Origin: a virus
Taxonomy: Duplodnaviria; Caudoviricetes
IMG/VR virus record: IMGVR_UViG_3300011116_001007
DNA length: 64,000 nt
Reading direction: 5' to 3' (one strand)
Positions 1 through 64,000 of the stretch are shown here, piece after piece. Made by a program: the position numbers and the translations under genes. The notes beneath the pieces were generated by a model. The model was not told the origin of the DNA. It saw nothing but the letters and a program-made list of their open reading frames with translations, and made no database searches. Every line of letters starts with the position of its first letter. Position 1 is the first letter of the stretch.

Positions 1-774
1 TACCATTCCTGAAGTTTCGGCGTCATGCTTGCGATGTGCTTGGCGCATCAGCTGCTGGAAACTTTCTCCTACAATCTCGCCATCTAACACAATTCCGCCT
101 GCTGGGATGTCAAGATCAGCAGCTTCTATAGCTTCTGCAATCTGCGGAAAGTTCATGAACTCTTTGCCGTTACGGCTGTACAATGTCGCATTGTTTCTAG
201 TGACCACTGCCAGCACACGCACGCCATCCAGTTTGACTTCCAGGCGTTTGATGCCTTTCATCTTGGCCGGACGATCAGTTGAGTCCTGTGCCAGTTGGCA
301 TGAAAATACTGGAATGCGATATTGTGTTTTGCCCAACACTTTGTTCAGAGTTTTTTCGCTGATGCCACAACGAAGGTCTTTAGAGATCACCGGCGCACAT
401 ACCAGGTTCCATTCGTCACTGTCAAATTGATCACGGATGTCTAGCAGTTGATCTCTGGCTGCATGGCCAGTGTAGCTTCGGGTGCGTAGTGCTTCCAGCA
501 GTCCCCAGAATCGAGGCCACGGATTGGCTTGTCCTGTGCGTCCCGGCTCGGCCGCAGGAAGTTGCTTGACGTAGTAGGTGTAGAAGGGATTGTAGGCCTG
601 GTAGCAGTTGAACAAAAAAGCCTGTGCATCGGCACTGCCCAATTTTGAAGCCATCAGGGCTTTTTCGATAACTTTTTCCTTGTGAATGCGGCTGTCAGAT
701 TCAGCAAGTTCTTTTATCCAACCTGATGACATGACACCCTCATAACGCGGATCATTGGGGTTGTATTCATTCAT
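1..774 (-). CDS. ATP-dependent DNA ligase (T4 gp30-like), 3' part runs off the left edge
   Basis: Not in the ORF track; hand translation from ATG at 774 (MNEYNPNDPRY...) stays open to base 1 and contains EVKLDGVR (motif I, KxDG), YSRNGK and LDGEI (motif III). Confidence 0.93.
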   Translation of the reverse strand, partial: MNEYNPNDPRYEGVMSSGWIKELAESDSRIHKEKVIEKALMASKLGSADAQAFLFNCYQAYNPFYTYYVKQLPAAEPGRTGQANPWPRFWGLLEALRTRSYTGHAARDQLLDIRDQFDSDEWNLVCAPVISKDLRCGISEKTLNKVLGKTQYRIPVFSCQLAQDSTDRPAKMKGIKRLEVKLDGVRVLAVVTRNNATLYSRNGKEFMNFPQIAEAIEAADLDIPAGGIVLDGEIVGESFQQLMRQAHRKHDAETSGMV

Positions 775-777
775 TAT

Positions 778-1236
778 TTACTTCTCTTGTTTCTTGGTCA
801 ATGCACACACAAATAAAAATTGATCGTAGGCTGCTTTTACAGTGGCGTTGGTCAGTAATTTATCTGCTTCTGCTTGCAATGCTCGAACACCTGCTTCCGC
901 AATATCATGTATGCTGGCTCCATTCAGCGTACACAGTTCGTCACCAAACTCCTTGGCCAGTTTTTTCCAGGCTCGTTGTTGAGCAGGCGTGATAGGAGTA
1001 CGAGCTGGCCGCATTTCGCTGGCTTTGTTCAAGGCCTTGCACATGGCATCTTCAGCCACACGACTGGCCGCAATCAAGGCTGCATAGTTGGGATCAATGT
1101 TGTACTGGCGACTCTCTCCACCTGGATAGCACATCACAAGATGATTGCCTTTGGGAAAAGTATAATGATCGTCGTAGTTTTCAGCCACAGGCACATACCT
1201 GCGCCCAACTTTTTCGTATAAGATTTTTTTTACCAT
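778..1236 (-). CDS. hypothetical phage protein
   Basis: 152-aa ORF co-directional and tightly packed with the ligase gene. Confidence 0.75.
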   Translation of the reverse strand: MVKKILYEKVGRRYVPVAENYDDHYTFPKGNHLVMCYPGGESRQYNIDPNYAALIAASRVAEDAMCKALNKASEMRPARTPITPAQQRAWKKLAKEFGDELCTLNGASIHDIAEAGVRALQAEADKLLTNATVKAAYDQFLFVCALTKKQEK

Positions 1237-1574
1237 GAGCTGTTGTAGAACACTCGTAGACCCAGAAACAATTCAGCCTTGGCGTCGCGGATGAATTTGA
1301 GATCGCTGTCATGATACTCATCATCACTGTTGTTGCCAAAGAAGAATCCGCCAGTGGCAGGCAAGGTTTTTTCTCGCACGGCTTGTTCCAGTGCGTCAAG
1401 ATCTTCCCATGTGAGTTCTAGTTCGTCGCCGTTGAATTGTCCCGAATTGCCCTTGGATTCCCACAGCCGATGCATCCAGCCATGCAGGTTAGGATGCTTA
1501 CGCCAGTAAGCAATCTCACGTGGGTTCTCTGCTGCTGGTTTGGCAGCGGTGTACGCATACATGTCTAGTCCCAT
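1230..1574 (-). CDS. hypothetical phage protein (MGLDMY-type)
   Basis: 114-aa ORF with SD AGGAG and its own sigma70 promoter. Confidence 0.8.
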   Translation of the reverse strand: MGLDMYAYTAAKPAAENPREIAYWRKHPNLHGWMHRLWESKGNSGQFNGDELELTWEDLDALEQAVREKTLPATGGFFFGNNSDDEYHDSDLKFIRDAKAELFLGLRVFYNSSW

Positions 1575-1584
1575 TGCAAATCTC

Positions 1585-1764
1585 CTATGACTGTATTTTA
1601 ACGGTATTCACGTTATCTGTCAACTCTTTGATTTTTTCCAAAGTTTCCCGATAGCCTGCATAGTGCAGAGCCATTTCATAACTGCCATCTTGGCAGCTTT
1701 TCCAATGTGCATTGGACTCTAGTATGGCCTTTGCACGGGCCTGTAGTGTTTCAAGTTCCGTCAT
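1585..1764 (-). CDS. small hypothetical protein (59 aa)
   Basis: Hand translation MTELETLQARAKAILESNAHW...; ATGA overlap with the stop of the upstream ORF and fills the gap. Confidence 0.6.
   Translation of the reverse strand: MTELETLQARAKAILESNAHWKSCQDGSYEMALHYAGYRETLEKIKELTDNVNTVKIQS
1595..1623 (-). promoter_or_regulatory. sigma70-type promoter
   Basis: TTGACA-17 nt-TAAAAT on the minus strand upstream of the 1574 start. Confidence 0.75.
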
Positions 1765-1961
1765 TCTTCTTCAACTCCGAAATGTTCTAAAATCTGATTA
1801 TAAACTTCATAATTGCCGTCAGCATATTGTTGACCAATATCAGCACATTTTTGAACAATCAACAGGGCGAACTTTTCCATTTCTTCATTAATGCCCATCG
1901 ACTCAATAACGAAATCATATAGCCCAGCCTGCTCCATAAGTTCTTTAATTCGTTCGTTCAT
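1761..1961 (-). CDS. small hypothetical phage protein (MNERIKEL-type)
   Basis: 66-aa ORF in a coupled run of small genes. Confidence 0.7.
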   Translation of the reverse strand: MNERIKELMEQAGLYDFVIESMGINEEMEKFALLIVQKCADIGQQYADGNYEVYNQILEHFGVEEE

Positions 1962-1964
1962 TCT

Positions 1965-2219
1965 TCAACCCCAATCCTTCTTGTCACCAAACTGTTCGTT
2001 ATCGTTGAAGCCTGCGGTGTATGCTGTGATCTCAGCAGCAGTCATGTCTTTCATTTCCACACGAGGCGTGGTTGAAGTGGCACCTTCAAAGTAGTGCGGA
2101 TTATAACCACGGCTGTAGTAGCTGTCGGCACTGCCGCGATCATAAGGACCACCATGCCGTGGGTCATAGTTAGGTTGGCTAGTGTGATTGCCGTTTACGG
2201 CGTCCATGTATGAGGCCAT
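1965..2219 (-). CDS. hypothetical phage protein (HGGPYDRGSADSYY motif)
   Basis: 84-aa ORF with SD AAGGAG. Confidence 0.75.
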   Translation of the reverse strand: MASYMDAVNGNHTSQPNYDPRHGGPYDRGSADSYYSRGYNPHYFEGATSTTPRVEMKDMTAAEITAYTAGFNDNEQFGDKKDWG

Positions 2220-2395
2220 TATTTTCTCCTTGGCTGAGCAAACGCGCCAGATGTTTCTTCAGCACCTGGAATTTCTTCGCATTCACATTCCCACATGGGG
2301 AATGATTCGTAGTAGCCCGAAAAATACAGCGGCCGCAGCATGGTCTTGCAGAATGGGCATGTTGGCATCACAGTTGGTTCTATTTGTTCAGACAT
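2219..2395 (-). CDS. small zinc-ribbon-like protein (58 aa)
   Basis: Hand translation MSEQIEPTVMPTCPFCKTM...WECECEE; CxxC plus CxC; SD AAGGAG; TAATG overlap with the next gene. Confidence 0.6.
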   Translation of the reverse strand: MSEQIEPTVMPTCPFCKTMLRPLYFSGYYESFPMWECECEEIPGAEETSGAFAQPRRK

Positions 2396-2407
2396 AATCT
2401 TCTCCTT

Positions 2408-2758
2408 TTACTTAAAATAACGATAAGGCAGGCCCAAGGTGTAGCACAAAAACTCGTCATCACCACCGGTGCCTTCGGCTTCGTGTATCCAACGCAAGGC
2501 CATAGCACGATCTTTAGCACCGCAGGCCAGCACGGATTGAATCCGCATCTCAAATGCATGGCAGGCCTCGTGCTCAGCAATCTTGCGCTCACGCTCGTTC
2601 TTGGCAATCACTCCCTGCAGATACTCAAACTCCTGAGTGAAAGTTGCCTCAGTCCAACCCGTGGTATCCACATGACGAGGACGGAAACCGTGAGCATCCT
2701 TGTACATATCCCAAAAGATGCTGTGCAGTTCTTCTTCACGGGTCATTGTATCTTGCAT
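2408..2758 (-). CDS. hypothetical phage protein
   Basis: 116-aa ORF with SD AAGGA and an upstream consensus promoter. Confidence 0.8.
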   Translation of the reverse strand: MQDTMTREEELHSIFWDMYKDAHGFRPRHVDTTGWTEATFTQEFEYLQGVIAKNERERKIAEHEACHAFEMRIQSVLACGAKDRAMALRWIHEAEGTGGDDEFLCYTLGLPYRYFK

Positions 2759-2787
2759 GGTGATTCCTTTTTGCTGTGTATGTGTGT

Positions 2788-2816
2788 ATTATAGCAGAAC
2801 GGTGATTTCTGGTCAA
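2788..2816 (-). promoter_or_regulatory. sigma70-type early promoter
   Basis: TTGACC-17 nt-TATAAT, with TGC before the -10 box. Confidence 0.85.
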
Positions 2817-3157
2817 CCGTTCTGCTTGATGCGAACGTCTGTGTTCAGTGCAGGCGCATATTTTGCAATGAGTTCACGTTCTAACTTATGTGCAACATCT
2901 TTACCACGCACAATGTCAACAATAGTTGACACAATGCTGTCAGCACCTGCGGCACGAATTGCTTCGTACAGGCGCCAAGACTTGTCTTCAGTGCGCGAGC
3001 GATAGATGTGCTTGTTCACACGGCTACGCAAGCTCATGGGCACAGTGCGCTGAGTCTTAGCAGTGATGCCAATGTACGTCTCAAAACCAATATGCAAAGC
3101 ATATACGATATGAGTGCGATCTACTCGCTTTTTACGGGTGACTTTTGTTGCTTCCAT
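2813..3157 (-). CDS. small GIY-YIG-domain nuclease-like protein
   Basis: HIVYAL...TYIGIT, followed by a conserved Arg (SLRSRVNKH) and a downstream Glu/Asn (LERELI...LN), matching the GIY-YIG fold pattern. Confidence 0.7.
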
Positions 3158-3163
3158 ACATGT

Positions 3164-3192
3164 ATTATAGCCGATCTAGCGATTTCGGTCAA
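3164..3192 (-). promoter_or_regulatory. sigma70-type early promoter (leaderless mRNA predicted)
   Basis: TTGACC-17 nt-TATAAT, 6 nt from the ATG at 3157. Confidence 0.85.
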
Positions 3193-3266
3193 CCGTTTTG
3201 CCCTCAAAAAACAGCAATTTTATGTGGGTTTTTAACAACAGTTTGTGTGGGATTTTTACAACACAC

Positions 3267-3364
3267 AATATTATCGGAATATTATCGGAATATTATCGGA
3301 ATATTATCGGAATATTATCAGAATATTATCTCAATATTATCTCAATATTATCGGAGATAATATT
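3267..3364. repeat. tandem array of eight 11-bp units AATATTATC(GG/AG/TC) ending in an inverted copy
   Basis: Units start at 3267, 3278, 3289, 3300, 3311, 3322, 3333 and 3344; AATATTATC-GGA-GATAATATT at 3344-3364 is a perfect inverted repeat. Confidence 0.95.
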
Positions 3365-3621
3365 TAGGCTGAGCCATTAGTAAGTAATTCAATTATGATA
3401 TTATCTTTGAATCTAGATAATCTAGTTTGAAATTGATAACAGTTTTCGGTTATCTCAGTTAAATCAGTACTCCACAACATGTTACGACGCAGTAACTCTG
3501 CCCAATTAGATAACTGATCTTTTTCGTACTGAATATCCAAGGCATGGTTTCGTGGTTTTGCAACTTTGTAACGATTCCATTCGTTGAGCAATTCCCTCGC
3601 AGTTGCTTTGGGATCCGTCAT
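3364..3621 (-). CDS. hypothetical protein
   Basis: 85-aa ORF with SD AAGGAG. Confidence 0.7.
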   Translation of the reverse strand: MTDPKATARELLNEWNRYKVAKPRNHALDIQYEKDQLSNWAELLRRNMLWSTDLTEITENCYQFQTRLSRFKDNIIIELLTNGSA

Positions 3622-3673
3622 GCCAATCTCCTTGTATTGTAATTATATATCAGTATCAGCTGGCCAGTGCTCA

Positions 3674-3699
3674 TAAAAATAGGCCCCGAAGGGCCTATT
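3674..3699 (-). terminator. intrinsic terminator of the porin gene
   Basis: AATAGGCCC-TTCG-GGGCCTATT followed by a T-run on the minus strand; C(UUCG)G tetraloop. Confidence 0.9.
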
Positions 3700-3717
3700 G
3701 CGTTTTGACAAACTAGA

Positions 3718-4626
3718 TTAGAAATTGTATTCTACGCCAGCGCCAAATTGTGTAACATCAGACGCAGAACCTGCTGCGTCAATGTTGCTCCAACGAGCAT
3801 GCAAGGTCAATGCCTTGCTCATGGCATAAGCAGCACCTACTGCTTTGCCAGTGGTACCGTTATTGGTTTCACCGTAGCTGGCCAACAAACTTAATTGTGG
3901 GCTGACTGCTTGATTTACGCCAATGCTTTTGCCTGTGGTGCTGACACCAACAACTTTGTCTTCACTGTACATGCCATAGATGGCAGTCTTGCTTGCGGCC
4001 ACGGTGTATTTTACACCACCGATGGTACTGGTACTGGTGGTACCATTATCATACATTGCCACGGTGGCTGCAAGAGCTCCGTTGCTGTAGTTGATGCTGC
4101 CAGCTTGAACATTAGAAACGTTAGCAGTTTCGCTGTTGCTCAGTTGATAAGTTCCTGTCAGGCCCATTACAGGTGCTGTGGTTACAAAAATAGCATTTTG
4201 CACACGTGAACCTTGTGCGGCATGGATACTGGGTGCAATGGTACCATAGGTATTTTCCATAACATCAAAGTTATCCAATGCACGAGTCACAGCGTGTTTG
4301 TCACGACCCAGGCCCACAGTGCCCAGTTTGTTGCTGAGGTTAAACAAAGTGGTACGGTCGCCCAATGTGGTAGCACCTGGGGCATCAGCACCAACGCCTG
4401 TTTCAACAATGGCAGCGGCTGTGAAGCCATTGCCTACGTCAGCGGTGGCCTTAATTCCAATGCGGCTGGTGTCATTGGTCAAACGGGTTAGTGCATCAGC
4501 AGTGCCCAATTTGTACGATTCTTCGTACACTCGAGCTTTGCCATACACACTGACTTGAGGGGCAGATTGTGCCAAAACGGCCGAAGTGGCTGCTGCCAAG
4601 GCCAATACTGTTACTAATTTCTTCAT
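3718..4626 (-). CDS. outer-membrane porin (Gram-negative general porin, betaproteobacterial type)
   Basis: Sec signal peptide (MKKLVTVLALAAA...VLA), VSVYG, SRIGIK, amphipathic beta-strands and a C-terminal GVEYNF BAM-type signal. Confidence 0.9.
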   Translation of the reverse strand: MKKLVTVLALAAATSAVLAQSAPQVSVYGKARVYEESYKLGTADALTRLTNDTSRIGIKATADVGNGFTAAAIVETGVGADAPGATTLGDRTTLFNLSNKLGTVGLGRDKHAVTRALDNFDVMENTYGTIAPSIHAAQGSRVQNAIFVTTAPVMGLTGTYQLSNSETANVSNVQAGSINYSNGALAATVAMYDNGTTSTSTIGGVKYTVAASKTAIYGMYSEDKVVGVSTTGKSIGVNQAVSPQLSLLASYGETNNGTTGKAVGAAYAMSKALTLHARWSNIDAAGSASDVTQFGAGVEYNF

Positions 4627-4654
4627 GAAGTCTCCTTAAATTTTGAAGTAGCTA

Positions 4655-4684
4655 ATTGTAGCATGATTGATATCGAAATGTCAA
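4655..4684 (-). promoter_or_regulatory. sigma70-type promoter of the porin gene
   Basis: TTGACA-18 nt-TACAAT; a TAAATA late-type motif lies just upstream near 4700. Confidence 0.7.
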
Positions 4685-4768
4685 CTGCCACAGAATAATA
4701 TTTAAGCTCATATGCTCAGACTCCGGTATTTTCCCGGGGTTTTAGGTGTTTATTACATGTATCTGGCT

Positions 4769-6871
4769 CTAGCAATCTGGTTGAACTGGAATTACTGCAG
4801 GTGACGGTGTGATTGGCGGATCTGCTGGTATATGATTGGCTGAAAACAATCCTGCAGATTGATACGAATCTTGATTGCGGGCTTCGCGCATGGAACCGAT
4901 CATGGCTTGCCCCCCTACGATGGTGGTGTCTGCTACATCTTCCAAGAATTCAGCTGCTTGGCCAGAATCTGTTAACGCAGCATAAGATGGCAAGTTTTGC
5001 ACAAATGCCATCACACTTGATTGTTCGCCGGCCAACAGATTAAAATAATCTATGCCGGCGCGAGTCTGAAAGGCTTTTTCTGAACTCAACGAACTGGCAA
5101 TGCTATTCCAGGCAGTGTTCATTGTGGTGGTCTGTGTGGCCCAGGCAGTGACCACCCCATCCAGGGCAGTGTTGGCCAATGGTATTAGAGTTTGTAATGC
5201 TAGGTCGCCACCGTAGTATGGAAATGCATTGGCATAAGTTCCCGAACCAGCACCCACTGGTACTGTCACACTCACCGCAGGATTGCCGTAGGTACTGTTG
5301 CATACATTTTGTATTCGTTGATAAAGATCTAACAATGTGTTGTAACTGGCAGACCCCGATATGGCAGTCAACGCGGTACTGGCAGTATTGAGATATGTAG
5401 CAAGGCCATTGTAATCAATCGCAGTGCCTAGCACATCATTCACAGTGATAGTTCCGTTGGGACCAGTGCCATTGGCTATACTGGTATCAAAGAATGCAGT
5501 CACTGATGCAGGCACCGGAGTAGTCAACGCTGTGATATCAGGCAATCCTGACATGTTGCTCTGCCCACCTAATGTGGTTGGCAACCAATAACTGGTATTG
5601 TTGATATCAATGTCTGCAGGAACATCTTGTTGTGCTCGATAAAACTTTGGGCAACTATCACCATTGGCAACTAAATCGTTGGCCAAATAAGGCTGAGCCG
5701 GATCCCAAGGACGATCAACATATCCTTTTACGGCTTCAGCAAGTGCTGGCAAATCGGTGGCTGCTATGTTGGGTATCTGCTGAAATGCCACTTGTATGGC
5801 CTTGTTGGCCACTGCATCACCCGGCGGTATGATTTTTCCTAATTCATCACACCCCGATGCAGTAGGCAAATAAGAATTGACTATGGGTTGTACTGCAGAA
5901 TTCAAACTGCCATTGGCATTGAACACTGGCACTGGTCCAGTCGGACTGGGAGTTTGTAAAGTGAGATAACTCAGCGGAAATATTTTTTTAGGATCTAACA
6001 AATCACTAAGTGAATTGATATTGGGTGTGGTCACATCCAATATACTCAATATCTGTGCAAGGTCATCGCCTGACACCATGGTCATGGCATTGTATGCTTG
6101 CAGTTGCAACTGATCAAATTCATTGTTGGTAATACCATCAGGGTTGAACAAACCAACACGATTATCGCTCACAAGATTTTGAATGTCAGTAGCAGTCAAC
6201 CCCACTGCGATCAATGCATTTTGTACAGCCGGCACAGTGACATTGGAAATTCTTGCCACGGCACTGATTTGTTGTAGCAGTCCAGCTGGTGTACCATACA
6301 ATTCTAAATTATTCAAATTGGTCAATTGCCCTTGCCTGGCTAGATCTGTTCCAAACCCACTCAGACCTGAATTAACCGTGGCAATGTCAGCCGTGGTCAA
6401 ACTGTCCATGCTGCTGAAGCCAGGACCAAGATACGTCGGAGCATTCACTGCGGTATTGATGTAGCTGTTGGTTGTACTAATAAATGCTTGTACTGCCATA
6501 AACCCTTGTGCGAATCTGCCACTGTCACCATATCCCAGATAGTAATTGGCAGTTTGTGAAACCAACCCAGTTAGTCCTGACGGATTGGCCACCGGAGTCA
6601 ATGTGGTATATGCAGCTGGTATGCTATTGCCCAGTGCGGCACATCCTGTTCCTGTTCCGCGTATGGTTTCTAGACTGGTGAGTGTGGCAGCTGAACACCA
6701 GACAGTGCCTGCTGCATTGTTGATAGCACTGTTGATTGCTGAGATTATACTAAACGAATTGTACTGTGATATTGCAGCAGCCAATGCTGTAGGTAATGTT
6801 TTCAATCCTTGATTGTTTAACAAGGCTGCAGATGCAGTGAGTTGTAACGGAGTTAGAATGCTGGTGGCCAT
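4769..6871 (-). CDS. virion structural protein (baseplate/spike-associated), possible carbohydrate-binding module
   Basis: About 700 aa, Ala/Thr/Asn-rich, next to PAAR; WDPAQPYLANDLV...FYRA...YW resembles a CBM5/12-type module. Start placed at MATSILTP. Confidence 0.65.
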   Translation of the reverse strand: MATSILTPLQLTASAALLNNQGLKTLPTALAAAISQYNSFSIISAINSAINNAAGTVWCSAATLTSLETIRGTGTGCAALGNSIPAAYTTLTPVANPSGLTGLVSQTANYYLGYGDSGRFAQGFMAVQAFISTTNSYINTAVNAPTYLGPGFSSMDSLTTADIATVNSGLSGFGTDLARQGQLTNLNNLELYGTPAGLLQQISAVARISNVTVPAVQNALIAVGLTATDIQNLVSDNRVGLFNPDGITNNEFDQLQLQAYNAMTMVSGDDLAQILSILDVTTPNINSLSDLLDPKKIFPLSYLTLQTPSPTGPVPVFNANGSLNSAVQPIVNSYLPTASGCDELGKIIPPGDAVANKAIQVAFQQIPNIAATDLPALAEAVKGYVDRPWDPAQPYLANDLVANGDSCPKFYRAQQDVPADIDINNTSYWLPTTLGGQSNMSGLPDITALTTPVPASVTAFFDTSIANGTGPNGTITVNDVLGTAIDYNGLATYLNTASTALTAISGSASYNTLLDLYQRIQNVCNSTYGNPAVSVTVPVGAGSGTYANAFPYYGGDLALQTLIPLANTALDGVVTAWATQTTTMNTAWNSIASSLSSEKAFQTRAGIDYFNLLAGEQSSVMAFVQNLPSYAALTDSGQAAEFLEDVADTTIVGGQAMIGSMREARNQDSYQSAGLFSANHIPADPPITPSPAVIPVQPDC

Positions 6872-6872
6872 G

Positions 6873-7139
6873 TTAACCAATCTTTACATTTTCGCTGCCA
6901 CCAGTTCTAGCATGTCCGCAGGTGTCTGCATTGCCGGTTACATTGATTGGACGACCACCGGCTTTGACACTGCCAACGCCGCCAGCTGTGACAGGGATAT
7001 GCACAGGTTTTGAACTATGAGGGCTAACTGGGCTGCCGTCTACAGATACTGCCTGATTGTTAACTCGCACAGAACTGACTCCACTGGTAATTGTTCCCCC
7101 GGCGGAATCACTATCTCCTACACGCTGTACTGCTGGCAT
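6873..7139 (-). CDS. PAAR spike-tip protein (T4 gp5.4-like)
   Basis: MPAVQRVGD...SVRVNNQAV...H...V..GGRP...GN...CGH pattern. Confidence 0.9.
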   Translation of the reverse strand: MPAVQRVGDSDSAGGTITSGVSSVRVNNQAVSVDGSPVSPHSSKPVHIPVTAGGVGSVKAGGRPINVTGNADTCGHARTGGSENVKIG

Positions 7140-7140
7140 A

Positions 7141-7449
7141 TTATCCTAGTATGATTTTCTTGTCCGGCACTTTGATACCGGTGGTTGCTTCGATGTACTT
7201 CATTTTGACTGGGTCATCGGTCAGTGCATAAAGACTTACGCTGGCAGTATTTAGCCGTAGTTTTTCGTCGGGATCGGCTGTGAACAAACTGGGTACAAGT
7301 CCCATGCCTTGTGGACCAGGCGCCACACTGACTGGGTGCTCAATGCTGATCCAATCATCAGATGATGTGTCTGACACTTTGGCAATGAGTTCTTCTCCTG
7401 AGTTTAATTTAAAGGTATAAACTTGACCTGTACTGACGGATAATTTCAT
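7141..7449 (-). CDS. hypothetical protein, possible small beta-barrel (Sm/SH3-like)
   Basis: TFKLNSGEELIAKV N-terminus is typical of small beta-barrel folds; the fold is inference only. Confidence 0.65.
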   Translation of the reverse strand: MKLSVSTGQVYTFKLNSGEELIAKVSDTSSDDWISIEHPVSVAPGPQGMGLVPSLFTADPDEKLRLNTASVSLYALTDDPVKMKYIEATTGIKVPDKKIILG

Positions 7450-7450
7450 T

Positions 7451-8110
7451 TTAAACTTTCTGTATAACGTATTGATAATTTATTACGCCAATGCGAATAT
7501 GTTTTTGAAACATGTTCACAAATGCGTCAATGGACATTTTAGGGTGATCCAATATGTCCGGAGATTCATTCCACAAATAATCGTCGAATATCATATATCC
7601 GTTGCTTTTGAGCAGGCCAAAGGCCATCACAGCGTCAGCTAACACAGCATCTGAACAATGGCTTCCGTCCACATACACTAGATCAAATTCTCTCTGATCC
7701 ACAATTAGTTTTGCCAGGCCATGATAACTCATCACAGGCATGACTTCTACTGTTTGTGTAGGTAACTTGGCAAGATCAGTATTGTGACGATGTATGTCTT
7801 GAATGATGCGTTGCTCAGGTAAGTGATCATGTGTGTAAGCATTCAATGGTGTGTTTCCAAAAGGATCTATACAAGTGATGGTACCGTCGTGTGCCAGCAT
7901 GTTTTGCAGCATCCAGCAGGTACTACGACCTTCGTGGGATCCAATTTCCAATATGGATTTCAATGGTGCTTCCATATGACCCAAAACAAACTCAAAGTTT
8001 ACCACTCCATTTGAGAACCAATCGGCGGTGAAAAAATGTTTGGTGTCAAAGTCAGGAATGTTTTCTTTGAACCAATCTATACTATCAGGTAAGACGTTTT
8101 CTGAGTTCAT
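7451..8110 (-). CDS. class I SAM-dependent methyltransferase (Methyltransf_24-like)
   Basis: LEIGSHEGRS, CIDPF, FDLVYVDGSH and IFDDY motifs. Confidence 0.85.
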   Translation of the reverse strand: MNSENVLPDSIDWFKENIPDFDTKHFFTADWFSNGVVNFEFVLGHMEAPLKSILEIGSHEGRSTCWMLQNMLAHDGTITCIDPFGNTPLNAYTHDHLPEQRIIQDIHRHNTDLAKLPTQTVEVMPVMSYHGLAKLIVDQREFDLVYVDGSHCSDAVLADAVMAFGLLKSNGYMIFDDYLWNESPDILDHPKMSIDAFVNMFQKHIRIGVINYQYVIQKV

Positions 8111-8306
8111 TGAACCCTCCTACTAGTTCTTCATCCAAGAAGATCTGTGGCACGGTGCGAGCATTTGGTACTGCTTCTAATAGTTGTTCACGTGTCCAAT
8201 CTTGGCTCACGTTGCGTTCTTCAAATTCAATGTTGCGTGATGCCAACAGTGCTTTGGCTTGATCGCAGTAAGGGCATTGGTCTTTGGACCACACTATTGC
8301 TTTCAT
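8085..8306 (-). CDS. grx: glutaredoxin
   Basis: MKAIVWSKDQCPYC active site, TVPQIF and GG; start refined to 8306. Confidence 0.95.
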   Translation of the reverse strand: MKAIVWSKDQCPYCDQAKALLASRNIEFEERNVSQDWTREQLLEAVPNARTVPQIFLDEELVGGFNELRKRLT

Positions 8307-8313
8307 ATTTTCC

Positions 8314-9417
8314 TTAAAGGTCGGGTAATTGATCGTAGTCAATGCTGTCACTCATGACTCCAATAACATAGTTAGTTGATTCGTTCTCTTGCAGTGCAGT
8401 TTGTTTCTTGCTGGTGTCCACATGTTTGTTGAACCACGGAATAGGTGTGCTCTTGGGTGCATTGCTTTGATACTTGATACCAATTTCTTTCAATGCTGCC
8501 ACTGCGGTGTAGTCTACAAAGTCTTTGAGCACGGCTGCATTCAATCCAATCACTGGGCCTTTGTTGAACAAGTAGTCGGCCCAGGCTTTTTCTTCGCGGA
8601 TCACATCCATGTACAATTGATAAACTTCGGCTTCGCACTCTTGTTTGATTGCTGCAAAACGATTGTCTTCTTTAATCACCTGATTGATGATATATGCTGT
8701 CCAGCCTTTGTGTAACAGTTCGTCTTGAAGAATCAAGCTGATGATATTGCCATTGCCAATGAAGATCTTGTTTTCAACCATGGCCAAACTGGTGGCAAAT
8801 GATACCATGAATCTGAATGCTTCCAATGCATAGCTGGCATGCAGTGCCATCCAAATAGCTTTGATGTGTGATTCTTCACTCACTGTTTTAGGATTGATTT
8901 CTTTGAAACAATTTAATTCATGTAGTTTGTCATAGTAGTTGCCCACACTCGACGCCATGTCAATGATTTCTTGTGTGTCATGTATGGTGTTGAACACATC
9001 CTTGGGCACATTGTAGATGTTACGGATGATATGACTATAACTCTTACTATGTATATTTGTTTCAAAGAATGTCCAGTTGTAGACTAGTGCTTCTAGCTCA
9101 GGCAAACTGATAACAGGCATGAATACCTGCGTTGGTCCCCGGCCTTGCAAACTGTCCAATGCAGTTTGTCTCAGCAGGTTACTGGTAAAAATATGTTTGA
9201 CTGCATCACTGGCATCTTTAAAATCATTTGCATCTTTACTCAGGCTGATCTCTTCTGGTTGCCAAAAGAATCCCCGTGCTGTTTCTTCAAATTTGGCAAT
9301 CTTGGAATATTTTACTTCTTCAAAACGTTGAATGGTCACTGGACCTGCTGGGTCCAAAAACATCTTGCGATTGAGATAGTCTGTTTTGGTTGTTAAATTG
9401 TATTGTGCTTGACTCAT
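8314..9417 (-). CDS. nrdB: ribonucleotide reductase class Ia beta subunit
   Basis: FFWQPEEI, LDSLQG, ETNIHSKSY, LEAFRF, DELLH di-iron ligands and C-terminal QENESTNY. Confidence 0.97.
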   Translation of the reverse strand: MSQAQYNLTTKTDYLNRKMFLDPAGPVTIQRFEEVKYSKIAKFEETARGFFWQPEEISLSKDANDFKDASDAVKHIFTSNLLRQTALDSLQGRGPTQVFMPVISLPELEALVYNWTFFETNIHSKSYSHIIRNIYNVPKDVFNTIHDTQEIIDMASSVGNYYDKLHELNCFKEINPKTVSEESHIKAIWMALHASYALEAFRFMVSFATSLAMVENKIFIGNGNIISLILQDELLHKGWTAYIINQVIKEDNRFAAIKQECEAEVYQLYMDVIREEKAWADYLFNKGPVIGLNAAVLKDFVDYTAVAALKEIGIKYQSNAPKSTPIPWFNKHVDTSKKQTALQENESTNYVIGVMSDSIDYDQLPDL

Positions 9418-11735
9418 AATTTGCATGCCTCGCAATCTTCTTCACTGTCAAAATCTATTGGTTCCAACATAGTGGGTGCTATCTCGTCGGGAGATTTACT
9501 ACCTTGTTTGTTGATCAAACTGTAGTAGAAAGTTTTAAGACCCCAGGCATGTGCTTGCATCAAATTTTTTGCAATCAATGTGATTGGTACTTTACGATCT
9601 GCAAAGTGTGCTGGGTTATAAAAAGTATTTGTGCTGATGCTTTGGTCAACATAGGCTGCCAGTACTGCTGCGGTTTTTAAATAACCATCACAGTCTTTTT
9701 GTTCCCACATCAACTGATACCGGTTCTTTAGTTTGTGATATTCAGGAACCACTTGTGTTAGACTACCAGCTTTGGATTCTTTCACACTGATTAGACTCAT
9801 GGGCATCTCGATACCATTGGTACTGTTGATAACCACACTGCTGCTCTCCACTGGTGCAATGGCCATTTGTGTGGCATTGCGAACACCATGCGTTTTCATG
9901 TTGGTGCGTAGTGTTTCCCAATCCAATTCGGGTGCAAAACTTGTTAATTCGTTAACACCTTCGGCCCGTAGTTCCCAAGGAAACACTCCTTGCCCATATC
10001 GCGTGTGTTCACTGCCTAAACAAGCGCCACGTTCTTGTGCCAGTTCTACTGAGGCTTCTGTGAGATAGAATGCCAAGTGTTCCATCCAAGATTTAACTTC
10101 AGCTAGTGAATCTTTTTCGCCATATTTGAGACCGCGTTTGGCATGCCAGTATGCTAAGTTAGTGACGCCAATGCCTAGAGGACGAATTTCATCGTTGCTT
10201 AGTTTAGACTGGATGGAAAGAAAGTCCTGGTAATCCAGTATATTGTTAAGACTCCGATGTAGAATGCGACAAGCACGGCGCATATCTTCTGGATTACGGA
10301 ATGCTCCCCAGTTGATACTTCCGAGAGTACAGAGAGCGATACGTCCTTCCGGATCGTCAAGTCTCTTAAAAGATTTAGTAGGTAATAGGATTTCACAGCA
10401 TAAGTTACTCTGGTAAATTGTATGATACTCTGGGTCAAACGGACCTTGGTCCATCACATTGTCAATGAACACTAGATATATACGTCCAGTGTCTGTTCGT
10501 TCTTTGAGAATACCACTCTTGAACACTTCCTCAGCAGCCATCGTCTTTTTACGTAGGCCTTTCTGCTTTTCGTATTTAACATACAGTTCTTCAAACAGTG
10601 CAGTGTTTTTATAAAATGCTTCATACAAGTCAGGTACTTCGTTGGGGTCAAAGAATGTTATGTTTTCTTTGTTCTTGAAACGTCTCCAGAAGAAGGCGGA
10701 GAGGACCACTCCATAGTCCATGTGTCGAACGCGGGTCTCTTCTGTACCTTGGTTGTTCTTGAGTACGATAAGATCATCAAACTGATGATGCCAAATAGGA
10801 TAAAACACAGTAGCACTAGCATTGCGAATACCTCCTTGACTACAACTTCTCAAGTCACCGAACCATTTCTTTAAGAAAGGTATCATACCAGTGTGCATGA
10901 TTTCACCACCGCGAATAGGTGATCCTAGTGGACGTAAGCGTCCGATCTCTAGTCCAATGCCAGCACGTTTGCTAGCATACTTTGCCATCATCTCTCCCGA
11001 AGCAAAGATACTGTCCAAATCATCGTCACTGCGAATAAGCACACAACTACTAAATTGCTTGGTTGGAGTTCCCAGGCCAGCCAGCACAGGGGTAGCCAAT
11101 GTAAAAAGACCATCACTGGCAGCATTGTAGTATTCTTTGATGTAGCGCATTCTCGCTGAGTTCGGTTCTTCTTTGTGAAATACAGTAGCGGCCGCAACCA
11201 TATATCGAATTTGTGGAGTTTCATAAGTTTCCTTTGTGGCACGATTTTTGACCAAATATTTTTCAATCAGTTGTTCAATGGCAGCATAACTCAAGGTCTC
11301 GTCTTTGCTATGGTCGATGATATCATGCATGCGATTCCAATCATCCTCTGAATACCATTCCAACAGTTCAGGAGTGTAGAGACCAGTTGCAACATTCTTT
11401 TTCACAATGTCATACAAGTGAGGAGGTTGATAGTTGCCATAAACATCTTTACGCAACATACTGAGTCGTTGTTTGCCTGCCACATACTGATAGTTGGTGT
11501 GTCCCACATCAGGATTTGATTCTACGTCGATCAGATCCACAATGGCTCTGAGCGTGACCCCATCAATTTCTCGTGTGCTTATGCCATCATAAAAATGCAT
11601 TTGGGCTTTGATTTCCACCATGCTTTGACTGACGTCTGCTATGCCTGAACATACTTTGGCTATCTGTGCCTGCCATTTTTCCAATGCCAATGGCTCTCGC
11701 GTGCCATCACGCTTTTGTACTGTTGTAATTTTCAT
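9414..11735 (-). CDS. nrdA: ribonucleotide reductase class Ia alpha subunit with N-terminal ATP cone
   Basis: VQKRDG ATP-cone start, SSCVL, SNLCCEI, RPLGIG, LKTFYY and C-terminal CEAC. Confidence 0.97.
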   Translation of the reverse strand: MKITTVQKRDGTREPLALEKWQAQIAKVCSGIADVSQSMVEIKAQMHFYDGISTREIDGVTLRAIVDLIDVESNPDVGHTNYQYVAGKQRLSMLRKDVYGNYQPPHLYDIVKKNVATGLYTPELLEWYSEDDWNRMHDIIDHSKDETLSYAAIEQLIEKYLVKNRATKETYETPQIRYMVAAATVFHKEEPNSARMRYIKEYYNAASDGLFTLATPVLAGLGTPTKQFSSCVLIRSDDDLDSIFASGEMMAKYASKRAGIGLEIGRLRPLGSPIRGGEIMHTGMIPFLKKWFGDLRSCSQGGIRNASATVFYPIWHHQFDDLIVLKNNQGTEETRVRHMDYGVVLSAFFWRRFKNKENITFFDPNEVPDLYEAFYKNTALFEELYVKYEKQKGLRKKTMAAEEVFKSGILKERTDTGRIYLVFIDNVMDQGPFDPEYHTIYQSNLCCEILLPTKSFKRLDDPEGRIALCTLGSINWGAFRNPEDMRRACRILHRSLNNILDYQDFLSIQSKLSNDEIRPLGIGVTNLAYWHAKRGLKYGEKDSLAEVKSWMEHLAFYLTEASVELAQERGACLGSEHTRYGQGVFPWELRAEGVNELTSFAPELDWETLRTNMKTHGVRNATQMAIAPVESSSVVINSTNGIEMPMSLISVKESKAGSLTQVVPEYHKLKNRYQLMWEQKDCDGYLKTAAVLAAYVDQSISTNTFYNPAHFADRKVPITLIAKNLMQAHAWGLKTFYYSLINKQGSKSPDEIAPTMLEPIDFDSEEDCEACKL

Positions 11736-11737
11736 CG

Positions 11738-12166
11738 CTACCTTGTTTGTTGTTGTACTTGTTGTTGAGTCAAGCTGTGCTGGACTTGATACAGTCCTGG
11801 ATCAATATTTAACACTCGAGACTGGTCCCAATTCAATATATATTTCCCATTGGCGATCAGGACTAAATTATCGGTTCCGGTGTCGGTTAACACAGCATCT
11901 TGCAATTCTGGATGATCTATCATAGCTATAGTATACAGTATTCCTAGTCCGCGAGCAACCGGACAATACATATTATCGCTCAATAATTGCCACGGATCAG
12001 GCCAGTCTGACTGGTCATCCCAGTGCAGATGATATGCTGACCAAGGTGCCCGAAACCACCATTGATTGACAGTTTCCGCTGCGGCCTGTGCAGACTGAGA
12101 TTGAACAGTGAGCCTGAGTTGCTGCCAGCTTTCAAGCCGCTGTGCAAAAGTTGAGAACCACATCAA
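11738..12166 (-). CDS. hypothetical protein
   Basis: 142-aa ORF coupled to the tail-fibre gene (ATGA overlap). Confidence 0.75.
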   Translation of the reverse strand: MMWFSTFAQRLESWQQLRLTVQSQSAQAAAETVNQWWFRAPWSAYHLHWDDQSDWPDPWQLLSDNMYCPVARGLGILYTIAMIDHPELQDAVLTDTGTDNLVLIANGKYILNWDQSRVLNIDPGLYQVQHSLTQQQVQQQTR

Positions 12167-13932
12167 TTTAAATGTGTCACGCTGTATTTGATGTTGCCAG
12201 TATATCCAGAGTTGGTTGATGAGTAACTCACTGTGATGTTGCCACCGGCTGAGGCCTCTGCAGCAGTCAATGTAATACCAGTGATACCATTTTCGATATA
12301 TTCATCTGTATAACCAAACCCGCCACCTGACCCATATACCACAGTGAGTTGACCGTTTCTGGCAAAAATATCTCTTGTGATGGTGTAATCCACCTTGAAT
12401 GATTTCATAATACTGGTATCTACTATGAACAAGGTGGCTGTGGAGTTGTTGGTCAAGGTATCGTTGATACCGTTGTCTCTGGCCCAGGTTCCTTGAGCCA
12501 ACTGATTGGCTATGCTGTTGCTGACTGCATTGCTGACATAATACGTGATACCACGATTGTTCATGCTCATGGCAGTACTGTTGGTGTTGTTCAATGCAAT
12601 TCTAGCATACACTGTACTGTTGGCAGTGGTACGTGTGAACATGTCGCCCACACTGATGTTGTTGTCACCAGAAATCAAAATTATGTTGCTGGCCGGAGAA
12701 CCAATACCGGCAAAATGATTTCCTACATCATAAAATGTATTGTATGCGCTGGCGTTCAACGAACAAGCACTAAACACCACGCCTTCTGCGTAGATGTTGT
12801 CAAATGTATTTTGTACCACACGCACTCCGGTGGGATTGGTGCTAAAATACACGCCTTGATACAGCGTATCAAATGTGCTGTTGCTGTATGTGATACCTTG
12901 AACAGTTGCATTGGTGTAGGTAGCGTATGTACAGCCAGTGAATTTACAAGTGTCCATGATGATATTTTCACAGGCCGGCGAAGTACCGGCATAATTCACT
13001 GCACGAGTTCCAGCAGTGGCAACAGTCAGAGTACTGGTAGTTCCTGGCCCCGAAAATGTAACTCCGGTAGCTGAGCATTGTTGTGCATTTTGCCATAAGA
13101 ATGGATCGTTGGCCTGATCAGTTGCAAACGACATGTCTCGCACAGTGATATATTGTGGTGTGGTGGCACCATTGGCTCCCACGCTGACGCCTGTCTGTTG
13201 CAAACTGTCTGCGGTACTCACAACACAGGTGGGCAATGTTGTTGCAGCACCGGTGGTAATATTGCCCCAATAATACTGGCCACCGGTGGTTGTGCTGCCA
13301 AGACCGGTGCCTATGGGCACATCAAAGTTTGCCCGATAAAAACTGCCCGAGTCACTGACCAGCACGCCAGCAGAATATGCAACAGCGTTGGTCCATGGCA
13401 GTACAGAAAATTTAATAATGCTGGAGTTGGAACCTTCGCCATACAACAATGCATACGGCGGAACAGCAATGGTATCTGTCACAATGTATGTGCCAGCTGG
13501 AAAAAACAAACTACGGCGAATAGCTGTGTTGGATTCACGGCAATACAGTTGATAAAGAGCACGATTGATAGCAGCAGTATCATCAGTGACTCCGTCGCCT
13601 ATGGCACCAAAATCAGTGATCACTGCATAACTGTCAAGACGTTCTTGAATGCTTTGTGATATTGGCAAACTGGCACTGGGCCCAGTTTGTGCTGTGTATC
13701 CAGCAGCGGCACCTTGATAAGTGTAGGCTGTGGTAAAAGACAACACGTCGGAAAATTCTGTCAGTACTTCAGTATTTCCCACAATAGGGGCACCATCTTC
13801 AATGGTGCCATTTCCAATAAACAATCGACGTTCGTCAGTGGCCCAGCCAAATTCTGCACCGGCCAGCGGTTGTGGTAGGTCTTCTGTTAGACCTTTTCGT
13901 TGGGTAATTCTTGAAATTTGTACAATTGCCAC
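12163..13932 (-). CDS. tail fibre/tailspike-like protein with pectate-lyase-3-type beta-helix
   Basis: N-terminal MAIVQISRITQRKG...GAEFGW...LFIGNG anchor; DFGAIGDGVTDDTAAINRAL and LFFPAGTY motifs; Asn/Thr-rich beta-helix repeats; GTG start. Confidence 0.85.
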   Translation of the reverse strand: MAIVQISRITQRKGLTEDLPQPLAGAEFGWATDERRLFIGNGTIEDGAPIVGNTEVLTEFSDVLSFTTAYTYQGAAAGYTAQTGPSASLPISQSIQERLDSYAVITDFGAIGDGVTDDTAAINRALYQLYCRESNTAIRRSLFFPAGTYIVTDTIAVPPYALLYGEGSNSSIIKFSVLPWTNAVAYSAGVLVSDSGSFYRANFDVPIGTGLGSTTTGGQYYWGNITTGAATTLPTCVVSTADSLQQTGVSVGANGATTPQYITVRDMSFATDQANDPFLWQNAQQCSATGVTFSGPGTTSTLTVATAGTRAVNYAGTSPACENIIMDTCKFTGCTYATYTNATVQGITYSNSTFDTLYQGVYFSTNPTGVRVVQNTFDNIYAEGVVFSACSLNASAYNTFYDVGNHFAGIGSPASNIILISGDNNISVGDMFTRTTANSTVYARIALNNTNSTAMSMNNRGITYYVSNAVSNSIANQLAQGTWARDNGINDTLTNNSTATLFIVDTSIMKSFKVDYTITRDIFARNGQLTVVYGSGGGFGYTDEYIENGITGITLTAAEASAGGNITVSYSSTNSGYTGNIKYSVTHLN

Positions 13933-13933
13933 G

Positions 13934-13962
13934 ATGTGATTCCTTGAGGTATCACATATTTA
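13934..13962 (-). promoter_or_regulatory. late promoter (CTAAATA) plus SD-sequestering hairpin
   Basis: Minus strand CTAAATATGTGATACCTCAAGGAATCACATCGTG; ATGTGAT/ATCACAT inverted repeat encloses the AAGGA SD. Confidence 0.7.
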
Positions 13963-13982
13963 GCCCAGAAGGACCAGGGCAA

Positions 13983-14699
13983 CTATATGTGTTTGGTGTA
14001 GTATTCTTCTACTTTGCGCCACCACTGATCACAATATCGATTGTATTCTGTGCCCTCTAACACAAATTCTTGATATTGTGGTCGGCTGATGAGATTATGA
14101 TCAGCGTCAAGATCAGGTTTTACACACATCAGGATCACGCCCTTGCGTATTTTTGTGCCATGTAGTTCGTTGTGTGCTTCTGCATAGGCGCATAGTTGCA
14201 CAAAATAATCGTCAATCCATTCGCGTTTTTTGGGCTTGTTGGTCTGCTTGTAATCCAATATTGATTCTTCATTTAAATGCAGCCCAGCGCCGTCAGTTGT
14301 GCCTGCGTAGATCTTTGGAAAATACAGTGGAACTTCGATGCCCCAAAATTCATTCACATTTTTCAATCCCTTGGCAATCACAGTTTTGGCCATTTCGTGG
14401 CTTGGCCAACTGAATGGATTTGAGCCACGTTCTTTTATGGCACCTGTTTTGACATAATCTTCAAGATAGGTGTGCATGCGTGTGCCACGATTGGCAGCTT
14501 CTGTGGTAATTTGTTGAGCTTTTTCTGCACCCACAGCACGTCGCCAATTGTGTAAGGCTGCCTTGCTGGCTTCACTCTTGGTCTTGTCAAGAATAGTGGT
14601 CACTGATGGCAAGTTATTGCCATCTGGTGTGGCATAGAATCTTTTGCCTTCTATTGTGACTCGGGGTATGGGTTGATAGTTAAATTTTGGATTGTACAT
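13983..14699 (-). CDS. PD-(D/E)XK exonuclease (phage exonuclease/MGME1-like)
   Basis: LPSVTTIL, RGTRMH, YAGTTDG...ILDYKQT and QLCAYA motifs. Confidence 0.88.
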   Translation of the reverse strand: MYNPKFNYQPIPRVTIEGKRFYATPDGNNLPSVTTILDKTKSEASKAALHNWRRAVGAEKAQQITTEAANRGTRMHTYLEDYVKTGAIKERGSNPFSWPSHEMAKTVIAKGLKNVNEFWGIEVPLYFPKIYAGTTDGAGLHLNEESILDYKQTNKPKKREWIDDYFVQLCAYAEAHNELHGTKIRKGVILMCVKPDLDADHNLISRPQYQEFVLEGTEYNRYCDQWWRKVEEYYTKHI

Positions 14700-15345
14700 T
14701 GGTTGGTTCAGTTATCCAGTTGTGTAATGTTTGTGCAATTAATTCGTGACCCAATTCGCTTGGGTGGCCACAACTACGCAAGTATTGATTGTATTGATTT
14801 GGTGGCTCTTTAAGATAGTGCGCTTGATCGTGGTACCCAAACAGTTGCACACAAGATTTATGGTATATCTTGGTAGTGTCGATACCTGGTAATTGCAAAT
14901 CAATATCAGACCACCCAACAATGTAATAATCCTGGATGTTGTACTGTCGACATATGGCTTGTGTGCTCAATATATTTTTGTGCAGATTAAAATTAAGATT
15001 AGGTATTGATGTAAAATGTCTTTCCCAACTATGAACAAGTTTACCTGGTTGCCCAGACTTTATATCAATGGTACGTGCAGGGGTTGGGTAATCATGGGTA
15101 ATCACACATTCTCTTGCTGGCGTTGTTACTAAAAAAACTGCTATTGAATTTTCCACAGGTATGTCGGTACGTTTGACATACTCAAGCAGTTGCAACACTG
15201 ATCTGCTGTTGCTGGATCCAGATACACCTAAATTGGAAAAATTGGTTGTGGGTAATTTTGCTGCCAGGCGTGATCCAAATGTGTCAGCATCTGACACACC
15301 AATTCCTACAGCCCAACTGCATCCAAAAACTGCTAATGAATTCAC
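14680..15345 (-). CDS. SGNH-hydrolase-like protein
   Basis: FGCSWAVG (block I), NLGVSGSSN (block II) and HPSELGH (block V); GTG start overlapping the iscA stop. Confidence 0.7.
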   Translation of the reverse strand: MNSLAVFGCSWAVGIGVSDADTFGSRLAAKLPTTNFSNLGVSGSSNSRSVLQLLEYVKRTDIPVENSIAVFLVTTPARECVITHDYPTPARTIDIKSGQPGKLVHSWERHFTSIPNLNFNLHKNILSTQAICRQYNIQDYYIVGWSDIDLQLPGIDTTKIYHKSCVQLFGYHDQAHYLKEPPNQYNQYLRSCGHPSELGHELIAQTLHNWITEPTNVQSKI

Positions 15346-15668
15346 ACTCTGAAACTTTCTCCGCAACCACATCGATCACGCTCATTGGGATTGCGGAATT
15401 CAAAACCTTCGTTGAGTCCTTGGCGTACATAATCTATAGTCATGCCCGAAAGATACACTTCATGTTTTTTGTCCACTATCACAGCAAAATTGGGTTGGGC
15501 ATAGTTGATCACAGTGTCGAGGTCCGATGGGTACGCATCTATGTATTCTAACACATAAGCTAGTCCTGAGCAACCTGTAGTTTTTACACCCAGTCGTATG
15601 CCTGCACCACCACGTTGTTTCAATAGTCGTTGGATTTTGTTACCAGCAGTTTCAGTGAACAAGATCAT
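15342..15668 (-). CDS. iscA: A-type Fe-S carrier IscA
   Basis: IRLGVKTTGCSGLAY, GMTIDY, GFEFRNPN and CGCGESF. Confidence 0.95.
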   Translation of the reverse strand: MILFTETAGNKIQRLLKQRGGAGIRLGVKTTGCSGLAYVLEYIDAYPSDLDTVINYAQPNFAVIVDKKHEVYLSGMTIDYVRQGLNEGFEFRNPNERDRCGCGESFRV

Positions 15669-16038
15669 GCCGGCTACGATAATCTGCTACTGCCGCTTTG
15701 ATCGCGTCTTCCGCAAGTATTGAACAATGAATCTTAACTGGAGGGAGGGCAAGCTCAGAAGCAATTTCGCTATTTTTGATCGCCGCTGCCTGCTCAAGTG
15801 TGCGTCCTTTGACCCATTCAGTAACCAGCGAACTTGACGCAATCGCTGAGCCGCAACCATACGTTTTAAACTTGGCATCTTGGATGATTCCATCTACTAC
15901 CTTTATCTGCAATTTCATCACATCACCGCAAGCAGGTGCGCCTACCATACCAGTTCCGATGCTGTTATCGTTTTTGTCAAAGCTGCCTACGTTGCGTGGA
16001 TTTTCATAATGATCGATTACTTGATTTGAATAAGCCAT
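15652..16038 (-). CDS. iscU: Fe-S cluster scaffold IscU
   Basis: DHYENPRNVG, GAPACGDVM, GCGSAIASSS and LPPVKIHCS. Confidence 0.97.
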   Translation of the reverse strand: MAYSNQVIDHYENPRNVGSFDKNDNSIGTGMVGAPACGDVMKLQIKVVDGIIQDAKFKTYGCGSAIASSSLVTEWVKGRTLEQAAAIKNSEIASELALPPVKIHCSILAEDAIKAAVADYRSRHDLVH

Positions 16039-16110
16039 AATTACCTCCGAGAATTTTTATCTTAACAAACTGATTATACTATATTTATGTTGATTTTAGT
16101 TGCTTTTTGA

Positions 16111-16674
16111 TTAAGTGCTTTTTCTTAAATGTGGTTGAGTAACTGTTATGAAGGGATGATTTTCTATATCCCATTGCTGAATGGTTTGAATACAATCTTT
16201 GTAATTGATAATTATATCCCGGTAAGAATACGGGCTTTGTTGTGGTAACTTTATATCACGAACTGGATTTAAATCAAGTGCTGAAAATACATGATCATGA
16301 TTGCCAACAAAGTCCTCAAAACAAAAATGTTGTATTTTTGCATATGGTCTAGAAAAATCATGTGATTTTTCATACCAGCGATTAAACATGTAGGTATGAT
16401 ATAAATCTGATCCCCGATGGCAATCTACTAGGAATGCATCCGGCGTGATTTCATATTTTGTCCATTGCTCTGTGCGCTGGCCTATTAACTGTGATAATAT
16501 TGCTGCTGTTTTGTCTCGTCGAGCCAACAATATCAAACAGGTATTGTGGTAATCAAGTTCATACCACGGATTATGGGTTAGTATTGTATTTGTATTTGGG
16601 CTTGCACTGCGTAATAGTGCATGTAGGTAATGACTTCCAGTTCGCGGCGGCGAGCTTACTAAAAAAGTTTTCAT
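16111..16674 (-). CDS. sulfotransferase-like protein
   Basis: N-terminal SSPPRTGSHYL resembles the 5'-PSB PAPS-binding loop; RRD and FEDF motifs; AT-rich. Confidence 0.55.
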   Translation of the reverse strand: MKTFLVSSPPRTGSHYLHALLRSASPNTNTILTHNPWYELDYHNTCLILLARRDKTAAILSQLIGQRTEQWTKYEITPDAFLVDCHRGSDLYHTYMFNRWYEKSHDFSRPYAKIQHFCFEDFVGNHDHVFSALDLNPVRDIKLPQQSPYSYRDIIINYKDCIQTIQQWDIENHPFITVTQPHLRKST

Positions 16675-16691
16675 CGCCCTGCCCAGTTTGA

Positions 16692-17042
16692 TTACATTGG
16701 GCGTTTCATTGCTGACTTGGCAGCGGCTGCAACAATGTCTTGAGCACGATTCACTGGCATGGCCGGATCAGTTTCTTCGCCGCCTTTGAATGTGATCACA
16801 CCAGAGTTGGGATCCAGTGGTTCCAGCATGTTGCTCAGTGGAGGTTGTGCAATCAAGTCGCCAAGATTTTGTCTGTTTACGTTGATGTTCAGACTTTGGG
16901 CCAAACTTACAAATGCATCTTGACTGATCTCTTTTCGGGCGTTGGTATCATTTGAACGGCCAGCCAAAAAAGAAACCAGTCCCATCAATTGATTTGGACT
17001 TGGAGTTGCCGATGCTGAGTCGTCAACTTCAAATATACGCAT
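16692..17042 (-). CDS. hypothetical protein, putative head protein
   Basis: 116 aa; MRIFE N-terminus; downstream of the TAAATA at about 18023. Confidence 0.7.
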   Translation of the reverse strand: MRIFEVDDSASATPSPNQLMGLVSFLAGRSNDTNARKEISQDAFVSLAQSLNINVNRQNLGDLIAQPPLSNMLEPLDPNSGVITFKGGEETDPAMPVNRAQDIVAAAAKSAMKRPM

Positions 17043-17998
17043 TATCTACGTGCTCGGCCTAATGCTGCTCCAACTGGGGGTTCGGCAGCAGCTTCGAGAT
17101 CACCTTCGCCCGGAGGTGGTGCGTCCAGGCCTACATCGCCAGCAGCGGCACCCATGTCTGCGCCAGCTGCGGCCATGTCACCAGCAGCAGCGCCAGCATT
17201 GGCAATGGCGCTCATGTCTGGTCCGCCTGTGCCTGTTACCACGCCCAGTGCAGCTTCCAATTGTTGCTTGGCACCTTGCAGATTTTGCAGCAAGCCAGCC
17301 AATGCGCCAGTGGCGTCAGTGTTGAATTGCATGGCTTGATCTACACCAACTTGATTCTTGATGCTTTCAACCAAGGCAGGCAGGTCTTTGAATTGCAATT
17401 CACTGACTTCTTCTACCATGTCTTGCATTTTGTCCACTAGGTCTTGAGCAGCCAATACCACTTGAGCCTGTTGAATCTCAGACTCTTTCAAAATGCGATA
17501 TTCTCTACGCAAACGGCTTTCAGCCATGGCCATCATAGCGCCAGCTACCAGTGCCTTCTCGGCAGCCGAAAGTGTTTGTCCAGATTCACTTTTCTTCATT
17601 GCAGCAGCCACTTTGGGATCTTGAGCAGTTGCTGGCGGCGCTGTTGGTGTTTGTCCTGGTTGTGGTGCTTGCTGGATGGTTTGTCCAGGAGCAGCACCAG
17701 TGGTGCCTGGTCCATTGTTGGGTGCGCCGCCGCCGCCGCCGGGAACAACTTCTTCACGCAGGCGACTGGCCAAGGCTTGTTCCATCATGACCAGTTTCAA
17801 ATAGTGTGGATTTTGTTCACTGGTATGGCGTGCAGTGGTGCTACGATGTTCACCCAATACGCCACGTACTTTGTTCAGCATTATTCGTGTTTGACGTGAG
17901 TTCAAACGGTCAAATTTGATGCGTGAACCAAAATAACTTTCGAATACTTTGGCAATTTGTTTTGATGGCTTAGGAGCCGCTAGTTCTTGCAGTTTCAT
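17042..17998 (-). CDS. putative prohead core/internal head protein
   Basis: MKLQEL start; LREE, MAES and LKES sites; Gly/Ala/Pro-rich acidic tail; late promoter CTAAATA upstream. Confidence 0.65.
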   Translation of the reverse strand: MKLQELAAPKPSKQIAKVFESYFGSRIKFDRLNSRQTRIMLNKVRGVLGEHRSTTARHTSEQNPHYLKLVMMEQALASRLREEVVPGGGGGAPNNGPGTTGAAPGQTIQQAPQPGQTPTAPPATAQDPKVAAAMKKSESGQTLSAAEKALVAGAMMAMAESRLRREYRILKESEIQQAQVVLAAQDLVDKMQDMVEEVSELQFKDLPALVESIKNQVGVDQAMQFNTDATGALAGLLQNLQGAKQQLEAALGVVTGTGGPDMSAIANAGAAAGDMAAAGADMGAAAGDVGLDAPPPGEGDLEAAAEPPVGAALGRARR

Positions 17999-18449
17999 TA
18001 TGGAATCCTCTAATCTGTAGATATTTAGCCGAATTTATACATTTTTCCAATTCGGCGGTCACTGATGCAAGCATATCTATCTTGGGTTGCATCTTAGTAT
18101 TTACTATTTCGTAAAACGATTCATGGCCGCTGACTTCGGCTGTTTTTCGGCTGCAAAAGATGTCTGTTTTGAGCACCTGTTGCCTACGATCCAGTATCAT
18201 TATGTTGTTGGACAAGTTGTATCGTTGAAATTTATCTGCCACACACCAGCTGAGTGCAATGCGTTTGGTGGAAAAACAATGTATAGCACTGTGCCAGTCA
18301 CTGACCAAGAATCCATCGGCGGTTTGAGTTATGTCGTACTTGCCAAACACAAAGTAGTTGGCACCGTCGTCGTCACTCACAATGGTGTTGGCGGAACTTT
18401 TTTTCAACTCTTTTGTTAGCAAAAGTTCAAACTTTTTTTCATTCATCAT
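17970..18449 (-). CDS. hypothetical protein
   Basis: Start refined to MMNEKKF at 18449 (ATGA overlap with the upstream stop). Confidence 0.7.
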   Translation of the reverse strand: MMNEKKFELLLTKELKKSSANTIVSDDDGANYFVFGKYDITQTADGFLVSDWHSAIHCFSTKRIALSWCVADKFQRYNLSNNIMILDRRQQVLKTDIFCSRKTAEVSGHESFYEIVNTKMQPKIDMLASVTAELEKCINSAKYLQIRGFHNETARTSGS

Positions 18450-18712
18450 AGAGTTTTGAAGTATTGTGCAGCCAACCAGCCCACAGTGGCCACTAGCACA
18501 CCAATTATACCTATGCCCCAATTGACTATTTGATCGTTGCGTTTGGTTGTCATGGTTTCCATCATGCCTCTAAGATCGCCCATGACCTTGTGCAGGCCTA
18601 CCAGGCGCTCTTCCAAGGTATCCAGCTTGGTCTCCAGCAATCTATAACGTTCTGCACATAGTTCCACGTGAGCTTCGAGACTTTTCTTTTCAATATCAGT
18701 TGTGTCCACCAT
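18446..18712 (-). CDS. coiled-coil protein with C-terminal transmembrane helix (XhlA/holin-like)
   Basis: Heptad-like N-terminal region and hydrophobic WGIGIIGVLVATVGWLAA; late promoter upstream. Confidence 0.55.
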   Translation of the reverse strand: MVDTTDIEKKSLEAHVELCAERYRLLETKLDTLEERLVGLHKVMGDLRGMMETMTTKRNDQIVNWGIGIIGVLVATVGWLAAQYFKTL

Positions 18713-18714
18713 GA

Positions 18715-19146
18715 TTACTCCAATGATGTATTTAGTGGTAGGAACCAGATATTCTGATCTGAGCCCACTGTGGTAATGGTGGATTTCAGTTCAGGTTGTT
18801 CGGTGAGATTTGTCATCATGGGCACATCTTCACAACCTTGTACCAGTCCTGCTAGTGGATCCGGGTGGCCATCTATTGCATATACTGAAGGAGATTCCAC
18901 ACGAAATTCAAATTCCCACGCACCAGTGCGATACACAGGTGTGGTGATATCCAATGGTTGTGTACGCAAGCCTATGATCTGCAATAGTGTTTCCCAGTTG
19001 CGTTGTTGATTACGGCTGTGATGCCATTCTGACTGATTGGTTATTTTTTGCCCTATGCGGTCTTCAAACGGGATTTCACCTGGTCTAAAATGGCCAGTGG
19101 TACCTGTATAACTGCAATCAAAAAGTGTGCGACATTGTATTCTCAT
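18715..19146 (-). CDS. hypothetical protein
   Basis: Start refined to MRIQCRTLFD, 8 nt after TAAATA. Confidence 0.7.
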   Translation of the reverse strand: MRIQCRTLFDCSYTGTTGHFRPGEIPFEDRIGQKITNQSEWHHSRNQQRNWETLLQIIGLRTQPLDITTPVYRTGAWEFEFRVESPSVYAIDGHPDPLAGLVQGCEDVPMMTNLTEQPELKSTITTVGSDQNIWFLPLNTSLE

Positions 19147-19163
19147 TAGATAGATATTTAAGG

Positions 19164-19200
19164 CCAAAAAGAAACCCCGGATTTTTTACCTCCGGGGTTG
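19164..19200 (-). terminator. intrinsic terminator
   Basis: AACCCCGGA...TCCGGGGTT stem followed by TCTTTTT on the minus strand. Confidence 0.75.
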
Positions 19201-19219
19201 CGGCTATCGCTGACCTGGA

Positions 19220-19627
19220 TTACAGGCTAGTGAAGCTGGCTGTGTTGCTCACGTTGGCAGTTGGGATACCAATGTTCAAACCACCAGTTGCGTTGGCCAC
19301 TTGAGCAGCAGCAACCAAGGTAGCTGTGGTGTAAGCACCATTTGGATAGATTGCCAAGCTGATTGTACCAGCTGTAGCGCCAGCTTGATAAATTGCAATG
19401 GTACCAGTTTGTTGAATAGATTGCAACACATTGTTCAAATAACCATTGACGTTACCGGCATTGGTCAAAGCAGCGTTGGCTGTCAATGTGAAGAAGTCTA
19501 GTTTAGGACCTTGGATCTGAACTGGACCTTGAGCAGCTACGTTGGCTGTTCCTGCGATGGAACCGTTTGCCACGTCCAGTGCAAATACTGGTTGTGTAGT
19601 TCCGTTTACTTTTGTAAATACTGCCAT
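19220..19627 (-). CDS. small virion structural protein (abundant late protein)
   Basis: Ala/Thr/Asn-rich 135 aa; perfect TATAAATA upstream, 5' hairpin, SD AAGGA and its own terminator. Confidence 0.7.
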   Translation of the reverse strand: MAVFTKVNGTTQPVFALDVANGSIAGTANVAAQGPVQIQGPKLDFFTLTANAALTNAGNVNGYLNNVLQSIQQTGTIAIYQAGATAGTISLAIYPNGAYTTATLVAAAQVANATGGLNIGIPTANVSNTASFTSL

Positions 19628-19688
19628 GATAAATTTCCTTTAAGTTAGTGGGTTGTTGCCCTACTTTTATTTATACAATTGGCAAAAA

Positions 19689-21707
19689 TCACTGGGGTTG
19701 AGGATTGTTTTTTGCTTTGTTTCTGGCGGTAAAATCAAATCTATTCACTGCTTTGCCATAGCCTGCAGGGGTTGCAAACACCCATCCTTCATTGCCGGGC
19801 ACCTGTGCATCTAGTTTTCCTAACATATCCAGTTTTAAGTCATGCAACATTTCAAACAACAAGAATGCCGCAGCCAACCCCTGTTCATTGCTGGTAGGAC
19901 TACTCAGGTACTGTGCAATGTTGCCAACTTTTTGTGGTGTTTGTGTTTGTTCCAACCAGGCTAAGAATCCAGGCACAAGGTCACGAAAATCACCTGTGTA
20001 GGCAGCGTGTCTTGGATCTACTCTTTTGTTTATGTAGTCTATGGCCAACTTGGCCAAGTCAGTGATCTTCATTGCACGTAGTTCACCAGGATTGAGCAAA
20101 GTATCTATAGCCTGACGATTTTGTCGTAGCAGTGTTTTGATCTGGTTGTACATGGGACTGTTCTTGGGTACAGGTTTTGCGGTGATTGGTTCTATCAGCA
20201 ACAATCCTTCCACAGGATTAAATTTGACTCCGCTGAGTGGTTGTTTGGCAGCACCTGCATCTGCATACATAGTGTGTACAGCCACACCTATGTTGCTGTT
20301 GGCAATTTGTTGTCCTAATTTGCTGTCCGCCGGAATACGATATGTCACAGTGTTGGGTCTAAATATCAGTAGTCCAGCAGACTTATAAACTGCGCCGGGT
20401 ACAATTTCTTCTTCTGTTGCTGGCAACGGGTTATTGGTGTTGGCCCAGTACATCAGATCTCCTTTGACATATCCACGGAAGTTTGTAGGAGTGGCTGCTT
20501 CAAGATATGGCCAAATAGCGTTGTATGTTGGCAGTAAAGTTTTGACTCTATCTGCTTTGTTGCCTTTGGCAACAGCATTAGCATCTCGTCGAGACATATC
20601 GTCAGCAATGGCATCTGTGCTGGTAAACAATCCATCGTAACCAGCTGCTGAAAAACCCGAATCATCTGTAAGCACAAACTCACCAGTTGCGGGCTTGCGA
20701 CCAAACACCACAGCAGGTTTTCCATCCCATTTTACGGATCCTGTTTGAGAATTTTTATAAAACCCATCAGCTATGGCCAATGCTTGGTCTACTCCAGCAC
20801 TGCCCTTGCGGAAAATATAATCTTCCAGGTGTTCGATGCCTTTGGCTTTTCCGCCTACAGCAGCAGGTTCTTGTTCGTAAAGTTGGTAAGATTTTTTAGT
20901 TTCAACCAAGGCCACGTATCCGCGATTCACAATGCGATCTCTTAATCTAGCTAGGAAATATGCGTCGCTTTCTTTCACAGATAAGTCGGGTTCTTGCAAG
21001 CCTTCGCCGGCTAGATAACCACGGAAGTCTTGAAGCTTGGCATCACGGTTGGGATCTTTGGCCAATGCAGCATAGATTGATTCTACATTCTTTAGATTGG
21101 CACGAGTAGCACCGCGTCCCAATAGCACCTGGGCCACATAATCAGGATCCAGGCCACCTTGTACCAGTTGATTTGTGGTTCTAGAGAACATGCCATTGGC
21201 GCCTACTTTGAGTCCCAGTTGTTTGGCTATGCTGCTCATTAGCACGTTTCGATTCATGCCTTTGTAAGCTGAGTCTGTGCCACCGCCATAAAAGAACTGT
21301 CCCCAATCCAAGTTGGGAAAGAACATAAAGTCAGTTTGCACAAATCCACGATTGGCATCACCGGCAATGGGTGTTTTTAAATGTACTTCCCCGCCCTTCT
21401 TGACCCATTCTCTAGGATCCAGTCCTTGGCTTTGTACAAATTGAGAAAGTATTCCAGCCAATTGTTCTTTTGAAACTTCATTCAGATCCACAGCAAGATC
21501 CAAGTCTCCTGATGAGGGGGCTTTGCCAGTTGACCCCAACCAACGCAATGGTATGCCATCGTCATCTTTGTCGGTGCTGAAATCTAAACCAGTAACTTGT
21601 TCTATCCATTGGACCGTTGCTGGTACATCTTGTCGATTGATACGCTGTGTAAGCGGTTCTTTGTTGGGCCCTTTGAATACATTTCCGCCTTCTAATAGAT
21701 ATCTCAT
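19689..21707 (-). CDS. fusion of Pol-beta-superfamily nucleotidyltransferase and ligase-like (KxDG) nucleotidyltransferase domain
   Basis: N-domain LGSTG...GDLDLAVD and VQTDF; C-domain SVKWDG, KGDLMY, NEGWVF and GKAVNR. Confidence 0.75.
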   Translation of the reverse strand: MRYLLEGGNVFKGPNKEPLTQRINRQDVPATVQWIEQVTGLDFSTDKDDDGIPLRWLGSTGKAPSSGDLDLAVDLNEVSKEQLAGILSQFVQSQGLDPREWVKKGGEVHLKTPIAGDANRGFVQTDFMFFPNLDWGQFFYGGGTDSAYKGMNRNVLMSSIAKQLGLKVGANGMFSRTTNQLVQGGLDPDYVAQVLLGRGATRANLKNVESIYAALAKDPNRDAKLQDFRGYLAGEGLQEPDLSVKESDAYFLARLRDRIVNRGYVALVETKKSYQLYEQEPAAVGGKAKGIEHLEDYIFRKGSAGVDQALAIADGFYKNSQTGSVKWDGKPAVVFGRKPATGEFVLTDDSGFSAAGYDGLFTSTDAIADDMSRRDANAVAKGNKADRVKTLLPTYNAIWPYLEAATPTNFRGYVKGDLMYWANTNNPLPATEEEIVPGAVYKSAGLLIFRPNTVTYRIPADSKLGQQIANSNIGVAVHTMYADAGAAKQPLSGVKFNPVEGLLLIEPITAKPVPKNSPMYNQIKTLLRQNRQAIDTLLNPGELRAMKITDLAKLAIDYINKRVDPRHAAYTGDFRDLVPGFLAWLEQTQTPQKVGNIAQYLSSPTSNEQGLAAAFLLFEMLHDLKLDMLGKLDAQVPGNEGWVFATPAGYGKAVNRFDFTARNKAKNNPQPQ

Positions 21708-22189
21708 GGTGCTGTGCCTGCTTGCTGTTTAGGGTGAGTTTGCATCAAAACTCCTGCTTCATATGCAGCTTGTGCAATTGTTCGAAATTCAGCCAATTCT
21801 CTAGTGTCAACTTTTTCCACATCAAGATTACCCAACTGACGTATACCAGCATACAATTGATTCATTATGGTATCAGCTTGATTGATGTAGACTGGAGTAT
21901 AAGCGCCATTGTCATCTGTTTGAGATACCATTTGGCTTAAATTTGTAAAATCCATACCGCCAAGAAATTGATTTTGTGCCACTATTGAGTTCAATGCTTT
22001 TTTCAATGAAGTTTTAGATTGCGGACTGAGTTGTGCAGTGTCAGTGACTGCATCTGCTGCCAGGGCCTGAGACACCTGCCGAGACCACTGCCGTTGCATG
22101 TTTTGTGCAGCCTGGTTAACCATCAATGACGTGTTTGGCGCAGCATCTTCATTGACGCGAGATTTTCTAGTCAGTTCATGAATTTGCAT
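21704..22189 (-). CDS. putative internal head protein
   Basis: MQIHELTRKSRVNE-D N-terminus; coupled to the downstream fusion gene. Confidence 0.65.
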   Translation of the reverse strand: MQIHELTRKSRVNEDAAPNTSLMVNQAAQNMQRQWSRQVSQALAADAVTDTAQLSPQSKTSLKKALNSIVAQNQFLGGMDFTNLSQMVSQTDDNGAYTPVYINQADTIMNQLYAGIRQLGNLDVEKVDTRELAEFRTIAQAAYEAGVLMQTHPKQQAGTAP

Positions 22190-22424
22190 CTGTTTTCCTT
22201 ACTGATCGAGAAAATTTACCAGCGTTTTTTGTTCGTATGGCATTGAGGAATTTTCTAGTGAGGTTTTCTGCTGTTTCAGCATCAAATTCTGATTCAATCT
22301 GCTCCAGCAATCTGATGGCATTGGCTATCACGTTGCTCGCGCGATTTTCTATTACCAACCGACGATCTCGCTCGATGTACAGACTGTCCAGTTCTTCTAG
22401 TATGCTGCGGGTTTTCTTTTGCAT
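22176..22424 (-). CDS. hypothetical late protein
   Basis: 82 aa, downstream of CTAAATA at about 22447-22453. Confidence 0.7.
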   Translation of the reverse strand: MQKKTRSILEELDSLYIERDRRLVIENRASNVIANAIRLLEQIESEFDAETAENLTRKFLNAIRTKNAGKFSRSVRKTDANS

Positions 22425-22444
22425 GTAAATCAGTGACCTTTGGA

Positions 22445-22475
22445 TTATTTAGCGATTTCTGGATGTGAATAAATA
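22445..22475. promoter_or_regulatory. back-to-back late promoters (TAAATA on both strands)
   Basis: TATTTAG at about 22446 and ATAAATA at about 22468, between divergent genes. Confidence 0.7.
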
Positions 22476-22496
22476 TCTATAACAAGGATACCACCA

Positions 22497-23501
22497 ATGA
22501 CCAGCAGCATCAACCCGCAAAATATCGACGCCAACTACCCGGTTGCCGGCGTGCCCAACAACACTCAAGGATTCCGTGACAACTTCACTAATATCCAAAC
22601 CAATTTTACCTACGCCAAAAACGAAATAACTGATCTGGAAAACAAAGCTGTGCTCAAGAGTGCATTGGACGGCACTACCTTGGACAACAACATGGGCGAT
22701 CAATTGATCTATTCTGCGCTGATCCGAGATTTTTCTGGCAGCATTGTGCAAAACACCGTGACGTCTGGTGCTGTTGCATTGGATTATTCGTCTGGGCATT
22801 ATCAAACGGTCAGCACCACTGGTAGTATAACATTGGGATTCTCTAACTTTCCAACATCGGGTACTGTGGGCATGATGCGAGTGCAGGTCAACATTACCAA
22901 TACTGCCTATACCATGACTCTTCCAGCCGCAGTCACGCTGGGGCTTACTGGCATACAAGGCATCAGCGCCAATGTGATCACATTTGGTGCCACTGGATAT
23001 TATGAATTTGGATTTGTTACCAGTGATGGCGGTACTACTATTACTGTGTTTGATTTGAATAGACCTCTAAGTTATTTTACCAACACTGTGAATGTGGCAG
23101 CTACCACTGCCAGCACCAGCACCACAACCGGTGCATTGATTGTGGCAGGCGGCGCCGGCATTGTTGGAAATGTGTACAGTGGTAACATACGTACAGGTGG
23201 GTTGGTATCTGCAACTGGTAATATTACTGGTGGTAATGTAATCTCAAGTGGTGTGGTGTCATCTGTTGGAAATATCAGATTGCTTGCTGCAACTGCTGTA
23301 CCTGCTGGCGGCACAGCAGGTGCTGGATTGTTGATGTCTAGTACTGCTAATCTTGGCGTGTTTTTTGGATCTGGTGCTCCAACATTGACGGCGGCACAAG
23401 GCAGTCTCTATTTGAGAACTGACGGGTCAAGCACCAGCACACGAATGTATGTGAACACCAGCGGCAGTACCACTTGGACTGCTGTGACCACTGTTGCTTA
23501 A
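22497..23501 (+). CDS. short tail-fibre-like virion protein
   Basis: YPVAG...TQGFRDNF N-terminus, Thr/Gly-rich beta repeats, C-terminal GSGAP...GSLYLRTDG...MYV module. Confidence 0.75.
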   Translation: MTSSINPQNIDANYPVAGVPNNTQGFRDNFTNIQTNFTYAKNEITDLENKAVLKSALDGTTLDNNMGDQLIYSALIRDFSGSIVQNTVTSGAVALDYSSGHYQTVSTTGSITLGFSNFPTSGTVGMMRVQVNITNTAYTMTLPAAVTLGLTGIQGISANVITFGATGYYEFGFVTSDGGTTITVFDLNRPLSYFTNTVNVAATTASTSTTTGALIVAGGAGIVGNVYSGNIRTGGLVSATGNITGGNVISSGVVSSVGNIRLLAATAVPAGGTAGAGLLMSSTANLGVFFGSGAPTLTAAQGSLYLRTDGSSTSTRMYVNTSGSTTWTAVTTVA

Positions 23502-23529
23502 TTTGACTTGATCTGCTCCGGTAGTTCTT

Positions 23530-24525
23530 TTAGTTTTGCATTTTGAACATCTGCTGAAACAGTTCTGGGAATACAGCACGCCAATCTGTGCCTCGTCGTT
23601 GATCAATAGAATCCAAGGTAGCAATTATTTTAGATTTTCTGTTGTCTGTATCTTTAAGAGCGAACACCCCATTTGTTAATTGTTGTCGGTGTTCTATAGG
23701 ATCTGTAAATCGCGTGGTGTGGAAATTTGTTTGCAGCCACTCTTCTAACTGTTTAAGATTGTCGGAATTTAGTATGCCAACTGAGGTATTGGTAGCAAAC
23801 ATACAATTGTGCGGCGCATTATCAATATACCATTGCAAATTATCTGTCACCTGAGCCCACTTTGCAGGGAACCGTTGGTATTCAAATCTTTCACCAACAT
23901 CATCAATACTAAAATCAAGTTGCACTAACTTAAATTGCTCCCACAAATTCAACAACTCTTTATTTGGTAATATAGTCCCATTGGTGTTGTAATTTAAGTG
24001 TACTTGATCTTTGTGCTCAATTGCATGTAACAATTTCACATGTTCTTTACTCAGCAACGGTTCACCGCCATTGAAATGTATAAATTGTATGCTGCTCAAG
24101 TCGATGGTTTTCCAAAACTGATTGGCCGTTGATTTTTGTAATTCTATAGGTAGCCCAAGTTCTTGTTTCCACACACTACTGTTATTCGGCCCGCATATTA
24201 CACAGGCCAAATTACATGTATCGCCAGTCCAGTAATCCATACGAATTAGCTCAACCTTGTTGTTGTTAAGATTGTGGTCTTTATACCAAGAGTTGCTGCC
24301 TTGCCGTCGGCTTGTTAGTCCAGCAGCTTCGGCATCTTTACAATTACTACACGCTGTTGGTAACTGTCCAGTAGATATCTCATTGCGAAGACCAACAAGG
24401 TATTTGTTGTTTAAAAAATCAATTACTTCAGCTGAGCGTACAGGAGATATACAACAAGGCGAAATTGCTAATGCATTTTGCTGAGCCACAATGTTTATAT
24501 TTTTATAAATGTCAATGCATGTCAT
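23530..24525 (-). CDS. radical SAM protein with N-terminal SPASM/twitch-like Cys cluster
   Basis: CNLACVIC, FNGGEP, NTNGT and SIDD; N-terminal PCC...CSNC. Confidence 0.9.
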   Translation of the reverse strand: MTCIDIYKNINIVAQQNALAISPCCISPVRSAEVIDFLNNKYLVGLRNEISTGQLPTACSNCKDAEAAGLTSRRQGSNSWYKDHNLNNNKVELIRMDYWTGDTCNLACVICGPNNSSVWKQELGLPIELQKSTANQFWKTIDLSSIQFIHFNGGEPLLSKEHVKLLHAIEHKDQVHLNYNTNGTILPNKELLNLWEQFKLVQLDFSIDDVGERFEYQRFPAKWAQVTDNLQWYIDNAPHNCMFATNTSVGILNSDNLKQLEEWLQTNFHTTRFTDPIEHRQQLTNGVFALKDTDNRKSKIIATLDSIDQRRGTDWRAVFPELFQQMFKMQN

Positions 24526-25973
24526 TATGACGTTTTAATAGTTTTCAGCAATTGATTGAGTTTGGTGCTTTCTACTACACCAACCACTTTGGCAACGTCT
24601 CCGTGATTGACCACTGGTTTGTCCCAGGCGTGTGTGCCACCTACAGGCGCTTGCCAAGCAGCATTGTCGCTGGCAACAACCTGACTCTTGGCCTTGATTG
24701 AGTCCATGATTGATGTTTGCGGTTTGTTATAACCAGTTCCTTCGTCGCCGCCCTCGTCTGTGATACGCATGGTCTCAATGTTGTATTCCAAATCAATCTT
24801 TTGTCCCACACCAGTCGAACTACGACTTTTCATGCATTGTATCTGATACTTGCCACGTTCTTTCATTGATCTGCTGGTAAAGATACCAAACACATTGTCT
24901 GCTGTGTTGATCTTTGAAATACCGCCTGCAATGTGACTGTGATCAAATTCTACTTCTTCCACTGCGCTGCGATTCAATTGACTTGCAGTTACCATTAATA
25001 TTTGCAGTTCTTTGGCCAAGTTACGTAGTTCTTCACTCACATACTTGTCTTTGATAAACTGGTCATTGGGATTGACTTTGACGCTGATTGGCATCAGCAA
25101 GTCTAGGTAATCAATCATCACAAAGTCTACCCGTTTGCCTGTTTGTATTTGATACTCTTTCAAGTACGATCTAATGTCATTGATGTTGCTTTGTGCTGGC
25201 AAACCTTTCACTTGGTAGTTGCCCGACTTCTTGGCCATCATTTTGACTTTGAGCTCTGTGGTATCGATGTCTCTGCGTATGTCTTTGGTGCTCATGTTTG
25301 TGAGCATGGCATCTGTTCTCAAGCTGGTCAAGTCTTCACTCAATTCCAAGGTAACATACACTCCGCTCAATCCTTGCTGCAACCAATTGAGTGCAATGTT
25401 CATCATGACCAAGCTCTTGCCTGATCCTGATCCTCCGGCAAAGATGTTCAGTTCACCACGACTGAATCCACCGTACAACAATCGATCCAGTTGTGGCCAG
25501 CCTGTGCTGACTTGCCCACCCGAGTTAAAATACTTGTTGATACGTTCGCTGGGATTGGCAAAATAGTCTGTGCCCATGTCCTTGGTCAAGCTGATCTGCA
25601 CTGCATCTTTGATCAGTTTTTCCACAGGACCATATTCACCTTTTTCCAACAGGTCTGCTGCTGCCAAGATCGCACGTTCTAGTTCTTGTCTGCGTGTGAA
25701 TGCTTCAAATTCTTCCATGAACCATTCATAGTGCCCTTCATTCAAATCAGGCACTGATTGTAATTTGATTCCAGTGGTGGCCGAGATCTGCGTGATATCT
25801 GGCAGAGTTTTGTGTTTTTCACTGTGTTCTTTAATAAACGCAGCCGCTGGTCTAAGATTTCGATCAAAGTTTTCTGGATTGTAAATGTTCTGCACACGCA
25901 CATAGCTGGCAGCATCCTCCAGCATCATTTCCAGGAATAATTTCTGTATATCAATTCCGTATTCTTTTAACAA
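24525..25973 (-). CDS. replicative DnaB-like helicase (T4 gp41-like)
   Basis: GGSGSGKS Walker A, TLEL, MIDYLD, TASQLNR and KSRS. Confidence 0.93.
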   Translation of the reverse strand: MLKEYGIDIQKLFLEMMLEDAASYVRVQNIYNPENFDRNLRPAAAFIKEHSEKHKTLPDITQISATTGIKLQSVPDLNEGHYEWFMEEFEAFTRRQELERAILAAADLLEKGEYGPVEKLIKDAVQISLTKDMGTDYFANPSERINKYFNSGGQVSTGWPQLDRLLYGGFSRGELNIFAGGSGSGKSLVMMNIALNWLQQGLSGVYVTLELSEDLTSLRTDAMLTNMSTKDIRRDIDTTELKVKMMAKKSGNYQVKGLPAQSNINDIRSYLKEYQIQTGKRVDFVMIDYLDLLMPISVKVNPNDQFIKDKYVSEELRNLAKELQILMVTASQLNRSAVEEVEFDHSHIAGGISKINTADNVFGIFTSRSMKERGKYQIQCMKSRSSTGVGQKIDLEYNIETMRITDEGGDEGTGYNKPQTSIMDSIKAKSQVVASDNAAWQAPVGGTHAWDKPVVNHGDVAKVVGVVESTKLNQLLKTIKTS

Positions 25974-26680
25974 GATTTTTTCCTTACAATATGATCAATG
26001 CACTCGTTAGCAAACAAACTTTGTACAGCGTCATCGCTGATGTGAAAGTACGGTCTAGTATTGGACCCATTAAGATGCCCGGCGTTTTTATGGGTGGTTC
26101 GATGATTCCACAGATTTGTCATTAATGCTTGCTCTTGATAATCGTTGGCAAGATTTTTTATATAGTTAGAATTTGTTAGCTGTCCAATATTATCAAGAAA
26201 TCCACCAGTACTATAGCAAAATGGTATTTTGTTTGTTGCACAGGTAGTCAGACACAACACCAAGTACATGTAATTTTTTATCATCTCCATGTTTATTGAG
26301 GCTGCAGAGGCTAACCAATGATCAGTTGTTTTTATTTTTTCTTTGTTTTCAAAATAACAAGTAGTAGTATAACGTTTTTTGATATAATCTGCAATATCTA
26401 GGTCACTAAAGGATCGAGGCAGCACAGCGGTGTCATTGTCAAATTCATATCGAAGCGGATTGGTAAAAGAAAATATTACAAAATCAGGATTTAACTTCAT
26501 TCCTTGCATCATTTGCAATGAAATCAATGCATTGCTGCTGCCCCCGTAGGCTAGATTAGAAATTTTAAAATTCGGCGAGTAATTTGATATTTTCTCTGAC
26601 CAATGCAATCCTGGAAAGTCAGGGTCGGTCACACAAAAACTATCACCACAAATAAGAATGTGAACTTCATCGTTTGACAA
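25967..26680 (-). CDS. SGNH-hydrolase-like protein
   Basis: CGDSF, NLAYGGSSN and PYFH; AT-rich; lies between primase and helicase. Confidence 0.65.
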   Translation of the reverse strand: MSNDEVHILICGDSFCVTDPDFPGLHWSEKISNYSPNFKISNLAYGGSSNALISLQMMQGMKLNPDFVIFSFTNPLRYEFDNDTAVLPRSFSDLDIADYIKKRYTTTCYFENKEKIKTTDHWLASAASINMEMIKNYMYLVLCLTTCATNKIPFCYSTGGFLDNIGQLTNSNYIKNLANDYQEQALMTNLWNHRTTHKNAGHLNGSNTRPYFHISDDAVQSLFANECIDHIVRKKSC

Positions 26681-27641
26681 TTTGTTTTTTCCTCATTTCT
26701 ATTTTGATTCGACTAGTGTTTCTGTTTTCAAATATAGTTAGCATGGTTGCCAACTGACCATAACGAACCACACTGTCGTTGACATCTTTGACATCATCTG
26801 GCCACGGCGGCATACTCACCGCCCATCCCAGTTCTACTGCACGATCTACCAGTTCCATACCTGCCAAGTCCTGATCAGGTACCACGGTTATTTCTTTGCC
26901 TAAACTACGGATCAACCGTGCCTGCTCATCTGATATGGTGTTATGCATCACTGCCAAGCCACCAATGCACAGTGCATCAAATATGCCTTCAACAACAATT
27001 GCATTGGTCCAATTGTCGTGCTGCAAATCTGTTCCAAACACATATCCAGGTTGGCTGTCAGTGATGTACTTGGGTCGCCGGTTATCCAAGAATCTTTGTG
27101 AGTACCCCACTATGCGATCATTGTGTGTGAATGGAATAATTACACTGGGACGATTTTTCCAAGACCTTTCTTCGTGAAGCTGTACCATCACAGGATAGTC
27201 ATCGGGCACTTTTCTTGAACGAAGATACTCTCGACGTTCATATGAATCATCCAATAACTCACTCATTGGCGGCAATTCTCTTTCTTCAAACTCTATGCCA
27301 GACAGCACATTAAACATACGTTGTCGGTCATCCAGGATGCCATGCACACTGCGATGTCTTAGACTTTCTAAGTTTAATATGTCGATCTCAGCATCGGGCA
27401 CACCTAACCAGCCCAAGAGCCTGCGGGCCTTAAAACTCACTGTACGGCCAAGGATAAAGCTAGCGGTGTAGTTGCAGTTGAAGCAGTGATAACTCCAACC
27501 CGATTCTGTGGGTTTGAGACCTCCTCGACCACGTTTATCTGCTGTACCAGCATTGTGTTGACAACACACAGCATTGAAACTTACCCAACCTGATGGTGTG
27601 GCTTTTCGTTTTGCTGGCAAATATTGTAGGATGTCTAGCAT
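26667..27641 (-). CDS. DNA primase (T4 gp61-like)
   Basis: Zn-binding CC...HCFNC, PKY, VEGIFDA and PDQD TOPRIM motifs. Confidence 0.9.
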   Translation of the reverse strand: MLDILQYLPAKRKATPSGWVSFNAVCCQHNAGTADKRGRGGLKPTESGWSYHCFNCNYTASFILGRTVSFKARRLLGWLGVPDAEIDILNLESLRHRSVHGILDDRQRMFNVLSGIEFEERELPPMSELLDDSYERREYLRSRKVPDDYPVMVQLHEERSWKNRPSVIIPFTHNDRIVGYSQRFLDNRRPKYITDSQPGYVFGTDLQHDNWTNAIVVEGIFDALCIGGLAVMHNTISDEQARLIRSLGKEITVVPDQDLAGMELVDRAVELGWAVSMPPWPDDVKDVNDSVVRYGQLATMLTIFENRNTSRIKIEMRKKQIVKR

Positions 27642-27647
27642 CCGTGT

Positions 27648-27676
27648 AGTTTAACAGATTTGTGTTGTAATAGCAA
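27648..27676 (-). promoter_or_regulatory. sigma70-type promoter of primase (leaderless predicted)
   Basis: TTGCTA-17 nt-TAAACT, 6 nt from the ATG. Confidence 0.6.
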
Positions 27677-27679
27677 CGA

Positions 27680-28750
27680 TTATCGGTACTGTACGTTCTG
27701 TATCAGGCCATTTGAGAATACTACTGTGGCAGCCAACGATCCTTGGAACTGCAACGGAAGGTACCCTGATCCACCATTGGTCACTGTGACCGATCCAACC
27801 GTACCACCATCGCTGGCAGTGGCCACTGCTTCGGCGCCTGCACCATTGCCCAGAATTTGCACATATGGTGCAGCCACGTAATATTGTCCTAAATTAGTCA
27901 GGCTAATTCCTGTTACCACTCCGTCAACCACAGTGGCAGTACCACTAGCACCATAGCCAATGCTGTTGTTCATGGCCAATCTCAACAGCGGATGAAATCC
28001 CACAATGTTGAAGTAATCACTTACTGTGGCATCCAAATATTGTCGTGCTTCTGACACATCTGTCCATACTGCTTCGTAGTTTTCGGCCGCTTGCACTTTG
28101 ACTGTGCCTGTGTAATGTACTAGGTCAAACTTGATTGTGGTAAATGCAGTTTGATTGGTGTTGATATAACTGCTGTAGAATTCAGTTGCCTGAATGCTGT
28201 TGATGGGTTGCGGGGTCAGTGCCCAATCAGGGAATGCTGTGGGTGCTGCACCTACGTATTGATTTTTGCCATACAAATCAGGCACAGTACAATCTGCACT
28301 GGGAATAAAACTAGGGAATACACTGTCCACAATATTGCAATCAGCCCTGGCAGAACTGTCAGCGCCAGTGTATGCTGCCTGAACATAGTCACCGGCAGCC
28401 CGTTGTATGCTGTAGCTGGCAGGTTGTGCTTGAATATTGATAGTATCCGAGCTGTCTAGCACCACTTTGACTCGTCCTGTGCTTGCACTTAAGGTCTCCA
28501 TATCTTTGGCCAACAGCAGTTGACCTCCAGCTTGATCAATCAGTCGGAACACAAATGTGCTGCCAGTGATGTTCACAGGTTTCTGATCTTGATTTATAAA
28601 CTCAAACAACAGCACATTGTCAACACCTTTGTTAATGGTTAGGGTTCTTGCGTACACAGGGTCGTACCTCGCAGTAAAGTATCCTCCACTGGTGTCTACT
28701 AGTAGCACTCGTGTGATTTGTTGGTAAAGATAAACGGTGGTAGAATACAT
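27680..28750 (-). CDS. virion structural protein (baseplate/tail-associated)
   Basis: C-terminal G-x-G-A-x-A...V-T-N-G-G-S-G-Y repeats typical of myovirus tail/baseplate proteins; late promoter 7 nt upstream. Confidence 0.7.
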   Translation of the reverse strand: MYSTTVYLYQQITRVLLVDTSGGYFTARYDPVYARTLTINKGVDNVLLFEFINQDQKPVNITGSTFVFRLIDQAGGQLLLAKDMETLSASTGRVKVVLDSSDTINIQAQPASYSIQRAAGDYVQAAYTGADSSARADCNIVDSVFPSFIPSADCTVPDLYGKNQYVGAAPTAFPDWALTPQPINSIQATEFYSSYINTNQTAFTTIKFDLVHYTGTVKVQAAENYEAVWTDVSEARQYLDATVSDYFNIVGFHPLLRLAMNNSIGYGASGTATVVDGVVTGISLTNLGQYYVAAPYVQILGNGAGAEAVATASDGGTVGSVTVTNGGSGYLPLQFQGSLAATVVFSNGLIQNVQYR

Positions 28751-28757
28751 ATCCTAT

Positions 28758-28787
28758 TATTTATCCAAAAAATATTGACCATAAATA
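28758..28787. promoter_or_regulatory. back-to-back late promoters
   Basis: TATTTA at 28758-28763 (minus) and TAAATA at 28782-28787 (plus). Confidence 0.7.
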
Positions 28788-28793
28788 CCCGCG

Positions 28794-29171
28794 ATGGGCA
28801 ATAATGTTTTCGAAAAATTAACTGAGAAATATCCATTTATCAGCTTGTGCATGTATGCCAATGCTGAATATGTGGGTGTGATACAGAACAAAGATGATGT
28901 GGTCACCACCATCTACGACTTTGGTGCAGTGGCAGATCAAGCTGACAAACTGAATTACCTGGAGTTGGCATCTGTTTGGTGGTGGGAAAGCAATAGATCC
29001 ATTCCCATAAACATATTTCTGCGTAAAGATTGGGAACAATTTCGCTACACATTACGCACGTTTGTCAACAAAGACCTAGAAATCTTGCATGGCCCTGCTT
29101 GCAGTTTGTTGGACATAGCCCGCAAAAAAAGCAAACGAAAAAGTATTATGCTGGTTCGCCGACTTGAGTAA
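28794..29171 (+). CDS. hypothetical late protein
   Basis: 125 aa with basic C-terminus; TAAATA 6 nt upstream. Confidence 0.75.
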   Translation: MGNNVFEKLTEKYPFISLCMYANAEYVGVIQNKDDVVTTIYDFGAVADQADKLNYLELASVWWWESNRSIPINIFLRKDWEQFRYTLRTFVNKDLEILHGPACSLLDIARKKSKRKSIMLVRRLE

Positions 29172-29724
29172 GTAGATTCATGTGTAGTGCAACCAAGGCT
29201 GCGTAACCAAGTGCATGAGCTTTCTTAAACACATATCCCCGACCAAGATCACCATCCCATACTGAGTCAAACACCTCTGACCACGGCTTATTCTGCAGGT
29301 GTGCCTTGCCTGGACGTATCACAGATATGAATGCTGCCATTCTAGGAATTGAGTTGGGCTGCATGGTCCTTAGTAGTTCAGTGTAATTTCCCACGTGAAC
29401 CAGTTGGCTTGCCCAGGCTGGATCTGTCCACAATTTTGCCCATGGTGGCTCTGCTGTCGACATCAGTTCGTAGTGTGCAGGATCTTTTACCAGTCCGTAC
29501 ACACTCATGTTCAACAAGTCAATCTTGAAGTAGCCACGTGATTCGGCTGTTTCGTAATCCAAGGCAGCGCATCCTAACACAGGATCCAGTGGAATGTCAG
29601 TCACATACACACCCGAATTGTGTTTTCTTGCTGTGCCTTGATACAGTTGCCGTGCAGGTGTGTGCTGTATCAGCTTCAGCACATGTTCTCTGTCGGCAAA
29701 ATCAATGTCAATATCTGCACTCAT
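29146..29724 (-). CDS. miniature C-family (DnaE/Pol III alpha-like) polymerase core
   Basis: DIDIDF, RKHNSGVYV, GYFKIDLL, SVIRPG and GYVFKKAHALGY are collinear with DnaE PDFDVDF, GKHAGGVVI, GLVKFDFL, LFRPG and GYGFNKSHSAAY. Confidence 0.85.
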   Translation of the reverse strand: MSADIDIDFADREHVLKLIQHTPARQLYQGTARKHNSGVYVTDIPLDPVLGCAALDYETAESRGYFKIDLLNMSVYGLVKDPAHYELMSTAEPPWAKLWTDPAWASQLVHVGNYTELLRTMQPNSIPRMAAFISVIRPGKAHLQNKPWSEVFDSVWDGDLGRGYVFKKAHALGYAALVALHMNLLTQVGEPA

Positions 29725-30500
29725 ATCAAATTCAATTTTTTTATTGTTGGTAATAATATTTTTTCAGCAAACGATCGATGTGCATCTGCTTGATAGTGAC
29801 CTATTCCTGGCCGATCAATAAAATCAAAAGGAACAAATCCTTGTTGATTGCTCCAGCTACAAAATCCAAAGTTATCAAGATCAATAAATCGAGGATCATT
29901 TACTATCTCATTTCGAAAGAAATCTAACAAATAGTCAGAATCTAACTTTTCTGGAGTTACACAATTAAACACTAAAAAATTAATATCAAGTCGATCCAAT
30001 AATGATTTCAACATGATTAGATCACAAAATAAATTTATACGCTCAGCATACGGACTATAAAAATAAGCTCGCCCCTCGGTATATTTTTTGTAGAACTTTT
30101 CTTCTAACAGATGTGGATTCTTAGCATCCTGGAAAAATCCTTGCAGTAGTGTTTCTCTCCAGTTCAGTTGATTACTAAACACATGAGTGCCAAAATTGCT
30201 TTCTTCAGATTTCAATGGCTGGCTATTGTCTATCCATAACTCTGATCTAATCTCAAAAGTTAGCCCAATCAACGCAATTGTTTTTTGTTGAGGATTTAAC
30301 TGTCTTTGTTGAATCATGTCATGAACCGTGGTCCTGATAATTCTACGATTGCAACTGCCAGATATAGCACGATTCATAACATATCCGGGCAGATGTTCAT
30401 TGACTACATAATCATATGTTTTGTCCTGCATTGTGGGACGATATTTCGGATTACTGTAACTGTCTCCATTGCAATAGATCATCGTATGCGATGTACTCAT
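29721..30500 (-). CDS. SGNH-hydrolase-like protein
   Basis: NGDSYS, NRAISGSCN and GHYQADAH; AT-rich. Confidence 0.65.
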   Translation of the reverse strand: MSTSHTMIYCNGDSYSNPKYRPTMQDKTYDYVVNEHLPGYVMNRAISGSCNRRIIRTTVHDMIQQRQLNPQQKTIALIGLTFEIRSELWIDNSQPLKSEESNFGTHVFSNQLNWRETLLQGFFQDAKNPHLLEEKFYKKYTEGRAYFYSPYAERINLFCDLIMLKSLLDRLDINFLVFNCVTPEKLDSDYLLDFFRNEIVNDPRFIDLDNFGFCSWSNQQGFVPFDFIDRPGIGHYQADAHRSFAEKILLPTIKKLNLI

Positions 30501-30501
30501 T

Positions 30502-31176
30502 TTACCATCCTGCCTGTTTCAACATTTCCTGTGCGTACTCGTGATCTGTGGGATATGTTTGAAATTTTTTCTGCCAAACGTCTGAATCAATATACATCCA
30601 AATCATGGCCACTTGTTCCGTACCTAGCTCACTCAAAAACTTTTGCCCAGACTCTGAACTGTAAATCACCCAAGGGCTGATTCGTCCAGTGGTTATGGCA
30701 TGGCATATCACATTGGCATTGCCATAACGCAAACAATCATGTGCAGGGTTATTGGTTTTTTCAGCCCAGTCCAATCCGTATTCCATGGCTCGTGCTAGCG
30801 CATCATCCACTGCTTCCAGTGTGAGATAATTTACCAAGTATTCAGTATACACTTGATCGCTGCACCAACGATCAATTTTTTTTTGTTGTTTCAGCAGCCA
30901 GGCCATGAATCGTTCAGGATTGATCACGCGAGTGTTCACACAGTAATGACCAAACTTCACAAACGCACGATAGTAGGATGACGTTTCAAAATCTTCAAAT
31001 GTTTTGTTCTTGGCTGAACCTTGCATGGTTTCGTAAAACCTCACATAGGCCTGCAATGCCAGTTGTACTCCTCTATCGCCGCGTTGCAGCCTGCGACGTT
31101 TGGGTTCGCACATGTGTACTTCTATACTGCTTTCTCTTGAGAAAGTTTTTTCACAGTATCCGCAAGTGAATGTCAT
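30502..31176 (-). CDS. hypothetical protein with N-terminal C2H2/C2HC zinc finger
   Basis: CGYC...F...S...HMC N-terminus. Confidence 0.7.
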   Translation of the reverse strand: MTFTCGYCEKTFSRESSIEVHMCEPKRRRLQRGDRGVQLALQAYVRFYETMQGSAKNKTFEDFETSSYYRAFVKFGHYCVNTRVINPERFMAWLLKQQKKIDRWCSDQVYTEYLVNYLTLEAVDDALARAMEYGLDWAEKTNNPAHDCLRYGNANVICHAITTGRISPWVIYSSESGQKFLSELGTEQVAMIWMYIDSDVWQKKFQTYPTDHEYAQEMLKQAGW

Positions 31177-31619
31177 TTTTTGTCGTTGCCACTGGCTCGG
31201 TTGTAACTATCTATTTCTTTTTGTGTGACCAGCTGTGCCATCACGTCAATCTCATCATCTTTGTATGTGGGAAAGATTGCCATCAACGCTCGTCGCTTGG
31301 CACTGAGTCCTGCTTCTTTTTTCTTGGGCGCTATCCAGTTGTGCCTCATCACTCCCATGCCGGGGCTGGCAGCAGTTGCACACAGCCATTGTAGTTTGGT
31401 ATGCTTGGCTATGTCAAAGAAGTTTTTGTTCAAATAGTGATTGGTACTCTGCACGTAGTATTCTTGTAGTTGTCTGCTGCCGCCAACTGCACTGCCCCAA
31501 CGTATCATGAGATAGGTACTGAATTTCTTTCGTTCCTCTGAGGTAAGCTCATCATAAAATGCACGATTCTTTGCATCCAGTTGCCGCATCTCGTTGTTGA
31601 TGTTTAGTTTATCGCTCAT
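31173..31619 (-). CDS. probable clamp-loader small subunit (T4 gp62-like)
   Basis: FSTYLMIRWGS...N...QWL...A..PG...WI..KK pattern resembles gp62 (YSKFMVENALS...N...[20 protein letters not shown]); replication context. Confidence 0.5.
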   Translation of the reverse strand: MSDKLNINNEMRQLDAKNRAFYDELTSEERKKFSTYLMIRWGSAVGGSRQLQEYYVQSTNHYLNKNFFDIAKHTKLQWLCATAASPGMGVMRHNWIAPKKKEAGLSAKRRALMAIFPTYKDDEIDVMAQLVTQKEIDSYNRASGNDKK

Positions 31620-31915
31620 GTTGCTTTGGTTGTTTTGGTCAGATGATAGATCATTATAGCATTTTCCAAGGCATCGTGTAAAGTGGGATTGGTTTTGGCT
31701 TCTCTGCGAATGTCACCCCACAGTTTGGCCTCCTGCAAGGCTTCATGTCGTTGTCTCATTCCTGCTCTGATGTCATGGTCTCTACGTTCTTCAAATGTTT
31801 CGTAGTCATATCCTATTTCTGTTCGTGTGCTGGGATCAGCACCAGATTCGCGAGAATACACTGTGTTGCCAACACGTTCGTAAACAAGGGTTGCGCCAGG
31901 CTTTAGTTGTCCCAT
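31616..31915 (-). CDS. hypothetical protein
   Basis: 99-aa ORF, coupled on both sides. Confidence 0.75.
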   Translation of the reverse strand: MGQLKPGATLVYERVGNTVYSRESGADPSTRTEIGYDYETFEERRDHDIRAGMRQRHEALQEAKLWGDIRREAKTNPTLHDALENAIMIYHLTKTTKAT

Positions 31916-32415
31916 TACCAGGCCTTGTTATAGTCTACTATCTCGCAGTTGCGACTGATGTCTTTGACAAAATACACACAGTCAGGCTCTGCGTCATCAT
32001 TCAACGGCACAGCCAACAGCTGGCCATTTTTTAGTTTGGGTGCAAACCAGTTGACTTCGTGATACACATCCAATATTTCAATGTCAGGAAAGCTGGGTCT
32101 GAAACTGGTCAACGGATTGAATTGAAACACCTTGAAACCACGGTCATTTATACTGGTAAGTGGCAGCACTTCAAGATCGCCCACATCGGGTTCACCAATT
32201 AGTATCTGCCAGTCCATGGGCATTTTTATAGTGGCATCGCCTATTCGCAGCACCAAGGCAGGGGCGTTAAAACTTTCCAAGAATATAAGTGGAATAAAAT
32301 GATAATCTGGATCTTTGGGGTCTGAGTTGTCCAAGATGGCGAATCTCATATCATCTACTTCATCGGGCAAGTGATCTAAGTCATAAAAGCTATTGTCTAA
32401 GGTTAATATACGCAT
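31915..32415 (-). CDS. hypothetical protein, possible degenerate Hint-like fold
   Basis: 166 aa, beta-rich; own sigma70 promoter; fold is inference. Confidence 0.7.
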   Translation of the reverse strand: MRILTLDNSFYDLDHLPDEVDDMRFAILDNSDPKDPDYHFIPLIFLESFNAPALVLRIGDATIKMPMDWQILIGEPDVGDLEVLPLTSINDRGFKVFQFNPLTSFRPSFPDIEILDVYHEVNWFAPKLKNGQLLAVPLNDDAEPDCVYFVKDISRNCEIVDYNKAW

Positions 32416-32423
32416 GATGCCTA

Positions 32424-32452
32424 AGTATACAAGATTGTTATGGATTTGTCAA
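32424..32452 (-). promoter_or_regulatory. sigma70-type promoter
   Basis: TTGACA-17 nt-TATACT, 8 nt from the ATG at 32415. Confidence 0.85.
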
Positions 32453-33204
32453 GTCTTTGACAGTTTTATTATTTCCGCATGCACAGCATCTGCTACTTTT
32501 TGCTGAGTGGCCTGATCTGTGTGAAAAGGTCGATCGTCATTGTAATCTGGGTGCATGACATAAGTATCACCTACCATCTTGCCTTGCATTTGATAATCAA
32601 ACATGGCACGACCCAGTGACAGTTTCATGTCTATTGGAACAATTCCTGATTTTTCTGCTTGATGATGCCAATGCGCCAGAATCCAAGAGTCAACTTCTTG
32701 ATACAATGCTTCGTTAAAAAAATATTTAAAATGGTATTCAATGGCTCGGTGTTGATCTTTGGTAATTATCAAAGTAGGACTGGTTTCAAGTCCTTGTGGC
32801 ACTGTACTCAGTATGGGTGCGTCATTGTCGGGAGTTTGTACTCCATTGGAGGATGTGCAAATTGGGTTGTGGCCAACATAAGTGGTGTAGGAACTTTCAT
32901 CATCCGTGAATGGATATATGAAATTTTTCAATCCTTTTTCAACTTGAAAATTGTCATTTACTAACAAGTTCAACCGGCTGCTCCAGGTGCTGTGGTACAA
33001 TAAAAATCTACATCCGATTTCAACTGCTTCTCGCATTTGCCAGGCAATGCCAAGATTGTCCATAGAAGACCTTGCCAAACACAATACCGAATATCCATAT
33101 TGATCTTGCAATATTTGGCTGTAATGATCTCTAGCATTGCTGGTTGCCGAACTAAAACTGTCACCACACACTATTATATCAAATTTCATTTTATCTTCAT
33201 CCAT
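32449..33204 (-). CDS. SGNH-hydrolase-like protein
   Basis: CGDSFS, CLARSSMDN and RPFH. Confidence 0.6.
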   Translation of the reverse strand: MDEDKMKFDIIVCGDSFSSATSNARDHYSQILQDQYGYSVLCLARSSMDNLGIAWQMREAVEIGCRFLLYHSTWSSRLNLLVNDNFQVEKGLKNFIYPFTDDESSYTTYVGHNPICTSSNGVQTPDNDAPILSTVPQGLETSPTLIITKDQHRAIEYHFKYFFNEALYQEVDSWILAHWHHQAEKSGIVPIDMKLSLGRAMFDYQMQGKMVGDTYVMHPDYNDDRPFHTDQATQQKVADAVHAEIIKLSKT

Positions 33205-34655
33205 TCCAGTTTCTCAGCAGTAAATGGATAATTGGCTTCTTTGTAAAACACCTTGCGTTTGTTTAGGTGTCTGCGAGCAAATTTGCACGTACTAGTAATA
33301 TCCCATATCTGCACATGATCTTTGTCTTCGGCTTTGCGGATGCCGCGCCCGATGCTTTGTATCACTCGCACAAAACTCTTGCCAGGTTCAATCAGCACCA
33401 GATTAAAGATCCGCGGAATGTTGATGCCCACAGCAGCCACACCATATGTGGCCACGATGATCTTGCCGTCGCTCACAGCAATCTCATCATATTCTTCCTG
33501 ACGTACTTTGGCTTTAGTGGCTCCAGAAACAAACACGGCATGTTCACCCAGTCGTTCCACAAGCTGTCGACCACATTCAGTTCGATCTACCAAGACCAAA
33601 GTATTGCCTGTTTCGTTAACTTGTTGTATCAACGTTGCCATGGTATCCAGGCGGCCAGATTCTTCAAGAAGATATTTTAGTTCCGCTTGATAGTCAGCGT
33701 ATTCCACATGATCTACCAATTGCACTATGTTCACATGACAATTGGCTAAAACACCAGCGTCCTGCAATGTGCTTGCAGACAGTCTGCTGATAACTGGGCC
33801 TAGGCTGACCAGCAAGGCCTGACTTTCAAACAGTTCTTTGGGCACTGTTCCAGTCAAGCCCCAGCGAATTGGCACTCTAGCCATTACACCTGTGAGTAAA
33901 GTTTTTAGTGCATCTGCTTTGGCCATGTGTACTTCATCCACTATCACACACACCACACCTTCAATGAACTCTTGAATGGTGCAATCGCCTACGCCGTTCT
34001 TGGTGTTCTTCATAAGATTGTTTAGACTTTGCCAGGTGCAGATGGTGTGTGTTCGACCGTATTCTTTTCTGTCTCCGAAATACACACCCACATCCAGGTC
34101 CATGTTGATGTAGTCTTTTTCTGTTTGTGTAACCAGACTCTTGTTGGGCACAATCACTATGCTACGACCATATGCACTGACTGCGTCGCTGAGTGCTGCT
34201 GTCATTATGGTTTTGCCTGCACCCGTGGCCACTTCTTGTATGCATTGTGGATTGGTCAAGAAGTTGTTGATGATCTCCACCTGGTAGTCACGCAACAAGA
34301 TTGGTTGGCCTGCTGCAGGATGGTTCTCAGGCCATGCTTTGTTTGCATAACTTTGTTCCGTTACCTGAGCAAACTCAAATGTAGTTGAGTATTCTCTGCG
34401 GTCGTCCAGTTCAATGTCGTAATCAAATCGTTCCAACAAAGGAATAATATCCGGCAACAAATTGATATATGTGCTGCCGCCCAGTTGGAAGTAAGATACC
34501 TTGCCATCCCAGCGACCCAGCCGTACTGCCGGCAAATATCTTGCATACGGAATATCATATTTGAATGACTTGACCAAGGCTTTGCGAGCATCAAGATCAA
34601 GTCCTTCAATTTTGATGTTCACTTCGTCATTGATTTGTATTGTTGCTAGTTTCAT
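33186..34655 (-). CDS. uvsW: SF2 helicase UvsW
   Basis: LRDYQ, ATGAGKT, VDEVH, GLTGT, VGINIP and QSIGRGIR. Confidence 0.92.
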   Translation of the reverse strand: MKLATIQINDEVNIKIEGLDLDARKALVKSFKYDIPYARYLPAVRLGRWDGKVSYFQLGGSTYINLLPDIIPLLERFDYDIELDDRREYSTTFEFAQVTEQSYANKAWPENHPAAGQPILLRDYQVEIINNFLTNPQCIQEVATGAGKTIMTAALSDAVSAYGRSIVIVPNKSLVTQTEKDYINMDLDVGVYFGDRKEYGRTHTICTWQSLNNLMKNTKNGVGDCTIQEFIEGVVCVIVDEVHMAKADALKTLLTGVMARVPIRWGLTGTVPKELFESQALLVSLGPVISRLSASTLQDAGVLANCHVNIVQLVDHVEYADYQAELKYLLEESGRLDTMATLIQQVNETGNTLVLVDRTECGRQLVERLGEHAVFVSGATKAKVRQEEYDEIAVSDGKIIVATYGVAAVGINIPRIFNLVLIEPGKSFVRVIQSIGRGIRKAEDKDHVQIWDITSTCKFARRHLNKRKVFYKEANYPFTAEKLEWMKIK

Positions 34656-35518
34656 TGTATTTTTATTTCACGCACAAACTGTTGGGTGCTTATTTGTTGA
34701 ATCAAGTGTGTTTGATCTACAGACGATTCTAGATCTGCCACAGGAAAATAAAGTGGTTGTGCTTGTATATTATACACACTTGTGATTCCTTTTGCAAGAA
34801 AAAAATCACTGTGTTGCTCAATATAGTTTTGTATTTGTAGATAGTTTTCTGTACTGTCTCGATCATAAAATGCTATCTTAAAATCGGCACTGTAATGACT
34901 GAATGGTCGAAATGCTTGGTCGCTTATGTATGTGTCATTATCAAATGTTAAGTCTTCAACTGTTTTGCCTATCTCACAATAGTTAAGATATACTGTACCA
35001 AATTTAATAGTGGTCTCCCCATATTCGCGTTGTAGTTCAGCCGACAAGTAATGTGTTTTAGGCAAGCCATACCAAGTACACACTATACGCTGAGTATTTG
35101 ACTTTGTAGCATGCTCGCATCTATGTACTGCTAAATTTAAATCAGCCAATGCTGTCCTAACATCATTTGGTGCTGTCATCCAATAATCTGATGTTTGTTG
35201 GTCTAACAACCCATGATATTTTTCAAATATATTATGCAGGTAGTTGAGACAGTCTTGTGTGTATTCAAACTCACGATCAATTATGCGTTTGTGGTTGTTT
35301 ATGATATCAATACAGTTTTGTATCATGTTTACCGCACGAGATCTTTCTTTGGCCGGATCATTAAATCCGTAAAATCTGTCCGGATGATCCAATGGATATT
35401 GATGCCTTTGTTGCATCCGTTCAAGCCATAATTCTGCTAACGCAGTTGATCTAATACGGAATTTTAATTCCATACTGCCACTGTGGCCTAGCAAAATAAT
35501 AAGATGTTTATTAACCAT
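34652..35518 (-). CDS. hypothetical protein
   Basis: 288-aa AT-rich ORF with a promoter 5 nt upstream. Confidence 0.75.
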   Translation of the reverse strand: MVNKHLIILLGHSGSMELKFRIRSTALAELWLERMQQRHQYPLDHPDRFYGFNDPAKERSRAVNMIQNCIDIINNHKRIIDREFEYTQDCLNYLHNIFEKYHGLLDQQTSDYWMTAPNDVRTALADLNLAVHRCEHATKSNTQRIVCTWYGLPKTHYLSAELQREYGETTIKFGTVYLNYCEIGKTVEDLTFDNDTYISDQAFRPFSHYSADFKIAFYDRDSTENYLQIQNYIEQHSDFFLAKGITSVYNIQAQPLYFPVADLESSVDQTHLIQQISTQQFVREIKIQ

Positions 35519-35523
35519 GTTTC

Positions 35524-35552
35524 AGTATATACTTATTGCAAAAAAAAGTCAA
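35524..35552 (-). promoter_or_regulatory. sigma70-type promoter overlapping the terminator U-tract (leaderless predicted)
   Basis: TTGACT-17 nt-TATACT-GAAAC-ATG. Confidence 0.8.
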
Positions 35553-35576
35553 AAAAACAGGCACCTAAGTGCCTGT
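35551..35576 (-). terminator. intrinsic terminator of the AAA ATPase transcript
   Basis: ACAGGCAC-TTAG-GTGCCTGT followed by TTTTTT. Confidence 0.9.
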
Positions 35577-35581
35577 ATAAA

Positions 35582-35609
35582 GTTCGGGCGGAGCCAACCG
35601 TACCCAAAC
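35582..35609 (-). ncRNA. candidate regulatory RNA hairpin carrying an anti-SD apex
   Basis: GUUUGGG-UA-CGG-UUGGCU-CCG-CCCGAAC; a U-G wobble favours the minus strand; GGUUGGCUCC is complementary to GGAGCCAACC in the RBS at 36796-36805. Confidence 0.55.
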
Positions 35610-35612
35610 GTT

Positions 35613-35762
35613 TTAAAAAATCATATTCAACAGTTCGGCAAAATTCCAAGCACTCAAGAATACCCAGAACCACCCGAATGCGTTTTGCTGGCGTTCAAAA
35701 CTGCCCATGGCTAGCCACCCATTCAGCAACATAAACAACACTGACACTGCCATGGCACTCAT
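35613..35762 (-). CDS. small membrane peptide (49 aa, two hydrophobic segments)
   Basis: MSAMAVSVLFMLLNGWLAMGSFERQQNAFGWFWVFLSAWNFAELLNMIF; starts 5 nt after the AAA gene stop. Confidence 0.55.
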   Translation of the reverse strand: MSAMAVSVLFMLLNGWLAMGSFERQQNAFGWFWVFLSAWNFAELLNMIF

Positions 35763-35767
35763 GGTTA

Positions 35768-36793
35768 TTAGGCCGCTTTCATGCAAGTGGTTTCTGCTAG
35801 ACGTTTCCAATTGCCTGTGCTGAGTTTACGCAAGTCAGCAATCTTCAATGCCATACGCAAGCTCATTTCGCGCAGGCGATTTTGATTGGCATTCATGAAG
35901 TCAATGATCTCGTCTTGCATGCAAGGCTCAAAATCATAGTCTTGGAACAACACGCCGTCTTTGGCAATCTGCTTGATACGCAAGATTTTGTCTTGCATGG
36001 TATCCAGCGTCAAGTCCAAGTAGTGGCAACGACTTTGCAGTGCATCCAAGTGATCGCGCAGTTTCTGCGATTTCATTGTTTCAAACTTCAAGTTGGTGAT
36101 AAAGATCACACTGCCTTTGAAGTCGAATTGATCTGGGATGCCTTCACGACGCAAGGTGCTAGACTCACTCAGCCAGGAAATTTTACGTTTCTTGCCTGAG
36201 TCAAGAGCACCTTTCAGCAAGTTCAATGCCACGTCATCAACGAGAATACTGTCGCAGTCATCAAATACCAATACGCAATTATCATCGCTGTATTTGTACA
36301 AGGTTTGATACAGGCCAATGGGAGTGGCTGAACCTTTGACAACTTCTGCTCGCAGTCGTTTACCTGCCAGTTTATCAAACAGCGTGGCTTTTTCAATTTC
36401 TTGTTCCACGCCATAGCTCTTGCCCACGCCCGGGGGACCCGACACAATCATTGCACGGATGTCGCCACCAATTGCGGCTTTGGTCATTTCTGTAAGAATT
36501 TCAAAACGCTCACGGATACGATCCATGGCTTGTTCTTCAGTTTCTTTGGCTTGTGCCGGCACTGCGGCAATTTGCGGTTGTGCTGTCACACTGTCTCCTG
36601 ATACCATCTCATAGTCAGAGATAGCGTTTACTTTGATACGAATGGTGCTGGGGCAGTTGGCGAATGTGCCGTCATTTTGCACAGTCACATAGCCGCCTTT
36701 GGCACCGGTTTGAAAACCTGACACTAGAGCAAAGCTCTGATTTTTTACAGTTTTGCCGCGGTACTCGCCGCGAATAATACGAATAGCACTCAT
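35768..36793 (-). CDS. AAA+ ATPase with small N-terminal domain
   Basis: GPPGVGKS Walker A, LVFDDCD Walker B, FITN sensor 1 and LQSRC arginine finger. Confidence 0.9.
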   Translation of the reverse strand: MSAIRIIRGEYRGKTVKNQSFALVSGFQTGAKGGYVTVQNDGTFANCPSTIRIKVNAISDYEMVSGDSVTAQPQIAAVPAQAKETEEQAMDRIRERFEILTEMTKAAIGGDIRAMIVSGPPGVGKSYGVEQEIEKATLFDKLAGKRLRAEVVKGSATPIGLYQTLYKYSDDNCVLVFDDCDSILVDDVALNLLKGALDSGKKRKISWLSESSTLRREGIPDQFDFKGSVIFITNLKFETMKSQKLRDHLDALQSRCHYLDLTLDTMQDKILRIKQIAKDGVLFQDYDFEPCMQDEIIDFMNANQNRLREMSLRMALKIADLRKLSTGNWKRLAETTCMKAA

Positions 36794-36839
36794 TTGGTTG
36801 GCTCCTATTTGTGCGGTTAAAATTACTTACTAAGCTTCT

Positions 36840-36868
36840 ATTATAGCAAAGTACTCATTACTGGTCAA
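36840..36868 (-). promoter_or_regulatory. sigma70-type early promoter
   Basis: TTGACC-17 nt-TATAAT. Confidence 0.85.
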
Positions 36869-36956
36869 CCACTAGATTGTGGCTTTTTTGCAACAAAAAT
36901 CAGCCGTTTTCTGCGACATTTTTCAGCAGTTTTGGCGTTTTTTGTTGTTATGCTGT

Positions 36957-36985
36957 AGTTTAGCATGGTCTGAGTTACTGGTCAA
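36957..36985 (-). promoter_or_regulatory. second tandem sigma70-type promoter
   Basis: TTGACC-17 nt-TAAACT; shares TTGACCAGTAA with the 36840 promoter. Confidence 0.7.
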
Positions 36986-37020
36986 CTGGGCAAATAATAC
37001 CCATACTTACAATAAGGTTA

Positions 37021-37761
37021 TTATTTCCATAATTGTGTAATTGTTGCATCAGATATTTGATGCGGTTTGGGAGATCCGTGAAATATCACCACAGAAGTAT
37101 CAGGTGCAATTTTGACTCCGCTGCCGGGAGATTTGTGTTGTCGACGCTGAAAATTATAACCACCATCCAAGCACTGCCATCTAAAACTTTCAAACATTCG
37201 ATCTTCAAAAAATCTACGCTGATTGATATCAATGACTTTTGTGATATAATCTTGGTCACCTGGATTGGTTTTGGTCACTTGTTTAATGTCACCTTGTGAA
37301 AACTGTTCCCATATCCAAGAAAAATGACTGACATTCCACCACATGACACTGCTGTTGAATCCTGCGTGGTGTGGATTTTGTAGGTATCTAAAATCTCTTA
37401 TGGCCCAAAAATATCGTGTGTCAAGATTCAATATCCACGACAAGTCACGTACTACCACTGTGTCCAGATCCAGGTAGAGCAAATTACCAGAATGATGCTC
37501 AGGATTGAACATCTGCATTTTGTACCACCAGGACTGTTTGGGTCCTGCAATCCCAGGCCATTCGGTCAAGATGTGTTTGATCATGTGAGGCGGTACAGAT
37601 CTATCGTGTTCGGTGTACACATGAAAACGAATGCCACCAGGCAACACTCTGGTCAACATGTTGTACAAGTTTTCTACATAGCGCCAGTCATATCCGGTGC
37701 TGTGAATCACACAGGCACAATCAATCATAGACTCAGGGCGGATGCGATTCTTTTTAGCCAT
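37021..37761 (-). CDS. glycosyltransferase (GT-A, GT8-like)
   Basis: WWYKM, LYLDLD (DxD), NSSVM, GDQDY and FHGSPKP. Confidence 0.8.
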   Translation of the reverse strand: MAKKNRIRPESMIDCACVIHSTGYDWRYVENLYNMLTRVLPGGIRFHVYTEHDRSVPPHMIKHILTEWPGIAGPKQSWWYKMQMFNPEHHSGNLLYLDLDTVVVRDLSWILNLDTRYFWAIRDFRYLQNPHHAGFNSSVMWWNVSHFSWIWEQFSQGDIKQVTKTNPGDQDYITKVIDINQRRFFEDRMFESFRWQCLDGGYNFQRRQHKSPGSGVKIAPDTSVVIFHGSPKPHQISDATITQLWK

Positions 37762-38579
37762 AGGCCCGTTCTCAATTCTTCTACAGTGTATTCGGTATGA
37801 CAAATTTCTATCAACCACTGTTGTCGATCTATATCATATGATTTTTCTATATCGGCCCAGTCTATAGATACTGGCGCTGCCAGGCTGGATTCATGAACCA
37901 CGGGCCTACTGCCAGCAATGGCTGCTTGAATACCTGGTCCTGAGTTGTAATTGACCACAGCATGACATGCATAATTCATATCAAATCCGTCGTAAGTATT
38001 AGGCACTGGTCTTGGTGTTTCCATGTGTATCCCAGCAGGCAACTGCGGCAAATTCAATCTTGATCTAGGATGTGATCGTACCATGATCGGACGGTCACTT
38101 GCAGCTTGAATTTTACTTATGCAATCTAGCACCCAAGATTCTTGACTTGCAAGTTCTTGCACTTGCAAACTGCGACTGTGCTGTGCAGCTATCACAATGT
38201 TTGGATTGGGCTTGTGGTTGGTCAACAATTTAATACCCAGTTTGGCCGGGCGATCCAGATCTAAATTTTGCGTGTGTCCATAGTAGCCTTGTGCAGTCAC
38301 ATGATTGACTGAGACTTTCCAGGTCAATCCACGATGCAATGCACCAACTTCCACAATGATCACCGGACGGTTTGATTGACGATAATGCTCATACACTTGC
38401 TGATTGGCTCGCATGCGCCCATTCCATAGCACAGACCAAATAATTGCAGCGTCTGTGTCCCAGGAGTTTTCCACAGCGGTCAATCCATTGGCATGCAATG
38501 CTGCCAGTATGGCTGACATTACTGGAGGACTGTTCCCCGCTGATTGAGAGGGAAAATAAGATAGGGTTTTTATGCTCAC
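37725..38579 (-). CDS. KpsS/KpsC-like capsule-synthesis (PF05159-type) glycosyltransferase
   Basis: VRSHPR and HAVVNYNSGPGIQAAIAG; GTG start inferred. Confidence 0.65.
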   Translation of the reverse strand: MSIKTLSYFPSQSAGNSPPVMSAILAALHANGLTAVENSWDTDAAIIWSVLWNGRMRANQQVYEHYRQSNRPVIIVEVGALHRGLTWKVSVNHVTAQGYYGHTQNLDLDRPAKLGIKLLTNHKPNPNIVIAAQHSRSLQVQELASQESWVLDCISKIQAASDRPIMVRSHPRSRLNLPQLPAGIHMETPRPVPNTYDGFDMNYACHAVVNYNSGPGIQAAIAGSRPVVHESSLAAPVSIDWADIEKSYDIDRQQWLIEICHTEYTVEELRTGLWLKRIASALSL

Positions 38580-38585
38580 TAAATA
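38580..38585 (+). promoter_or_regulatory. late promoter TAAATA, 4 nt before ATG
   Basis: CTAAATA-TCTG-ATG; drives the plus-strand glycan operon. Confidence 0.7.
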
Positions 38586-38589
38586 TCTG

Positions 38590-39393
38590 ATGAAATACTG
38601 TGTAGTTACCACTTTTAATGCCGCTGGTTACGAAAAATACGGTAAGCGCATGATCCAAACGTTCTTACGCACCTGGCCCAAAGATGTACAACTAGTGGTA
38701 TATGCTGAAAAATGTACAGTTCGAGAACATGCTTCTAATCTGTTGATACACGATCTTGACTCAGCCAGTCCCGAATTGGTAGCATTTAAAAACACCTGGG
38801 GCAATGTTCCCAAAGCCAATGGTGATGTCAGTGCCGATCCTGCTCGGGCCCGACGTAAAGATGCTGGTAAAGGATTCAAATGGGATGCAGTTCGATTTGC
38901 TCACAAAGTGTACAGCATTTTCCACTGTGCAAAAAACACTCCCTGCGATTGGTTGCTGTGGATGGATGCTGACACCATTTGCCATAGTGCTATCACACAG
39001 TCTGACCTTGACAGGCTGTGTTTTAGTTTGGTTGATTTGTGTTTTTTAGGGCGCGCTCGCAAATATACCGAATGTGGATTGTACGCAATGAAATTAGCAA
39101 GTCCTGCTGTTGGCACATTTTTACAAAAATTTCAAGAAATGTATGATCATGCCGAAACTGGAATTTTTACCCTAGAAGAATGGCATGATAGTTTTGTGTT
39201 TGATGCTGTGCGAAAACAATGTAACTTGATTGAATTGGACTGGAGCGGTCATTTGATCTCTGGCGAAGGACATCCGTTGATCAATAGCGATTGGGGTGCA
39301 TATTTAGATCATCTCAAAGGTGACAGAAAAGATCAAGGACGCAGCAGGCGATCAGACTTAAAAGTCAAAAGAACTGAAGCATACTGGCAATGA
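38590..39393 (+). CDS. nucleotide-diphospho-sugar transferase-like glycosyltransferase
   Basis: VVTTF, AVRFAHKV, WLLWMDAD (DxD), WHDS and DHLKG. Confidence 0.75.
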   Translation: MKYCVVTTFNAAGYEKYGKRMIQTFLRTWPKDVQLVVYAEKCTVREHASNLLIHDLDSASPELVAFKNTWGNVPKANGDVSADPARARRKDAGKGFKWDAVRFAHKVYSIFHCAKNTPCDWLLWMDADTICHSAITQSDLDRLCFSLVDLCFLGRARKYTECGLYAMKLASPAVGTFLQKFQEMYDHAETGIFTLEEWHDSFVFDAVRKQCNLIELDWSGHLISGEGHPLINSDWGAYLDHLKGDRKDQGRSRRSDLKVKRTEAYWQ

Positions 39394-40202
39394 ACTGGAT
39401 CTGTCTAAGTAAAAATGGCGAAGATGAGTACATTGATATGTTTGCTCGTGGCGCAGGCATGGAACCTACCCCGCTGGAAACTTGGAACTACGAAGATAGT
39501 ACTGAGCCGCTGGTGTTGCGTGGTATCATGAAACACAAGATAATCAAACGCTGCTGGCAAGACAAGCGATTTTTTTGGTACATGGATTCAGGTTATCTGG
39601 GCAATCGCCCCAGCATCAAAAACCCATACGGATGGAAGCACTGGCATCGCATAGTGCCCAATGACCTACAACATGATCAGATCATACCGCGGCCAGCTGA
39701 TAGATTGCAACGATTGGAACTGTACATGCGACCATATCATCAACACAGTCGCAACATATTGATTGTGGCACCTGACCACAAACCTTGTGCGTTTTACGGG
39801 TTTGAATTGGATGACTGGTTGACCAACGTCAAGAATGAACTGCAAATGTACACTGACCGACCAGTAAAGATTCGAGAGCGGCCGGCCAGCAGAATGGATC
39901 GCAAAACTCAACGTGCAGAAGATTGGTTGGCCGACGTGCATGCTGTGGTCACATTCAACAGCACAGCGGCCACAGAAGCTATCTTAGCAGGCGTGCCAGT
40001 GTTTACCACAGCACCTTGCAATGCTGCCAACCCAATGAGCAATCACGATCTTTCCAAAATTGAAGAGCCGTGGTTTCCTACAGATGATCAACGCCATGCT
40101 TGGCTTTGCCATCTTGCATATGGGCAATTCCATATAGATGAATTTAAAAATGGTATGGCATATCGCATACTGAAACAAACACAGGAGATGCTACATGTAT
40201 GA
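39390..40202 (+). CDS. KpsS/KpsC-like capsule-synthesis glycosyltransferase
   Basis: MDSGY, IRERP and HAVVTFNSTAATEAILAGVPV. Confidence 0.7.
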   Translation: MNWICLSKNGEDEYIDMFARGAGMEPTPLETWNYEDSTEPLVLRGIMKHKIIKRCWQDKRFFWYMDSGYLGNRPSIKNPYGWKHWHRIVPNDLQHDQIIPRPADRLQRLELYMRPYHQHSRNILIVAPDHKPCAFYGFELDDWLTNVKNELQMYTDRPVKIRERPASRMDRKTQRAEDWLADVHAVVTFNSTAATEAILAGVPVFTTAPCNAANPMSNHDLSKIEEPWFPTDDQRHAWLCHLAYGQFHIDEFKNGMAYRILKQTQEMLHV

Positions 40203-40845
40203 AGAATTAGGATGGTGGTTCCCGGACGCCGAAGATCATTTTCCCAAGATGCTGAAAAAGAATATCAGCAAAGGTGGACCAGCAGAATATCAGCAACCAG
40301 TGCGTTTACGCAGCTTGACACATGTTAAAAAATTCAATGTGGCCTTAGATGTGGGTGCCAATGTGGGATTGTGGAGCAGAGATCTTGTTAAGAAATTTGA
40401 CAAAGTTATTGCATTTGAACCAGTGGGAATATTTAGAGAATGTCTAGAAAAAAACGTAAACGGGCCTAACTTTTTTATCAGCCCCATGGCTCTGGGCGAT
40501 CAAGATACCAAAGCACAAATGACCATAACTGAAGGCAATACTGGGCATACACACATAGATCCAACCAGCATTGGCTCAGGTGATACCACAGTGGTCAAAC
40601 TAGACAATCTAGGCATAGACAATGTTGATTATATCAAAATGGATTGCGAAGGTTTTGAATATCGTGTGATACAAGGTGCTGAACAAACCATCAAGCGATG
40701 CCGTCCAGTGATTGTGGTAGAACAAAAACCGCACGACATGTACAGCAAAGACTATGGACAATTTGCAGCTATTGAATTGCTGGAATCGTTTGGTATGACC
40801 AAATTGGATCAAGTCAAAGACGACTGGATCATGGGATGGAAATAG
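40195..40845 (+). CDS. FkbM-family methyltransferase
   Basis: ALDVGANVG, AFEP, LDNL, IKMDCEGFEYRVIQGA and PVIVVE. Confidence 0.92.
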   Translation: MYEELGWWFPDAEDHFPKMLKKNISKGGPAEYQQPVRLRSLTHVKKFNVALDVGANVGLWSRDLVKKFDKVIAFEPVGIFRECLEKNVNGPNFFISPMALGDQDTKAQMTITEGNTGHTHIDPTSIGSGDTTVVKLDNLGIDNVDYIKMDCEGFEYRVIQGAEQTIKRCRPVIVVEQKPHDMYSKDYGQFAAIELLESFGMTKLDQVKDDWIMGWK

Positions 40846-41462
40846 AAAATCCTGACAAAGGTGCTGCGGATTCTGCAGCCTGGGATCGCAAATGGTCTCA
40901 TGATCGCTATGTGACCAAACGCCGTGCTAGTTTTGAAATCGTTGATGCATACTTGAATCAACCTGTTGGTAGATTGTTGGACATAGGCTGCGGATTTGCA
41001 TATGACAGCAGATGGTTCAATCAAAAGTACGGCACAGAACTTTGGCTATTAGATGGAGATGCCAGTACCAACGCTACCAAGCCAGAGTCGGCCAGCTATG
41101 GCAACTGGAACACCACCAGCAGTGAATTAAAGTTCTATCACACTTTTGAGTTCTTGGATGCAAAACTAAAAGATCTAGGCACAAAGAATTATCGCCTGGT
41201 TGATGCCAACAATATTTCTATACCCAATGACGTAAAGTTTGATGTCATAACCAGTTGGCTCAGCTGCGGACATCATTATCCAGTAAATACTTACAAGGAG
41301 TTGATGCGAAAACATTCACATGCCAACACTAGGATTGTGTTGGACATACGATGCAAAGGCTCTGAAACCAATTTTGTCGGCGTGGATGGATTTGAAATTG
41401 TCAATGTGATATCCAACGCGGGTGGCAAGAAAAGAGCAACTGTGGAGATAAGATTGTTATGA
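40836..41462 (+). CDS. class I SAM-dependent methyltransferase
   Basis: LLDIGCG, LLDG and FDVITSWLS. Confidence 0.8.
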   Translation: MEIENPDKGAADSAAWDRKWSHDRYVTKRRASFEIVDAYLNQPVGRLLDIGCGFAYDSRWFNQKYGTELWLLDGDASTNATKPESASYGNWNTTSSELKFYHTFEFLDAKLKDLGTKNYRLVDANNISIPNDVKFDVITSWLSCGHHYPVNTYKELMRKHSHANTRIVLDIRCKGSETNFVGVDGFEIVNVISNAGGKKRATVEIRLL

Positions 41463-42130
41463 GTCCATACTACGAAGAATCTGTCAGACTAGGTACTGAG
41501 TTCCAACGGAACAACAAGAACTGGGCTGGATACGATGTGGTCAAATATCAAAAAAAAATTAAGCACTTGGTAGATCGTTACAAAGCCAAAACTATATTGG
41601 ATTACGGTTGCGGCAAAGGACTACAATATCAGGAAAAATTACCATATGGCCAACTGCCCGGTGATCCAATTCCGTTGGACCAATGGAAAACATTTGACGA
41701 ATATCTTGGCGTTACAGTATATCCCTATGATCCATGTGTACCTGAACACAATCAATTGCCTGATCCCAAAATCAAATTTGATGGTGTAATCTGCACACAA
41801 GTGCTCAACAGCATACCCGACGATGACATGCCATGGGTGCGGGATCTATTGCAACAGCATTCAGCTAAATTTTGTTTCATCGGAATAAACTTTCAACGTG
41901 AGGCCAAAAGCAAAAAAACCATGTATGATCCCGAGTATTTCCGCTTGCCGCGCACAAGAGAATTCTTCCGCAGCTACTACAACAACTGGTCCGGCAGTGA
42001 TTTGTTCTGGTGGTGGAAGGATCGCCCTTACTATGCAGAATGGGCAGATGATCAATTGTCGGGACAATGGCAAGACGTTCCTTCAGAGTTTGAAGGCAAA
42101 TATAAGTATATAGAGGTCAATCACAGATGA
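41459..42130 (+). CDS. class I SAM-dependent methyltransferase
   Basis: ILDYGCGKG, YDP and FDGVICTQVL. Confidence 0.8.
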   Translation: MSPYYEESVRLGTEFQRNNKNWAGYDVVKYQKKIKHLVDRYKAKTILDYGCGKGLQYQEKLPYGQLPGDPIPLDQWKTFDEYLGVTVYPYDPCVPEHNQLPDPKIKFDGVICTQVLNSIPDDDMPWVRDLLQQHSAKFCFIGINFQREAKSKKTMYDPEYFRLPRTREFFRSYYNNWSGSDLFWWWKDRPYYAEWADDQLSGQWQDVPSEFEGKYKYIEVNHR

Positions 42131-42687
42131 TAATCAATCAAGACTACAAAGATCAATTAGCTACCATGCATGGTCAAGGCAGATTCAGAAGAGGTAGCAA
42201 AATACTATCCACCATAACTCCGTTCCTTAAACAATATCAACCCACAAGCGTATTGGATTTTGGATGTGGGCATGGAGAACTAATTCGGAGTATTGCCGAG
42301 GCATACCCGGGTACAACAGTGGATGGATATGATCCAGGATCAGCTACACACAGTGAAATACCAGCAGAGTCATTTGATGCTGTGGTCAGCGCGGATGTAT
42401 TTGAGCATATCGAGCCCGAGCATCTGGATCAAACATTGCAGTTGATTGGTCAAAAGATGCAGCGTGTGGGCTGGTTCCGTATTGCATGTTACCCAGCCAA
42501 AAAGGTGTTATTAGATGGGCGCAATGCTCATCTCATAGTGGAACAACCTGCGTGGTGGCGAGAAAAGCTGTTGAAAAACATGTCCATTGAAATTGTGCAT
42601 GAAGATATCAGCGTGTTTGACAAAAGTTACAAATGGCCACATGTCAAAGGTTGCAACTACGACGTAACTGTGCTGCGAGTCAAATAA
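42127..42687 (+). CDS. class I SAM-dependent methyltransferase
   Basis: VLDFGCGHG, GYDPG and FDAVVSADVFEHI. Confidence 0.88.
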   Translation: MIINQDYKDQLATMHGQGRFRRGSKILSTITPFLKQYQPTSVLDFGCGHGELIRSIAEAYPGTTVDGYDPGSATHSEIPAESFDAVVSADVFEHIEPEHLDQTLQLIGQKMQRVGWFRIACYPAKKVLLDGRNAHLIVEQPAWWREKLLKNMSIEIVHEDISVFDKSYKWPHVKGCNYDVTVLRVK

Positions 42688-43604
42688 GGCAAGAACTTTT
42701 GATAGATGCGGCCTTTTCTAGCATCTTCATCGCTCCAGTGTGCCGCTGCCAGATCATAGATCCATTGTTGCCGATCAAACTGTTCAGGTGATTCAATCTT
42801 GGCCATGTCCTTGTTGGCCACTGCCCAACTCACACAGCTGATATCATCCACAAAAATAGGTATTCCAGCACAGGCCGCTGCCACACTGGCACTGCTGTTG
42901 AAAAATACCGCAGCATGTGCTCTCAGAAGATTGTCAGTAAGTTTGGCAGCCAATGGCTCTAGCACCTGCACACCCAAACGAGTTTGATAGTGTTTGGTTC
43001 TAAACTGTAAAAAATCTGTAGGTTTGTAAGCACCCGGATGCGGGCGTACCAAGATAGTACGGTCTGTGTATTTTCTTATTTCATCAATTTTTTGTTGTAG
43101 CCACACCAATGGATCTAGGGCTTTCATAGCAAACCCTCCATCACGTTGCATACAGATCAATATGTGGCCGCCAGGATTGTTTTGTAGAGGTGCTAGTGAG
43201 ATTCTCAGTGCTTGACTGATCTCTTGCCATTTAGTGCTGTCGCTGTTGTGATTGGCGTATTCGGCTCGATCATAGAACGGCCCATCCAAACTGTAACGCA
43301 AGTAACTGCTGGCATTGTCTAGATATTTCCAACAACTGGCATCAATGCACATGGTATGATTGTTCTGACGTCGTTGTTGAGCTATGATTTCTTTACGTAG
43401 TGCTATGTTGGCACCACCAGTGTTGGTAGTGGCCCAGCCCAACATCACTGCCAGGCGACTGGGGGTGTACCTGTGAGCAGTTTCTAATAGAACTGTATGC
43501 CCGCTGTTGGTCACACCAGCTGCAAAGCTCTCAAGACATTGTGTTTTTCTTGTGTGCTTTTGAAAGTTGGCCACACTGGAAACGTAAACTACTACATCAA
43601 CCAT
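42657..43604 (-). CDS. KpsS/KpsC-like capsule-synthesis glycosyltransferase
   Basis: ILICMQ, VRPHP and HAAVFFNSSASVAAACAGIPIF. Confidence 0.7.
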   Translation of the reverse strand: MVDVVVYVSSVANFQKHTRKTQCLESFAAGVTNSGHTVLLETAHRYTPSRLAVMLGWATTNTGGANIALRKEIIAQQRRQNNHTMCIDASCWKYLDNASSYLRYSLDGPFYDRAEYANHNSDSTKWQEISQALRISLAPLQNNPGGHILICMQRDGGFAMKALDPLVWLQQKIDEIRKYTDRTILVRPHPGAYKPTDFLQFRTKHYQTRLGVQVLEPLAAKLTDNLLRAHAAVFFNSSASVAAACAGIPIFVDDISCVSWAVANKDMAKIESPEQFDRQQWIYDLAAAHWSDEDARKGRIYQKFLPYLTRSTVTS

Positions 43605-44568
43605 CGTTGAGTATTCTCCAAGCAGTACCGTCACGCATTTCCGCTTCAGTAAACTGACAGTAGGCCAGGTGTCTTGCCCAAGCAGAGATCTCGTCGAGAC
43701 TGGGACGTTTGATTGTTTCTATTTCAGCAATACTGGTACTGCAAACTGCTGCTGCTGCATTAGGTCCTAGTGTGATTGCAGGTTTGCCAAACAAGATGGC
43801 TTCGCCTGCTGCAATACTGCTGTAGGTGATCAGGCAGTACACGTCTTGACTCAAGGCCATCTCTATGGTATCATCGTTTATACGAGTGCTACGTCCTTGC
43901 TTGCGACGAATAACCACTTCGCGATCAGTATGAGCACTAATTTCTGCTAGTGTTTGATTGAGCCAAGTTTCCAAATCAATATCATACAAATTTAATAGTT
44001 TTTGGCTAGGCGGCGCCAGTAGTATTTTACTGCCTTCGGCACGTACTTTTTTCAAACTGATACCAGTTCGATCCAGTCGGTCTGACGGTCGTTCTCTCAC
44101 AGGGCCAAAGTTCTGCACATCGTTGCGTGTGATGCGATGATAGTTTTTCTTTTTTCCGTTGCCAAAATAACCAGTGTCGATGTAATAAAAATCTCTGCCA
44201 TTGGCACGGCAAGTGTCCATTTGTTTGCGTTTGGTTATTCCGCGCAGCACTACAGGTGTCTGTGTATTTTCTTCTTTTGCCCAGGTGCTGATTTGGCCGC
44301 CAGCGCCCTGAACAAAACTTTGTAATGTGGGATCATACATATGACCTTTCCTTTCATATCTGTACTCGCTGTCCAACGCCACTATGCGATCAACTGGCAA
44401 TTCTGCAATTTGCTGCATGAGACTTTGCTGTGTTACTCCGTAATACAATCCTGCAGGATCCACACGATATTTCAATATGTCATCAAACAGTTTTCTTATT
44501 TCTGGAACAACCATGTCTAATGCATGGGCGTCTGGCAGCGGCAGTGATTCCAATTCTTCTTGATCCAT
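43597..44568 (-). CDS. KpsS/KpsC-like capsule-synthesis glycosyltransferase
   Basis: IDTGY, IRRKQ and CLITYSSIAAGEAILFGKPAI. Confidence 0.7.
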   Translation of the reverse strand: MDQEELESLPLPDAHALDMVVPEIRKLFDDILKYRVDPAGLYYGVTQQSLMQQIAELPVDRIVALDSEYRYERKGHMYDPTLQSFVQGAGGQISTWAKEENTQTPVVLRGITKRKQMDTCRANGRDFYYIDTGYFGNGKKKNYHRITRNDVQNFGPVRERPSDRLDRTGISLKKVRAEGSKILLAPPSQKLLNLYDIDLETWLNQTLAEISAHTDREVVIRRKQGRSTRINDDTIEMALSQDVYCLITYSSIAAGEAILFGKPAITLGPNAAAAVCSTSIAEIETIKRPSLDEISAWARHLAYCQFTEAEMRDGTAWRILNDG

Positions 44569-45254
44569 TATTGATCTGTCCTTTGCTGGCAATGTTCTGT
44601 GAGGGCACGTTCTGCATGCCAGTGTTCATTCATCGGAGTATGTTTGAATTCATCAAAGCATGGTGTGCCCAGTGTGTAATGCAACAGTTTGGCATTGGGA
44701 TTGGCACCGTATTCGTCTGGCAACCAGTTCCATTCGGGAGGCAGCTCTCCCAGTCGGCTGTCCTCTATCCAAGAGAATCGATGCAAGAAAGCACCTGTTG
44801 ATTTTTGTACAAATTCAGGATTCAGCTGTCTGTTGCGTATGGCATTGCAATTCCATAATATCACACTAGACCAGTTTTTGCGTGGATAATCTTCGTTTGG
44901 GCTGCCTAGATATTTTTCTTTCATTCGCGTCTTGTAGTCGTGTTTGACTACCATGGCATCTTTGGTGTACTGTCTGAGATCCCAGAGTTCAGCAATATCC
45001 CCACGCACAATCATGTCGCCATCAATGAAGATTGCCCAGCCTTGATATTCCATCAAATACGGTACTAGAAATCTTGTGTAGATAAAATGGTTTGACCCGT
45101 CGGTGTGTGTTTCAGCATAGTCTCGGAACAAATTCAGCGCCACCGGTACAATGGCCACTGGGCGACTGCTGTTGCGTATGATTGAATTCACACAGGTATG
45201 ATAAGCTATGGCTTCTCTAGGATCGTATCCTACAAAAATAGGAATTGGTTTCAT
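44568..45254 (-). CDS. glycosyltransferase (GT-A, GT8-like)
   Basis: IFVGYD, YTRFLVP, FIDGDM, KNWSS, EWN and LHYTLGTP. Confidence 0.82.
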   Translation of the reverse strand: MKPIPIFVGYDPREAIAYHTCVNSIIRNSSRPVAIVPVALNLFRDYAETHTDGSNHFIYTRFLVPYLMEYQGWAIFIDGDMIVRGDIAELWDLRQYTKDAMVVKHDYKTRMKEKYLGSPNEDYPRKNWSSVILWNCNAIRNRQLNPEFVQKSTGAFLHRFSWIEDSRLGELPPEWNWLPDEYGANPNAKLLHYTLGTPCFDEFKHTPMNEHWHAERALTEHCQQRTDQ

Positions 45255-45589
45255 AATCTTGTGATGTCCTCTTCTACACAATTGTCTCCGTACTGTATTT
45301 CGATCAATCGCAGTGGTTGGTCAGTCTCATTGCACAGTTGGTGCCATTCGTTTAGACCAATCCAGCTGTGTTGATGTTTTGTCAATTGATCTTTGATGTC
45401 TCGATCAGTGCTGGAATCCAGTGTGTATACTGTGGCTTCGCCCTCGGCCACAAACCAAAATTCTGCTCGTTGGGCATGACGTTGCATGCTCAAACATGTT
45501 TTGGGCATGACTGTGAGTTCTTTGACTTTGGTGTGTGTGCCCACTTCGTGCAGCACATGATAATATCCCCAGGTTCTTTCAGTTTTCAT
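45251..45589 (-). CDS. cupin, mannose-6-phosphate isomerase type II C-terminal-like
   Basis: RTWGYY, LSMQRH..RAEFW.V..G, WHQL and IEIQYG...EEDI.R. Confidence 0.85.
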   Translation of the reverse strand: MKTERTWGYYHVLHEVGTHTKVKELTVMPKTCLSMQRHAQRAEFWFVAEGEATVYTLDSSTDRDIKDQLTKHQHSWIGLNEWHQLCNETDQPLRLIEIQYGDNCVEEDITRL

Positions 45590-45594
45590 GAAGA

Positions 45595-45602
45595 TATTTA
45601 TA
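45595..45602 (-). promoter_or_regulatory. late promoter TATAAATA
   Basis: Exact T4 late consensus, 5 nt before the cupin ATG. Confidence 0.8.
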
Positions 45603-45610
45603 GGCGTAGA

Positions 45611-46063
45611 TTACACCTGGATATCTTCCATGCCTGCAGTTCTTAGACGGACCACATGCCCCATCTGCCATTGCTTGGTATCTAGGCCTTTCATGATGCC
45701 CAGCCAGCGATTGCGTAGGTATGCCACTTCATTGATGATGGTTTCGTAATCAATCACTTCATCTTCGCCTTCCACATACTTTTCTGCATCTCTACTGGTC
45801 AAGGCACGGGCATAGCCTTCTAGATACTTTTGAAAATGCTTCCTGCGTATTTTACGTAGTTGTATGTTGAGATAGTTCAACACAGCTTCAATTTCTTGCA
45901 GCTGGTTGAACCGTTGTTCGGTAATGCCCGGCAGCGCAGTGATGTTTTTTTCTACTACTCCGCCAATCTTGCAGTCTTTCTTGGCATCCTCAAGCTCACG
46001 CTCGTAGTGACTGATAAAGTCTGGAATAGCAGTCAAGCTGGCTGTTACGCGACTGTACCACAT
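45611..46063 (-). CDS. uvsY: recombination mediator UvsY
   Basis: FQKYLEGY...SRDAEKYVEGE...KGLDTKQWQM; downstream of uvsX. Confidence 0.8.
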   Translation of the reverse strand: MWYSRVTASLTAIPDFISHYERELEDAKKDCKIGGVVEKNITALPGITEQRFNQLQEIEAVLNYLNIQLRKIRRKHFQKYLEGYARALTSRDAEKYVEGEDEVIDYETIINEVAYLRNRWLGIMKGLDTKQWQMGHVVRLRTAGMEDIQV

Positions 46064-46329
46064 TAATTTTCCCAGTCGTCTTCGTGATAATCCTCTTCTT
46101 CTTCAACTTCGTCCTCTTCTGCATAATCCTTGTCGTCGTCAAGGTAAACTGTGAGAGCACGTTTGATATCGGGTTCACCTTTGAAAGTGTCTTTGATATC
46201 ATCAACATCACAGTCGTTGTCAATCAAGATGGCCACCACTGTTTCGGCTGCTTCATCTCGATCCACTGTGTTTACGTAACGTTTGAGTTCGCTCCAGATC
46301 TCACTGGCCACTGCTACTGCTTCATTCAT
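46063..46329 (-). CDS. small acidic hypothetical protein
   Basis: 88 aa with a D/E-rich C-terminus, between uvsX and uvsY. Confidence 0.75.
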   Translation of the reverse strand: MNEAVAVASEIWSELKRYVNTVDRDEAAETVVAILIDNDCDVDDIKDTFKGEPDIKRALTVYLDDDKDYAEEDEVEEEEDYHEDDWEN

Positions 46330-47381
46330 TCTGCTGTCTCCTCGATGGTACTTACCTCTTCTTTATGATTTCCAAAGTCTTTCATTGCACGATCCAAACA
46401 GCCTTCCTCGTTGGCTTCCCACTTCTTGCGGAACTTCTTGATGATCTCACCATCGCTGGTCACAAACACCAGGCTGTTGCCTTCTTTCTTTAGCAGACTG
46501 CGTTTTTCCATGAGATCTACCATGCCGCTGTAAGGACTCATACCTGTTTCATAAGGAATCTTGACCTGTACACCTTCAAAGGGTTTTGAGTAACGTGTTT
46601 TCATAACCTTACAGGCAGCACGGATGCCCATGACGTCTGTGATCTTGTTGCCATCCTCGTCCTCTTTGAGTTTGAGTTTTTTCATGGCCACAACAATTGA
46701 ACTGGCGTAGATGAATCCTTGTCCACCAGAGATTTTATCATCTGGGTCAAACATATCTTGCGAAGCGTATGTGTGATTGGTACACACCAGGCCCACATTG
46801 TAACTGCCAAACATGTTGACACAATTACGTACAAGACTGGTAAGTGCTTTGGGCTTACGACCCAGATCACCTTTCATCTCGCCTGCATCAAACTGATTCA
46901 CGTCAGTGGGGGTAAGCAACATGCCCAGGCTGTCAATCACAAACATCACTTTGGGACGCTCACCATCGGGTAAGGCCTTGTAGTCGCTCATGAATGTGCT
47001 GATTGTTTTGGCCACATCGTCGATCATGGCCATGCTCAATTTGAGCAATTTGTCTTGGCCGGTATCCACACCCAGTGCCTTGAGCCAGTCTTCGTCTAGT
47101 GCATTTTCGCTGTCAATCAACACCACATAGATACCCTGTGCTTGGGCGTTCTTGATGATGTTACCTGAACAGATATAACTTTTGCCTGCGCCGGATTCAC
47201 CAGCAAACACAGTGACCTTGCCTAGAGGAATACCTCGATTGAAGTCACCAGATATTAAATAATTTAAGGCATAGTTGCCTGTACTGATCCAGTCTGTGGG
47301 ATCGTTGAAGCCGATTGAAAGACCTTCAATGCTTTTGGTTATTTCCTTGCGGAACTTGCTTACGTCAAATGGTTTTGCCAT
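46326..47381 (-). CDS. uvsX: RecA-like recombinase UvsX
   Basis: ISTG, GESGAGKS, IDSENAL, VIDSLG, CTNH and SGGQG...YASS. Confidence 0.95.
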   Translation of the reverse strand: MAKPFDVSKFRKEITKSIEGLSIGFNDPTDWISTGNYALNYLISGDFNRGIPLGKVTVFAGESGAGKSYICSGNIIKNAQAQGIYVVLIDSENALDEDWLKALGVDTGQDKLLKLSMAMIDDVAKTISTFMSDYKALPDGERPKVMFVIDSLGMLLTPTDVNQFDAGEMKGDLGRKPKALTSLVRNCVNMFGSYNVGLVCTNHTYASQDMFDPDDKISGGQGFIYASSIVVAMKKLKLKEDEDGNKITDVMGIRAACKVMKTRYSKPFEGVQVKIPYETGMSPYSGMVDLMEKRSLLKKEGNSLVFVTSDGEIIKKFRKKWEANEEGCLDRAMKDFGNHKEEVSTIEETAE

Positions 47382-47394
47382 GGTGTTTCCTTAG

Positions 47395-48357
47395 TTAATT
47401 TGTATGTAATTTTATATATGCTGTGTAATATGTTGACAATAATGTTTGATTAAAATCATCATATCCTAACCAACTATACAATTCTTTCATCTGTGTTAAA
47501 AATTTATCTTTATCAAAATATGTGTTATCAACATCTACATTAAAAATTGGTGCAGAAATTTTGTGCCACGGATAGAACAATTTTATCTCATTTATTATGT
47601 CATCACTTATTGTAACACATTTTGCAATTTTGTCAATATTATAATGGTTTTTTTCAAATATTTCCCAATCTGGCCAATCGTCGCCTTTGAGGAAATTGTA
47701 TTTCTCTCTGCACTCATTGCCACATATAGACGACATGGTTGGGACTGTTTTATTTGTGGTTTTTTTTAAAAATGCAATTGAAAGAAATTTTTCAAAATTA
47801 ATCAGTCGTACTATTTTAGAATTTGGCCAATAAGAAAGATAGTTCATCAACCCAGAAGAAGTACGATTCTCAGCAAAAAAATCCAAGTTTTTATCTATCA
47901 ATTTGCTTATTCTTTGCTGTACTTTATCACTGGCCTTATCAAATTTGCTTATTCTTTGCTGCACTCTATCACTAGCCTTATCAACATCAACAATGACCCG
48001 CTGAGTGTGTGCATTGTGTATTTTGTCAAATGCCACAAGTTGGCTGTCTATGAATACCCGTTGGGTATTCGTAGCTGCAATTGTATCTTTTCCTGTGCGG
48101 ATGCTGGCAAAACCATAAAATTCATCTGTGTCACATTCATATGATAACCATTCCGTCATTGCATCTTTTGCTGGCAATGTCTCTAACACTTTTTTTAATC
48201 TGTAGTCATAATCAGCCGGATGTTCTAATAGATAATTGCATGCAGCAACATCTAGCGGAACACAGTGCTTGCTTAACGCTAGGCAATTCATAATAAACTT
48301 GCCGCCAGAGTACCGAGGGTACCACACAATAATTAAATTATCAGCATTAAAATCCAT
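47395..48357 (-). CDS. hypothetical AT-rich protein (possible sulfotransferase-like N-terminus; WPD motif)
   Basis: YPRYSGGKF N-terminus; internal 14-aa duplication; KGDDWPDW motif. Confidence 0.65.
   Translation of the reverse strand: MDFNADNLIIVWYPRYSGGKFIMNCLALSKHCVPLDVAACNYLLEHPADYDYRLKKVLETLPAKDAMTEWLSYECDTDEFYGFASIRTGKDTIAATNTQRVFIDSQLVAFDKIHNAHTQRVIVDVDKASDRVQQRISKFDKASDKVQQRISKLIDKNLDFFAENRTSSGLMNYLSYWPNSKIVRLINFEKFLSIAFLKKTTNKTVPTMSSICGNECREKYNFLKGDDWPDWEIFEKNHYNIDKIAKCVTISDDIINEIKLFYPWHKISAPIFNVDVDNTYFDKDKFLTQMKELYSWLGYDDFNQTLLSTYYTAYIKLHTN
47900..47983. repeat. 42-bp tandem duplication (2 copies, 3 mismatches)
   Basis: Encodes DKASD(R/K)VQQRISK twice. Confidence 0.9.
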
Positions 48358-48361
48358 TGTC

Positions 48362-49249
48362 TCATTTCATTGTCAATGTAGGATTATAACCAAACACTTC
48401 TATACATTCTTTTTTGATGTGGTCTGGCAAATTTACAAAATCTTTTTCATATTCGCAGTCTGGCCAACTTGGATCTCGGACTTGTTCATAAAATGTTATC
48501 CACTTGGTCAATGGTCCGGTGCTTGAAAGTTTTGTAACTCTAGCCTTCCGAGATATAAAATTTTTTGAGCTTTTAGGCAAAATATTGTTTATCAAATTTT
48601 TGTGATTTTTATAAAAATAATTTCCGTACAATTCGTATTCTGACAAACGATAGTTGGGATTCCTATCAGGACTCACATCTGCATCAATTAGTAAACTGCT
48701 AGACATTATGTCAATCCAGGATTTTTTATGTTTATTTTCTATTTCATCTCTGAGGTTTTTTAAAATCTCAGTAGAAAAAATCATGACTTCGGATACAAAC
48801 GACTCATCTTCATTATATTCAAAATTTAAATCCAATAGAAATTTATTAAAATTGTTGTAGAAAAATTTTGCTTCGGGCAAGATGACTGTTGTATAGACAT
48901 CAACAGTGTTCTGATGTATAAATTTTGTAGGGCCTGTGAATAACACATCTCCGTCAACTATTAATGCATTTCCATCAATATACTTGTCGACATGTAGTTT
49001 AAAAAACTGTTGTTTGTACCAATTGTGATTGTATAAATTCCTATATTGAAATTTAGGATCTAGTAGGTTCCAAAAATCACGATCTTTGATAGTGGTGCAA
49101 CCGTCTTTTTTTATTGTTGTATTTGTTACAATGTTTATTGAAAGTATTGTATCAATCACATGAGTTCTAATAGAATCCAAACACTCGTCAAGATATGGTG
49201 CATATTCAGCACAGGAAAATAAAAAAATGTGAATTCCGTCGCCGCCCAT
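48362..49249 (-). CDS. glycosyltransferase-like protein (GT-A) with C-terminal WPD module
   Basis: WYKQQFFKL, VDGDV (DxD) and SEYELYGNY; C-terminal RDPSWPDC. Confidence 0.65.
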   Translation of the reverse strand: MGGDGIHIFLFSCAEYAPYLDECLDSIRTHVIDTILSINIVTNTTIKKDGCTTIKDRDFWNLLDPKFQYRNLYNHNWYKQQFFKLHVDKYIDGNALIVDGDVLFTGPTKFIHQNTVDVYTTVILPEAKFFYNNFNKFLLDLNFEYNEDESFVSEVMIFSTEILKNLRDEIENKHKKSWIDIMSSSLLIDADVSPDRNPNYRLSEYELYGNYFYKNHKNLINNILPKSSKNFISRKARVTKLSSTGPLTKWITFYEQVRDPSWPDCEYEKDFVNLPDHIKKECIEVFGYNPTLTMK

Positions 49250-49264
49250 AATAATTTAGAGTTT

Positions 49265-49291
49265 ACAATGGGGAGAAATTCTCCCCATTGC
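49265..49291 (-). terminator. probable hairpin terminator after gene 32
   Basis: CAATGGG...CCCATTG inverted repeat directly after the SSB stop; weak U-tract. Confidence 0.5.
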
Positions 49292-49295
49292 GTTA

Positions 49296-50285
49296 TTACT
49301 TGTTCTGGCGACTACGGATCATGGCCAAGATGTCCTGTGTTTTGCTGTCACCAGCAGGTTTGGCCACCGGAGCAGATGCCTCTGCTGGTTCGTCATCAAA
49401 GTTGTCTGCTGGTGCTGCTTTGCTTGGTGCTGCCACCCGCAATGCAGGCTTGGCAACGTCTTCGTCTGCGTCTGCAGGTGCTGCTGCACCGCCAGGAGCA
49501 TTCACACCAGCAGGGCGGAAGTATTGGCCCCAACGCTCTGTGTCGTAAGGCTGTCCATCTACTGATGCTTCAAACATTTCTTTCATGACCTTGAGTTCCA
49601 CATCTGTGGGTTTCTTGGGCAAGAATGAGCTCAAGTCAAACAAGCCATGTGCTTCCACTGCTGCTTGTTCTGCGTCAGTCAGTGCTGACTCTTTTCTAGC
49701 CCACTTGCTGCTGTTGTAGTCAGCAAAGCCACCTTTTTGTGTTTTGCTGATACGGAAGTCCAGACCGCGCATCATGTCAGTTGGCAATTCTTCCAACTCA
49801 GGATCCATCAACGCACCCTTGATCAAGGTGAACAGTTGAGGTCCAATGATGAAACGTCGGATGGGATTGTCCGGTGTCTTGTCGTCTGCAATGGGATTCT
49901 CACGAACAAATCCTTGAAAGATGTAACTGCGTTTCTTCCAGTACTTACGACCCATGTCCTCAAGGCTCTTGTCCTTGAACCAGGTACGCACTTCTGCCAA
50001 GATTGGACAAGTTTCGCCCCACATCTCAACACAAGGTACTTGTACCATGACTTGTTTTGAGTCCATCTCTCCTTTGATGCCATTGAATGGCAGTCGGATC
50101 ATGGCTCGTTCTGCCCAGAAGAATGTGTTTTTTGTGTTGCCGTCGGGCAAAAAGCGCAAAGTGGCTGATTGACCTTCTTCCATGTTCCAATGCGGGTAAA
50201 TGGATTTGTCACCGCCTCCGGTGGATTGCCCACCTTTGTTTTCTGCTGCCTGTAGTCGTGCTCGAATTTCTGCTAAAGATGCCAT
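49296..50285 (-). CDS. single-stranded DNA-binding protein (T4 gp32-like)
   Basis: LRFLPD, CPIL, YWKKRSY, NPIRRFII, GLDFRI and YNSSKW; acidic/flexible tail. Confidence 0.9.
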   Translation of the reverse strand: MASLAEIRARLQAAENKGGQSTGGGDKSIYPHWNMEEGQSATLRFLPDGNTKNTFFWAERAMIRLPFNGIKGEMDSKQVMVQVPCVEMWGETCPILAEVRTWFKDKSLEDMGRKYWKKRSYIFQGFVRENPIADDKTPDNPIRRFIIGPQLFTLIKGALMDPELEELPTDMMRGLDFRISKTQKGGFADYNSSKWARKESALTDAEQAAVEAHGLFDLSSFLPKKPTDVELKVMKEMFEASVDGQPYDTERWGQYFRPAGVNAPGGAAAPADADEDVAKPALRVAAPSKAAPADNFDDEPAEASAPVAKPAGDSKTQDILAMIRSRQNK

Positions 50286-50303
50286 AGTTTTTTCTCCTAT
50301 AAA

Positions 50304-50353
50304 GTTGCCTATGTATGTTGCCTATCTAATGTTAGTTAGATCTAATGTTGCCT
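50304..50353 (-). repeat. AGGCAAC x3 and AACATTAGA x2 in the SSB leader
   Basis: Plus-strand GTTGCCT at 50304, 50317 and 50347; TCTAATGTT at 50325 and 50341. Confidence 0.85.
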
Positions 50354-50386
50354 GTGCCACAAAAGAAAAAGCGCAAACACTGTAGT

Positions 50387-50415
50387 AGTATATGCGCTTT
50401 CTGTCTACGTGTCAA
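50387..50415 (-). promoter_or_regulatory. sigma70-type promoter of SSB
   Basis: TTGACA-17 nt-TATACT; a TAAATA motif lies just upstream at about 50419. Confidence 0.85.
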
Positions 50416-50426
50416 TGTTATTTATG

Positions 50427-53400
50427 TCATTTGATTAAAGCTAATGATTTTATTCTTGCCAAAAGCGCATCACCTTCACGTGATTCGCGAGTGACATCAA
50501 CATTTGTAACAGTGTTGTTGGGCAGCCGTGGTGCTTTATCTAGCGAGCTAAGTGGTGGTTCTTGGTCAAAAACCGGGGGCCCAAGATCGTCTCTGTTGCT
50601 GTAGGAAACTGGGTACGAGTCGTCAGAGCCTGGTATATCTGTATCTGGGTCTATACGGTTAGGCTGAACAACAGGTTGGTCTGAGTGAGGCAAGAAGTAT
50701 CTTGATCTTGAATTGCCTTTGTTAGGTGTATTATTTGGATCAGATCCATCTGTTGGCAGTGGTGGATATCCATCACTGCCCCACCATTTTTTGCCGGGCA
50801 GTTGGCGACTTTGAAAATATGGGCTGGTGAAACCTTTTGCTCTGTTTTGAGCTGGAGCATCAGCTTCGCTTACTTTGGTCTGATTCATGAGGTCAGACCA
50901 GGCATCATCATCTGTATCCGGAACTGATTTCATCATGTCGTCCCAGGAATTTTTATCCAATTCTCCCGGCGGCAATCCCAAATCTACAGGTGGTTTTTCA
51001 ACGCCGTTGGGATTTAGAGAATTTATATAGTTGGCATCATTCATCTTGCGATCATTTGGCTCTTCGTCACGCTGCATAGCAAAAGCATCCGGATTGTTAG
51101 GATTGATCAGCATGTGAGCCAAGGCAGGATCAACATTTGGATTTTTCAACTTTCCAAGACGTGCTGTTTCTGCACTGCTTTGATCTGCATCATCATAATT
51201 GTAGTAGTTGGATCCGCCTTGACCTGAATGTGCTTGGCCTTTGGGCTCTTCGTCTTGGTAGTCGTAACCTTGCTGACCCAAATGTGCTTGGCCTTTAGGC
51301 TCTTCATCCTGGTAGTCCGAACCGCCCTGGCCAGCATGTGCGGCGCCAGGAGTTTTAAACGATGGTGCCACATCTGCAGCCGACGACTTGTCCTGCCCAG
51401 TCATTCTGGCCAGTAGATCATTGGTGGATTTTTGCAACGAAGAACGGTTACCTGCTTTGTACATACCAGCCAGTTTCATCAGTCGTTGAATTTGTGGCAT
51501 ATCAAGGCTTGGTGGGGTGGGAGGCGTTGGCGCAGTTGGTGGGGTGGGAGGCGTTGGCGCAGTTATTCCCATGCCTGCTGCCATCCCGGGCATTGTGGGC
51601 ATTGTGGGCATTGTGGGCATTGTGGGCATTGTGGGCATTCTCATACCAGACATCTGCGGCATTGACCGTGTCTTTGTTTCTTCGGCCAGTTGGATGCCTG
51701 TAGACAAAATGTCTTCGTACATGCCTTGCGACCAGCATTCAGACAAGCCGTGCTCTGGACAGTATTCACCTTCCATGGTGTAGTTGCATTCGGTCAGTGG
51801 CGCTGGTCTGCCATTGAGTCCGCGAGTGCCCACTTGACTCATCACTTGGCCCACAGTTTGACCGTCAGACTGATGTGGCGTATCGACTGGTGCATTGCTC
51901 AAGATGTCTTCAGCAAAGCGATCGCTGATCCATTCATACGGATCGCCTGAGCGAGCTTTTTTAACCCCGTATGGCATGTCATCAAAATAGTAGTCATACA
52001 GTGCATCATACAGGTCTGAACTCATTTCTCCAGTTTGTGCAAAGTCTCTAACGTCACGTTGATATGTGGTCATGATATGTGCCAGTGTGCTGCCAGCATC
52101 ATTGAGCACATTTTCTTTCAGTGGCATGCCTGCCAGGCCACGCATACGTTGCAGGCTTTCAAAGGCAGCAATGTTGTCAGCTTCTGACATACCTCGTTGA
52201 CTTTTTGATTGTTCCCATTGGTCATATACTGTTTCATAGGCACTATATAATGTATCAATTTCGGGTATGCTAAGATCATACTTGTCAGGGAAATCACCTA
52301 TTGCTGACATTGCTTGGTCAACAGAATCATTGAATTTATTGTTTCTAAGTCCGTATTTTGCTATATTGAACCAGGCTGTTTTGATAGGATCACCATAGTG
52401 CCCAACCTTTGCCCAGTTTCCTACTTCTCGTAGACCCAAATCAATTGGTGGATTTTCACCAGCCATTTTTTCATTGTATGCGGCTAATCTTGCGACTTGT
52501 TCTTCATGCGAATCTTCCGCCACGCCTTGCTGCGGTTGAGCATCCATATCTGCTGCAGAACGATCAGGCATCTGTATGCCCAGTTCTTGCATTCTGGCTT
52601 GTATGTCAGTATCGTCCCACACATTGGCACGTGGGTCTTGTGCAGCCAATTCACCGATGCGATCAAACAACACATCGTCGCCGATCAAGTCATACAGTTG
52701 TTCTGTGGCATTGGTACCATCGGGTCCCGCAATCAATTCACCACTCATGAGCTCTTTGAGTCGGGTCATTTGTTCAGGAGTTTCTGGCAGGCTCCAGGTG
52801 CCTTCGGTAACGTTGTTTACCCAGTTTTCAAAAATTTCAGCTTCTTTCATTTCGCGTCCTTGTTGTATTTTTGCCAACAGTGGAAGAGCTTGCTCAATCC
52901 TGTCGTCAATGGTCTGTTCTATGAACAGTGTTTTGATATCTTCTACCAATTGGTCTTGTTCTGTGATGCTGGCCGGATGCCATGATTCAAAATAAGCCGT
53001 GTAGCCACGTGGGCTGCTCAATCGCTTGATGTTTTCTCTCAAGGACTTGTAATAAGTTTGAGCACCTTGTACCACGCTTTGTTTGACACCTTCTACCACA
53101 CGCCCCTGGCTGGCACGATTAAAACGTGCAAGAACCTTGAGCTCATTTATCATTTCACAAATGTGATTGCCGCGCACATCATACGGCTTGCCACCTTGAC
53201 GCACATGTTCCAGCATGGCTCTGCCTCCAGCTAGATTTGTAAATGGCAATCGATGTCGCTCACCGTCTGCTGTTTCTACAAAAATACTTTCCACATAACG
53301 GAAACGTGCGTCATTTTCGCCCAGATTGCGATTGTGTCGGATCATCAATCTTGCTTGGGTGGGCTCGCCGGCATAGCTGATTCTGCGTGTGCCATAGTAG

Positions 53401-53783
53401 CCTTCAAACAGGCCTTCTTTGATGGCGGCCAAGCCTTGCATGGTATACTTGAGCTTGCTTATGTCATCGCCGGTGTAAGTCCAGCGATGGCTGTTGGCAA
53501 ATTGACTCAGTTGCTGTTGAAATTCATACCATTCGTCTTTGTCCGCATCTTCCATGCCGCGACCTAAATTGTTGCCAAACATGGCTTTTAGATCATTTCC
53601 TGAGTCCAGTATGATCACCATGGTTCCGTAGTCTTTGCCGCTGCCGCTGACATAGTCAAATGTGAACACTTTGGCATCACTGCTGTCGCATACTTTTCCC
53701 TGCGAATCGCGCATGTCCGGGTGAAAATCTCGTGTGACCAGTAGGTCATTCAGTTGCTGAGCGATGTTGTTTTCTTGTGCCAT
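50427..53783 (-). CDS. large modular putative head/ejection protein
   Basis: 1118 aa downstream of terminase; late promoter 7 nt upstream; many (L/M/V/I)-x-E sites; low-complexity C-terminal third. Confidence 0.7.
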   Translation of the reverse strand: MAQENNIAQQLNDLLVTRDFHPDMRDSQGKVCDSSDAKVFTFDYVSGSGKDYGTMVIILDSGNDLKAMFGNNLGRGMEDADKDEWYEFQQQLSQFANSHRWTYTGDDISKLKYTMQGLAAIKEGLFEGYYGTRRISYAGEPTQARLMIRHNRNLGENDARFRYVESIFVETADGERHRLPFTNLAGGRAMLEHVRQGGKPYDVRGNHICEMINELKVLARFNRASQGRVVEGVKQSVVQGAQTYYKSLRENIKRLSSPRGYTAYFESWHPASITEQDQLVEDIKTLFIEQTIDDRIEQALPLLAKIQQGREMKEAEIFENWVNNVTEGTWSLPETPEQMTRLKELMSGELIAGPDGTNATEQLYDLIGDDVLFDRIGELAAQDPRANVWDDTDIQARMQELGIQMPDRSAADMDAQPQQGVAEDSHEEQVARLAAYNEKMAGENPPIDLGLREVGNWAKVGHYGDPIKTAWFNIAKYGLRNNKFNDSVDQAMSAIGDFPDKYDLSIPEIDTLYSAYETVYDQWEQSKSQRGMSEADNIAAFESLQRMRGLAGMPLKENVLNDAGSTLAHIMTTYQRDVRDFAQTGEMSSDLYDALYDYYFDDMPYGVKKARSGDPYEWISDRFAEDILSNAPVDTPHQSDGQTVGQVMSQVGTRGLNGRPAPLTECNYTMEGEYCPEHGLSECWSQGMYEDILSTGIQLAEETKTRSMPQMSGMRMPTMPTMPTMPTMPTMPGMAAGMGITAPTPPTPPTAPTPPTPPSLDMPQIQRLMKLAGMYKAGNRSSLQKSTNDLLARMTGQDKSSAADVAPSFKTPGAAHAGQGGSDYQDEEPKGQAHLGQQGYDYQDEEPKGQAHSGQGGSNYYNYDDADQSSAETARLGKLKNPNVDPALAHMLINPNNPDAFAMQRDEEPNDRKMNDANYINSLNPNGVEKPPVDLGLPPGELDKNSWDDMMKSVPDTDDDAWSDLMNQTKVSEADAPAQNRAKGFTSPYFQSRQLPGKKWWGSDGYPPLPTDGSDPNNTPNKGNSRSRYFLPHSDQPVVQPNRIDPDTDIPGSDDSYPVSYSNRDDLGPPVFDQEPPLSSLDKAPRLPNNTVTNVDVTRESREGDALLARIKSLALIK
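51210..51639. repeat. coding tandem repeats: 54-bp x2+, 27-bp x2, 9-bp x5
   Basis: GQxGxDYQDEEPKGQAH units (period 54 nt, e.g. 51228 and 51282); a perfect 27-mer at 51509 and 51536; GGGCATTGT x5 at 51588-51632 (MPT repeats). Confidence 0.9.
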
Positions 53784-53799
53784 GATTGTTTATTTAGTT

Positions 53800-55383
53800 T
53801 CAACGCATGATTGATATAAATGGCATGGGCTCAATTATGGTGTCACCGTGATCTTTGAGATGTGTGTCTAACTCCACGTGATATGTCTGTAACATCACCA
53901 ACATACGCACAGCCAACAACGTGGCCATGACCAAATCATCAGTTTCTCCGGGCTTGGCAGCAAAACTGGTGCCATGCGCCACAAATGTTTTGAGTTCAGT
54001 GATCAGTGGTGAACTGTGGATTTTCATGCGCCCAGACTCAATCAAGATTTTGGCCTTGTTGCAGGCCATGATTTTGCTTTTGTTTGTGGTGGTAAAACCC
54101 TTGCGAATTCTACGCCCAGCTGTGCCTTGCACTGAGTTGTCGCTGAGGAAATAGCCTGGAATATTTTCTTCGCCGTATTCTGCAATGGATATCAACGCTG
54201 CTTCGCCCAGGGTGTTGTTTTCCACACTGTAGTAGATCTTACTGGAATCTTGTACTACAGCATTGATTTCTTTGATGATGTCCACTAGTATTTTGACCTG
54301 AGTGGGCACATCTGTACGATCATGCCGCCATTCAGCCACTTGTATTGTGGTGTCTGCTTCAAATACCTGTATGGCACTGGGGTCGCCGCCGGTACCTAGA
54401 CTGGGATCTAGTGCCACAATGTACATCTTGTCCTTGCTGGGTTCTTTGTACCAGCGTACTTGCCCAGTTTTACGCAAGGGCTCACGTCCTTCAAGATCAA
54501 TCAATTTGGTAGGAGCAATCAGTGTTTCATCATTGATAATGAACTCACAACCCATTTCACGGCGGAAACGATCTTCGCCTAAGGCTGCTCGTTGTTGATC
54601 TGCCCAGGCTTCGTCACGATCTGGATGCTCATTCCAATAACTGCGAAATGCTCTGAATCCGTTGGTGCCCAGCACAGTTTGATTGCCATATTCATCCACT
54701 GTTTTGTTGGCACCTTTCCACAAGAATGCAAACTGATCTTCGTCACTGTTGGGGGTTGATGTAATAATTGCTTTACCGCCTGTGGCCAGTGTGGGCGATA
54801 TACTGGTCCAGAATTCTTTGGCAATGGTTGGGCGAACAAACGCAAACTCGTCACAGTACAGCAGTGAAATACTCATACCACGACCGGTATTTTCAGTAGT
54901 TGTGGCTGAAACAATACGGCTGCCGTTGTCAAACTCCAAACTGCCTTTGTTGTAACTGGTAGCACCGGCACGTATGTGATTGGGGCACAGTTCGTAGGCA
55001 TAGCGTATGCGTTGCATGATCTCTTGAGCGCCTGTGTACTTGTGTGCTGCAATCAACACTGTGGAATCAGGCACAAACATAGCATACCATAGTAGGTAGC
55101 CAGCAGCACTGGTTGATTTGCCTGTTTGTCGAGGCATCATGGAGATTGAATATCTGTAGTTGTGATACGTTTCGATCAGTCGGGTTTGATATTCAAAAGG
55201 AGAATATCGCATTTTGCCGCGTATGGGATGTTGTATGTAGAAAAAATGATCCATAAAGTACAGCGGTCCTGTAACAGGATCAGCACACAACACAAATTCT
55301 GTGATTTCTTCGTCTGAGTAAGTCTCGCGCCGATGAGGCGCCTTGACCAATGCTGTTTCTGAACTATTTTTTAGACCAATCAT
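53800..55383 (-). CDS. terminase large subunit (T4 gp17-like)
   Basis: YQ adenine motif, PRQTGKST, LYCDEFAF, ITSTPN, ALDPSLGTGGD, VENN and DDLVMA. Confidence 0.95.
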   Translation of the reverse strand: MIGLKNSSETALVKAPHRRETYSDEEITEFVLCADPVTGPLYFMDHFFYIQHPIRGKMRYSPFEYQTRLIETYHNYRYSISMMPRQTGKSTSAAGYLLWYAMFVPDSTVLIAAHKYTGAQEIMQRIRYAYELCPNHIRAGATSYNKGSLEFDNGSRIVSATTTENTGRGMSISLLYCDEFAFVRPTIAKEFWTSISPTLATGGKAIITSTPNSDEDQFAFLWKGANKTVDEYGNQTVLGTNGFRAFRSYWNEHPDRDEAWADQQRAALGEDRFRREMGCEFIINDETLIAPTKLIDLEGREPLRKTGQVRWYKEPSKDKMYIVALDPSLGTGGDPSAIQVFEADTTIQVAEWRHDRTDVPTQVKILVDIIKEINAVVQDSSKIYYSVENNTLGEAALISIAEYGEENIPGYFLSDNSVQGTAGRRIRKGFTTTNKSKIMACNKAKILIESGRMKIHSSPLITELKTFVAHGTSFAAKPGETDDLVMATLLAVRMLVMLQTYHVELDTHLKDHGDTIIEPMPFISIMR

Positions 55384-57259
55384 TCAGCATCCTTTCTGCC
55401 AGCATGCTGTGCCCAACAGGTCCAGCATGCATGCGATCTCTAGCATATCCAACTTCTTCTCTTGGTTTTGCCATGTGATCAAGCACATCATATACAAAAC
55501 ACGGAATATCAAGTTCGGCACATATGGCTTTTATTGCCAACTTATTTTTTTTGTAATTCAATCTGGAATTTTCGTCCATGGTATGCCAGTGTTTTAAAAA
55601 ACTATCAATTTCAGTTGTGCTGTGTGATTCACCTTGTGGTAGATAGTTTTCAACAGGCGGATAGCCCACCGCTTTTATCAATTCAAATCTAGCGGGCGGT
55701 GGTGCCAACACAAACACTGCTTTGGGTTTTAGTTTTGGAATCCAATATTCTGCCAGTCTAAAACAAGTGTCAGCTGATGCTCCGCCCCAGGCCATGGTGT
55801 ACGGAACCAATCCCAATTGTTTGCCCACTATCTGTGGCCAAGTGCTGTCAAGCGGTAGTCCTATGCCAATGGTAAAACTACAGCCCAGGGCCAGCATGCA
55901 GTCTTGATCATCAAACTCAGCACAACGAAATCCATAGCTGTTGATATCATATGTGATGGCACCGGGTTCCAACCAGCCATTATTTTTGAAATATTCGTGG
56001 TATTCAGGAACTTCGCAGAGTTTTTCAAAATTTTCTTTGCTGTCTGGCGGCATAAACTCTCGGGTGGTATTGACATAATATGCTTCAGGATTTGTAGAGG
56101 CTCCTGGGTGCCAGGGGGAATTTTTAAATTTTTGTGTCATTGTGTTTTTTTGAAAAGGATTTTGTAAATTATCAACAACGTGCTTGACATTGTCCAACAT
56201 TGATAAATGCCAATTGGTATTCATCAGCAACTGATAATTATGATCTATTGTGCTCTCAATCTGTTTTTGAACTGTCAATTGATCCATGTTGCATAATTTT
56301 TCAACCTGTTCAAAAGCAGCGGCCCATCTTTGTTTGTCATCAATGATGTTATCATAACTTTCATCTATCACATTGCCAAATGTTCGAAATCCCAACTTTT
56401 GCAAGTTGTTTAAAAAGTTGTAGCCGGAAAACACCACAAACAATCTTTTGGCCAACAGTGCTTTGGCTATTTTTTCTGTAAAAAAACTATACTCATTGAA
56501 TGCGTTGGTTTCGGTTATTATGCTATAGGCACACTGATTGTAGATGGTAATTGGAACTATCAGACTTACTTTTAAGTTTTCGCCCAGGTAATTCACGTTG
56601 GTAACCGAGCTCCAAAATGATGACGCAAATTCTACTTCGGGTTCCCAATGGTATTTTGAAACTGTATCCTGGCCTGGCCGAGCACCGTAGGTCATAAGAA
56701 ATTTTTCTCGATTGTTGCTGGCATTCACAGCGTCAAATACAAAATCTCTAAAAGGTCGACTCAGTCCAAGTAATGCATCAAAGTAAAAAGGTTTGTGCTC
56801 ATGATACGTGAGTTCATGCAGTTTGTGATTTAATCTTTGTTGATAAGGTTCAAGTTGATAGTGAAATTGAACGTTGTAGGGCAAAATATTAATTGCAGAA
56901 GTAACGCAAGCAGTTGGATATACTGGCAATATCCAATAGATGTTGGATTGATTGTGTATCTTTAAGATGTCAAGATGATATGCGTGAAATTCATTGTCAA
57001 GCGCAAAAACTGCTTCACTGCAATATTTGGTCTGTTCAATTTCCTGGCAAAATCGTGTGCCGTTGACCATTTGCTCATGATGGTCTTGATCATTTTTTGG
57101 TGGATCAAATTGATTGATACAATTTATAAATGCCAGTTTTCTAACAGCATCTGAGTTCACATACTGATCAATTGATCTAAAAATTTCATACGGTTGAACA
57201 AACTTGCAATGTTCAATTATTTCATCTGTCACTATATTGTTACTGTAGATTGCTAACAT
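55364..57259 (-). CDS. two-domain protein: glycosyltransferase-like N-domain plus SGNH-like C-domain
   Basis: N: SIITET...FTEKIAK...LGFRTF...IDESYD; C: LGCSFTIG, MAWGGAS and HAGPVGH; possible internal start at MTQKFK near 56140. Confidence 0.6.
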   Translation of the reverse strand: MLAIYSNNIVTDEIIEHCKFVQPYEIFRSIDQYVNSDAVRKLAFINCINQFDPPKNDQDHHEQMVNGTRFCQEIEQTKYCSEAVFALDNEFHAYHLDILKIHNQSNIYWILPVYPTACVTSAINILPYNVQFHYQLEPYQQRLNHKLHELTYHEHKPFYFDALLGLSRPFRDFVFDAVNASNNREKFLMTYGARPGQDTVSKYHWEPEVEFASSFWSSVTNVNYLGENLKVSLIVPITIYNQCAYSIITETNAFNEYSFFTEKIAKALLAKRLFVVFSGYNFLNNLQKLGFRTFGNVIDESYDNIIDDKQRWAAAFEQVEKLCNMDQLTVQKQIESTIDHNYQLLMNTNWHLSMLDNVKHVVDNLQNPFQKNTMTQKFKNSPWHPGASTNPEAYYVNTTREFMPPDSKENFEKLCEVPEYHEYFKNNGWLEPGAITYDINSYGFRCAEFDDQDCMLALGCSFTIGIGLPLDSTWPQIVGKQLGLVPYTMAWGGASADTCFRLAEYWIPKLKPKAVFVLAPPPARFELIKAVGYPPVENYLPQGESHSTTEIDSFLKHWHTMDENSRLNYKKNKLAIKAICAELDIPCFVYDVLDHMAKPREEVGYARDRMHAGPVGHSMLAERMLNDWSKK

Positions 57260-57304
57260 AATTTTATTAATTAAAAAACTTGACTTGACTGTCTAGACTG
57301 GTTT

Positions 57305-57871
57305 TCATTTGGCTGTTAGCCACGAATACGAACTTACTCTTAAAGAGTTAGCAGGTACAGGAGTCAGCATACCGTGCCATTGTAATTTTCTATACCCAGT
57401 TGAATCTGCATTGTTTATCATGAGATATCCTGCGTTTGGAACGGCTTCAACTTGATATCTCAGTGCAGCAGGATTGTTGTAATGATAAAATGCAGTGCCC
57501 AAATTGTCACCGATCCAGGTCATCTGAATAGCGCCTGGCAACTCCCCGTCAGTATGTATTCCGCAAATAAATCCTGGTTCATCAACCCACCAGCCTGTGC
57601 CCGAGTATTGCGCTACCGTACAATCCAGTGCTGTTCCAATCTTGGGCCACAGTTCTTCGCAATAGTCATTCCACTGTTGAATCCATTCTATTGCTGCATT
57701 ATCAATCTTGCGACGTTTTTGATGACCTGGTTGTGGCTGCCAGGGCAGTTTGGCCCAATCAGTGTCAAGGACCTGTTGAACCAGTGATGGTGGAAACAGA
57801 TCCATCACGCGGAACAAGTTTAGGTCTTGATCAACAGCAGTTATTTGCATAAGAATGCCAACTCCGGCCAT
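57305..57871 (-). CDS. 2OG-Fe(II) oxygenase-like protein
   Basis: HTD (HxD), a distal WH and R-x-S. Confidence 0.7.
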   Translation of the reverse strand: MAGVGILMQITAVDQDLNLFRVMDLFPPSLVQQVLDTDWAKLPWQPQPGHQKRRKIDNAAIEWIQQWNDYCEELWPKIGTALDCTVAQYSGTGWWVDEPGFICGIHTDGELPGAIQMTWIGDNLGTAFYHYNNPAALRYQVEAVPNAGYLMINNADSTGYRKLQWHGMLTPVPANSLRVSSYSWLTAK

Positions 57872-58989
57872 AGGCGCTGAAACTCGCCAGCTTTGTCTGG
57901 ATGATATTTGGTTTCATTGTTATGCACATGACGCCAAAAGTCTGTGTCAATTTTGCTAATTTTATCCACACTCAATCTATTGTGATAAGTGGTTAGTGCA
58001 TTGTCAAAAAACTGACGTTCAGCAGGTGTAGCAATGTTCATGGCATAGAATCTTTCAATCTCTGCAATTGCTGCTTGAGCAACTGCTGCACCGTGCAAGA
58101 ATGGATCAAGGTATTCAGGTTGAAACAAGTTTTGCCATAGCACTGTGGTTTTAGTTTGTTCGGCAAATTGTCTTAGTTCACAAATACGTGTGGCATTGTA
58201 CATGTTGTACACTGCATGTATACCACCCCAATGGCCTTGTGTGGTCATCAAGTGTTTGATCTTGGCAAGATTTTCTTTGATCAACGACCAACTGGCTCCG
58301 TGACGCACATACTCCAGTTGTTCACCAGTGTTATCAAAACTCATTGACCAGCCCACCCGGTTTCGTTTGGATAATTTTTGAAATATTTTGTTTTTGTCTA
58401 GATCCACATTCAAGTTTGTGATTAGTGTGACAATGGCATCCTGGGGTATGACATCTAGTAGCCGATCATTTTCTGGCAACAACAGTGGTTCTCCACCAAC
58501 CAAGGCCACCTCGTGTATGTGTTCATAGTGCTGTTCAATAAAGTCGCAGACTGAATCGTAGTAGGGACGAGCACCAGATTTGAATGGAATTCCTTTGATA
58601 CTGGCCCATTTTGAACTGCATGATTCGCCGCAATAATTACAACTTAGATTGCATGTGGTGTTCCAACGTACATCTACTATCACAGGATAATGATATTGGT
58701 TGCCAGCAGTGGCATAATCAAAATTGGGATTCACGTTGTTGTGCCATTGCCGTTCAGAGTCTGCTCCAAAGCGTTCAGCTCGAACACAATTGGAACAATA
58801 GTCGTGCGGCTGACCTTGTGCCAAACTGGCACGTATTTCTGTCATGAGATTGCTGTTCAGTATCTGCTCAATGGTCTGGCTGTTCAAATTGCCCAGCATG
58901 TTGGGATTGCCGGCACAACAAGTTTTAACATTGCCTTGAGGATTGATATGCAAGCCGCGCCAGGGTGCAGCACAGTAGAAATTGGTCAT
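57841..58989 (-). CDS. radical SAM protein with N-terminal SPASM-like domain
   Basis: FYCAAPW...CC...CSNC; CNLSCNYC; VGGEP; TN; SFD; TAAATA 4 nt upstream. Confidence 0.9.
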   Translation of the reverse strand: MTNFYCAAPWRGLHINPQGNVKTCCAGNPNMLGNLNSQTIEQILNSNLMTEIRASLAQGQPHDYCSNCVRAERFGADSERQWHNNVNPNFDYATAGNQYHYPVIVDVRWNTTCNLSCNYCGESCSSKWASIKGIPFKSGARPYYDSVCDFIEQHYEHIHEVALVGGEPLLLPENDRLLDVIPQDAIVTLITNLNVDLDKNKIFQKLSKRNRVGWSMSFDNTGEQLEYVRHGASWSLIKENLAKIKHLMTTQGHWGGIHAVYNMYNATRICELRQFAEQTKTTVLWQNLFQPEYLDPFLHGAAVAQAAIAEIERFYAMNIATPAERQFFDNALTTYHNRLSVDKISKIDTDFWRHVHNNETKYHPDKAGEFQRLWPELAFLCK

Positions 58990-59022
58990 GCAGTATTTAC
59001 GACATGCCTGTTTGGACAGATT

Positions 59023-59838
59023 TTAATCGTCTGCTGCGCCGCATTTGGCACGTTTGGCTCGGGTCAGTGCACCAAAATCCACAGCCCATTCTGTTCCGGG
59101 GTTGAGTTCGCGAGCATTGGCTGGGAAAGCAAACTGCACTCCTGCCATGGTTTGAATTTGACTGACAGGCAATCTAAACTTGGTCAGGTCATTGCCTAAG
59201 TTGGGATATGGTGCAGTGTGTGGGAAAGTCCAACCGGCGATTTCGTGTGTTTGATTGTTGATCACAATCTTGTAAAAGCCATGTGGTACAACCACACCCC
59301 GACCAATCTTCTTGTCAGATGCATCGTAAAAACTGCCTGCAATGACAGTATATGCTTGATTGTGCTGCGCTGCCCAGCCACGCACTGATGTTTCTAGCAA
59401 TTTCCAAATGCCGCGATTCAAGCTGCCAGCTTGTGGACTCATGTTGGTCATCAAGAAACTTTCAAACTCCACCTGTTGATCCCAGCTTAGATCGCCATCG
59501 GGTGCCATGTGCCCTTTGTCAAATCCTGTACCAGCATAATCATCCGGAGTGGCTCCATTTGAGATTAATTGATCTACTGCAAATGCATTGGTACGTGCTA
59601 CACAACCCAGTGCGTTGGGTGGTGTGAGTGTGTATGCCACATAGTTGGGAATTTTGGCCTGTGCGTCATAGGCCACAAGATATGCCTGCCGGCAGATGGG
59701 TTGTAACTGGTGTGCAGTTTTTGCAAATCCATATGGTTGATGCACTTTACACATGGGCAATGGATTGGGAGCTCGTTGCGTCCAAGCCTGTGCTAAATTA
59801 ACGGCTGTGAGTAACAGCACAAACAAAAGTTTTTTCAT
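59023..59838 (-). CDS. secreted DNA/RNA non-specific endonuclease (NucA/Serratia type)
   Basis: Signal peptide MKKLLFVLLLTAVNLAQA; DKGHMAP, TNMSPQ, LNRGIWKLLE and VPHGFYKIV; TATAAATA 4 nt upstream. Confidence 0.92.
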   Translation of the reverse strand: MKKLLFVLLLTAVNLAQAWTQRAPNPLPMCKVHQPYGFAKTAHQLQPICRQAYLVAYDAQAKIPNYVAYTLTPPNALGCVARTNAFAVDQLISNGATPDDYAGTGFDKGHMAPDGDLSWDQQVEFESFLMTNMSPQAGSLNRGIWKLLETSVRGWAAQHNQAYTVIAGSFYDASDKKIGRGVVVPHGFYKIVINNQTHEIAGWTFPHTAPYPNLGNDLTKFRLPVSQIQTMAGVQFAFPANARELNPGTEWAVDFGALTRAKRAKCGAADD

Positions 59839-59850
59839 TGGGTATTTATA

Positions 59851-60456
59851 TTAAGCTATTTGATATATGCCACAAAGATCAAAGTGACTGCCGGTATTGG
59901 TAGCATTAACCGGTGTGTTGTATTTCCAGGCTAGGTCTGTGGTACTGCCAGAATAATACAAGTTATGAATTGTGGTACTAGTATCTATATCTGTAATACC
60001 GGCTATGTGAAAATTTGCCGGGCTACCTGTGCCTGACGTTTGATGCAGGGTACCGTTGGCCATGCGTATGGTCTGAGCTGAAGGAAATGGCAGAGTAATT
60101 CGATAACCCAAAGTACCAAAGTTGGTGCAGGTTGCAAAATCCACATACACTTGAAAATAACACAGAGGACCCATCAGCGTGTATGATGCTGTGGCTGTTG
60201 CACCAGCGGTGGTACCTGATACGTCTGTAAACTGCGGATCGAATGCTGTGGGAGACGAAACTCCAGAACCAAATGCCACCAAGGTCAGGTTACCATTGGT
60301 GTTGCCCACGTAAAGATTGTCAGTGATTTGATCGACTACAAGTTCACCAGGTCTAGCAACCCCATTGTAATTTTGCACAGTGATTTGTGCATTGTCCTTC
60401 ATTGCCGCACGAGATATGCCGGTAATGTTTGCGTATGGTGGGGGTGGATTGGCCAT
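59851..60456 (-). CDS. small tail-fibre/receptor-binding-like virion protein
   Basis: ARPGELVVD...LYVG anchor-like N-terminus; beta-rich C-terminal domain ending in IYQIA. Confidence 0.65.
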   Translation of the reverse strand: MANPPPPYANITGISRAAMKDNAQITVQNYNGVARPGELVVDQITDNLYVGNTNGNLTLVAFGSGVSSPTAFDPQFTDVSGTTAGATATASYTLMGPLCYFQVYVDFATCTNFGTLGYRITLPFPSAQTIRMANGTLHQTSGTGSPANFHIAGITDIDTSTTIHNLYYSGSTTDLAWKYNTPVNATNTGSHFDLCGIYQIA

Positions 60457-60459
60457 GAT

Positions 60460-60486
60460 CTAAATATTCCTCGTTGGAGTATTTAG
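60460..60486 (-). promoter_or_regulatory. late promoter embedded in an inverted repeat enclosing the SD
   Basis: CTAAATA-CTCCAACGAGGAA-TATTTAG-ATC-ATG. Confidence 0.75.
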
Positions 60487-60494
60487 CTGTAGAT

Positions 60495-60875
60495 TCAATA
60501 ACCTTTGAATGCTTTTATGGGACTGACTTTGTCCACAAAGTCTGGTTCAGTGCTGGTAGGAGTAGAAACCAATTTTTTTCCGCCAGGTGTGTTGGTCATG
60601 GCCAATGCTTGGTCAATCACCGATTCTATGCTGTTGTTCATACCGATCACAACGCCATGCTCGCCAAATGCAGTTTCTGCGCTCCATTCGGGAAAATCTT
60701 TGCTGAGTCCATCCTTGCCGGCATCACTTCGTGCTCGTGCCAGGGCCACACCAAATCTGTAATTGCGATAAGGGTCCGCGGCACTGAGTCCAGGAATCAC
60801 ATAGGTATATCGCATGGGGTCTGCGTCCTCGGGTGGCAGATTCTTTTGCTCGGTCACGAACTCTCGGGCTCTCAT
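60495..60875 (-). CDS. putative internal head protein, paralog A
   Basis: MRAREFVTE N-terminus; C-terminal SPIKAFKGY. Confidence 0.7.
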   Translation of the reverse strand: MRAREFVTEQKNLPPEDADPMRYTYVIPGLSAADPYRNYRFGVALARARSDAGKDGLSKDFPEWSAETAFGEHGVVIGMNNSIESVIDQALAMTNTPGGKKLVSTPTSTEPDFVDKVSPIKAFKGY

Positions 60876-61243
60876 CTGTATCCTCGGAATGCTTTTACCG
60901 GACTGACAGTATTGGTGCTGGGTATTTCCAAACTGCGGAGATCGCCGTGGTTGAGATCACTCACATCTGACCCAATGGCTTTGTAGGCCATTTTCAACAT
61001 GTCATGTTCTTCTTTGGTGTAAGGCGCGGCAATGTTCCAGCGTCCAACCCAAGATTCTCCATCAATATCAGGAACAAAAGTTCCATCGGTACTGGCTGTG
61101 GCCATCATGATGCGATTTAGTTCATACACACGATCAGCATGACCTGGATCAACAAATTTGTGCAGGCCCACACTAGCATAACTTTTTGTTTTGCTTAGGC
61201 GGCCAATTTGCTGACCTTCAGAAATAAATTCATTGGCACGCAT
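60872..61243 (-). CDS. putative internal head protein, paralog B
   Basis: MRANEFISE N-terminus; C-terminal SPVKAFRGY. Confidence 0.7.
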   Translation of the reverse strand: MRANEFISEGQQIGRLSKTKSYASVGLHKFVDPGHADRVYELNRIMMATASTDGTFVPDIDGESWVGRWNIAAPYTKEEHDMLKMAYKAIGSDVSDLNHGDLRSLEIPSTNTVSPVKAFRGYR

Positions 61244-61245
61244 GA

Positions 61246-61572
61246 TCAGGTGCCAGTGACCCCTGCTGTGGCCGATGTTGCGCTGCCAATGGCAGTGGCA
61301 GTAAAACCACCTGCGCCTGTTAGGATGTTGAGATAGTTGCCTGCACCCACATAATATTCTTGACTGGAGTTACCAGGCAATGCAATTGCATTGGCATACA
61401 AGTTTCCAGTAGAAGTGCTCATTGCAGCGTTGGTAGGCACGCCATTGGCCTGTATGTAGGTCAATTGCACTGCACTGACTTGGAATGTGACATTGGACAA
61501 TGTGGTGTTGAACTGCACTTTGTCAGTGGTCCACAATACATTTCCTACGGTATTTACAACTTGAATAGCCAT
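61246..61572 (-). CDS. small virion structural protein
   Basis: 108 aa, Thr/Ala/Asn-rich, beta-strand pattern. Confidence 0.7.
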   Translation of the reverse strand: MAIQVVNTVGNVLWTTDKVQFNTTLSNVTFQVSAVQLTYIQANGVPTNAAMSTSTGNLYANAIALPGNSSQEYYVGAGNYLNILTGAGGFTATAIGSATSATAGVTGT

Positions 61573-61748
61573 TATGAGTTATCCTTAGGAACTTCTGTCA
61601 CCACCGGTTGATACAACTGACGTGATTGGTGTAACACACCTGGAATTTCCACAGGTTGTGGTTGCCATCTCGCACTGGCCGGACTGTGCGGATTGTGCTG
61701 TGTGGGTGTGTTGAGATTTTCGTTGTAGGGTTTGTATGACATGGCCAT
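61572..61748 (-). CDS. small hypothetical protein (58 aa)
   Basis: Hand translation MAMSYKPYNENLNTP...; TAATG overlaps at both ends. Confidence 0.6.
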   Translation of the reverse strand: MAMSYKPYNENLNTPTQHNPHSPASARWQPQPVEIPGVLHQSRQLYQPVVTEVPKDNS

Positions 61749-64000
61749 TATCCTTTATAGCGTTTCCACAAATTTTCAGTATCAGTAAAAATACTTTCAT
61801 TTTGTTTTTGTTGTGCCTTCTGCGCCGAGGTATTGCTTGGCACTGCTCTGTTGTTAACTACGGGCATTGCAGGTGGCATTCCGGCCATTTCTCTAATGCG
61901 GCTCAGTTCATCTTGAGCACGCACTGCTGTTACAGGAACTGTGCTTTGACCATTGCCGGCTACATCGTGCTTGGGTTTGTTTACACCGCCGCTGTATCCA
62001 AAGTTATCTTGAGCACGTTCAGTGTTGGTAGGATAATTAGGGCTGTTCATGTCTACCACGTTGTCGCCATAAGTTTCGTCTACCATTTCGTCGCAACCGC
62101 AATCGGACATGCCGCAACCAGCACACACTTCTTCGCCGCCGAACGCTGCACCGCCATGACCTTGTTCAGCTTGACGAATTTGGTCAGCAAGATCATCTTC
62201 ACCATGCGACATATTGTCACCGCCGCCTAGTCCAGCCATTTTCAACATCTGTGCCAACTGTGTAGCATCTTCGTCTGTGGCAGTGATTGTGAGGGTTTGG
62301 CCTGCGCTGCCACCTTCGTTGTTCATGCTCATGCTAATGTTCATGCTTTCGTTGATCTGACGTTCAACTGCACGATCAATGCTGTCATAGATGCCTTTGC
62401 CAAAGCTCATGCTGCCTTTGCCAGCTTTGCCTGAGGTGGGTGCTGTGGCTACAGAACCAGCAGTGGTTGATTCTTCAACTTCTTTTTCTTTCTTGGCTAA
62501 AGGCTTGGTTGACTTTTTTTTACCGCCCATTTCATCTTTGCCCAGGCGACCTGCAACAACATCGCCTCGTGTTACTTTGTCATAAGGTTTGGCGTTGTTG
62601 GCCAAGTTGCCGTCATTGCCGCTGCTTTGTTTGGGTTTTGAGCGTGCTGATTTTTTTTCAGCCAGTTCCATTTCTTCGCCTGACTGATCTTCGGCATCAG
62701 TTTCTTTTTCGCTAGCCAAATAGTCAGCAATGGTCTGCATGTAGTCGCTGGCCAAGCTGAGTTTTTTCTGAACCCATTCTGGCAAGTTGTCGTTGTCGCC
62801 CAACATCTGTTCCAGTTGTTTGGCATTACGCATCATGGTATGGATCTCATTGCGACCCATTGCGCCTTCTTGATCGTATTCGCCTTGATCTGCTGGATCC
62901 TGGTCGCCTTCGCGTGTCATCAATTTGGATTTGCCAGTGTTGATTTTGGCACCAATCTTTGTGCCTTGGCCAGCACCAACTCGGCGTCGTCCCGCGGGAC
63001 CACTTGGTCCATCTGAACCGGCATGGGCATCATGGCCTGCGCCACTGTAGTTGCCTTTTACTGGAGTATGGCGTGTGACTCCCGGTGTGGAGGTATCAAT
63101 TCTACCACCGGTACTTGACAATTTACGGCCACGATCGTCATCTGACCAATCAATATGGCCGCCGCTTTCGTCCATCCCAGCATTGCGTCCGCGACCGCCA
63201 CCTATGGCTTTTTTCATTGCGTCGGCTGCTACATTGCCTAGCATTTCATCAACTTCTTTCTTGGCGCCGGCAATCTTGTCAGCGAAAGTGATCTTGTCAG
63301 CAGGCGGTGCTAATTTAGCAAACGATTTTTGCTTAGGGGTCATTGGCACACCAGCTTCGGGCAAATTGGGTTGTGTATGTGTTCCGTGTGCGTCTTTGAT
63401 ACTGCCTTTGAGGCTGGTAATTTGATCCCTCTTTGGCAGACCTTTTCTTGGTCCTTTTTCTACAGGATTTCCTGTGCCTGAACGACCAAATCCTTTTTTC
63501 AATGGATCTGTTCTGCTGAACTCGTCGCCAACTCCGCCCATTCTGCGTTTTTGTCCTGGATCATTTTTAGGGCGCGCCTTAATTCCGTAGTCGTCATAGC
63601 CGTAGTCCATATCATCGTAGTCGTCACTGTCACCAGGCTTCTGTGTGTACAGTTTGTCTTTGTGTTCAGGCGCACGCCACTTGGCTGCTTCCTTCACTGG
63701 ATATTCTTTGCCGCCTACATGAATTTTTTCACCTGGTTGAACACCGTCGGCTTTGGCTCGGACCACAGCACCTGAGAAAGCATTGCCTTCGTCGGCCATG
63801 CCCATGCTTTCGTCATACTTGTCATAACGATTGCGAATGTTGTTCATGGTAGTATCGCTAGCGTGATTTCTTCCGGCTTTTTGCAGTGCCTTCATACCTT
63901 GATCACCGTATTTCTTTTTGCCAATAGCAGCTTGGAATGCACTTTCATCCATGTCAGCTTCATTGGTTGTTTTTTTAGTTGGAGGTGCAGCACGTGATGC
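61748..64000 (-). CDS. large modular prohead core/internal protein, 5' end beyond the window
   Basis: The frame stays open upstream of the annotated ATG at 63952 (…PPTKKTTNEADMDES); repeated x-x-E sites (VKE, LPE, VDE, MDE, LAE, VEE, INE, IRE); highly charged and low complexity. Confidence 0.7.
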   Translation of the reverse strand, partial: ASRAAPPTKKTTNEADMDESAFQAAIGKKKYGDQGMKALQKAGRNHASDTTMNNIRNRYDKYDESMGMADEGNAFSGAVVRAKADGVQPGEKIHVGGKEYPVKEAAKWRAPEHKDKLYTQKPGDSDDYDDMDYGYDDYGIKARPKNDPGQKRRMGGVGDEFSRTDPLKKGFGRSGTGNPVEKGPRKGLPKRDQITSLKGSIKDAHGTHTQPNLPEAGVPMTPKQKSFAKLAPPADKITFADKIAGAKKEVDEMLGNVAADAMKKAIGGGRGRNAGMDESGGHIDWSDDDRGRKLSSTGGRIDTSTPGVTRHTPVKGNYSGAGHDAHAGSDGPSGPAGRRRVGAGQGTKIGAKINTGKSKLMTREGDQDPADQGEYDQEGAMGRNEIHTMMRNAKQLEQMLGDNDNLPEWVQKKLSLASDYMQTIADYLASEKETDAEDQSGEEMELAEKKSARSKPKQSSGNDGNLANNAKPYDKVTRGDVVAGRLGKDEMGGKKKSTKPLAKKEKEVEESTTAGSVATAPTSGKAGKGSMSFGKGIYDSIDRAVERQINESMNISMSMNNEGGSAGQTLTITATDEDATQLAQMLKMAGLGGGDNMSHGEDDLADQIRQAEQGHGGAAFGGEEVCAGCGMSDCGCDEMVDETYGDNVVDMNSPNYPTNTERAQDNFGYSGGVNKPKHDVAGNGQSTVPVTAVRAQDELSRIREMAGMPPAMPVVNNRAVPSNTSAQKAQQKQNESIFTDTENLWKRYKG

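Follow-up and report, generated by a model that had tools for sequence, protein, structure and literature searches.

What does a tailed phage gain by joining a polymerase-like nucleotidyltransferase to a ligase-like domain in a single protein, and does that protein travel in the phage head? The gene that raises these questions, P0001, lies in a stretch of 64,000 nucleotides (here, the window) from a virus of the Caudoviricetes (Duplodnaviria; IMG/VR record IMGVR_UViG_3300011116_001007). A preliminary description, made from the sequence alone, read the product as a family X polymerase (PolX)-like nucleotidyltransferase fused to a ligase-like adenylation domain and proposed that it is packaged in the head for end repair at entry. 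That interpretation is partly supported. Structure models and searches bear out both folds, and the packaging proposal has real, if indirect, support from conserved sites, gene context, and one virion proteome. From these data, we arrive at a tentative reading of P0001 as a head-loaded enzyme pair that would fill gaps and seal nicks in DNA, and we weigh it here against three rival explanations.

The gene and its neighborhood

P0001 is a jumbo-phage gene that joins a minimal family-X-type polymerase domain to a DUF6267 domain with a ligase fold, and every motif quoted in the preliminary description is present in its translation (Table 1). Homologs are numerous, with 3860 found by word sharing, 1239 representative clusters at E<=1e-3, and 420 relatives in IMG/VR; a megablast search against isolated phages gave no match. 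The start of P0001 and the stop of the upstream ORF share 4 nt, and the two co-oriented upstream genes belong to the same block of overlapping starts and stops. A TAAATA box lies ~20 nt 5' of the start of the 82-aa protein, and an 80/82-aa partner gene is kept upstream in relatives L006 and L055. Neighbors of P0001 match PHROGs annotated as virion structural proteins, and most of them have no match in Pfam. An 81-aa virion protein encoded upstream of the homolog in phage PA5oct was considered as a counterpart of the 82-aa protein and ruled out, as the two do not match.

Synteny with a DnaB/gp41-type replicative helicase is kept in the window, in L006 and L055, in Atu_ph07, in cyanophages, and in HTVC008M. 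The phage also carries the ordinary DNA ligase that the preliminary description had attributed to it, a canonical ATP-dependent enzyme at the window edge. A second ligase in such a genome needs a special role, the nature of which is not indicated by this coexistence.

Table 1. Positions of P0001, its domains and motifs, and nearby genes in the window.
Feature	Position	Strand	Basis or remark
P0001, whole ORF	19689..21707	-	672 aa: PolX-like domain + DUF6267 ligase-like domain
Leader MRYLLE (aa 1-6), candidate prohead-protease site and short targeting peptide	21690..21707	-	
PolX-like palm and thumb (aa 7-209)	21081..21689	-	AF2 model and structure searches
Catalytic GS..GDLD (GS-x8-D-x-D, aa 58-70)	21498-21536	-	
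Third Asp, VQTDF (aa 123-127)	21327-21341	-	
Thumb helix YKGMNR	21249-21266	-	
Helical linker (aa 210-290), conserved RLRDRIVN helix and two conserved [L/I]-x-E sites	20838..21080	-	
Linker site LVE (aa 267-269)	20898-20912 region	-	
Linker site LYE (aa 276-278)	20871-20885 region	-	
DUF6267 ligase-like covalent nucleotidyltransferase domain (aa 291-665)	19713..20837	-	Pfam PF19782, E 1e-24
IEHLED	20820-20837	-	
Motif I, KWDG (aa 326-329)	20721-20732	-	
Motif III, KGDLMY (aa 415-420)	20448-20465	-	
Candidate motif IIIa, FRPNTVTY (F449-P-N-x-x-x-Y456)	20340-20363	-	
Helical insert, ~120 aa (aa 517-635), between motifs IIIa and IV	19803..20159	-	Model helices 238-356, domain numbering
Motif IV, NEGWV (aa 639-643)	19779-19793	-	
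Motif V, GKAVNR (GKAV aa 651-654; K652-x-V-x-R656)	19740-19757	-	
Two co-oriented upstream genes, overlapping-start/stop block with P0001	21704..22424	-	ORF calls, PHROG match
82-aa upstream protein	22176-22424	-	phrog_11854 'virion structural protein'
161-aa upstream protein, N-terminus MQIHEL	21704-22189	-	
Canonical ATP-dependent ligase, N-terminal part, KLDGVR, cut by window edge	1-774	-	PF01068

The N-terminal half resembles family X polymerases

The AlphaFold2 model of the N half (mean pLDDT 90.8) matched PolX enzymes in all of the top 50 Foldseek hits and in ranks 1-10 of a wide VIA-align search. Model residues 12-209 aligned with residues 139-335 of Pol beta (Z 10.8, rmsd 3.1 Å, about 160 aa), and the polymerase of African swine fever virus (ASFV Pol X) aligned over nearly its whole length (157/176 residues, Z 9.6). 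Non-PolX nucleotidyltransferases of the Pol-beta group matched the palm alone (about 85 aa, Z 6.5 or less); CD-NTases, OAS, and MenT, with Z about 5, were likewise confined to the palm, and PolX was a far better match than CCA-adding enzymes or TUTases. The modeled thumb directly follows the palm and is superposable on PolX thumbs, in keeping with the likeness to the ASFV enzyme that had been proposed from an FFYGGG...GANGMF stretch at about aa 138-174.

The palm signature of Pol-beta nucleotidyltransferases, hG[GS]-x(7-13)-D-h-[DE] with a third carboxylate, is present (G58-S59, D68-L-D70, and D126). In a diverse alignment of 66 sequences, conservation is >=85% at G58, G61, S66, G67, D68, D70, and D126, so the quoted motifs are not chance occurrences. 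Sequence profiles gave little: the Pfam models DNA_pol_B_palm and DNA_pol_B_thumb had no match in P0001, the Pfam PolX models stayed below threshold on the 66 homologs (sub-threshold palm matches in 2/66, best E 0.0019), and the N-domain profile returned only noise from PDB sequences. Two N-domain homologs have weak matches to the AbiEii nucleotidyltransferase.

The helix-hairpin-helix (HhH) fingers and the 8-kDa dRP-lyase domain are absent; the domain starts at residue 7, and the palm/thumb match begins at model residue 12, about a dozen residues after the domain start. ASFV Pol X equally lacks both parts, and their absence therefore does not exclude polymerase activity. By its model, the N half is a minimal family-X-type polymerase of palm and thumb, with an intact predicted three-Asp metal site (D68/D70/D126).

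The C-terminal half has a ligase-like fold

The C half matches PF19782 at 87.9-90.7 bits, against a curated cut-off of 27. Across 49 diverse sequences, K326, D328, G329, E640, G641, and R656 are invariant, W327 is >90% conserved, and D417 and K652 are >=85% conserved, and here too the quoted motifs are evidently not due to chance. Candidate motifs III, IIIa, IV, and V occur in canonical order on predicted strands of the AlphaFold2 model (mean pLDDT 90.8). In an unbiased VIA-align search with this model among 48,161 representative PDB chains, each of the first 26 ranks went to an ATP-dependent ligase of RNA or DNA, with modest Z scores of 7.7 to 5.3, and capping enzymes ranked next. The best matches were NgrRnl (Z 7.7), Trl1 (6.8), T4 Rnl2 (6.6), and T4 Rnl1 (6.4); RNA and DNA ligases lie about 1 Z unit apart, which is a tie by the measure of the tool. 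Foldseek gave weak matches enriched in ligases. Because Z reaches only 5.3-7.7, support for the ligase fold comes from the exclusivity of the match list together with the motifs.

P0001 ends 20 aa past motif V, and an OB domain and motif VI are absent. The C half thus cannot be counted among canonical DNA ligases or capping enzymes, and in this respect it is RNA-ligase-like. Sequence methods did not link DUF6267 to known ligases: profile searches with PF01068 and relatives found no match in the C half, P0001 and the DUF6267 profile retrieved only noise from PDB sequences, and hhalign detected no similarity between that profile and a related phage's canonical ligase. The middling fold match (best Z 7.7) and the missing sequence link count against a function in DNA filling and sealing, as do the small margin by which RNA ligases are the nearest structures and the lack of the OB domain on which DNA ligases rely. 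As modeled, the C half has the fold of polynucleotide ligases that adenylate a lysine, with their candidate motifs in order, K326 as the predicted nucleotide acceptor, and a helical insert in place of the OB domain. The folds of both halves are well supported by these models. Nucleotide signaling (such as cyclic-nucleotide synthesis) or capping, which the preliminary description offered as an alternative, is disfavored by the PolX thumb of the N half and by the ranking of capping enzymes below ligases for the C half. A search of a literature library found no paper naming DUF6267.

The two domains recur together

Besides fusions in either order, the two domains are found repeatedly as adjacent genes, singly, and within polyvalent proteins. 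Among the 150 top representatives, at least 47 are N-to-C fusions and at least 4 are C-to-N fusions, and in L006 the polymerase and DUF6267 domains are encoded by separate, adjacent, overlapping genes. Fusion in both orders and gene adjacency support a functional linkage of the two domains. Some homologs are fused to HAD-type phosphatase domains (NT5C, DUF2608), which can be likened to end-healing enzymes. Homologs of both domains also occur inside multidomain proteins of 800-1300 aa with ART-PolyVal, Tad3, amidoligase, and other modules, and polyvalent proteins encoded by phages are predicted to be head packaged (PMC5512222). A cytidylyltransferase-like domain of the NMNAT type (CTP_transf_like) is a recurring fusion partner; a fill-in-and-seal function leaves it unexplained, which counts against that function.

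In metagenomes, DUF6267 comprises over a thousand diverged clusters; it also sits in the replication module of 6/6 Kyanoviridae genomes (five cyanomyoviruses and one pelagiphage). The PF01068 ligase is absent from the same six genomes, and the PF01653 ligase is absent from the three of them tested for it. Large proteins encoded upstream of cyanophage DUF6267 (Syn1_159, SRSM4_065) were tested for a hidden PolX domain, and this was ruled out. DUF6267 was found nowhere in Atu_ph07 or PA5oct, and a candidate ORF tested in Atu_ph07, two genes downstream from the one for the N domain, was rejected as well. Helicase synteny, Kyanoviridae genomes without a canonical ligase, and the HAD phosphatase fusions support a DNA context, and we infer that DNA is the substrate of P0001.

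Leader, linker sites, and signs of packaging

All 120 close homologs examined (120/120) have a leader of 5-9 aa, which ends in LLE in 119 and in IFE in one. More broadly, [L/I/V]-x-E precedes the polymerase domain (beginning GGN.F) in 90/90 diverse homologs, whether that domain is N-terminal or internal, and the homologs of the jumbo phages Atu_ph07 and PA5oct begin exactly at the residue after the conserved Glu. Leaders such as MRFTEFKTTLLE in stand-alone homologs and MRAQEFLIE in neighboring genes are close to the capsid-targeting sequence (CTS) MKTYQEFIAE of T4, and the start signature M[RKQ]..E[LFIV] occurs in only 3/78 window ORFs, all three flanking P0001. T4 Alt, an injected enzyme, has a propeptide of only 7 aa (PMC9026906).

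For the linker, the preliminary description had named an LKE/LYE-type site; LYE is there and so is LVE, and there is no LKE in the linker. Both sites are kept in 120/120 close homologs and in most diverse N-to-C fusions, and model confidence (pLDDT) is low at aa 272-276. Because [L/I]-x-E is a common pattern, only weakly enriched in long homologs overall (378 observed vs 327 expected), only its positional conservation counts.

ESI-MS/MS of CsCl-purified virions detected the N-domain homolog of PA5oct, EST35_0231, which carries the annotation of a structural protein. Both Atu_ph07 and PA5oct encode a gp21-type protease (PF03420), which speaks for packaging; scans of window ORFs and of three partial relatives yielded none, which counts against it. 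The detection in PA5oct virions, the exact post-Glu starts, the CTS-like leaders, and the polyvalent contexts support packaging, and we infer that P0001 is head packaged and protease processed. The family would not always be cargo, given that cyanophage DUF6267 proteins have essentially no leader and are sited among replication genes.

Proposed mechanism and alternatives

The two folds together with the marks of head loading suggest that P0001 is possibly a gap-filling, nick-sealing enzyme injected with the genome. In this scheme, the polymerase domain would fill short gaps or trim up 3' ends by templated addition, and the ligase domain would adenylate itself on K326, pass the AMP to a 5' phosphate, and seal the nick, giving a fill-in-and-seal pathway on one polypeptide comparable to Pol beta/Lig3, to ASFV PolX/ligase, and to the PolX-ligase fusion of Phaeocystis globosa virus (PgV). 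A T4-type prohead protease would cut after the leader L-L-E and at the two linker [L/I]-x-E sites, leaving the two enzymes as separate pieces in the capsid that enter the cell along with the DNA. There the enzymes could mend the genome as it comes in, before the replication ligase of the phage is made; the nicks and gaps in question might be pre-existing, arise in the environment, or be the work of host nucleases. That this head-packaged, protease-processed, two-enzyme cargo protein exists as described is, in our estimate, somewhat short of an even bet, and the canonical ligase of the phage counts against it.

The same gap-filling and nick-sealing chemistry could instead belong to an unpackaged, cytoplasmic accessory of replication or repair that works alongside the helicase-primase, with the finishing of Okazaki fragments, base-excision-type repair, and the repair of modified DNA as possible tasks. 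We hold this version to be unlikely, though the likeliest of the three rivals. Linkage to the replicative helicase in every lineage examined speaks for it, as do the leaderless DUF6267 proteins in the replication modules of cyanophages and pelagiphages whose genomes lack a canonical ligase. Residues G7, G8, N9, and F11 are, furthermore, as conserved as the Glu that precedes them, which a cleavage site alone would not need; LxE-GGN.F could be part of the fold or active site, structural or catalytic, instead of a cleavage site. An unpackaged accessory nevertheless leaves unexplained why leaders vary in length and sequence yet keep only L-x-E, why the first residue of two homologs is exactly the one that follows the Glu, why PA5oct virions contain a homolog, and why the domains are met within polyvalent proteins and beside genes with CTS-like leaders.

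Two further explanations change the substrate. The C domain might reseal tRNAs or mRNAs cut by host anticodon nucleases or RNase defenses while the N domain restores or extends RNA 3' ends, by analogy with T4 Pnkp plus Rnl1 or Rnl2. That its best structural matches are RNA ligases, that it shares with them the missing OB domain, and that the HAD fusions are reminiscent of the T4 Pnkp phosphatase all suit RNA repair; we nonetheless think it improbable, because the structural margin over DNA ligases amounts to a tie, the N domain looks like a templated DNA polymerase, thumb included, and fits CCA-adding enzymes and TUTases far worse, no kinase or 2H/cyclic phosphodiesterase partner was seen, and the gene context is one of DNA replication and virions and not of tRNA. 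More improbable still is a conflict effector with no role in polynucleotide repair, in which one or both nucleotidyltransferase domains would attach nucleotides to a host protein or to a small molecule, or would synthesize or degrade a nucleotide signal or an NAD-related metabolite. Fusions to ART-PolyVal, the Thoeris inhibitor Tad3, amidoligase, NT5C nucleotidase, and NMNAT-type domains fit such a role, the weak AbiEii matches are in line with it, and Iyer et al. class the Pol-beta nucleotidyltransferases of polyvalent proteins as protein modifying (PMC5512222). Against this, polyvalent proteins mix unrelated activities, so that the identity of a fusion partner is a poor guide to the pathway; a thumb specific to PolX and a full set of candidate ligase motifs suggest action on nucleic-acid ends; and CD-NTases, OAS, and MenT match no part of the N half beyond the palm.

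Comparison with known systems

ASFV Pol X works with a separate viral ligase in repair. Like the N half, it is a minimal family X polymerase (about 175 aa) of palm and thumb only, with sequence identity of about 16% to it, and the ASFV ligase differs from the C half in being canonical, OB containing, and encoded by a separate gene. Bacterial LigD, like P0001, combines a polymerase and an ATP-dependent ligase in one protein for end repair, and it adds a phosphoesterase. It differs in that its polymerase is of the archaeo-eukaryotic primase type and not PolX, its ligase has an OB domain, it has a Ku partner, and it is cellular; no Ku was seen here. In PgV, PgVPolX is a PolX fused to an NAD+-dependent ligase and was shown by experiment to carry out gap filling and nick sealing in base-excision repair (PMC5537341). 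That enzyme belongs to a giant virus of eukaryotes, has a ligase half with homology to NAD+-dependent ligases, and possesses dRP/AP lyase activities, whereas P0001 has palm and thumb only, a DUF6267 fold variant, a bacterial host, and signs of capsid targeting.

NgrRnl (Rnl5 type) and T4 Rnl2 (Rnl2 type), the best C-domain matches with a nucleotidyltransferase domain free of OB, reach Z of only 6.6-7.7 against DUF6267 at 10-14% identity; in NgrRnl, as in P0001, the nucleotidyltransferase domain is C-terminal. DUF6267 has features of its own, namely, the ~120-aa helical insert before motif IV, at whose position canonical ligases have nothing, and a conserved I-x-H-x-E-D before motif I with no matched counterpart in NgrRnl or T4 Rnl2. 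The T4 internal proteins and Alt share with P0001 a short N-terminal leader ending in L/I-x-E, removed in T4 by gp21; by comparison, the cargo here would be nucleic-acid repair enzymes freed from a predicted two-domain precursor by cuts at internal sites. For polyvalent proteins, processing by a zincin-like metallopeptidase was proposed by Iyer et al. in 2017, and the signal in P0001 instead resembles that of a T4-type prohead protease; a term search of that paper returned no PolX-like polymerase and no DNA-ligase-fold domain (PMC5512222).

Implications

These results give DUF6267 a testable function and add phages to the viruses with a family-X-type polymerase, for which a 2022 review of phage polymerases listed ASFV as the sole viral example. 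The compact polymerase-ligase pair and the OB-less ligase are possible reagents. DUF6267 is also a candidate for the DNA ligase apparently missing from T4-like marine phages. On the broadest reading, T4-supergroup phages, many uncultured jumbo phages among them, would load into the capsid a polymerase-ligase kit that the prohead protease cuts from a precursor at L/I-x-E sites and that is injected to fill and seal breaks in the arriving DNA before phage gene expression; DUF6267 would in addition supply T4-like cyanophages and pelagiphages with their long-missing DNA ligase. We regard this as doubtful at present. Were the kit reading true, no earlier case of injected DNA-repair machinery would precede it. 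Should the packaging signals prove genuine, DNA repair enzymes delivered with the phage genome would form a new class of ejected protein, relevant to how phage DNA withstands UV or oxidative damage while outside the cell and nicking or restriction as it enters.

Domain architecture of the fusion protein

The preliminary description reported an open reading frame (ORF) with nucleotidyltransferase and ligase-like motifs, which we confirmed; every quoted motif lies at its place in the 672-aa protein except LKE in the linker, which carries LVE and LYE instead. We detected 3860 word-sharing homologs (E ≤ 1e-3), the 120 listed among them at 68 to 95% identity, along with 420 relatives in IMG/VR, and an exhaustive search gave 1239 representative clusters. 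Judged from its sequence, the fusion protein is under clear selection. Because genes for a T4-type large terminase, UvsX, a gp32-like SSB, a DnaB-type helicase, primase, and RNR lie in the window, and close homologs occur on contigs of up to 358 kb, the source is a T4-supergroup jumbo phage.

Residues 1 to 285 had no match in Pfam or PHROGs, and Pfam PolX models fail on this family because its sequences are too diverged. However, G58, G61, S66-G67-D68-x-D70, and D126, the Pol-beta NTase signature, are near-invariant across 66 aligned sequences. Family X polymerases constituted all of the top 50 PDB matches found by Foldseek for the AlphaFold2 model (mean pLDDT, 90.8), and a search of 48,161 chains independent of Foldseek placed PolX enzymes at ranks 1 to 10 (beta, lambda, Thermus, TdT, ASFV Pol X, Leishmania, mu, and Deinococcus). 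By VIA-align, model residues 12 to 209 superimpose on the palm and thumb of Pol beta (residues 139 to 335; Z, 10.8; rmsd, 3.1 Å; ~160 residues), and ASFV Pol X aligns at a Z of 9.6 over 157 of its 176 residues. Since these matches span palm and thumb, whereas TUTases, poly(A) polymerases, CD-NTases, OAS, MenT, and CCA enzymes match only the ~85-residue palm (Z ≤ 6.5), the modeled N half is specifically PolX-like and minimal, with neither fingers nor an 8-kDa domain. The PolX-like fold proposed earlier is thus supported by model, structural searches, and signature residues alike.

Residues ~291 to 665 match Pfam DUF6267 (E = 1e-24), a name mentioned by no paper in a literature search for it. 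Among 49 aligned sequences, invariant residues include K326, D328, and G329 (KWDG), E640, G641, and R656; D417 and K652 are near-invariant. Foldseek matches to the C-half model (pLDDT, 90.8) were weak (E ≥ 0.03) and mostly to ligases. In an unbiased VIA-align search (48,161 chains), ATP-dependent RNA/DNA ligases took all of the top 26 places, at Z values (≤7.7) that are not decisive taken alone: NgrRnl (7.7), Trl1 (6.8), T4 Rnl2 (6.6), Sulfolobus DNA ligase (6.5), and T4 Rnl1 (6.4), down to LigD (5.4) and a Rhizobium phage ligase (5.3). Two unrelated chains followed, then capping enzymes from a Z of ~4.9. Because this ligase-only list coincides with candidate motifs I, III, IIIa, IV, and V in order on predicted strands, the C half is very likely a covalent nucleotidyltransferase, and the ligase-like fold suggested earlier holds. 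It departs from ligases in a helical insert of ~120 aa before motif IV and in the absence of an OB domain.

Among the 150 best representatives, at least 47 are N-to-C fusions and at least 4 are C-to-N fusions, and many are stand-alone versions of either domain; in one metagenomic locus (L006), separate genes that overlap encode the two. Isolated phages carry one domain or the other (the PolX-like protein only in Atu_ph07, Phosso, and PA5oct-like phages; DUF6267 only in cyanomyoviruses, HTVC008M, Melnitz-like phages, and a 349-kb Vibrio phage), so each can work alone, yet they have been repeatedly joined. In all five long fusion proteins examined, DUF6267 is immediately followed by a cytidylyltransferase-like (HIGH-motif, PF01467) domain, and such a gene is next or near-next to DUF6267 in cyanophages and HTVC008M. 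None of the proposed models accounts for its role beside a ligase-fold enzyme.

The fusion protein is a member of neither the Pfam-defined PolX nor the Pfam-defined ligase families; each half instead represents a diverged phage family of its fold, and the combination is new. The closest precedent in function is PgVPolX, from a giant algal virus, in which a PolX is joined to an NAD+-dependent ligase and for which filling and sealing of BER intermediates has been demonstrated (PMC5537341). For the polymerase half, the nearest structural precedent is ASFV Pol X, likewise minimal. The cellular protein LigD is analogous, but its polymerase has another fold.

Features and coordinates in the window, in compared genomes or loci (L), and in homologous proteins (P)
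Feature	Location	Strand	Details
Fusion ORF	19689-21707	-	672 aa; ATG overlaps upstream ORF stop by 4 nt
T4 late-promoter box	19668-19675	-	Perfect, TATAAATA; between fusion-gene stop and 135-aa gene
135-aa gene	in 19220-19675	-	Starts MAVFTKVNG; downstream of fusion gene
Canonical ATP-dependent DNA ligase	1-774	-	N-terminal 258 aa, cut by window start; PF01068, KLDGVR
271-aa protein	59023-59838	-	DNA/RNA non-specific endonuclease domain (PF01223, E = 6e-42)
Paralogous radical SAM proteins	23530-24525, 57841-58989	-	Both match phrog_14086
PolX-like fusion proteins	P0264 aa 296-412; P0244 aa 238-378		Tad3 Thoeris-inhibitor/ART-PolyVal fusions
Cytidylyltransferase-like domain/gene	P0151, P0155, P0164, P0171, P0220, P0244, P0251; L004 6167-6736; L105 5736-8475; L089 7386-9176
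Six Kyanoviridae genomes	L003, L004, L089, L098-L105		DUF6267 between gp41 and gp61

Leaders, neighbors, and possible packaging

An [L/I/V]-x-E tripeptide precedes the GGN.F with which the polymerase domain begins in all 90 diverse homologs, whether that domain is N-terminal or embedded hundreds of residues into a larger protein. Leaders of 120 close homologs differ in length and sequence (MQINKLLE, MKTLRTLLE, and MRYLLE, for example) and end in LLE (119) or IFE (1); in Atu_ph07 and PA5oct, the protein begins precisely one residue past the Glu, as M-GGRAF and M-SGNAF, respectively. DUF6267 domains are usually preceded by [L/I]-x-E-(G/A)-A-R, just ahead of a conserved I-x-H-x-E-D, and the fusion linker has two [L/I]-x-E sites kept in all close relatives. 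Leaders of stand-alone homologs and neighbor genes (e.g., MRFTEFKTTLLE, MKIQELLE, and MRAQEFLIE) resemble the T4 capsid targeting sequence (CTS), MKTYQEFIAE, in which gp21 cuts after I-x-E. CTS-mediated delivery has its precedent in T4 Alt and the internal proteins; the propeptide of Alt, an enzyme that is injected, is just 7 residues long (PMC9026906).

Four genes clustered at window 16692-22189 (minus strand) have similar short leaders (MRIFEV, MKLQEL, MRYLLE, and MQIHEL). These hold [L/I]-x-E at residues 3 to 6, and only 2 of ~70 ORFs outside the cluster have it that early. An M[RKQ]..E[LFIV] start occurs in only 3 of the 78 window ORFs, all flanking the fusion gene. Two neighbors match PHROGs annotated as virion structural, and the PA5oct homolog carries a structural-protein annotation (ESI-MS/MS of CsCl-purified particles).

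Homologous domains also occur in polyvalent proteins with ART-PolyVal, Tad3, amidoligase, NT5C, and cytidylyltransferase-like modules; phage-encoded polyvalent proteins are predicted to be head packaged (Iyer et al. 2017, PMC5512222). Single proteins fuse the PolX-like domain to a Tad3 Thoeris-inhibitor domain or to an ART-PolyVal ADP-ribosyltransferase, which places the family among anti-defense polyvalent proteins.

Against packaging, the [L/I]-x-E tripeptide is common, and conservation is just as high in the residues that follow the Glu. A gp21-type protease was not found in the window or in partial relatives, although Atu_ph07 and PA5oct encode one. The earlier proposal of an injected end-repair enzyme, although unproven, is plausible and now draws on several independent sequence-level signals; the mode of deployment is probably new.

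Elsewhere in the window, the small 135-aa gene downstream of the fusion gene is a conserved partner, with a 93-aa homolog after DUF6267 in L006. One radical SAM gene sits between the replicative helicase and the cargo-like cluster. The 271-aa endonuclease-domain protein, with a hydrophobic, signal-peptide-like N terminus, is unusual beside packaging genes.

Substrate and a candidate marine phage ligase

RNA repair is a possible function of the fusion: RNA ligases head the C-half list, by a margin inside the VIA-align tie range, and the C half has no OB domain. A DNA substrate is nevertheless favored because the partner has a templated-polymerase fold with a thumb, because the replicative helicase lies just upstream of these genes in every lineage examined, and because the six DUF6267-bearing Kyanoviridae genomes tested lack a PF01068 ligase. 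The fusion should have a specialized role, since the jumbo lineage of the window has both it and a canonical ligase (full 455-aa counterpart in a related 262-kb contig, L092).

All six Kyanoviridae genomes tested (S-RSM4, Syn1, HTVC008M, P-SSM2, Syn9, and P-SSM4) carry DUF6267 and none has a PF01068 ligase; PF01653 (NAD) ligase was absent from the three checked. A published remark likewise counts gp30 among the genes that marine T4-like cyanophages lack. Because of this pattern, DUF6267 is a good candidate for the missing DNA ligase of T4-like cyanophages and pelagiphages.

Follow-up and report, generated by a model that had tools for sequence, protein, structure and literature searches.

All bacteria use C-family DNA polymerases as their replicases, and those that have been characterised are, to our knowledge, all large, multi-domain enzymes. 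Bacillus subtilis has both DnaE and PolC, a non-proofreading second C-family polymerase operating beside the main replicase, and the DnaE genes of cyanobacteria are well known to be split by inteins; Dassa and colleagues reportedly described 'fractured genes' of phages in 2009. Closest to the present locus is the 'minimal split DNA polymerase III alpha' that was predicted by comparative genomics in the group 2.2 jumbo phages (Iyer, Anantharaman, Krishnan, Burroughs, Aravind 2021, Viruses 13:63, PMC7824862), in a paper whose passages on this enzyme also suggest, on sequence grounds, an ancestral-core model of the bacterial replicase. This was the only relevant paper found in the literature, where we found no experimental work on a split mini-Pol III alpha.

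The window analysed here is a 64-kb stretch (64,000 nucleotides) of DNA from an uncultured freshwater/river giant phage, and the ORF under study is the C-terminal unit (C-unit) of this published minimal split Pol III alpha, a kind of protein already described in 2021, to which the window contributes a further member, this one from freshwater. Three findings are new or have now been measured for the first time: natural single-chain fusions of the two halves, a dN/dS close to 0.1, and phrog_11637 as a convergent neighbour that is conserved. The C-unit gene and its motifs are positioned as follows.

29146..29724, minus strand: ORF of 192 aa, the predicted C-terminal (Mg2+- and template-binding) unit of a split minimal Pol III alpha, identified from phrog_11778, a PDB profile search, a structural model and dN/dS
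29701..29715, minus strand: codons of D4-I-D6-I-D8, the DxDxD strand, metal ligands by HMMER alignment to E. coli D401/D403/D405
29611..29622, minus strand: H35-N-S-G38, the HxxG motif of the palm that follows the deleted thumb, within model strand E31-40
29518..29526, minus strand: K67-I-D69, equivalent to E. coli K553-F-D555 (third catalytic Asp) by HMMER alignment
29308..29316, minus strand: R137-P138-G139, the RPG motif of the fingers (E. coli about 639-641) by profile alignment
29215..29229, minus strand: F166-K-K-A-H170, a finger motif equivalent to E. coli F756-N-K758-S-H760 by profile alignment

These motifs succeed one another as DIDID (D4, D6, D8), KHNSG (H35..G38), KID, RPG and GYVFKKAH (residues 163–170), an order collinear with that of the C-family polymerases. 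Among 81 diverse homologues, 27–64% identical to the query, K67, D69 and P138 are invariant (81/81); D4 and D6 are each present in 80 and D8 in 78, R137 and H170 in 80 each, H35 and G38 in 79 each and K167 in 76, and residue 168 is Lys or Arg in 79. D4, D6, D8 and D69 are retained in 81 of 81 close relatives.

The relation to Pol III alpha is visible by family profile and fold comparison only. Single-sequence searches with the C-unit are blank, a Pfam scan giving no match and a phmmer search of PDB sequences nothing relevant. The C-unit does match PHROG 11778, 'DNA polymerase' (E 4.2e-49), with its residues 3–187 falling on profile positions 7–193 of 197, and a profile built from the 81 diverse homologues finds Pol III alpha chains only when compared with the PDB (nine chains, E 1e-5 to 1e-4). 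This profile aligns collinear stretches, which correspond to E. coli residues 539–641 and 739–769, together with 399–417, a stretch that is weak by itself. An AlphaFold (AF2) model of the C-unit has a pLDDT of 95.6, with low confidence confined to the last 10 residues (mean pLDDT 45 in the last block). Compared by VIA-align, it matches 14 C-family polymerase entries with Z of 7.9–9.8 over 180–188 of its 192 residues, within model residues 1–190; the best match is to PolC 3f2b (Z 9.8, rmsd 3.5, 187 residues aligned), Taq 3e0d gives a Z of 9.2 and E. coli 2hnh a Z of 7.9 over its residues 399–780, and the best unrelated fold reaches 3.4. We conclude that the C-unit ORF is a true collinear homologue of the C-family palm and fingers core.

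The core is much reduced. About 190 residues of the C-unit cover a stretch that takes about 380 in E. coli alpha, with E. coli residues 418–538, the thumb region, represented by about 34 residues and 642–738 by about 10. The chain stops near E. coli residue 780–781, ahead of the clamp-binding, HhH, OB and tau-binding regions, and it begins three residues ahead of the DxDxD strand, so that it has neither a PHP domain, whose absence is also seen in the Pfam scan, nor a GRGS segment. The palm is accordingly incomplete in this polypeptide, which carries the acidic triad and lacks the GRGS segment. The initial annotation had read a 192-aa ORF at exactly these coordinates as a miniature C-family core, with all three catalytic Asp equivalents and the HxxG, RPG and GYxFxKxH motifs in collinear order, with most of the thumb insert and finger subdomains deleted, and with the PHP, HhH, OB, clamp-binding and GRGS elements absent. 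That description is borne out in each part, by the PHROG, PDB-profile and fold matches, by the HMMER register of D4/D6/D8 and D69 on E. coli D401/D403/D405 and D555, by the two reduced regions and by a span limited to E. coli 399–780. The lack of a thumb and of any recognisable clamp-binding or proofreading element in the C-unit counts against its reading as part of a DNA polymerase, which would have to hold primer-template DNA.

We consider it probable that the C-unit forms one half, the C-terminal one, of a minimal C-family (Pol III alpha-like) nucleotidyltransferase that a jumbo phage of the Rak2/PA5oct type ('group 2.2') makes as two polypeptides. This half carries the Pol-beta-like palm β-strands on which the metal-binding aspartates (D4/D6/D8 and D69) sit, together with a much smaller finger module (RPG, FKKxH), and it lacks the GS-motif helix-strand element that binds the triphosphate of the incoming nucleotide. 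The GS motif is the triphosphate-binding element that defines the Pol-beta-fold nucleotidyltransferases (NTases). In relatives, the missing piece is the product of a separate gene of about 170 aa (the N-unit), which ends where the C-unit begins and is rarely fused to it in frame.

Such in-frame fusions occur naturally in three metagenomic lineages (P0176, P0391 and P0392; 375–376 aa), each consisting of phrog_11127 joined to phrog_11778, and the PF07733 match in the fused proteins runs over the junction. One alignment of the fused proteins with N-units and many C-units (A2) placed the N-units on the C half and was set aside; in the alignment used instead (A3), the ends of the N-units and the starts of the C-units meet at one 10-residue linker of the fusions. 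The model of a fused protein is moderately confident (pLDDT 71, with values under 50 for some of the palm sheet, residues 208–242). It superimposes on residues 304–800 of Mtb DnaE1 with a Z of 19.8 (289 residues, rmsd 3.2) and on residues 270–773 of E. coli alpha with a Z of 15.5, and the other Pol-beta NTases, Cid1, MenT and Pol beta, match it with Z of 3–4, none exceeding 4.

These comparisons bear on the suggestion that the N-unit and C-unit together form a two-piece nucleotidyltransferase of the DnaE lineage that is not a template-directed DNA polymerase, but a terminal transferase, an enzyme of RNA or primer synthesis or the source of a nucleotide signal. The Pol-beta NTase fold serves many chemistries, as the weak matches to Cid1, MenT and Pol beta recall, and an enzyme that has lost its thumb, a large part of its fingers and every DNA-clamping module, in a phage lineage already provided with a family B polymerase, might have been turned to one of them. 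The C-family match, however, spans both fingers and palm, at Z values for the C-unit and the fusion (9.8 and 19.8) far above those of the other NTases, and the finger motifs of DnaE and PolC (RPG, F-x-K-x-H) are under strong selection, which together make this suggestion quite unlikely in our judgement.

The partner is not encoded in the window. In a motif scan of the 64 kb, none of the open frames contained a GRGS-type motif, and the N-half of a fusion and three N-units, used as tblastn queries, gave chance matches only; the genes that neighbour the N-unit in the related genome G001 (GroES-like and others) are absent from the window too. All five related complete or near-complete genomes searched, which include the three most divergent ones, have exactly one PF07733 match, and in each case this is a separate N-unit ORF, of about 170–196 aa, lying 4–116 kb from the C-unit gene. 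The N-unit covers PF07733 positions 13–97, above the cut-off, and its terminus reads '...GVGRGSSVASYVLYLL...EFLR-stop', with EFLR coming straight after GVGRGSS. In tblastn searches, 96 jumbo-phage records match the C-unit with a coverage of at least 80%. A fused query finds 186 matching places in these 96 cultured phage records, and no record has a place that spans both halves, from which it follows that about 90 cultured jumbo phages possess both. About six of the 96 have one place only, and at least one of these, W12-3 (109.5 kb), is a partial genome. For each half there are more than 7,900 metagenomic protein clusters.

These distributions support the reading of the C-unit as one subunit of a putative split enzyme, with the GRGS-bearing partner encoded at another place. 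The initial annotation had noted the missing GRGS segment, which the scans of the window confirm, and had proposed a split replicase; the five genomes, the roughly 90 of 96 phages and the fusions support a split subunit with a separate partner, and the label 'replicase' is not supported, given that relatives also carry a family B polymerase. No family B polymerase was found in the 64-kb window, just as had been stated for gp43, and one is present elsewhere in the genome in each of the three relatives searched. The annotation's other option, that the C-unit acts alone as a minimal primer-extension enzyme or metal-dependent NTase, draws on the presence of all the acidic metal ligands in this chain, on the confidence with which it is modelled by itself (pLDDT 95.6) and on the few records with a single matching place. 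We regard it as highly improbable, the C-unit having no GS motif of its own, its N-unit partner co-occurring in five of five full genomes and in nearly all of the phage records, W12-3 among the exceptions being partial, and the natural fusions uniting the two halves.

The C-unit gene lies within a string of replication and recombination genes (helicase, primase, DnaB, gp32-like SSB, UvsX and UvsY), and the window also encodes RNR and TerL. The nearby genes are as follows.

24525..27641, minus strand: downstream replication genes, namely primase, a 237-aa ORF and DnaB-like helicase, from PHROG matches
24525-25973, minus strand: DnaB-like helicase (phrog_19, E 6e-71)
26667-27641, minus strand: primase (phrog_47, E 6e-32)
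28794..29171, plus strand: convergent gene for a 125-aa protein of phrog_11637 (E 3.8e-29), a conserved neighbour that shares 26 nt with the C-unit gene where their 3' ends overlap
29721..30500, minus strand: ORF of 259 aa, a variable insert that separates the zinc-finger gene from the C-unit gene, its stop overlapping the C-unit start (ATGA)
30502..31176, minus strand: 224-aa protein that begins with a C2H2-like zinc finger (phrog_11058, E 1.7e-54), a conserved upstream neighbour
33186..34655, minus strand: SF2 DNA helicase, further upstream within this gene string (phrog_16, E 2e-70), in an order shared with phage Ettore

Synteny around the C-unit is kept from freshwater phages to Pseudomonas phage Ettore. 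The phrog_11058 gene, in whose product the zf-C2H2 score is 20.9 bits and under the Pfam cut-off, lies directly upstream of the C-unit gene in G001, G002 and Ettore. Members of the phrog_11637 family are found in Ettore (ETTORE_0018), SCTP-2 (gene 152) and G001, and one is convergent right after the fused gene in L092; an atlas search with the convergent gene at 28794–29171 returned sub-threshold look-alikes only. The insert ORF has no Pfam or PHROG match and is missing at the corresponding place in G001, and river-metagenome contigs join position 29719 to 30496, omitting 776 nt. PHROG matches uphold the primase and helicases that the initial annotation had placed nearby, and its probable clamp-loader subunit is not confirmed: the product of 35768–36793 has one weak AAA match (22.5 bits), belongs to phrog_1250 ('unknown function') and has no significant PDB sequence match, and we describe it as a weakly matched AAA+ ATPase only. 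Two metatranscriptome runs contained only short pieces, 85–95% similar and mostly over the neighbouring phrog_11637 gene, and these argue in neither direction on transcription of the C-unit gene. A protein identical to the C-unit is also encoded on a 3.3-kb contig.

Selection on the C-unit is strong. Its median dN/dS is 0.11 (46 unsaturated pairs of IMG/VR relatives), every motif is intact in 80 of 80 IMG/VR relatives, and homologues keep a steady length of about 185–215 aa down to 27% identity. Loss or neutral drift of the catalytic Asp residues had been named at the outset as the mark of a decaying fragment, and the comparison finds these residues kept and the gene under purifying selection, not neutral evolution. 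That the C-unit is a functionless remnant of a full-length phage or host dnaE, as its coverage of about one sixth of DnaE and its blank single-sequence Pfam scan might suggest, is contradicted by this purifying selection, by the intact catalytic and finger motifs and stable length, and by thousands of metagenomic homologues and conserved synteny, and we dismiss it. Equally implausible is post-translational joining of the halves by a split intein, familiar as intein-split cyanobacterial DnaE genes are: the N-units of relatives terminate immediately behind '...EFLR' and carry no intein N-fragment, only M-S-A precedes the D4/DxDxD strand, so that there is no room for an intein C-fragment, and the junction of the fusions is a plain 10-residue linker.

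With no intein at the break, assembly of the N-unit and C-unit would have to be non-covalent, and in the two-polypeptide enzyme that we favour the two proteins would associate to rebuild a single active site. This site may carry out template-directed DNA synthesis with two Mg2+ ions, as in DnaE and PolC, and the split enzyme would work beside the family B replicase rather than as the main replicase. The absence of a thumb, of a PHP or exonuclease domain, of an OB fold and of a clamp-binding tail suggests that it is probably a short-patch or accessory polymerase, acting in repair, gap filling or primer extension. A bolder proposal, which we offer tentatively and hold to be rather unlikely, is that the replisome has an active second polymerase in the two-piece mini-Pol III alpha, which as a heterodimer of about 360 aa would perform primer extension or gap filling before handing over to the family B replicase. 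If that were true, giant phages would run a mixed C-family/B-family replisome, an unusual arrangement, and the natural 375-aa fusion would be the smallest known C-family DNA polymerase and a working model of the ancestral bacterial replicase core. A two-piece core with about 360 residues in all, preserved by strong purifying selection across thousands of environmental giant phages, would show the minimum that is needed for catalysis, and would also reveal what the PHP, thumb and clamp-binding parts contribute.

Among known systems, the split Pol III alpha of the group 2.2 phages is the nearest. The C-unit is 28–42% identical to the units of PA5oct, RaK2, 121Q, GAP32, CBB, Atu_ph07 and SCTP-2 and shares their architecture, from the DxDxD strand to past the FKKxH finger motif, and relatives of this phage likewise have a distant partner gene and a family B polymerase. 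It differs from the cultured copies in being no more than 42% identical to any of them and in having the extra 259-aa ORF just upstream. The natural single-chain fusions found in this analysis have no mention in the passages of Iyer et al. 2021 (PMC7824862) that deal with the split enzyme.

With DnaE (E. coli 2HNH/5FKU, T. aquaticus 2HPI/3E0D, M. tuberculosis 5LEW) and PolC (G. kaustophilus 3F2B), the C-unit shares the Pol-beta-like palm strands, the acidic residues and the order of the finger motifs, and the C-family match, at Z 7.9–9.8 for the C-unit, rises to 15–20 for the fused homologue. In contrast to these enzymes, its chain has no PHP domain or GS segment, about 34 residues are left of the thumb, the fingers have lost about 90, and no β-clamp motif, HhH, OB or tau-binding domain follows after about E. 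coli residue 781. These missing domains, together with the division into two genes beside a family B polymerase, mean that the C-unit is not DnaE or PolC proper.

The intein-split DnaE and the fractured genes offer the parallel of a C-family catalytic subunit derived from two distant genes, whereas here no intein fragments are present at the break, which falls between the GS helix and the DxD strand. The DnaE and PolC pair of B. subtilis is a functional analogy, in which a second C-family polymerase could extend primers or fill gaps; in the giant phages, by comparison, a split core of about 360 aa is the second enzyme, next to a main polymerase of family B.

The C-unit, the Pol III alpha-like half that carries the acidic metal ligands, is encoded in the window by a single ORF, and the sequence-level details with which the initial annotation described it are all confirmed.

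29146-29724, minus strand: C-unit ORF, 192 aa, N-terminus M-S-A-D-I-D-I-D-F
28794-29171, plus strand: phrog_11637 gene, 125 aa, convergent with the C-unit gene, 3'-end overlap of 26 nt

The C-unit ATG shares the sequence ATGA with the stop codon of the upstream ORF. The reported motifs DIDID (D4, D6, D8), KHNSG (H35-G38) and KID (K67, D69) occur in the DnaE order, and RPG (137-139) and GYVFKKAH (163-170) are likewise collinear with DnaE.

Single-sequence searches with the C-unit give no match in Pfam and none among PDB sequences. PHROG 11778 ('DNA polymerase', a 197-position profile) covers it over its full length with E 4e-49, and the Pol III alpha-type PHROG 405 matches weakly (E 1e-4). An exhaustive HMMER search identifies 370 homologous cluster representatives. 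When the query was aligned with 79 full-length representatives and the C half of one fused protein (27-64% identity to the query), the resulting profile matched nine PDB sequences, E 1e-5 to 1e-4, all nine being Pol III alpha (E. coli, Thermus, M. tuberculosis); the collinear E. coli stretches are 539-641 and 739-769, together with 399-417, which is weak by itself. The AlphaFold2 model built from this alignment has a mean pLDDT of 95.6, and its top 17 Foldseek matches are all C-family polymerases. Superposition with VIA-align gives Z 9.8 for PolC (3f2b, chain 970-1295; 187 residues, rmsd 3.5), 9.2 for Taq (3e0d, 460-838), 9.0 for Mtb DnaE1 (5lew) and 7.9 for E. coli (2hnh, 399-780), the top unrelated entry reaching only Z 3.4. 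Since the PHROG match, the profile comparison with PDB sequences and the fold comparison agree, we conclude that the homology to the C family is real.

Residue equivalences in E. coli alpha, from the register of the profile alignment to PDB sequences
D4, D6, D8 of the C-unit: D401, D403, D405
K67, D69: K553, D555
R137-P138-G139: about 639-641
F166-K-K-A-H170: F756-N-K758-S-H760

Some 190 residues of the C-unit thus span about 380 in E. coli alpha. The thumb region (418-538) is represented by about 34 residues and the stretch 642-738 by about 10, and there is no counterpart of the PHP domain (before residue 270) or of anything past about residue 781; the alignment thereby bears out the thumb and finger deletions and the absence of PHP and C-terminal modules noted initially. 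The C-unit is not a DnaE or PolC proper, as a PHP domain, a single-chain palm, a thumb and C-terminal modules were each looked for and are each lacking.

Conservation is strong throughout. K67, D69 and P138 are invariant in the C-unit alignment; D4, D6, R137 and H170 are each kept in 80 of 81 sequences, H35 and G38 each in 79 and D8 in 78. At all 80 IMG/VR loci with copies 69-87% identical the ORF is intact and every motif is present, the median dN/dS is 0.106 (pairwise Nei-Gojobori against the window's C-unit gene, 46 pairs with unsaturated dS), and metagenomes hold more than 7,900 C-unit clusters at 90% identity. These observations point to purifying selection and dismiss a decaying fragment, for which loss of the catalytic Asp residues or neutral evolution had been proposed as the signs.

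No GRGS segment is present in the 64-kb window. The partner was identified through P0176, a 375-aa metagenomic protein from the representative search, in which residues 190-373 are a C-unit and the first half contains '...VIGVGRGSSSASLLL...'. Searched against the whole records of three relatives, this first half finds one ORF in each, of 169-196 aa, the GRGS-bearing N-unit, whose C-terminus reads '...VIWGVGRGS[SA]VASYVL[YF]L[LI]..[VI]DSL.Y.LD..EFL[RK]-stop'. Pfam PF07733 (Pol III alpha NTPase domain) matches the N-unit over profile positions 23-94, above the curated cut-off. Each of five genomes searched with PF07733, among them the three most divergent that carry a C-unit, has exactly one match. 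In metagenomes the N-unit is as abundant as the C-unit; in the phage collection it matches 93 records, with the taxon profile of the 96 C-unit records. A fused query finds 186 places in these 96 phage records, none spanning both halves, and at least one of the single-place records is a partial genome.

Distance between the two halves
RsoM2USA: about 4 kb
Stenotrophomonas phage CM1: about 15 kb
Ettore: about 44 kb
G001 (345-kb IMG/VR contig): about 95 kb
SCTP-2: about 116 kb

At the N-unit loci L084:676-2623 (G001) and L082/L083, the preceding gene codes for about 200-235 aa and overlaps the N-unit gene, after which stand a small gene and one for a GroES/gp31-like co-chaperonin (phrog_931/phrog_3188), in that order.

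The two halves are fused in three metagenomic clusters, whereas they lie apart in all 96 cultured phage records. The fused proteins P0176, P0391 and P0392 are single ORFs of 375-376 aa, with 78-81% mutual identity and differing data sources. One of them, encoded at L092:519-1649, comprises phrog_11127 (N-unit, residues 8-180) and phrog_11778 (C-unit, residues 190-375), followed, as in the window, by a convergent phrog_11637 gene. PF07733 runs unbroken over the junction of P0176 (residues 97-207), and in an alignment of fused proteins, N-units and C-units a single 10-residue linker starts where the split N-units end and finishes where the split C-units begin. The AlphaFold2 model of P0176 is moderate (pTM 0.66, residues 208-242 weak); at pLDDT 71 it superimposes on Mtb DnaE1 304-800 with Z 19.8 (289 residues, rmsd 3.2), on Taq 292-830 with Z 19.5, on PolC 817-1288 with Z 18.7 and on E. 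coli 270-773 with Z 15.5, the next folds being other Pol-beta-type NTases with Z of at most 4. From these matches, N-unit plus C-unit correspond to the DnaE palm from its first residue together with a minimal finger module, of which the window gene is the second half. If they are active, no C-family polymerase core would be smaller than these fusions, which would also be handy for experiments.

The natural fusions, and the single N-unit in all five relatives' genomes, support the suggestion of a split enzyme with its GRGS partner encoded elsewhere and disfavour the stand-alone enzyme offered beside it. An intein-split DnaE is rejected, since only three residues precede the DxDxD strand of the C-unit and the relatives' N-units extend no further than the helix that comes after the GS motif. 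Nor is there an intein at the break, where the fused forms carry a plain linker, so that the halves, if they work together, must assemble non-covalently.

The C-unit matches in the phage collection are confined to jumbo phages (96 records), among them PA5oct-like Pseudomonas phages (42% identity), RaK2, 121Q, GAP32, CBB, Atu_ph07, SCTP-2, XacN1-like and RsoM2USA phages; the window DNA itself is present in viral, river and freshwater metagenomes.

Other features of the window
1-774, minus strand: ATP-dependent DNA ligase, part of gene
8314-11735: RNR, both subunits
13983-14699, minus strand: exonuclease (phrog_298)
24525-25973, minus strand: DnaB-like helicase
26667-27641, minus strand: primase
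29721-30500, minus strand: 259-aa insert ORF between the zinc-finger gene and the C-unit, N-terminus ...CNGDSYS...
30502-31176, minus strand: phrog_11058 protein, 224 aa, N-terminal C2H2-like zinc finger (CxxC...HxxxC), Pfam score under cut-off
33186-34655, minus strand: SF2 helicase
35768-36793, minus strand: AAA+ protein, 341 aa, phrog_1250 (E 4e-84), weak AAA match (22.5 bits), faint DnaC-like match
45611-46063, minus strand: UvsY
46326-47381, minus strand: UvsX
49296-50285, minus strand: gp32-like SSB
53800-55383: large terminase

The order helicase, phrog_11058 zinc-finger protein, C-unit, convergent small gene, primase and DnaB is common to the window, Pseudomonas phage Ettore and two large IMG/VR contigs, and in G001, G002 and Ettore the phrog_11058 gene immediately precedes the C-unit. 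The phrog_11637 gene is tightly linked to the C-unit, as it holds the equivalent position in Ettore, SCTP-2 and G001 and beside the fused gene in L092; an Atlas search with it gave no lead. The 259-aa ORF has no family match and is missing from the equivalent place in G001. River-metagenome contigs splice 29719 to 30496, omitting exactly the intervening 776 nt, and we conclude that the ORF is a cassette present in some members of the natural population and absent from others. Of the replication neighbours first proposed, the primase and helicase stand; the 'probable clamp-loader subunit' is an AAA+ ATPase without significant match among PDB sequences, and its clamp-loader identity is putative. 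No family B polymerase was found within the 64 kb, as originally remarked, and one is encoded elsewhere in the genome in all three relatives searched. Two radical-SAM-domain proteins (phrog_14086 and related) are encoded on the minus strand at 23530-24525, adjoining the DnaB gene, and at 57841-58989, and a 672-aa protein at 19689-21707 (minus strand) matches phrog_455.

We consider it probable that the C-unit supplies one of the two parts of a functional C-family NTase. The two proteins would form one Pol-beta-like active site, in which the GS loop of the N-unit would bind the triphosphate of the incoming nucleotide, D4 and D6 (with D8) and D69 of the C-unit would bind two metals, and the RPG and FKKxH fingers would contact template and nucleotide, as in DnaE and PolC. 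For such an enzyme, template-directed DNA synthesis is the predicted activity and a fairly likely one. Because thumb, proofreading domain and clamp-binding tail are all missing, the enzyme would more probably act on short patches, as an accessory to a family B replicase, than carry out bulk replication; the role suggested by Iyer et al. 2021 (PMC7824862) is one-strand synthesis or repair.

A literature search found no later experimental paper on the split minimal Pol III alpha. The present analysis adds naturally occurring fusions of both units in one chain, a measured strength of selection and the invariable pairing of the units in the most divergent genomes; it also adds two neighbouring genes that are conserved, phrog_11637 (convergent, overlapping) and phrog_11058 (zinc-finger, upstream). 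Compared with the split minimal Pol III alpha as described by Iyer et al. (PMC7824862), the window ORF is exactly the C-terminal unit, and its product is a freshwater, uncultured member of this computationally described system, a predicted enzyme.

Follow-up and report, generated by a model that had tools for sequence, protein, structure and literature searches.

The window analysed here (64 kb of IMGVR_UViG_3300011116_001007) carries on its minus strand a compact early operon encoding an ATPase and a small hydrophobic peptide. It is headed by a sigma70-type early promoter (36840–36868, 11 of 12 matches and the top score regionally) composed of the −35 box TTGACC (36868–36863), a 17-nt spacing and a TG-extended TATAAT (36845–36840), from which transcription is predicted to start at ~36833, giving the operon a 5'UTR of ~40 nt. 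The first gene (35768–36793) encodes a 341-residue P-loop/AAA-like ATPase homologous to T4 NrdC.10 (phrog_1250, function unknown); searches of PDB and NCBIfam with this protein returned no matches. Its ribosome-binding site (RBS) segment, GGAGCCAACC (36796–36805), comprises the Shine-Dalgarno (SD) motif GGAG and the spacer, and ends 2 nt upstream of the ATG at 36793. Beginning 5 nt past the ATPase stop, a second reading frame (35613–35762) encodes a 49-residue peptide with two hydrophobic segments and a GRAVY value of 0.88, conserved at the protein level among relatives. It is followed by a hairpin (35582–35609) with a GUUUGGG/CCCGAAC stem containing a single U·G pair and a 14-nt loop, UACGGUUGGCUCCG, which a short U-rich linker (UUUAU, 35577–35581) joins to an intrinsic terminator (ACAGGCAC-UUAG-GUGCCUGU and a U run, 35551–35576) that is conserved and covaries among relatives. 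On its 3' side the unit is bounded by the next early promoter (TTGACT, 17 nt, TATACT; 35524–35552), whose −35 box overlaps the T run of the terminator, and this TTTTTTTGACT terminator/promoter junction recurs in relatives.

Within the hairpin loop lies GGUUGGCUCC (35599–35590), the exact complement of the 10-nt RBS segment (36805–36796). This match had been proposed in the initial annotation and is borne out, with all of its coordinates correct on the minus strand; the computed fold likewise agrees with the hairpin it had drawn at 35609–35582, exposing UUGGCU in the apical loop. The duplex formed with the RBS in the window covers positions −13 to −2 relative to the AUG, with a ΔG of −21.8 kcal/mol, although full 10-bp pairing within a closed loop of 14 nt probably requires partial opening of the stem. 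Both the minimum free energy (MFE) and the centroid folds of the full-length window mRNA include this long-range helix, and the isolated 5' 100 nt are unstructured (z = −0.01) and leave the RBS open. The hairpin and terminator folded together give z = −4.3. Across lineages, the full-length MFE fold includes the helix in 17 of 24 cases and lacks it in seven, as judged from natural sequences only by membership in the MFE structure, which for RNAs of 1.3 kb disregards ribosomes and folding kinetics. Neither the RBS 10-mer nor its complement has a further copy in the 64-kb window, and the RBS 10-mer has no other copy in relatives of 114 kb and 157 kb, so that the operon's own RBS is the sole strong target of the loop. 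A search against the Rfam 15 covariance models returned only STnc130, with 23.6 bits against a gathering score of 55 bits and on the wrong strand, a chance match.

Taken alone, the window is not compelling, because chance complements of 9–12 nt between pre-terminator segments and upstream sequence do arise within it. Among these, only the one at the ATPase falls on the start site of a real gene. When RBS–terminator pairs from the window and 80 related loci were scanned, complements of at least 9 nt occurred in 41 of 329, the ATPase RBS accounting for 37 of them, and a reversed-sequence control of the same scan yielded none longer than 7 nt. That anti-RBS elements are a genome-wide principle within this phage was also considered and rejected, since neither the window nor the related loci contain a further operon with an element of its own.

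The 80 related IMG/VR loci, with 60–99% protein identity, belong to a family of uncultured freshwater jumbo phages, and in nearly every lineage a pre-terminator hairpin presents a loop complementary to the RBS of its own ATPase gene. The element is found anywhere between +6 and +1,760 nt past the ATPase stop, whereas its distance to the terminator is 5–10 nt in all lineages (5 nt in the window), and a linker similar to that of the window (CUUUUAUA-type) occurs in relatives of both main RBS/loop types, A and B. Many lineages carry an extra hairpin upstream, resulting in a compact 3' module of three hairpins. Pairing always spans about −14 to −1/+2 relative to the AUG, with complements of 8–18 nt, mostly 8–11 bp, and energies of −12 to −23 kcal/mol for 10–18 bp; several lineages show bulges of 1–2 nt, and the longest duplexes, in L055 and L064, reach 15–18 bp. 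Pairing has persisted while genes within the operon were gained and lost and while recombination exchanged its two ends jointly. In a few lineages no element is evident (L056, L068, L054; L041 and L080 have no terminator within 3 kb). Among deposited phages, a DNA search gave no match and the only protein homologs are distant (at most 52% identity). The cultured T4-like phage RB27 has no anti-RBS element at nrdC.10, while ZZ1 and PA5oct have matches of 7–8 nt in a hairpin directly past the stop, too weak to claim.

Covariation between the RBS and the 3' hairpin, which the initial annotation had singled out as the decisive test, proved positive and stronger than expected, with at least eight distinct RBS/loop pairs remaining complementary. 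Matched differences between lineages include GGAGCCAACC/GGUUGGCUCC, GGGCUAGAAA/UUUCUAGCCC and GGAGCUAAC/GUUAGCUCC, as well as others. At the level of single positions, a U-A to C-G change separates GGAGCUAAC/GUUAGCUCC from GGAGCCAAC/GUUGGCUCC, a C-G to G-C change separates CGGGCUAG/CUAGCCCG (L005) from GGGGCUAG/CUAGCCCC (L030), a matched deletion separates GGAGCUAG/CUAGCUCC from GGGCUAG/CUAGCCC, and in L027 the loop forms a G·U pair against its own RBS. The longest complement averages 9.3 nt for own RBS/loop pairs versus 6.2 nt for foreign ones, a value reached in none of 20,000 permutations. Types A and B cross-complement over just 3–5 nt, and the two ends of the operon are concordant throughout (16 A/A, 21 B/B, no A/B). 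On the ATPase tree the two types are intermixed, with at least three switches and ends always concordant, and a single A clade is rejected by the AU test (p = 0.009). This switching represents exchange of pre-existing modules, so that truly independent events are rather few, with three switches on the tree and roughly 5–8 distinct sequence types.

Hairpin stems point to RNA as well. The U·G wobble that had been taken as a sign of folding on the transcribed strand is present in the window, and stem pairs across relatives comprise 234 Watson-Crick pairs, five G·U and no A·C, indicating that the structure is formed by the transcribed (sense) strand. In a distant subgroup, RNAalifold identified compensatory pairs in six of the ten stem pairs. 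An alignment of all 33 hairpins (MAFFT and RNAalifold) yielded no structure, since the stems of different lineages have no sequence in common and were misaligned, whereas subgroup alignments worked. RNAduplex applied to entire loci on either strand was noisy: once G·U pairs and bulges are allowed, other sites attain comparable energies, and the pre-terminator site was among the two top-ranked sites in no more than about half of the lineages; measures of exact complementarity were used for this reason. Selection for RNA pairing at the ATPase RBS is well supported by these sequence comparisons.

In the mechanism we consider probable, though by no means assured, the tail of the operon would pair with the ATPase RBS as a built-in RNA brake on translation, as the sequences and predicted folds suggest. 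A single mRNA would run from the early promoter through the NrdC.10-like ATPase, the small membrane peptide and the 3'UTR to the terminator. While it is nascent, its RBS would be unpaired and ribosomes could load; after transcription of the 3' end, the hairpin loop would base-pair with the SD, the spacer and at times the AUG of the first gene and compete with 30S binding, limiting translation of the ATPase and of the coupled downstream peptides. The simplest mode would be a fold-back panhandle in cis, but a stable hairpin-and-terminator piece left by mRNA decay could also work in trans on newer transcripts. The analysis shows complementarity, conservation, covariation, specificity, strand and thermodynamic plausibility; from them we infer translational repression with the timing of a 'pulse timer', and the assignment to a cis or a 3'-RNA (trans) mode is likewise interpretive. 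The mechanism has experimental precedent in icaR (PMC3868564) and OppZ/CarZ (PMC7398697). Metatranscriptome contigs show patchy coverage of coding sequence and leave the 3'UTR uncovered, and have no bearing on cis versus trans action.

Translational control by complementary mRNA segments has several forms. In hok of plasmid R1 and aapA1 of H. pylori, an element at the 3' terminus base-pairs with the 5' region, so that the full-length mRNA is translationally inert, whereas nascent and processed forms behave differently; the hok fbi pairs with the tac element, not with the SD, and the system comprises a toxin ORF together with an antisense RNA and is activated by 3' trimming. The comparison with hok made in the initial annotation goes no further than analogy: the phage element complements the SD itself, the first gene codes for a 341-residue ATPase, there is no evident toxin or antisense RNA, and the strand opposite the ATPase RBS has no strong antisense promoter. 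T4 genes e, soc, 49 and I-TevI carry local, promoter-dependent RBS-sequestering hairpins whose arm lies immediately upstream and is included in read-through transcripts only, and T7 gene 1.1/1.2 was reportedly found by Saito and Richardson in 1981 to be inhibited by unprocessed 3' sequence and relieved by RNase III. The phage operon described here shares with these cases a lytic phage background and an RBS that would be occluded by a complementary mRNA segment, a 3' segment in the case of T7. Unlike the T4 hairpins, its arm is located 1.2–2.8 kb downstream at the end of the operon (1.2 kb in the window, where the 5' 100 nt do not form a local hairpin). A literature search found no phage precedent for 3'UTR-to-RBS fold-back.

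Parallels in bacteria are closer than hok. In the icaR mRNA of S. aureus, a 3'UTR anti-SD motif pairs with its own SD region and blocks formation of the initiation complex (2013, PMC3868564). This is a monocistronic repressor gene with a 390-nt 3'UTR, a 7-nt UCCCCUG motif and a duplex that is an RNase III substrate, and its pairing is not retained even in S. epidermidis (PMC3868564). The phage element resembles it in the 3'UTR motif complementary to the SD of its own mRNA, present in the window and in nearly all related lineages, and in long-range pairing that spans the whole coding region. It differs in lacking sequence homology, in presenting an 8–18-nt complement on a loop located 5–10 nt upstream of the terminator, and in being conserved with covariation down to ~60% protein identity in a lytic-phage operon. 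OppZ and CarZ of Vibrio cholerae are trans-acting 3'UTR sRNAs, processed by RNase E and dependent on Hfq (Hoyos et al. 2020, PMC7398697). Here too, the RNA of the operon's 3' end complements an RBS inside the same operon and the seed adjoins the terminator, and the restriction of the 10-mer to RBS and loop matches a seed of the OppZ/CarZ type, whose partner is an RBS in the operon it comes from and which lacks a broad regulon. Unlike OppZ, which acts on an internal cistron and induces Rho termination (PMC7398697), the phage element targets the first gene. The U-rich linker and terminator in the window are compatible with an Hfq module.

Long-range pairing between 3'UTR and RBS is known from few bacterial mRNAs, of which the best studied, icaR, shows no conservation outside a single species, so that its generality and evolutionary stability had been open questions. 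The same logic now appears in the early operon of a lytic jumbo phage, which, judged from sequence, may be counted as one of the best comparatively supported cases of such pairing. NrdC.10, a conserved T4-family gene of unknown function, thereby gains a regulatory signature, suggesting that its dosage or timing matters.

An alternative that we regard as unlikely holds that the element acts in trans only, a hairpin-and-terminator sRNA of ~60–100 nt repressing the ATPase RBS on other transcripts in feedback of the OppZ/CarZ type (precedent in PMC7398697). Such an RNA might be cut out by an RNase E-type nuclease or transcribed from a weak internal promoter, and would accumulate in stable form. 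The constant adjacency of the element to a terminator with a U-rich linker recalls the seed-plus-terminator design of 3'UTR sRNAs, and the seed in a large loop, the three-hairpin module of many lineages and the A/U-rich stretch upstream of the window hairpin all fit such a product, as does a weak promoter-like site (TTGGAA, 18 nt, TATGAT; 35649–35620) from which RNA would begin at the hairpin. However, this site matches only 9 of 12 positions, lies within coding sequence and is not conserved, and no conserved promoter or cleavage motif for a discrete 3' sRNA was found in relatives. Predicted folding favours cis pairing thermodynamically in most lineages, and the two modes are compatible with each other.

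It is quite unlikely that 5'–3' pairing mainly sets the fate of the mRNA, through RNase III decay or by shielding the SD or 5' region from endonucleases and so stabilising the transcript. The icaR duplex is cleavable by RNase III, the 5'/3' pairing of B. subtilis hbs protects against RNase Y, and the 15–18 bp of L055 and L064 would suit such a role, but most duplexes (8–11 bp) are, on general knowledge, short for RNase III. Moreover, the paired site is always the SD, spacer or AUG and never the 5' end, which points to ribosome access, and protection from a RegB-like GGAG nuclease cannot be general, since type B lacks GGAG.

Very unlikely is a reading in which pairing senses a free first RBS and modulates the adjacent terminator, and with it read-through into the next early gene. 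The short distance to the terminator in all lineages and the promoter and gene directly after it are in keeping with this, yet pairing leaves the terminator stem un-overlapped, no conserved alternative (antiterminator) structure was found in the window fold or in subgroup alignments, and the downstream gene carries its own promoter. A DNA-level inverted repeat, serving as protein-binding or recombination sites around a cassette that is mobile or regulated, and playing no part at the RNA level, is more improbable still. The two sites do flank a unit exchanged modularly between phages. But the 5' copy is always the SD and spacer, 30–40 nt past the promoter and never the promoter itself; the 3' copy always occupies a hairpin loop whose stem shows compensatory changes; positions departing from Watson-Crick pairing are G·U and never A·C, a mark of the sense strand; bulges of 1–2 nt between copies are tolerated by RNA helices and not by paired protein sites; and the copies are always complementary in orientation, on the same strand. 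A chance 10-mer, conceivable inasmuch as complements of 9–12 nt appear at random in one 64-kb window, has negligible probability and is already refuted by conservation, covariation and specificity in the 80 loci.

One further reading, speculative and of low probability, takes the RBS/loop types as specificity alleles of a trans-acting RNA from the 3' end that would silence the NrdC.10-like operon when a co-infecting phage shares its type and spare it when the types differ. It is drawn from the 3–5-nt cross-pairing of types A and B and their intermixing on the ATPase tree. If true, it would amount to an RNA-based self/non-self or competition system among closely related, co-circulating jumbo phages, comparable with the heteroimmunity of P1/P7 c4 or the RNA incompatibility groups of plasmids, and would drive both diversification of the RBS/loop pairs and joint exchange of the two ends. 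These natural orthogonal RBS/anti-RBS pairs are ready material for reporter tests.

In the window, the ATPase operon is read from the minus strand, and its predicted transcript starts at a strong sigma70-type promoter (TTGACC at 36868–36863, a 17-nt spacer and TG-TATAAT at 36845–36840) matching 11/12 positions, the top score in the region. Next come a 5'UTR of some 40 nt with AGGAGCCAACCAAAUG at its end and the ATPase ORF (36793–35768, 341 aa), which is followed after 5 nt by a hydrophobic small ORF (35762–35613, 49 aa) and, 3 nt past the latter, by the anti-RBS hairpin (35609–35582, GUUUGGG-UA-CGG-UUGGCU-CCG-CCCGAAC), a linker UUUAU and an intrinsic terminator (35576–35551). The initial annotation had described a 10-nt complementarity between the loop of this hairpin and the ATPase RBS; it is exact, with GGAGCCAACC (36805–36796) and GGUUGGCUCC (35599–35590) each occurring once in the 64-kb window, and the hairpin as originally drawn is the fold computed here (−26.8 kcal/mol, z = −4.3, terminator included), so that the observation is correct in all details. 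The window alone cannot decide whether the match is due to chance, because a scan of its every terminator returned several 9–12-nt complementarities linking a pre-terminator segment to sequence upstream, among which only that of the ATPase operon coincides with the start of a genuine gene.

That the match is more than chance follows from the relatives. A DNA-level search of deposited phages gave no match to the window, and the comparison set consisted of 80 IMG/VR loci (L-numbers below) encoding the same protein at 60–99% identity, the complement search being limited to the 25 nt before each ATG versus the sequence after each stop. In most close relatives the longest exact complement spans 10–11 nt and is positioned just before the terminator, and two sequence pairs predominate, AGGAGCCAACC with GGUUGGCUCC (type A) and (C/G)GGGCUAGAAA with UUUCUAGCCC(G/C) (type B). 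Distant loci carry matched pairs of other sequence: GGAGCUAAC/GUUAGCUCC in L039, AAAGGAGCUU/AAGCUCCUUU in L044, 13 exact nucleotides (or 18 with one bulge) in L055, 7+8 bp with a 2-nt bulge in L064 and L074, and bulged helices of 8+4 bp in L063 and 6+7 bp in L073. Over the window and all loci, complements of at least 9 nt were found in 41 of 329 RBS–terminator pairs, 37 of them at the ATPase RBS, while a reversed-sequence control gave none longer than 7 nt. The position of the element tracks the terminator and not the ATPase stop, lying +6 to +1,760 nt past the stop, a distance that varies with the number of small ORFs (0–3 in most lineages, with longer insertions in a few). In L035 the best RBS partner lies at about +1,023, and about 1 kb of unrelated sequence separates the ATPase from a type B hairpin and terminator, apparently the result of an insertion that left the matched ends of the operon in place.

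Covariation of the RBS and the 3' hairpin, named at the outset as the decisive test of a fold-back translational shut-off, is evident among the relatives. Strict compensatory changes include GGAGCUAAC to GGAGCCAAC paralleled by GUUAGCUCC to GUUGGCUCC (U-A to C-G), and L005 CGGGCUAG/CUAGCCCG versus L030 GGGGCUAG/CUAGCCCC (C-G to G-C), and a deletion is likewise paired (GGAGCUAG to GGGCUAG, CUAGCUCC to CUAGCCC). In a 19 x 19 matrix, the mean exact complement is 9.3 nt for own RBS/loop pairs (mean energy −17.4 kcal/mol) and 6.2 nt for foreign pairs (−12.5 kcal/mol), and A-type versus B-type cross-pairing extends to 3–5 nt only. A chance 10-mer is excluded by the conserved matched pairs, by the reversed control and by permutation of the matrix, whose observed diagonal was reached in 0 of 20,000 trials. 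Types A and B are intermixed on the maximum-likelihood ATPase tree, where at least three type changes are needed; both ends of the unit require an identical three, a number too small for a sign test, and forcing type A into one clade, a group named after the tree was seen, cost 37.8 log-likelihood units (AU p = 0.009). Since the modules of each type are homologous among themselves, the switches represent exchanges of existing modules. Of the 77 loci typed, window included, 16 are A/A, 21 are B/B and none combines the two types; two cases depart nominally, one a contig that ends 75 nt past the stop, the other a distant lineage with a chance 10-mer lying beyond its terminator. A crossover within the 1-kb gene would yield mismatched ends; that none is seen points to selection against mismatch. 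The original interpretation is supported to the limit of sequence analysis.

The context of the 3' partner is that of an RNA hairpin. It always occupies the 3' half of a 14–20-nt loop closed by a 6–12-bp stem, and stem sequences are wholly different between lineages, yet always paired (GUUUGGG/CCCGAAC, AGAGUCGC/GCGACUCU, CCUGGGC/GCCCAGG, CCUAGAGA/UCUCUAGG, GGUUGUGG/CCACAACC, AACCGACAU/AUGUCGGUU, CUAUCGCACU/AGUGCGAUAG, CAACUGCGGUGU/ACACCGCAGUUG). Distinct stems contain 234 Watson-Crick, 5 G.U and 0 A.C pairs under scoring blind to mismatch type, which bears out the reading of the U-G wobble as a sign of folding on the transcribed strand; the U.G of the window stem is intermediate between U-A (L003) and C-G (L001). 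Applied to the full set of lineages, which misalign, RNAalifold failed; on alignable subgroups it recovered the two-hairpin consensus, with both-sided changes in 6 of 10 stem pairs around an invariant loop UGUCUAGCUCCU in the distant subgroup. The L027 loop variant UUUCUAGUCC forms a G.U pair against its own RBS, bulges of 1–2 nt separate the two sites in several lineages, and the 5' site always lies at −14 to −1/+2 of the start codon, not at the promoter. The occurrence of G.U but never A.C at non-Watson-Crick positions, the bulges, the 3' hairpin context and the 5' site at the start codon together fit a sense-strand RNA interaction, and fit poorly with paired DNA protein-binding sites.

Upon completion of the transcript, the 3'UTR loop probably pairs with the RBS and restricts later rounds of initiation at the ATPase and its coupled small ORFs, which would provide an early operon with a self-contained post-transcriptional brake. 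Predicted folding is the behaviour such a model requires: the first 100 nt of the transcript are structured at shuffle level (z = −0.01) with the RBS essentially open, whereas in the full 1,283-nt transcript GGAGCCAACC pairs with GGUUGGCUCC in both MFE and centroid, forming a panhandle around the whole message. Among 24 representative lineages, drawn from types A, B and others, 17 have the complete helix in their full-length MFE, as computed on natural sequences only and with no account of ribosomes or folding kinetics. Full 10-bp pairing within a closed 14-nt loop probably needs at least partial opening of the hairpin stem. Action in cis is the simplest reading, and one that the modelled folds favour. 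A stable 3' fragment acting in trans also fits, as in OppZ/CarZ, the nearest trans analogue (PMC7398697); the strict adjacency of element and terminator, the U-rich linker and the additional upstream hairpin in many lineages are compatible with it, but the sole internal promoter-like site (35649–35620, minus strand) is not conserved, as seen in relatives with an extra hairpin there. This weak sigma70-like site (TTGGAA, 18 nt, TATGAT, 9/12) lies within the small ORF, its predicted start 6–9 nt before the anti-RBS hairpin, and would give a hairpin-plus-terminator RNA of about 60 nt; coverage of the RNA-run contigs excludes the 3'UTR. Less likely alternatives to such a brake are control of mRNA decay or protection, modulation of the adjacent terminator, and a DNA-level repeat, the last of which accords poorly with the pairing, bulges and placement of the two sites.

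Within a known kind of regulation, this pairing is notable for its depth of conservation, discrete orthogonal types and lytic jumbo-phage setting. The initial comparison with hok holds as analogy but not as closer kinship, since the hok fbi/tac system differs in its 5' partner and includes both a toxin and an antisense RNA. In the local RBS hairpins of T4 the complementary arm lies immediately upstream, and in T7 gene 1.1/1.2 unprocessed 3' sequence reportedly occludes an RBS until cleaved by RNase III. At its nrdC.10 the T4-like phage RB27 shows no such element, and Rfam holds no matching family. The nearest cis analogue is icaR of S. aureus, where a UCCCCUG motif in the 3'UTR base-pairs with the SD of its own mRNA, blocking the initiation complex and making an RNase III substrate (PMC3868564), an interaction not conserved even in S. 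epidermidis. The literature searched yielded no phage example of this architecture.

PHROG 1250, a family of unknown function, is matched by the ATPase at E = 4e-84 and Pfam AAA only weakly, and searches of PDB and NCBIfam gave nothing. In T4-like phages the homologs go by the name nrdC.10 and are often mislabelled as thioredoxin. The 46–49-aa ORF encodes a hydrophobic peptide of two segments that is conserved, and between ATPase stop and hairpin (L004–L033) relatives gain or lose a very hydrophobic 27–29-aa peptide (MAWVAVIVAL.CGYPW..., GRAVY ~2.1) and an acidic 35–37-aa peptide (MYEIWDGDLFLY..YEADEA..GF, found in the type B operons/3' modules examined), so that small-ORF content is modular. 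The phage is an uncultured freshwater (lake, river) virus; relatives' contigs of 114–157 kb are rated 33–45% complete and one contig measures 354 kb, which implies a jumbo genome of about 350 kb.

The terminator T run overlaps the −35 box (TTGAC) of the next promoter (35551–35557, TTTTTTTGACT), a junction kept across lineages (L001–L040). It looks like the PeSL cassettes, terminator-plus-early-promoter units reported for T4-type phages, and may be a site of module exchange. The main promoter is preceded, at a distance of about 115 nt, by a second promoter-like site (36957–36985, minus strand; TTGACC, 17 nt, TG-TAAACT, 9/12), making tandem early promoters possible, and one RNA-run contig (36574–36936) reaches upstream of the main start site. 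Downstream on the minus strand follow a 288-aa protein without family match (34652–35518) and a UvsW-like helicase (33186–34655); in L004, whose ATPase is 97% identical, the 288-aa gene is missing and the helicase directly follows the terminator, indicating local mosaicism.

In the 64-kb window, and likewise in relatives of 114 kb and 157 kb, the lineage's own 10-mer has just two occurrences, one at the RBS and one, as the complement, in the hairpin loop (reversed-pattern controls, zero), so the sole strong target is the RBS of the operon's first gene. Across about 0.6 Mb of related sequence, no other operon carries an independent anti-RBS element. In four distant loci (L048 1754, L049 109, L053 109, L055 2444) the loop also complements 9 nt at the SD of a gene upstream of the ATPase (e.g. 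AAGGAGCUA), so in some lineages the action of the element may reach beyond a single cistron. Hairpins directly past the stop of the nrdC.10 homolog also occur in two cultured phages, Acinetobacter phage ZZ1 (L082 3554–3600, CAUGAUA/AUAAUUU) and Pseudomonas phage PA5oct (L084 3314–3360, AUGCUACU versus AGUAGCAU), with complements of 7–8 nt to the RBS spacer of the respective homolog that are too short for a claim; published RNA-seq data exist for PA5oct.
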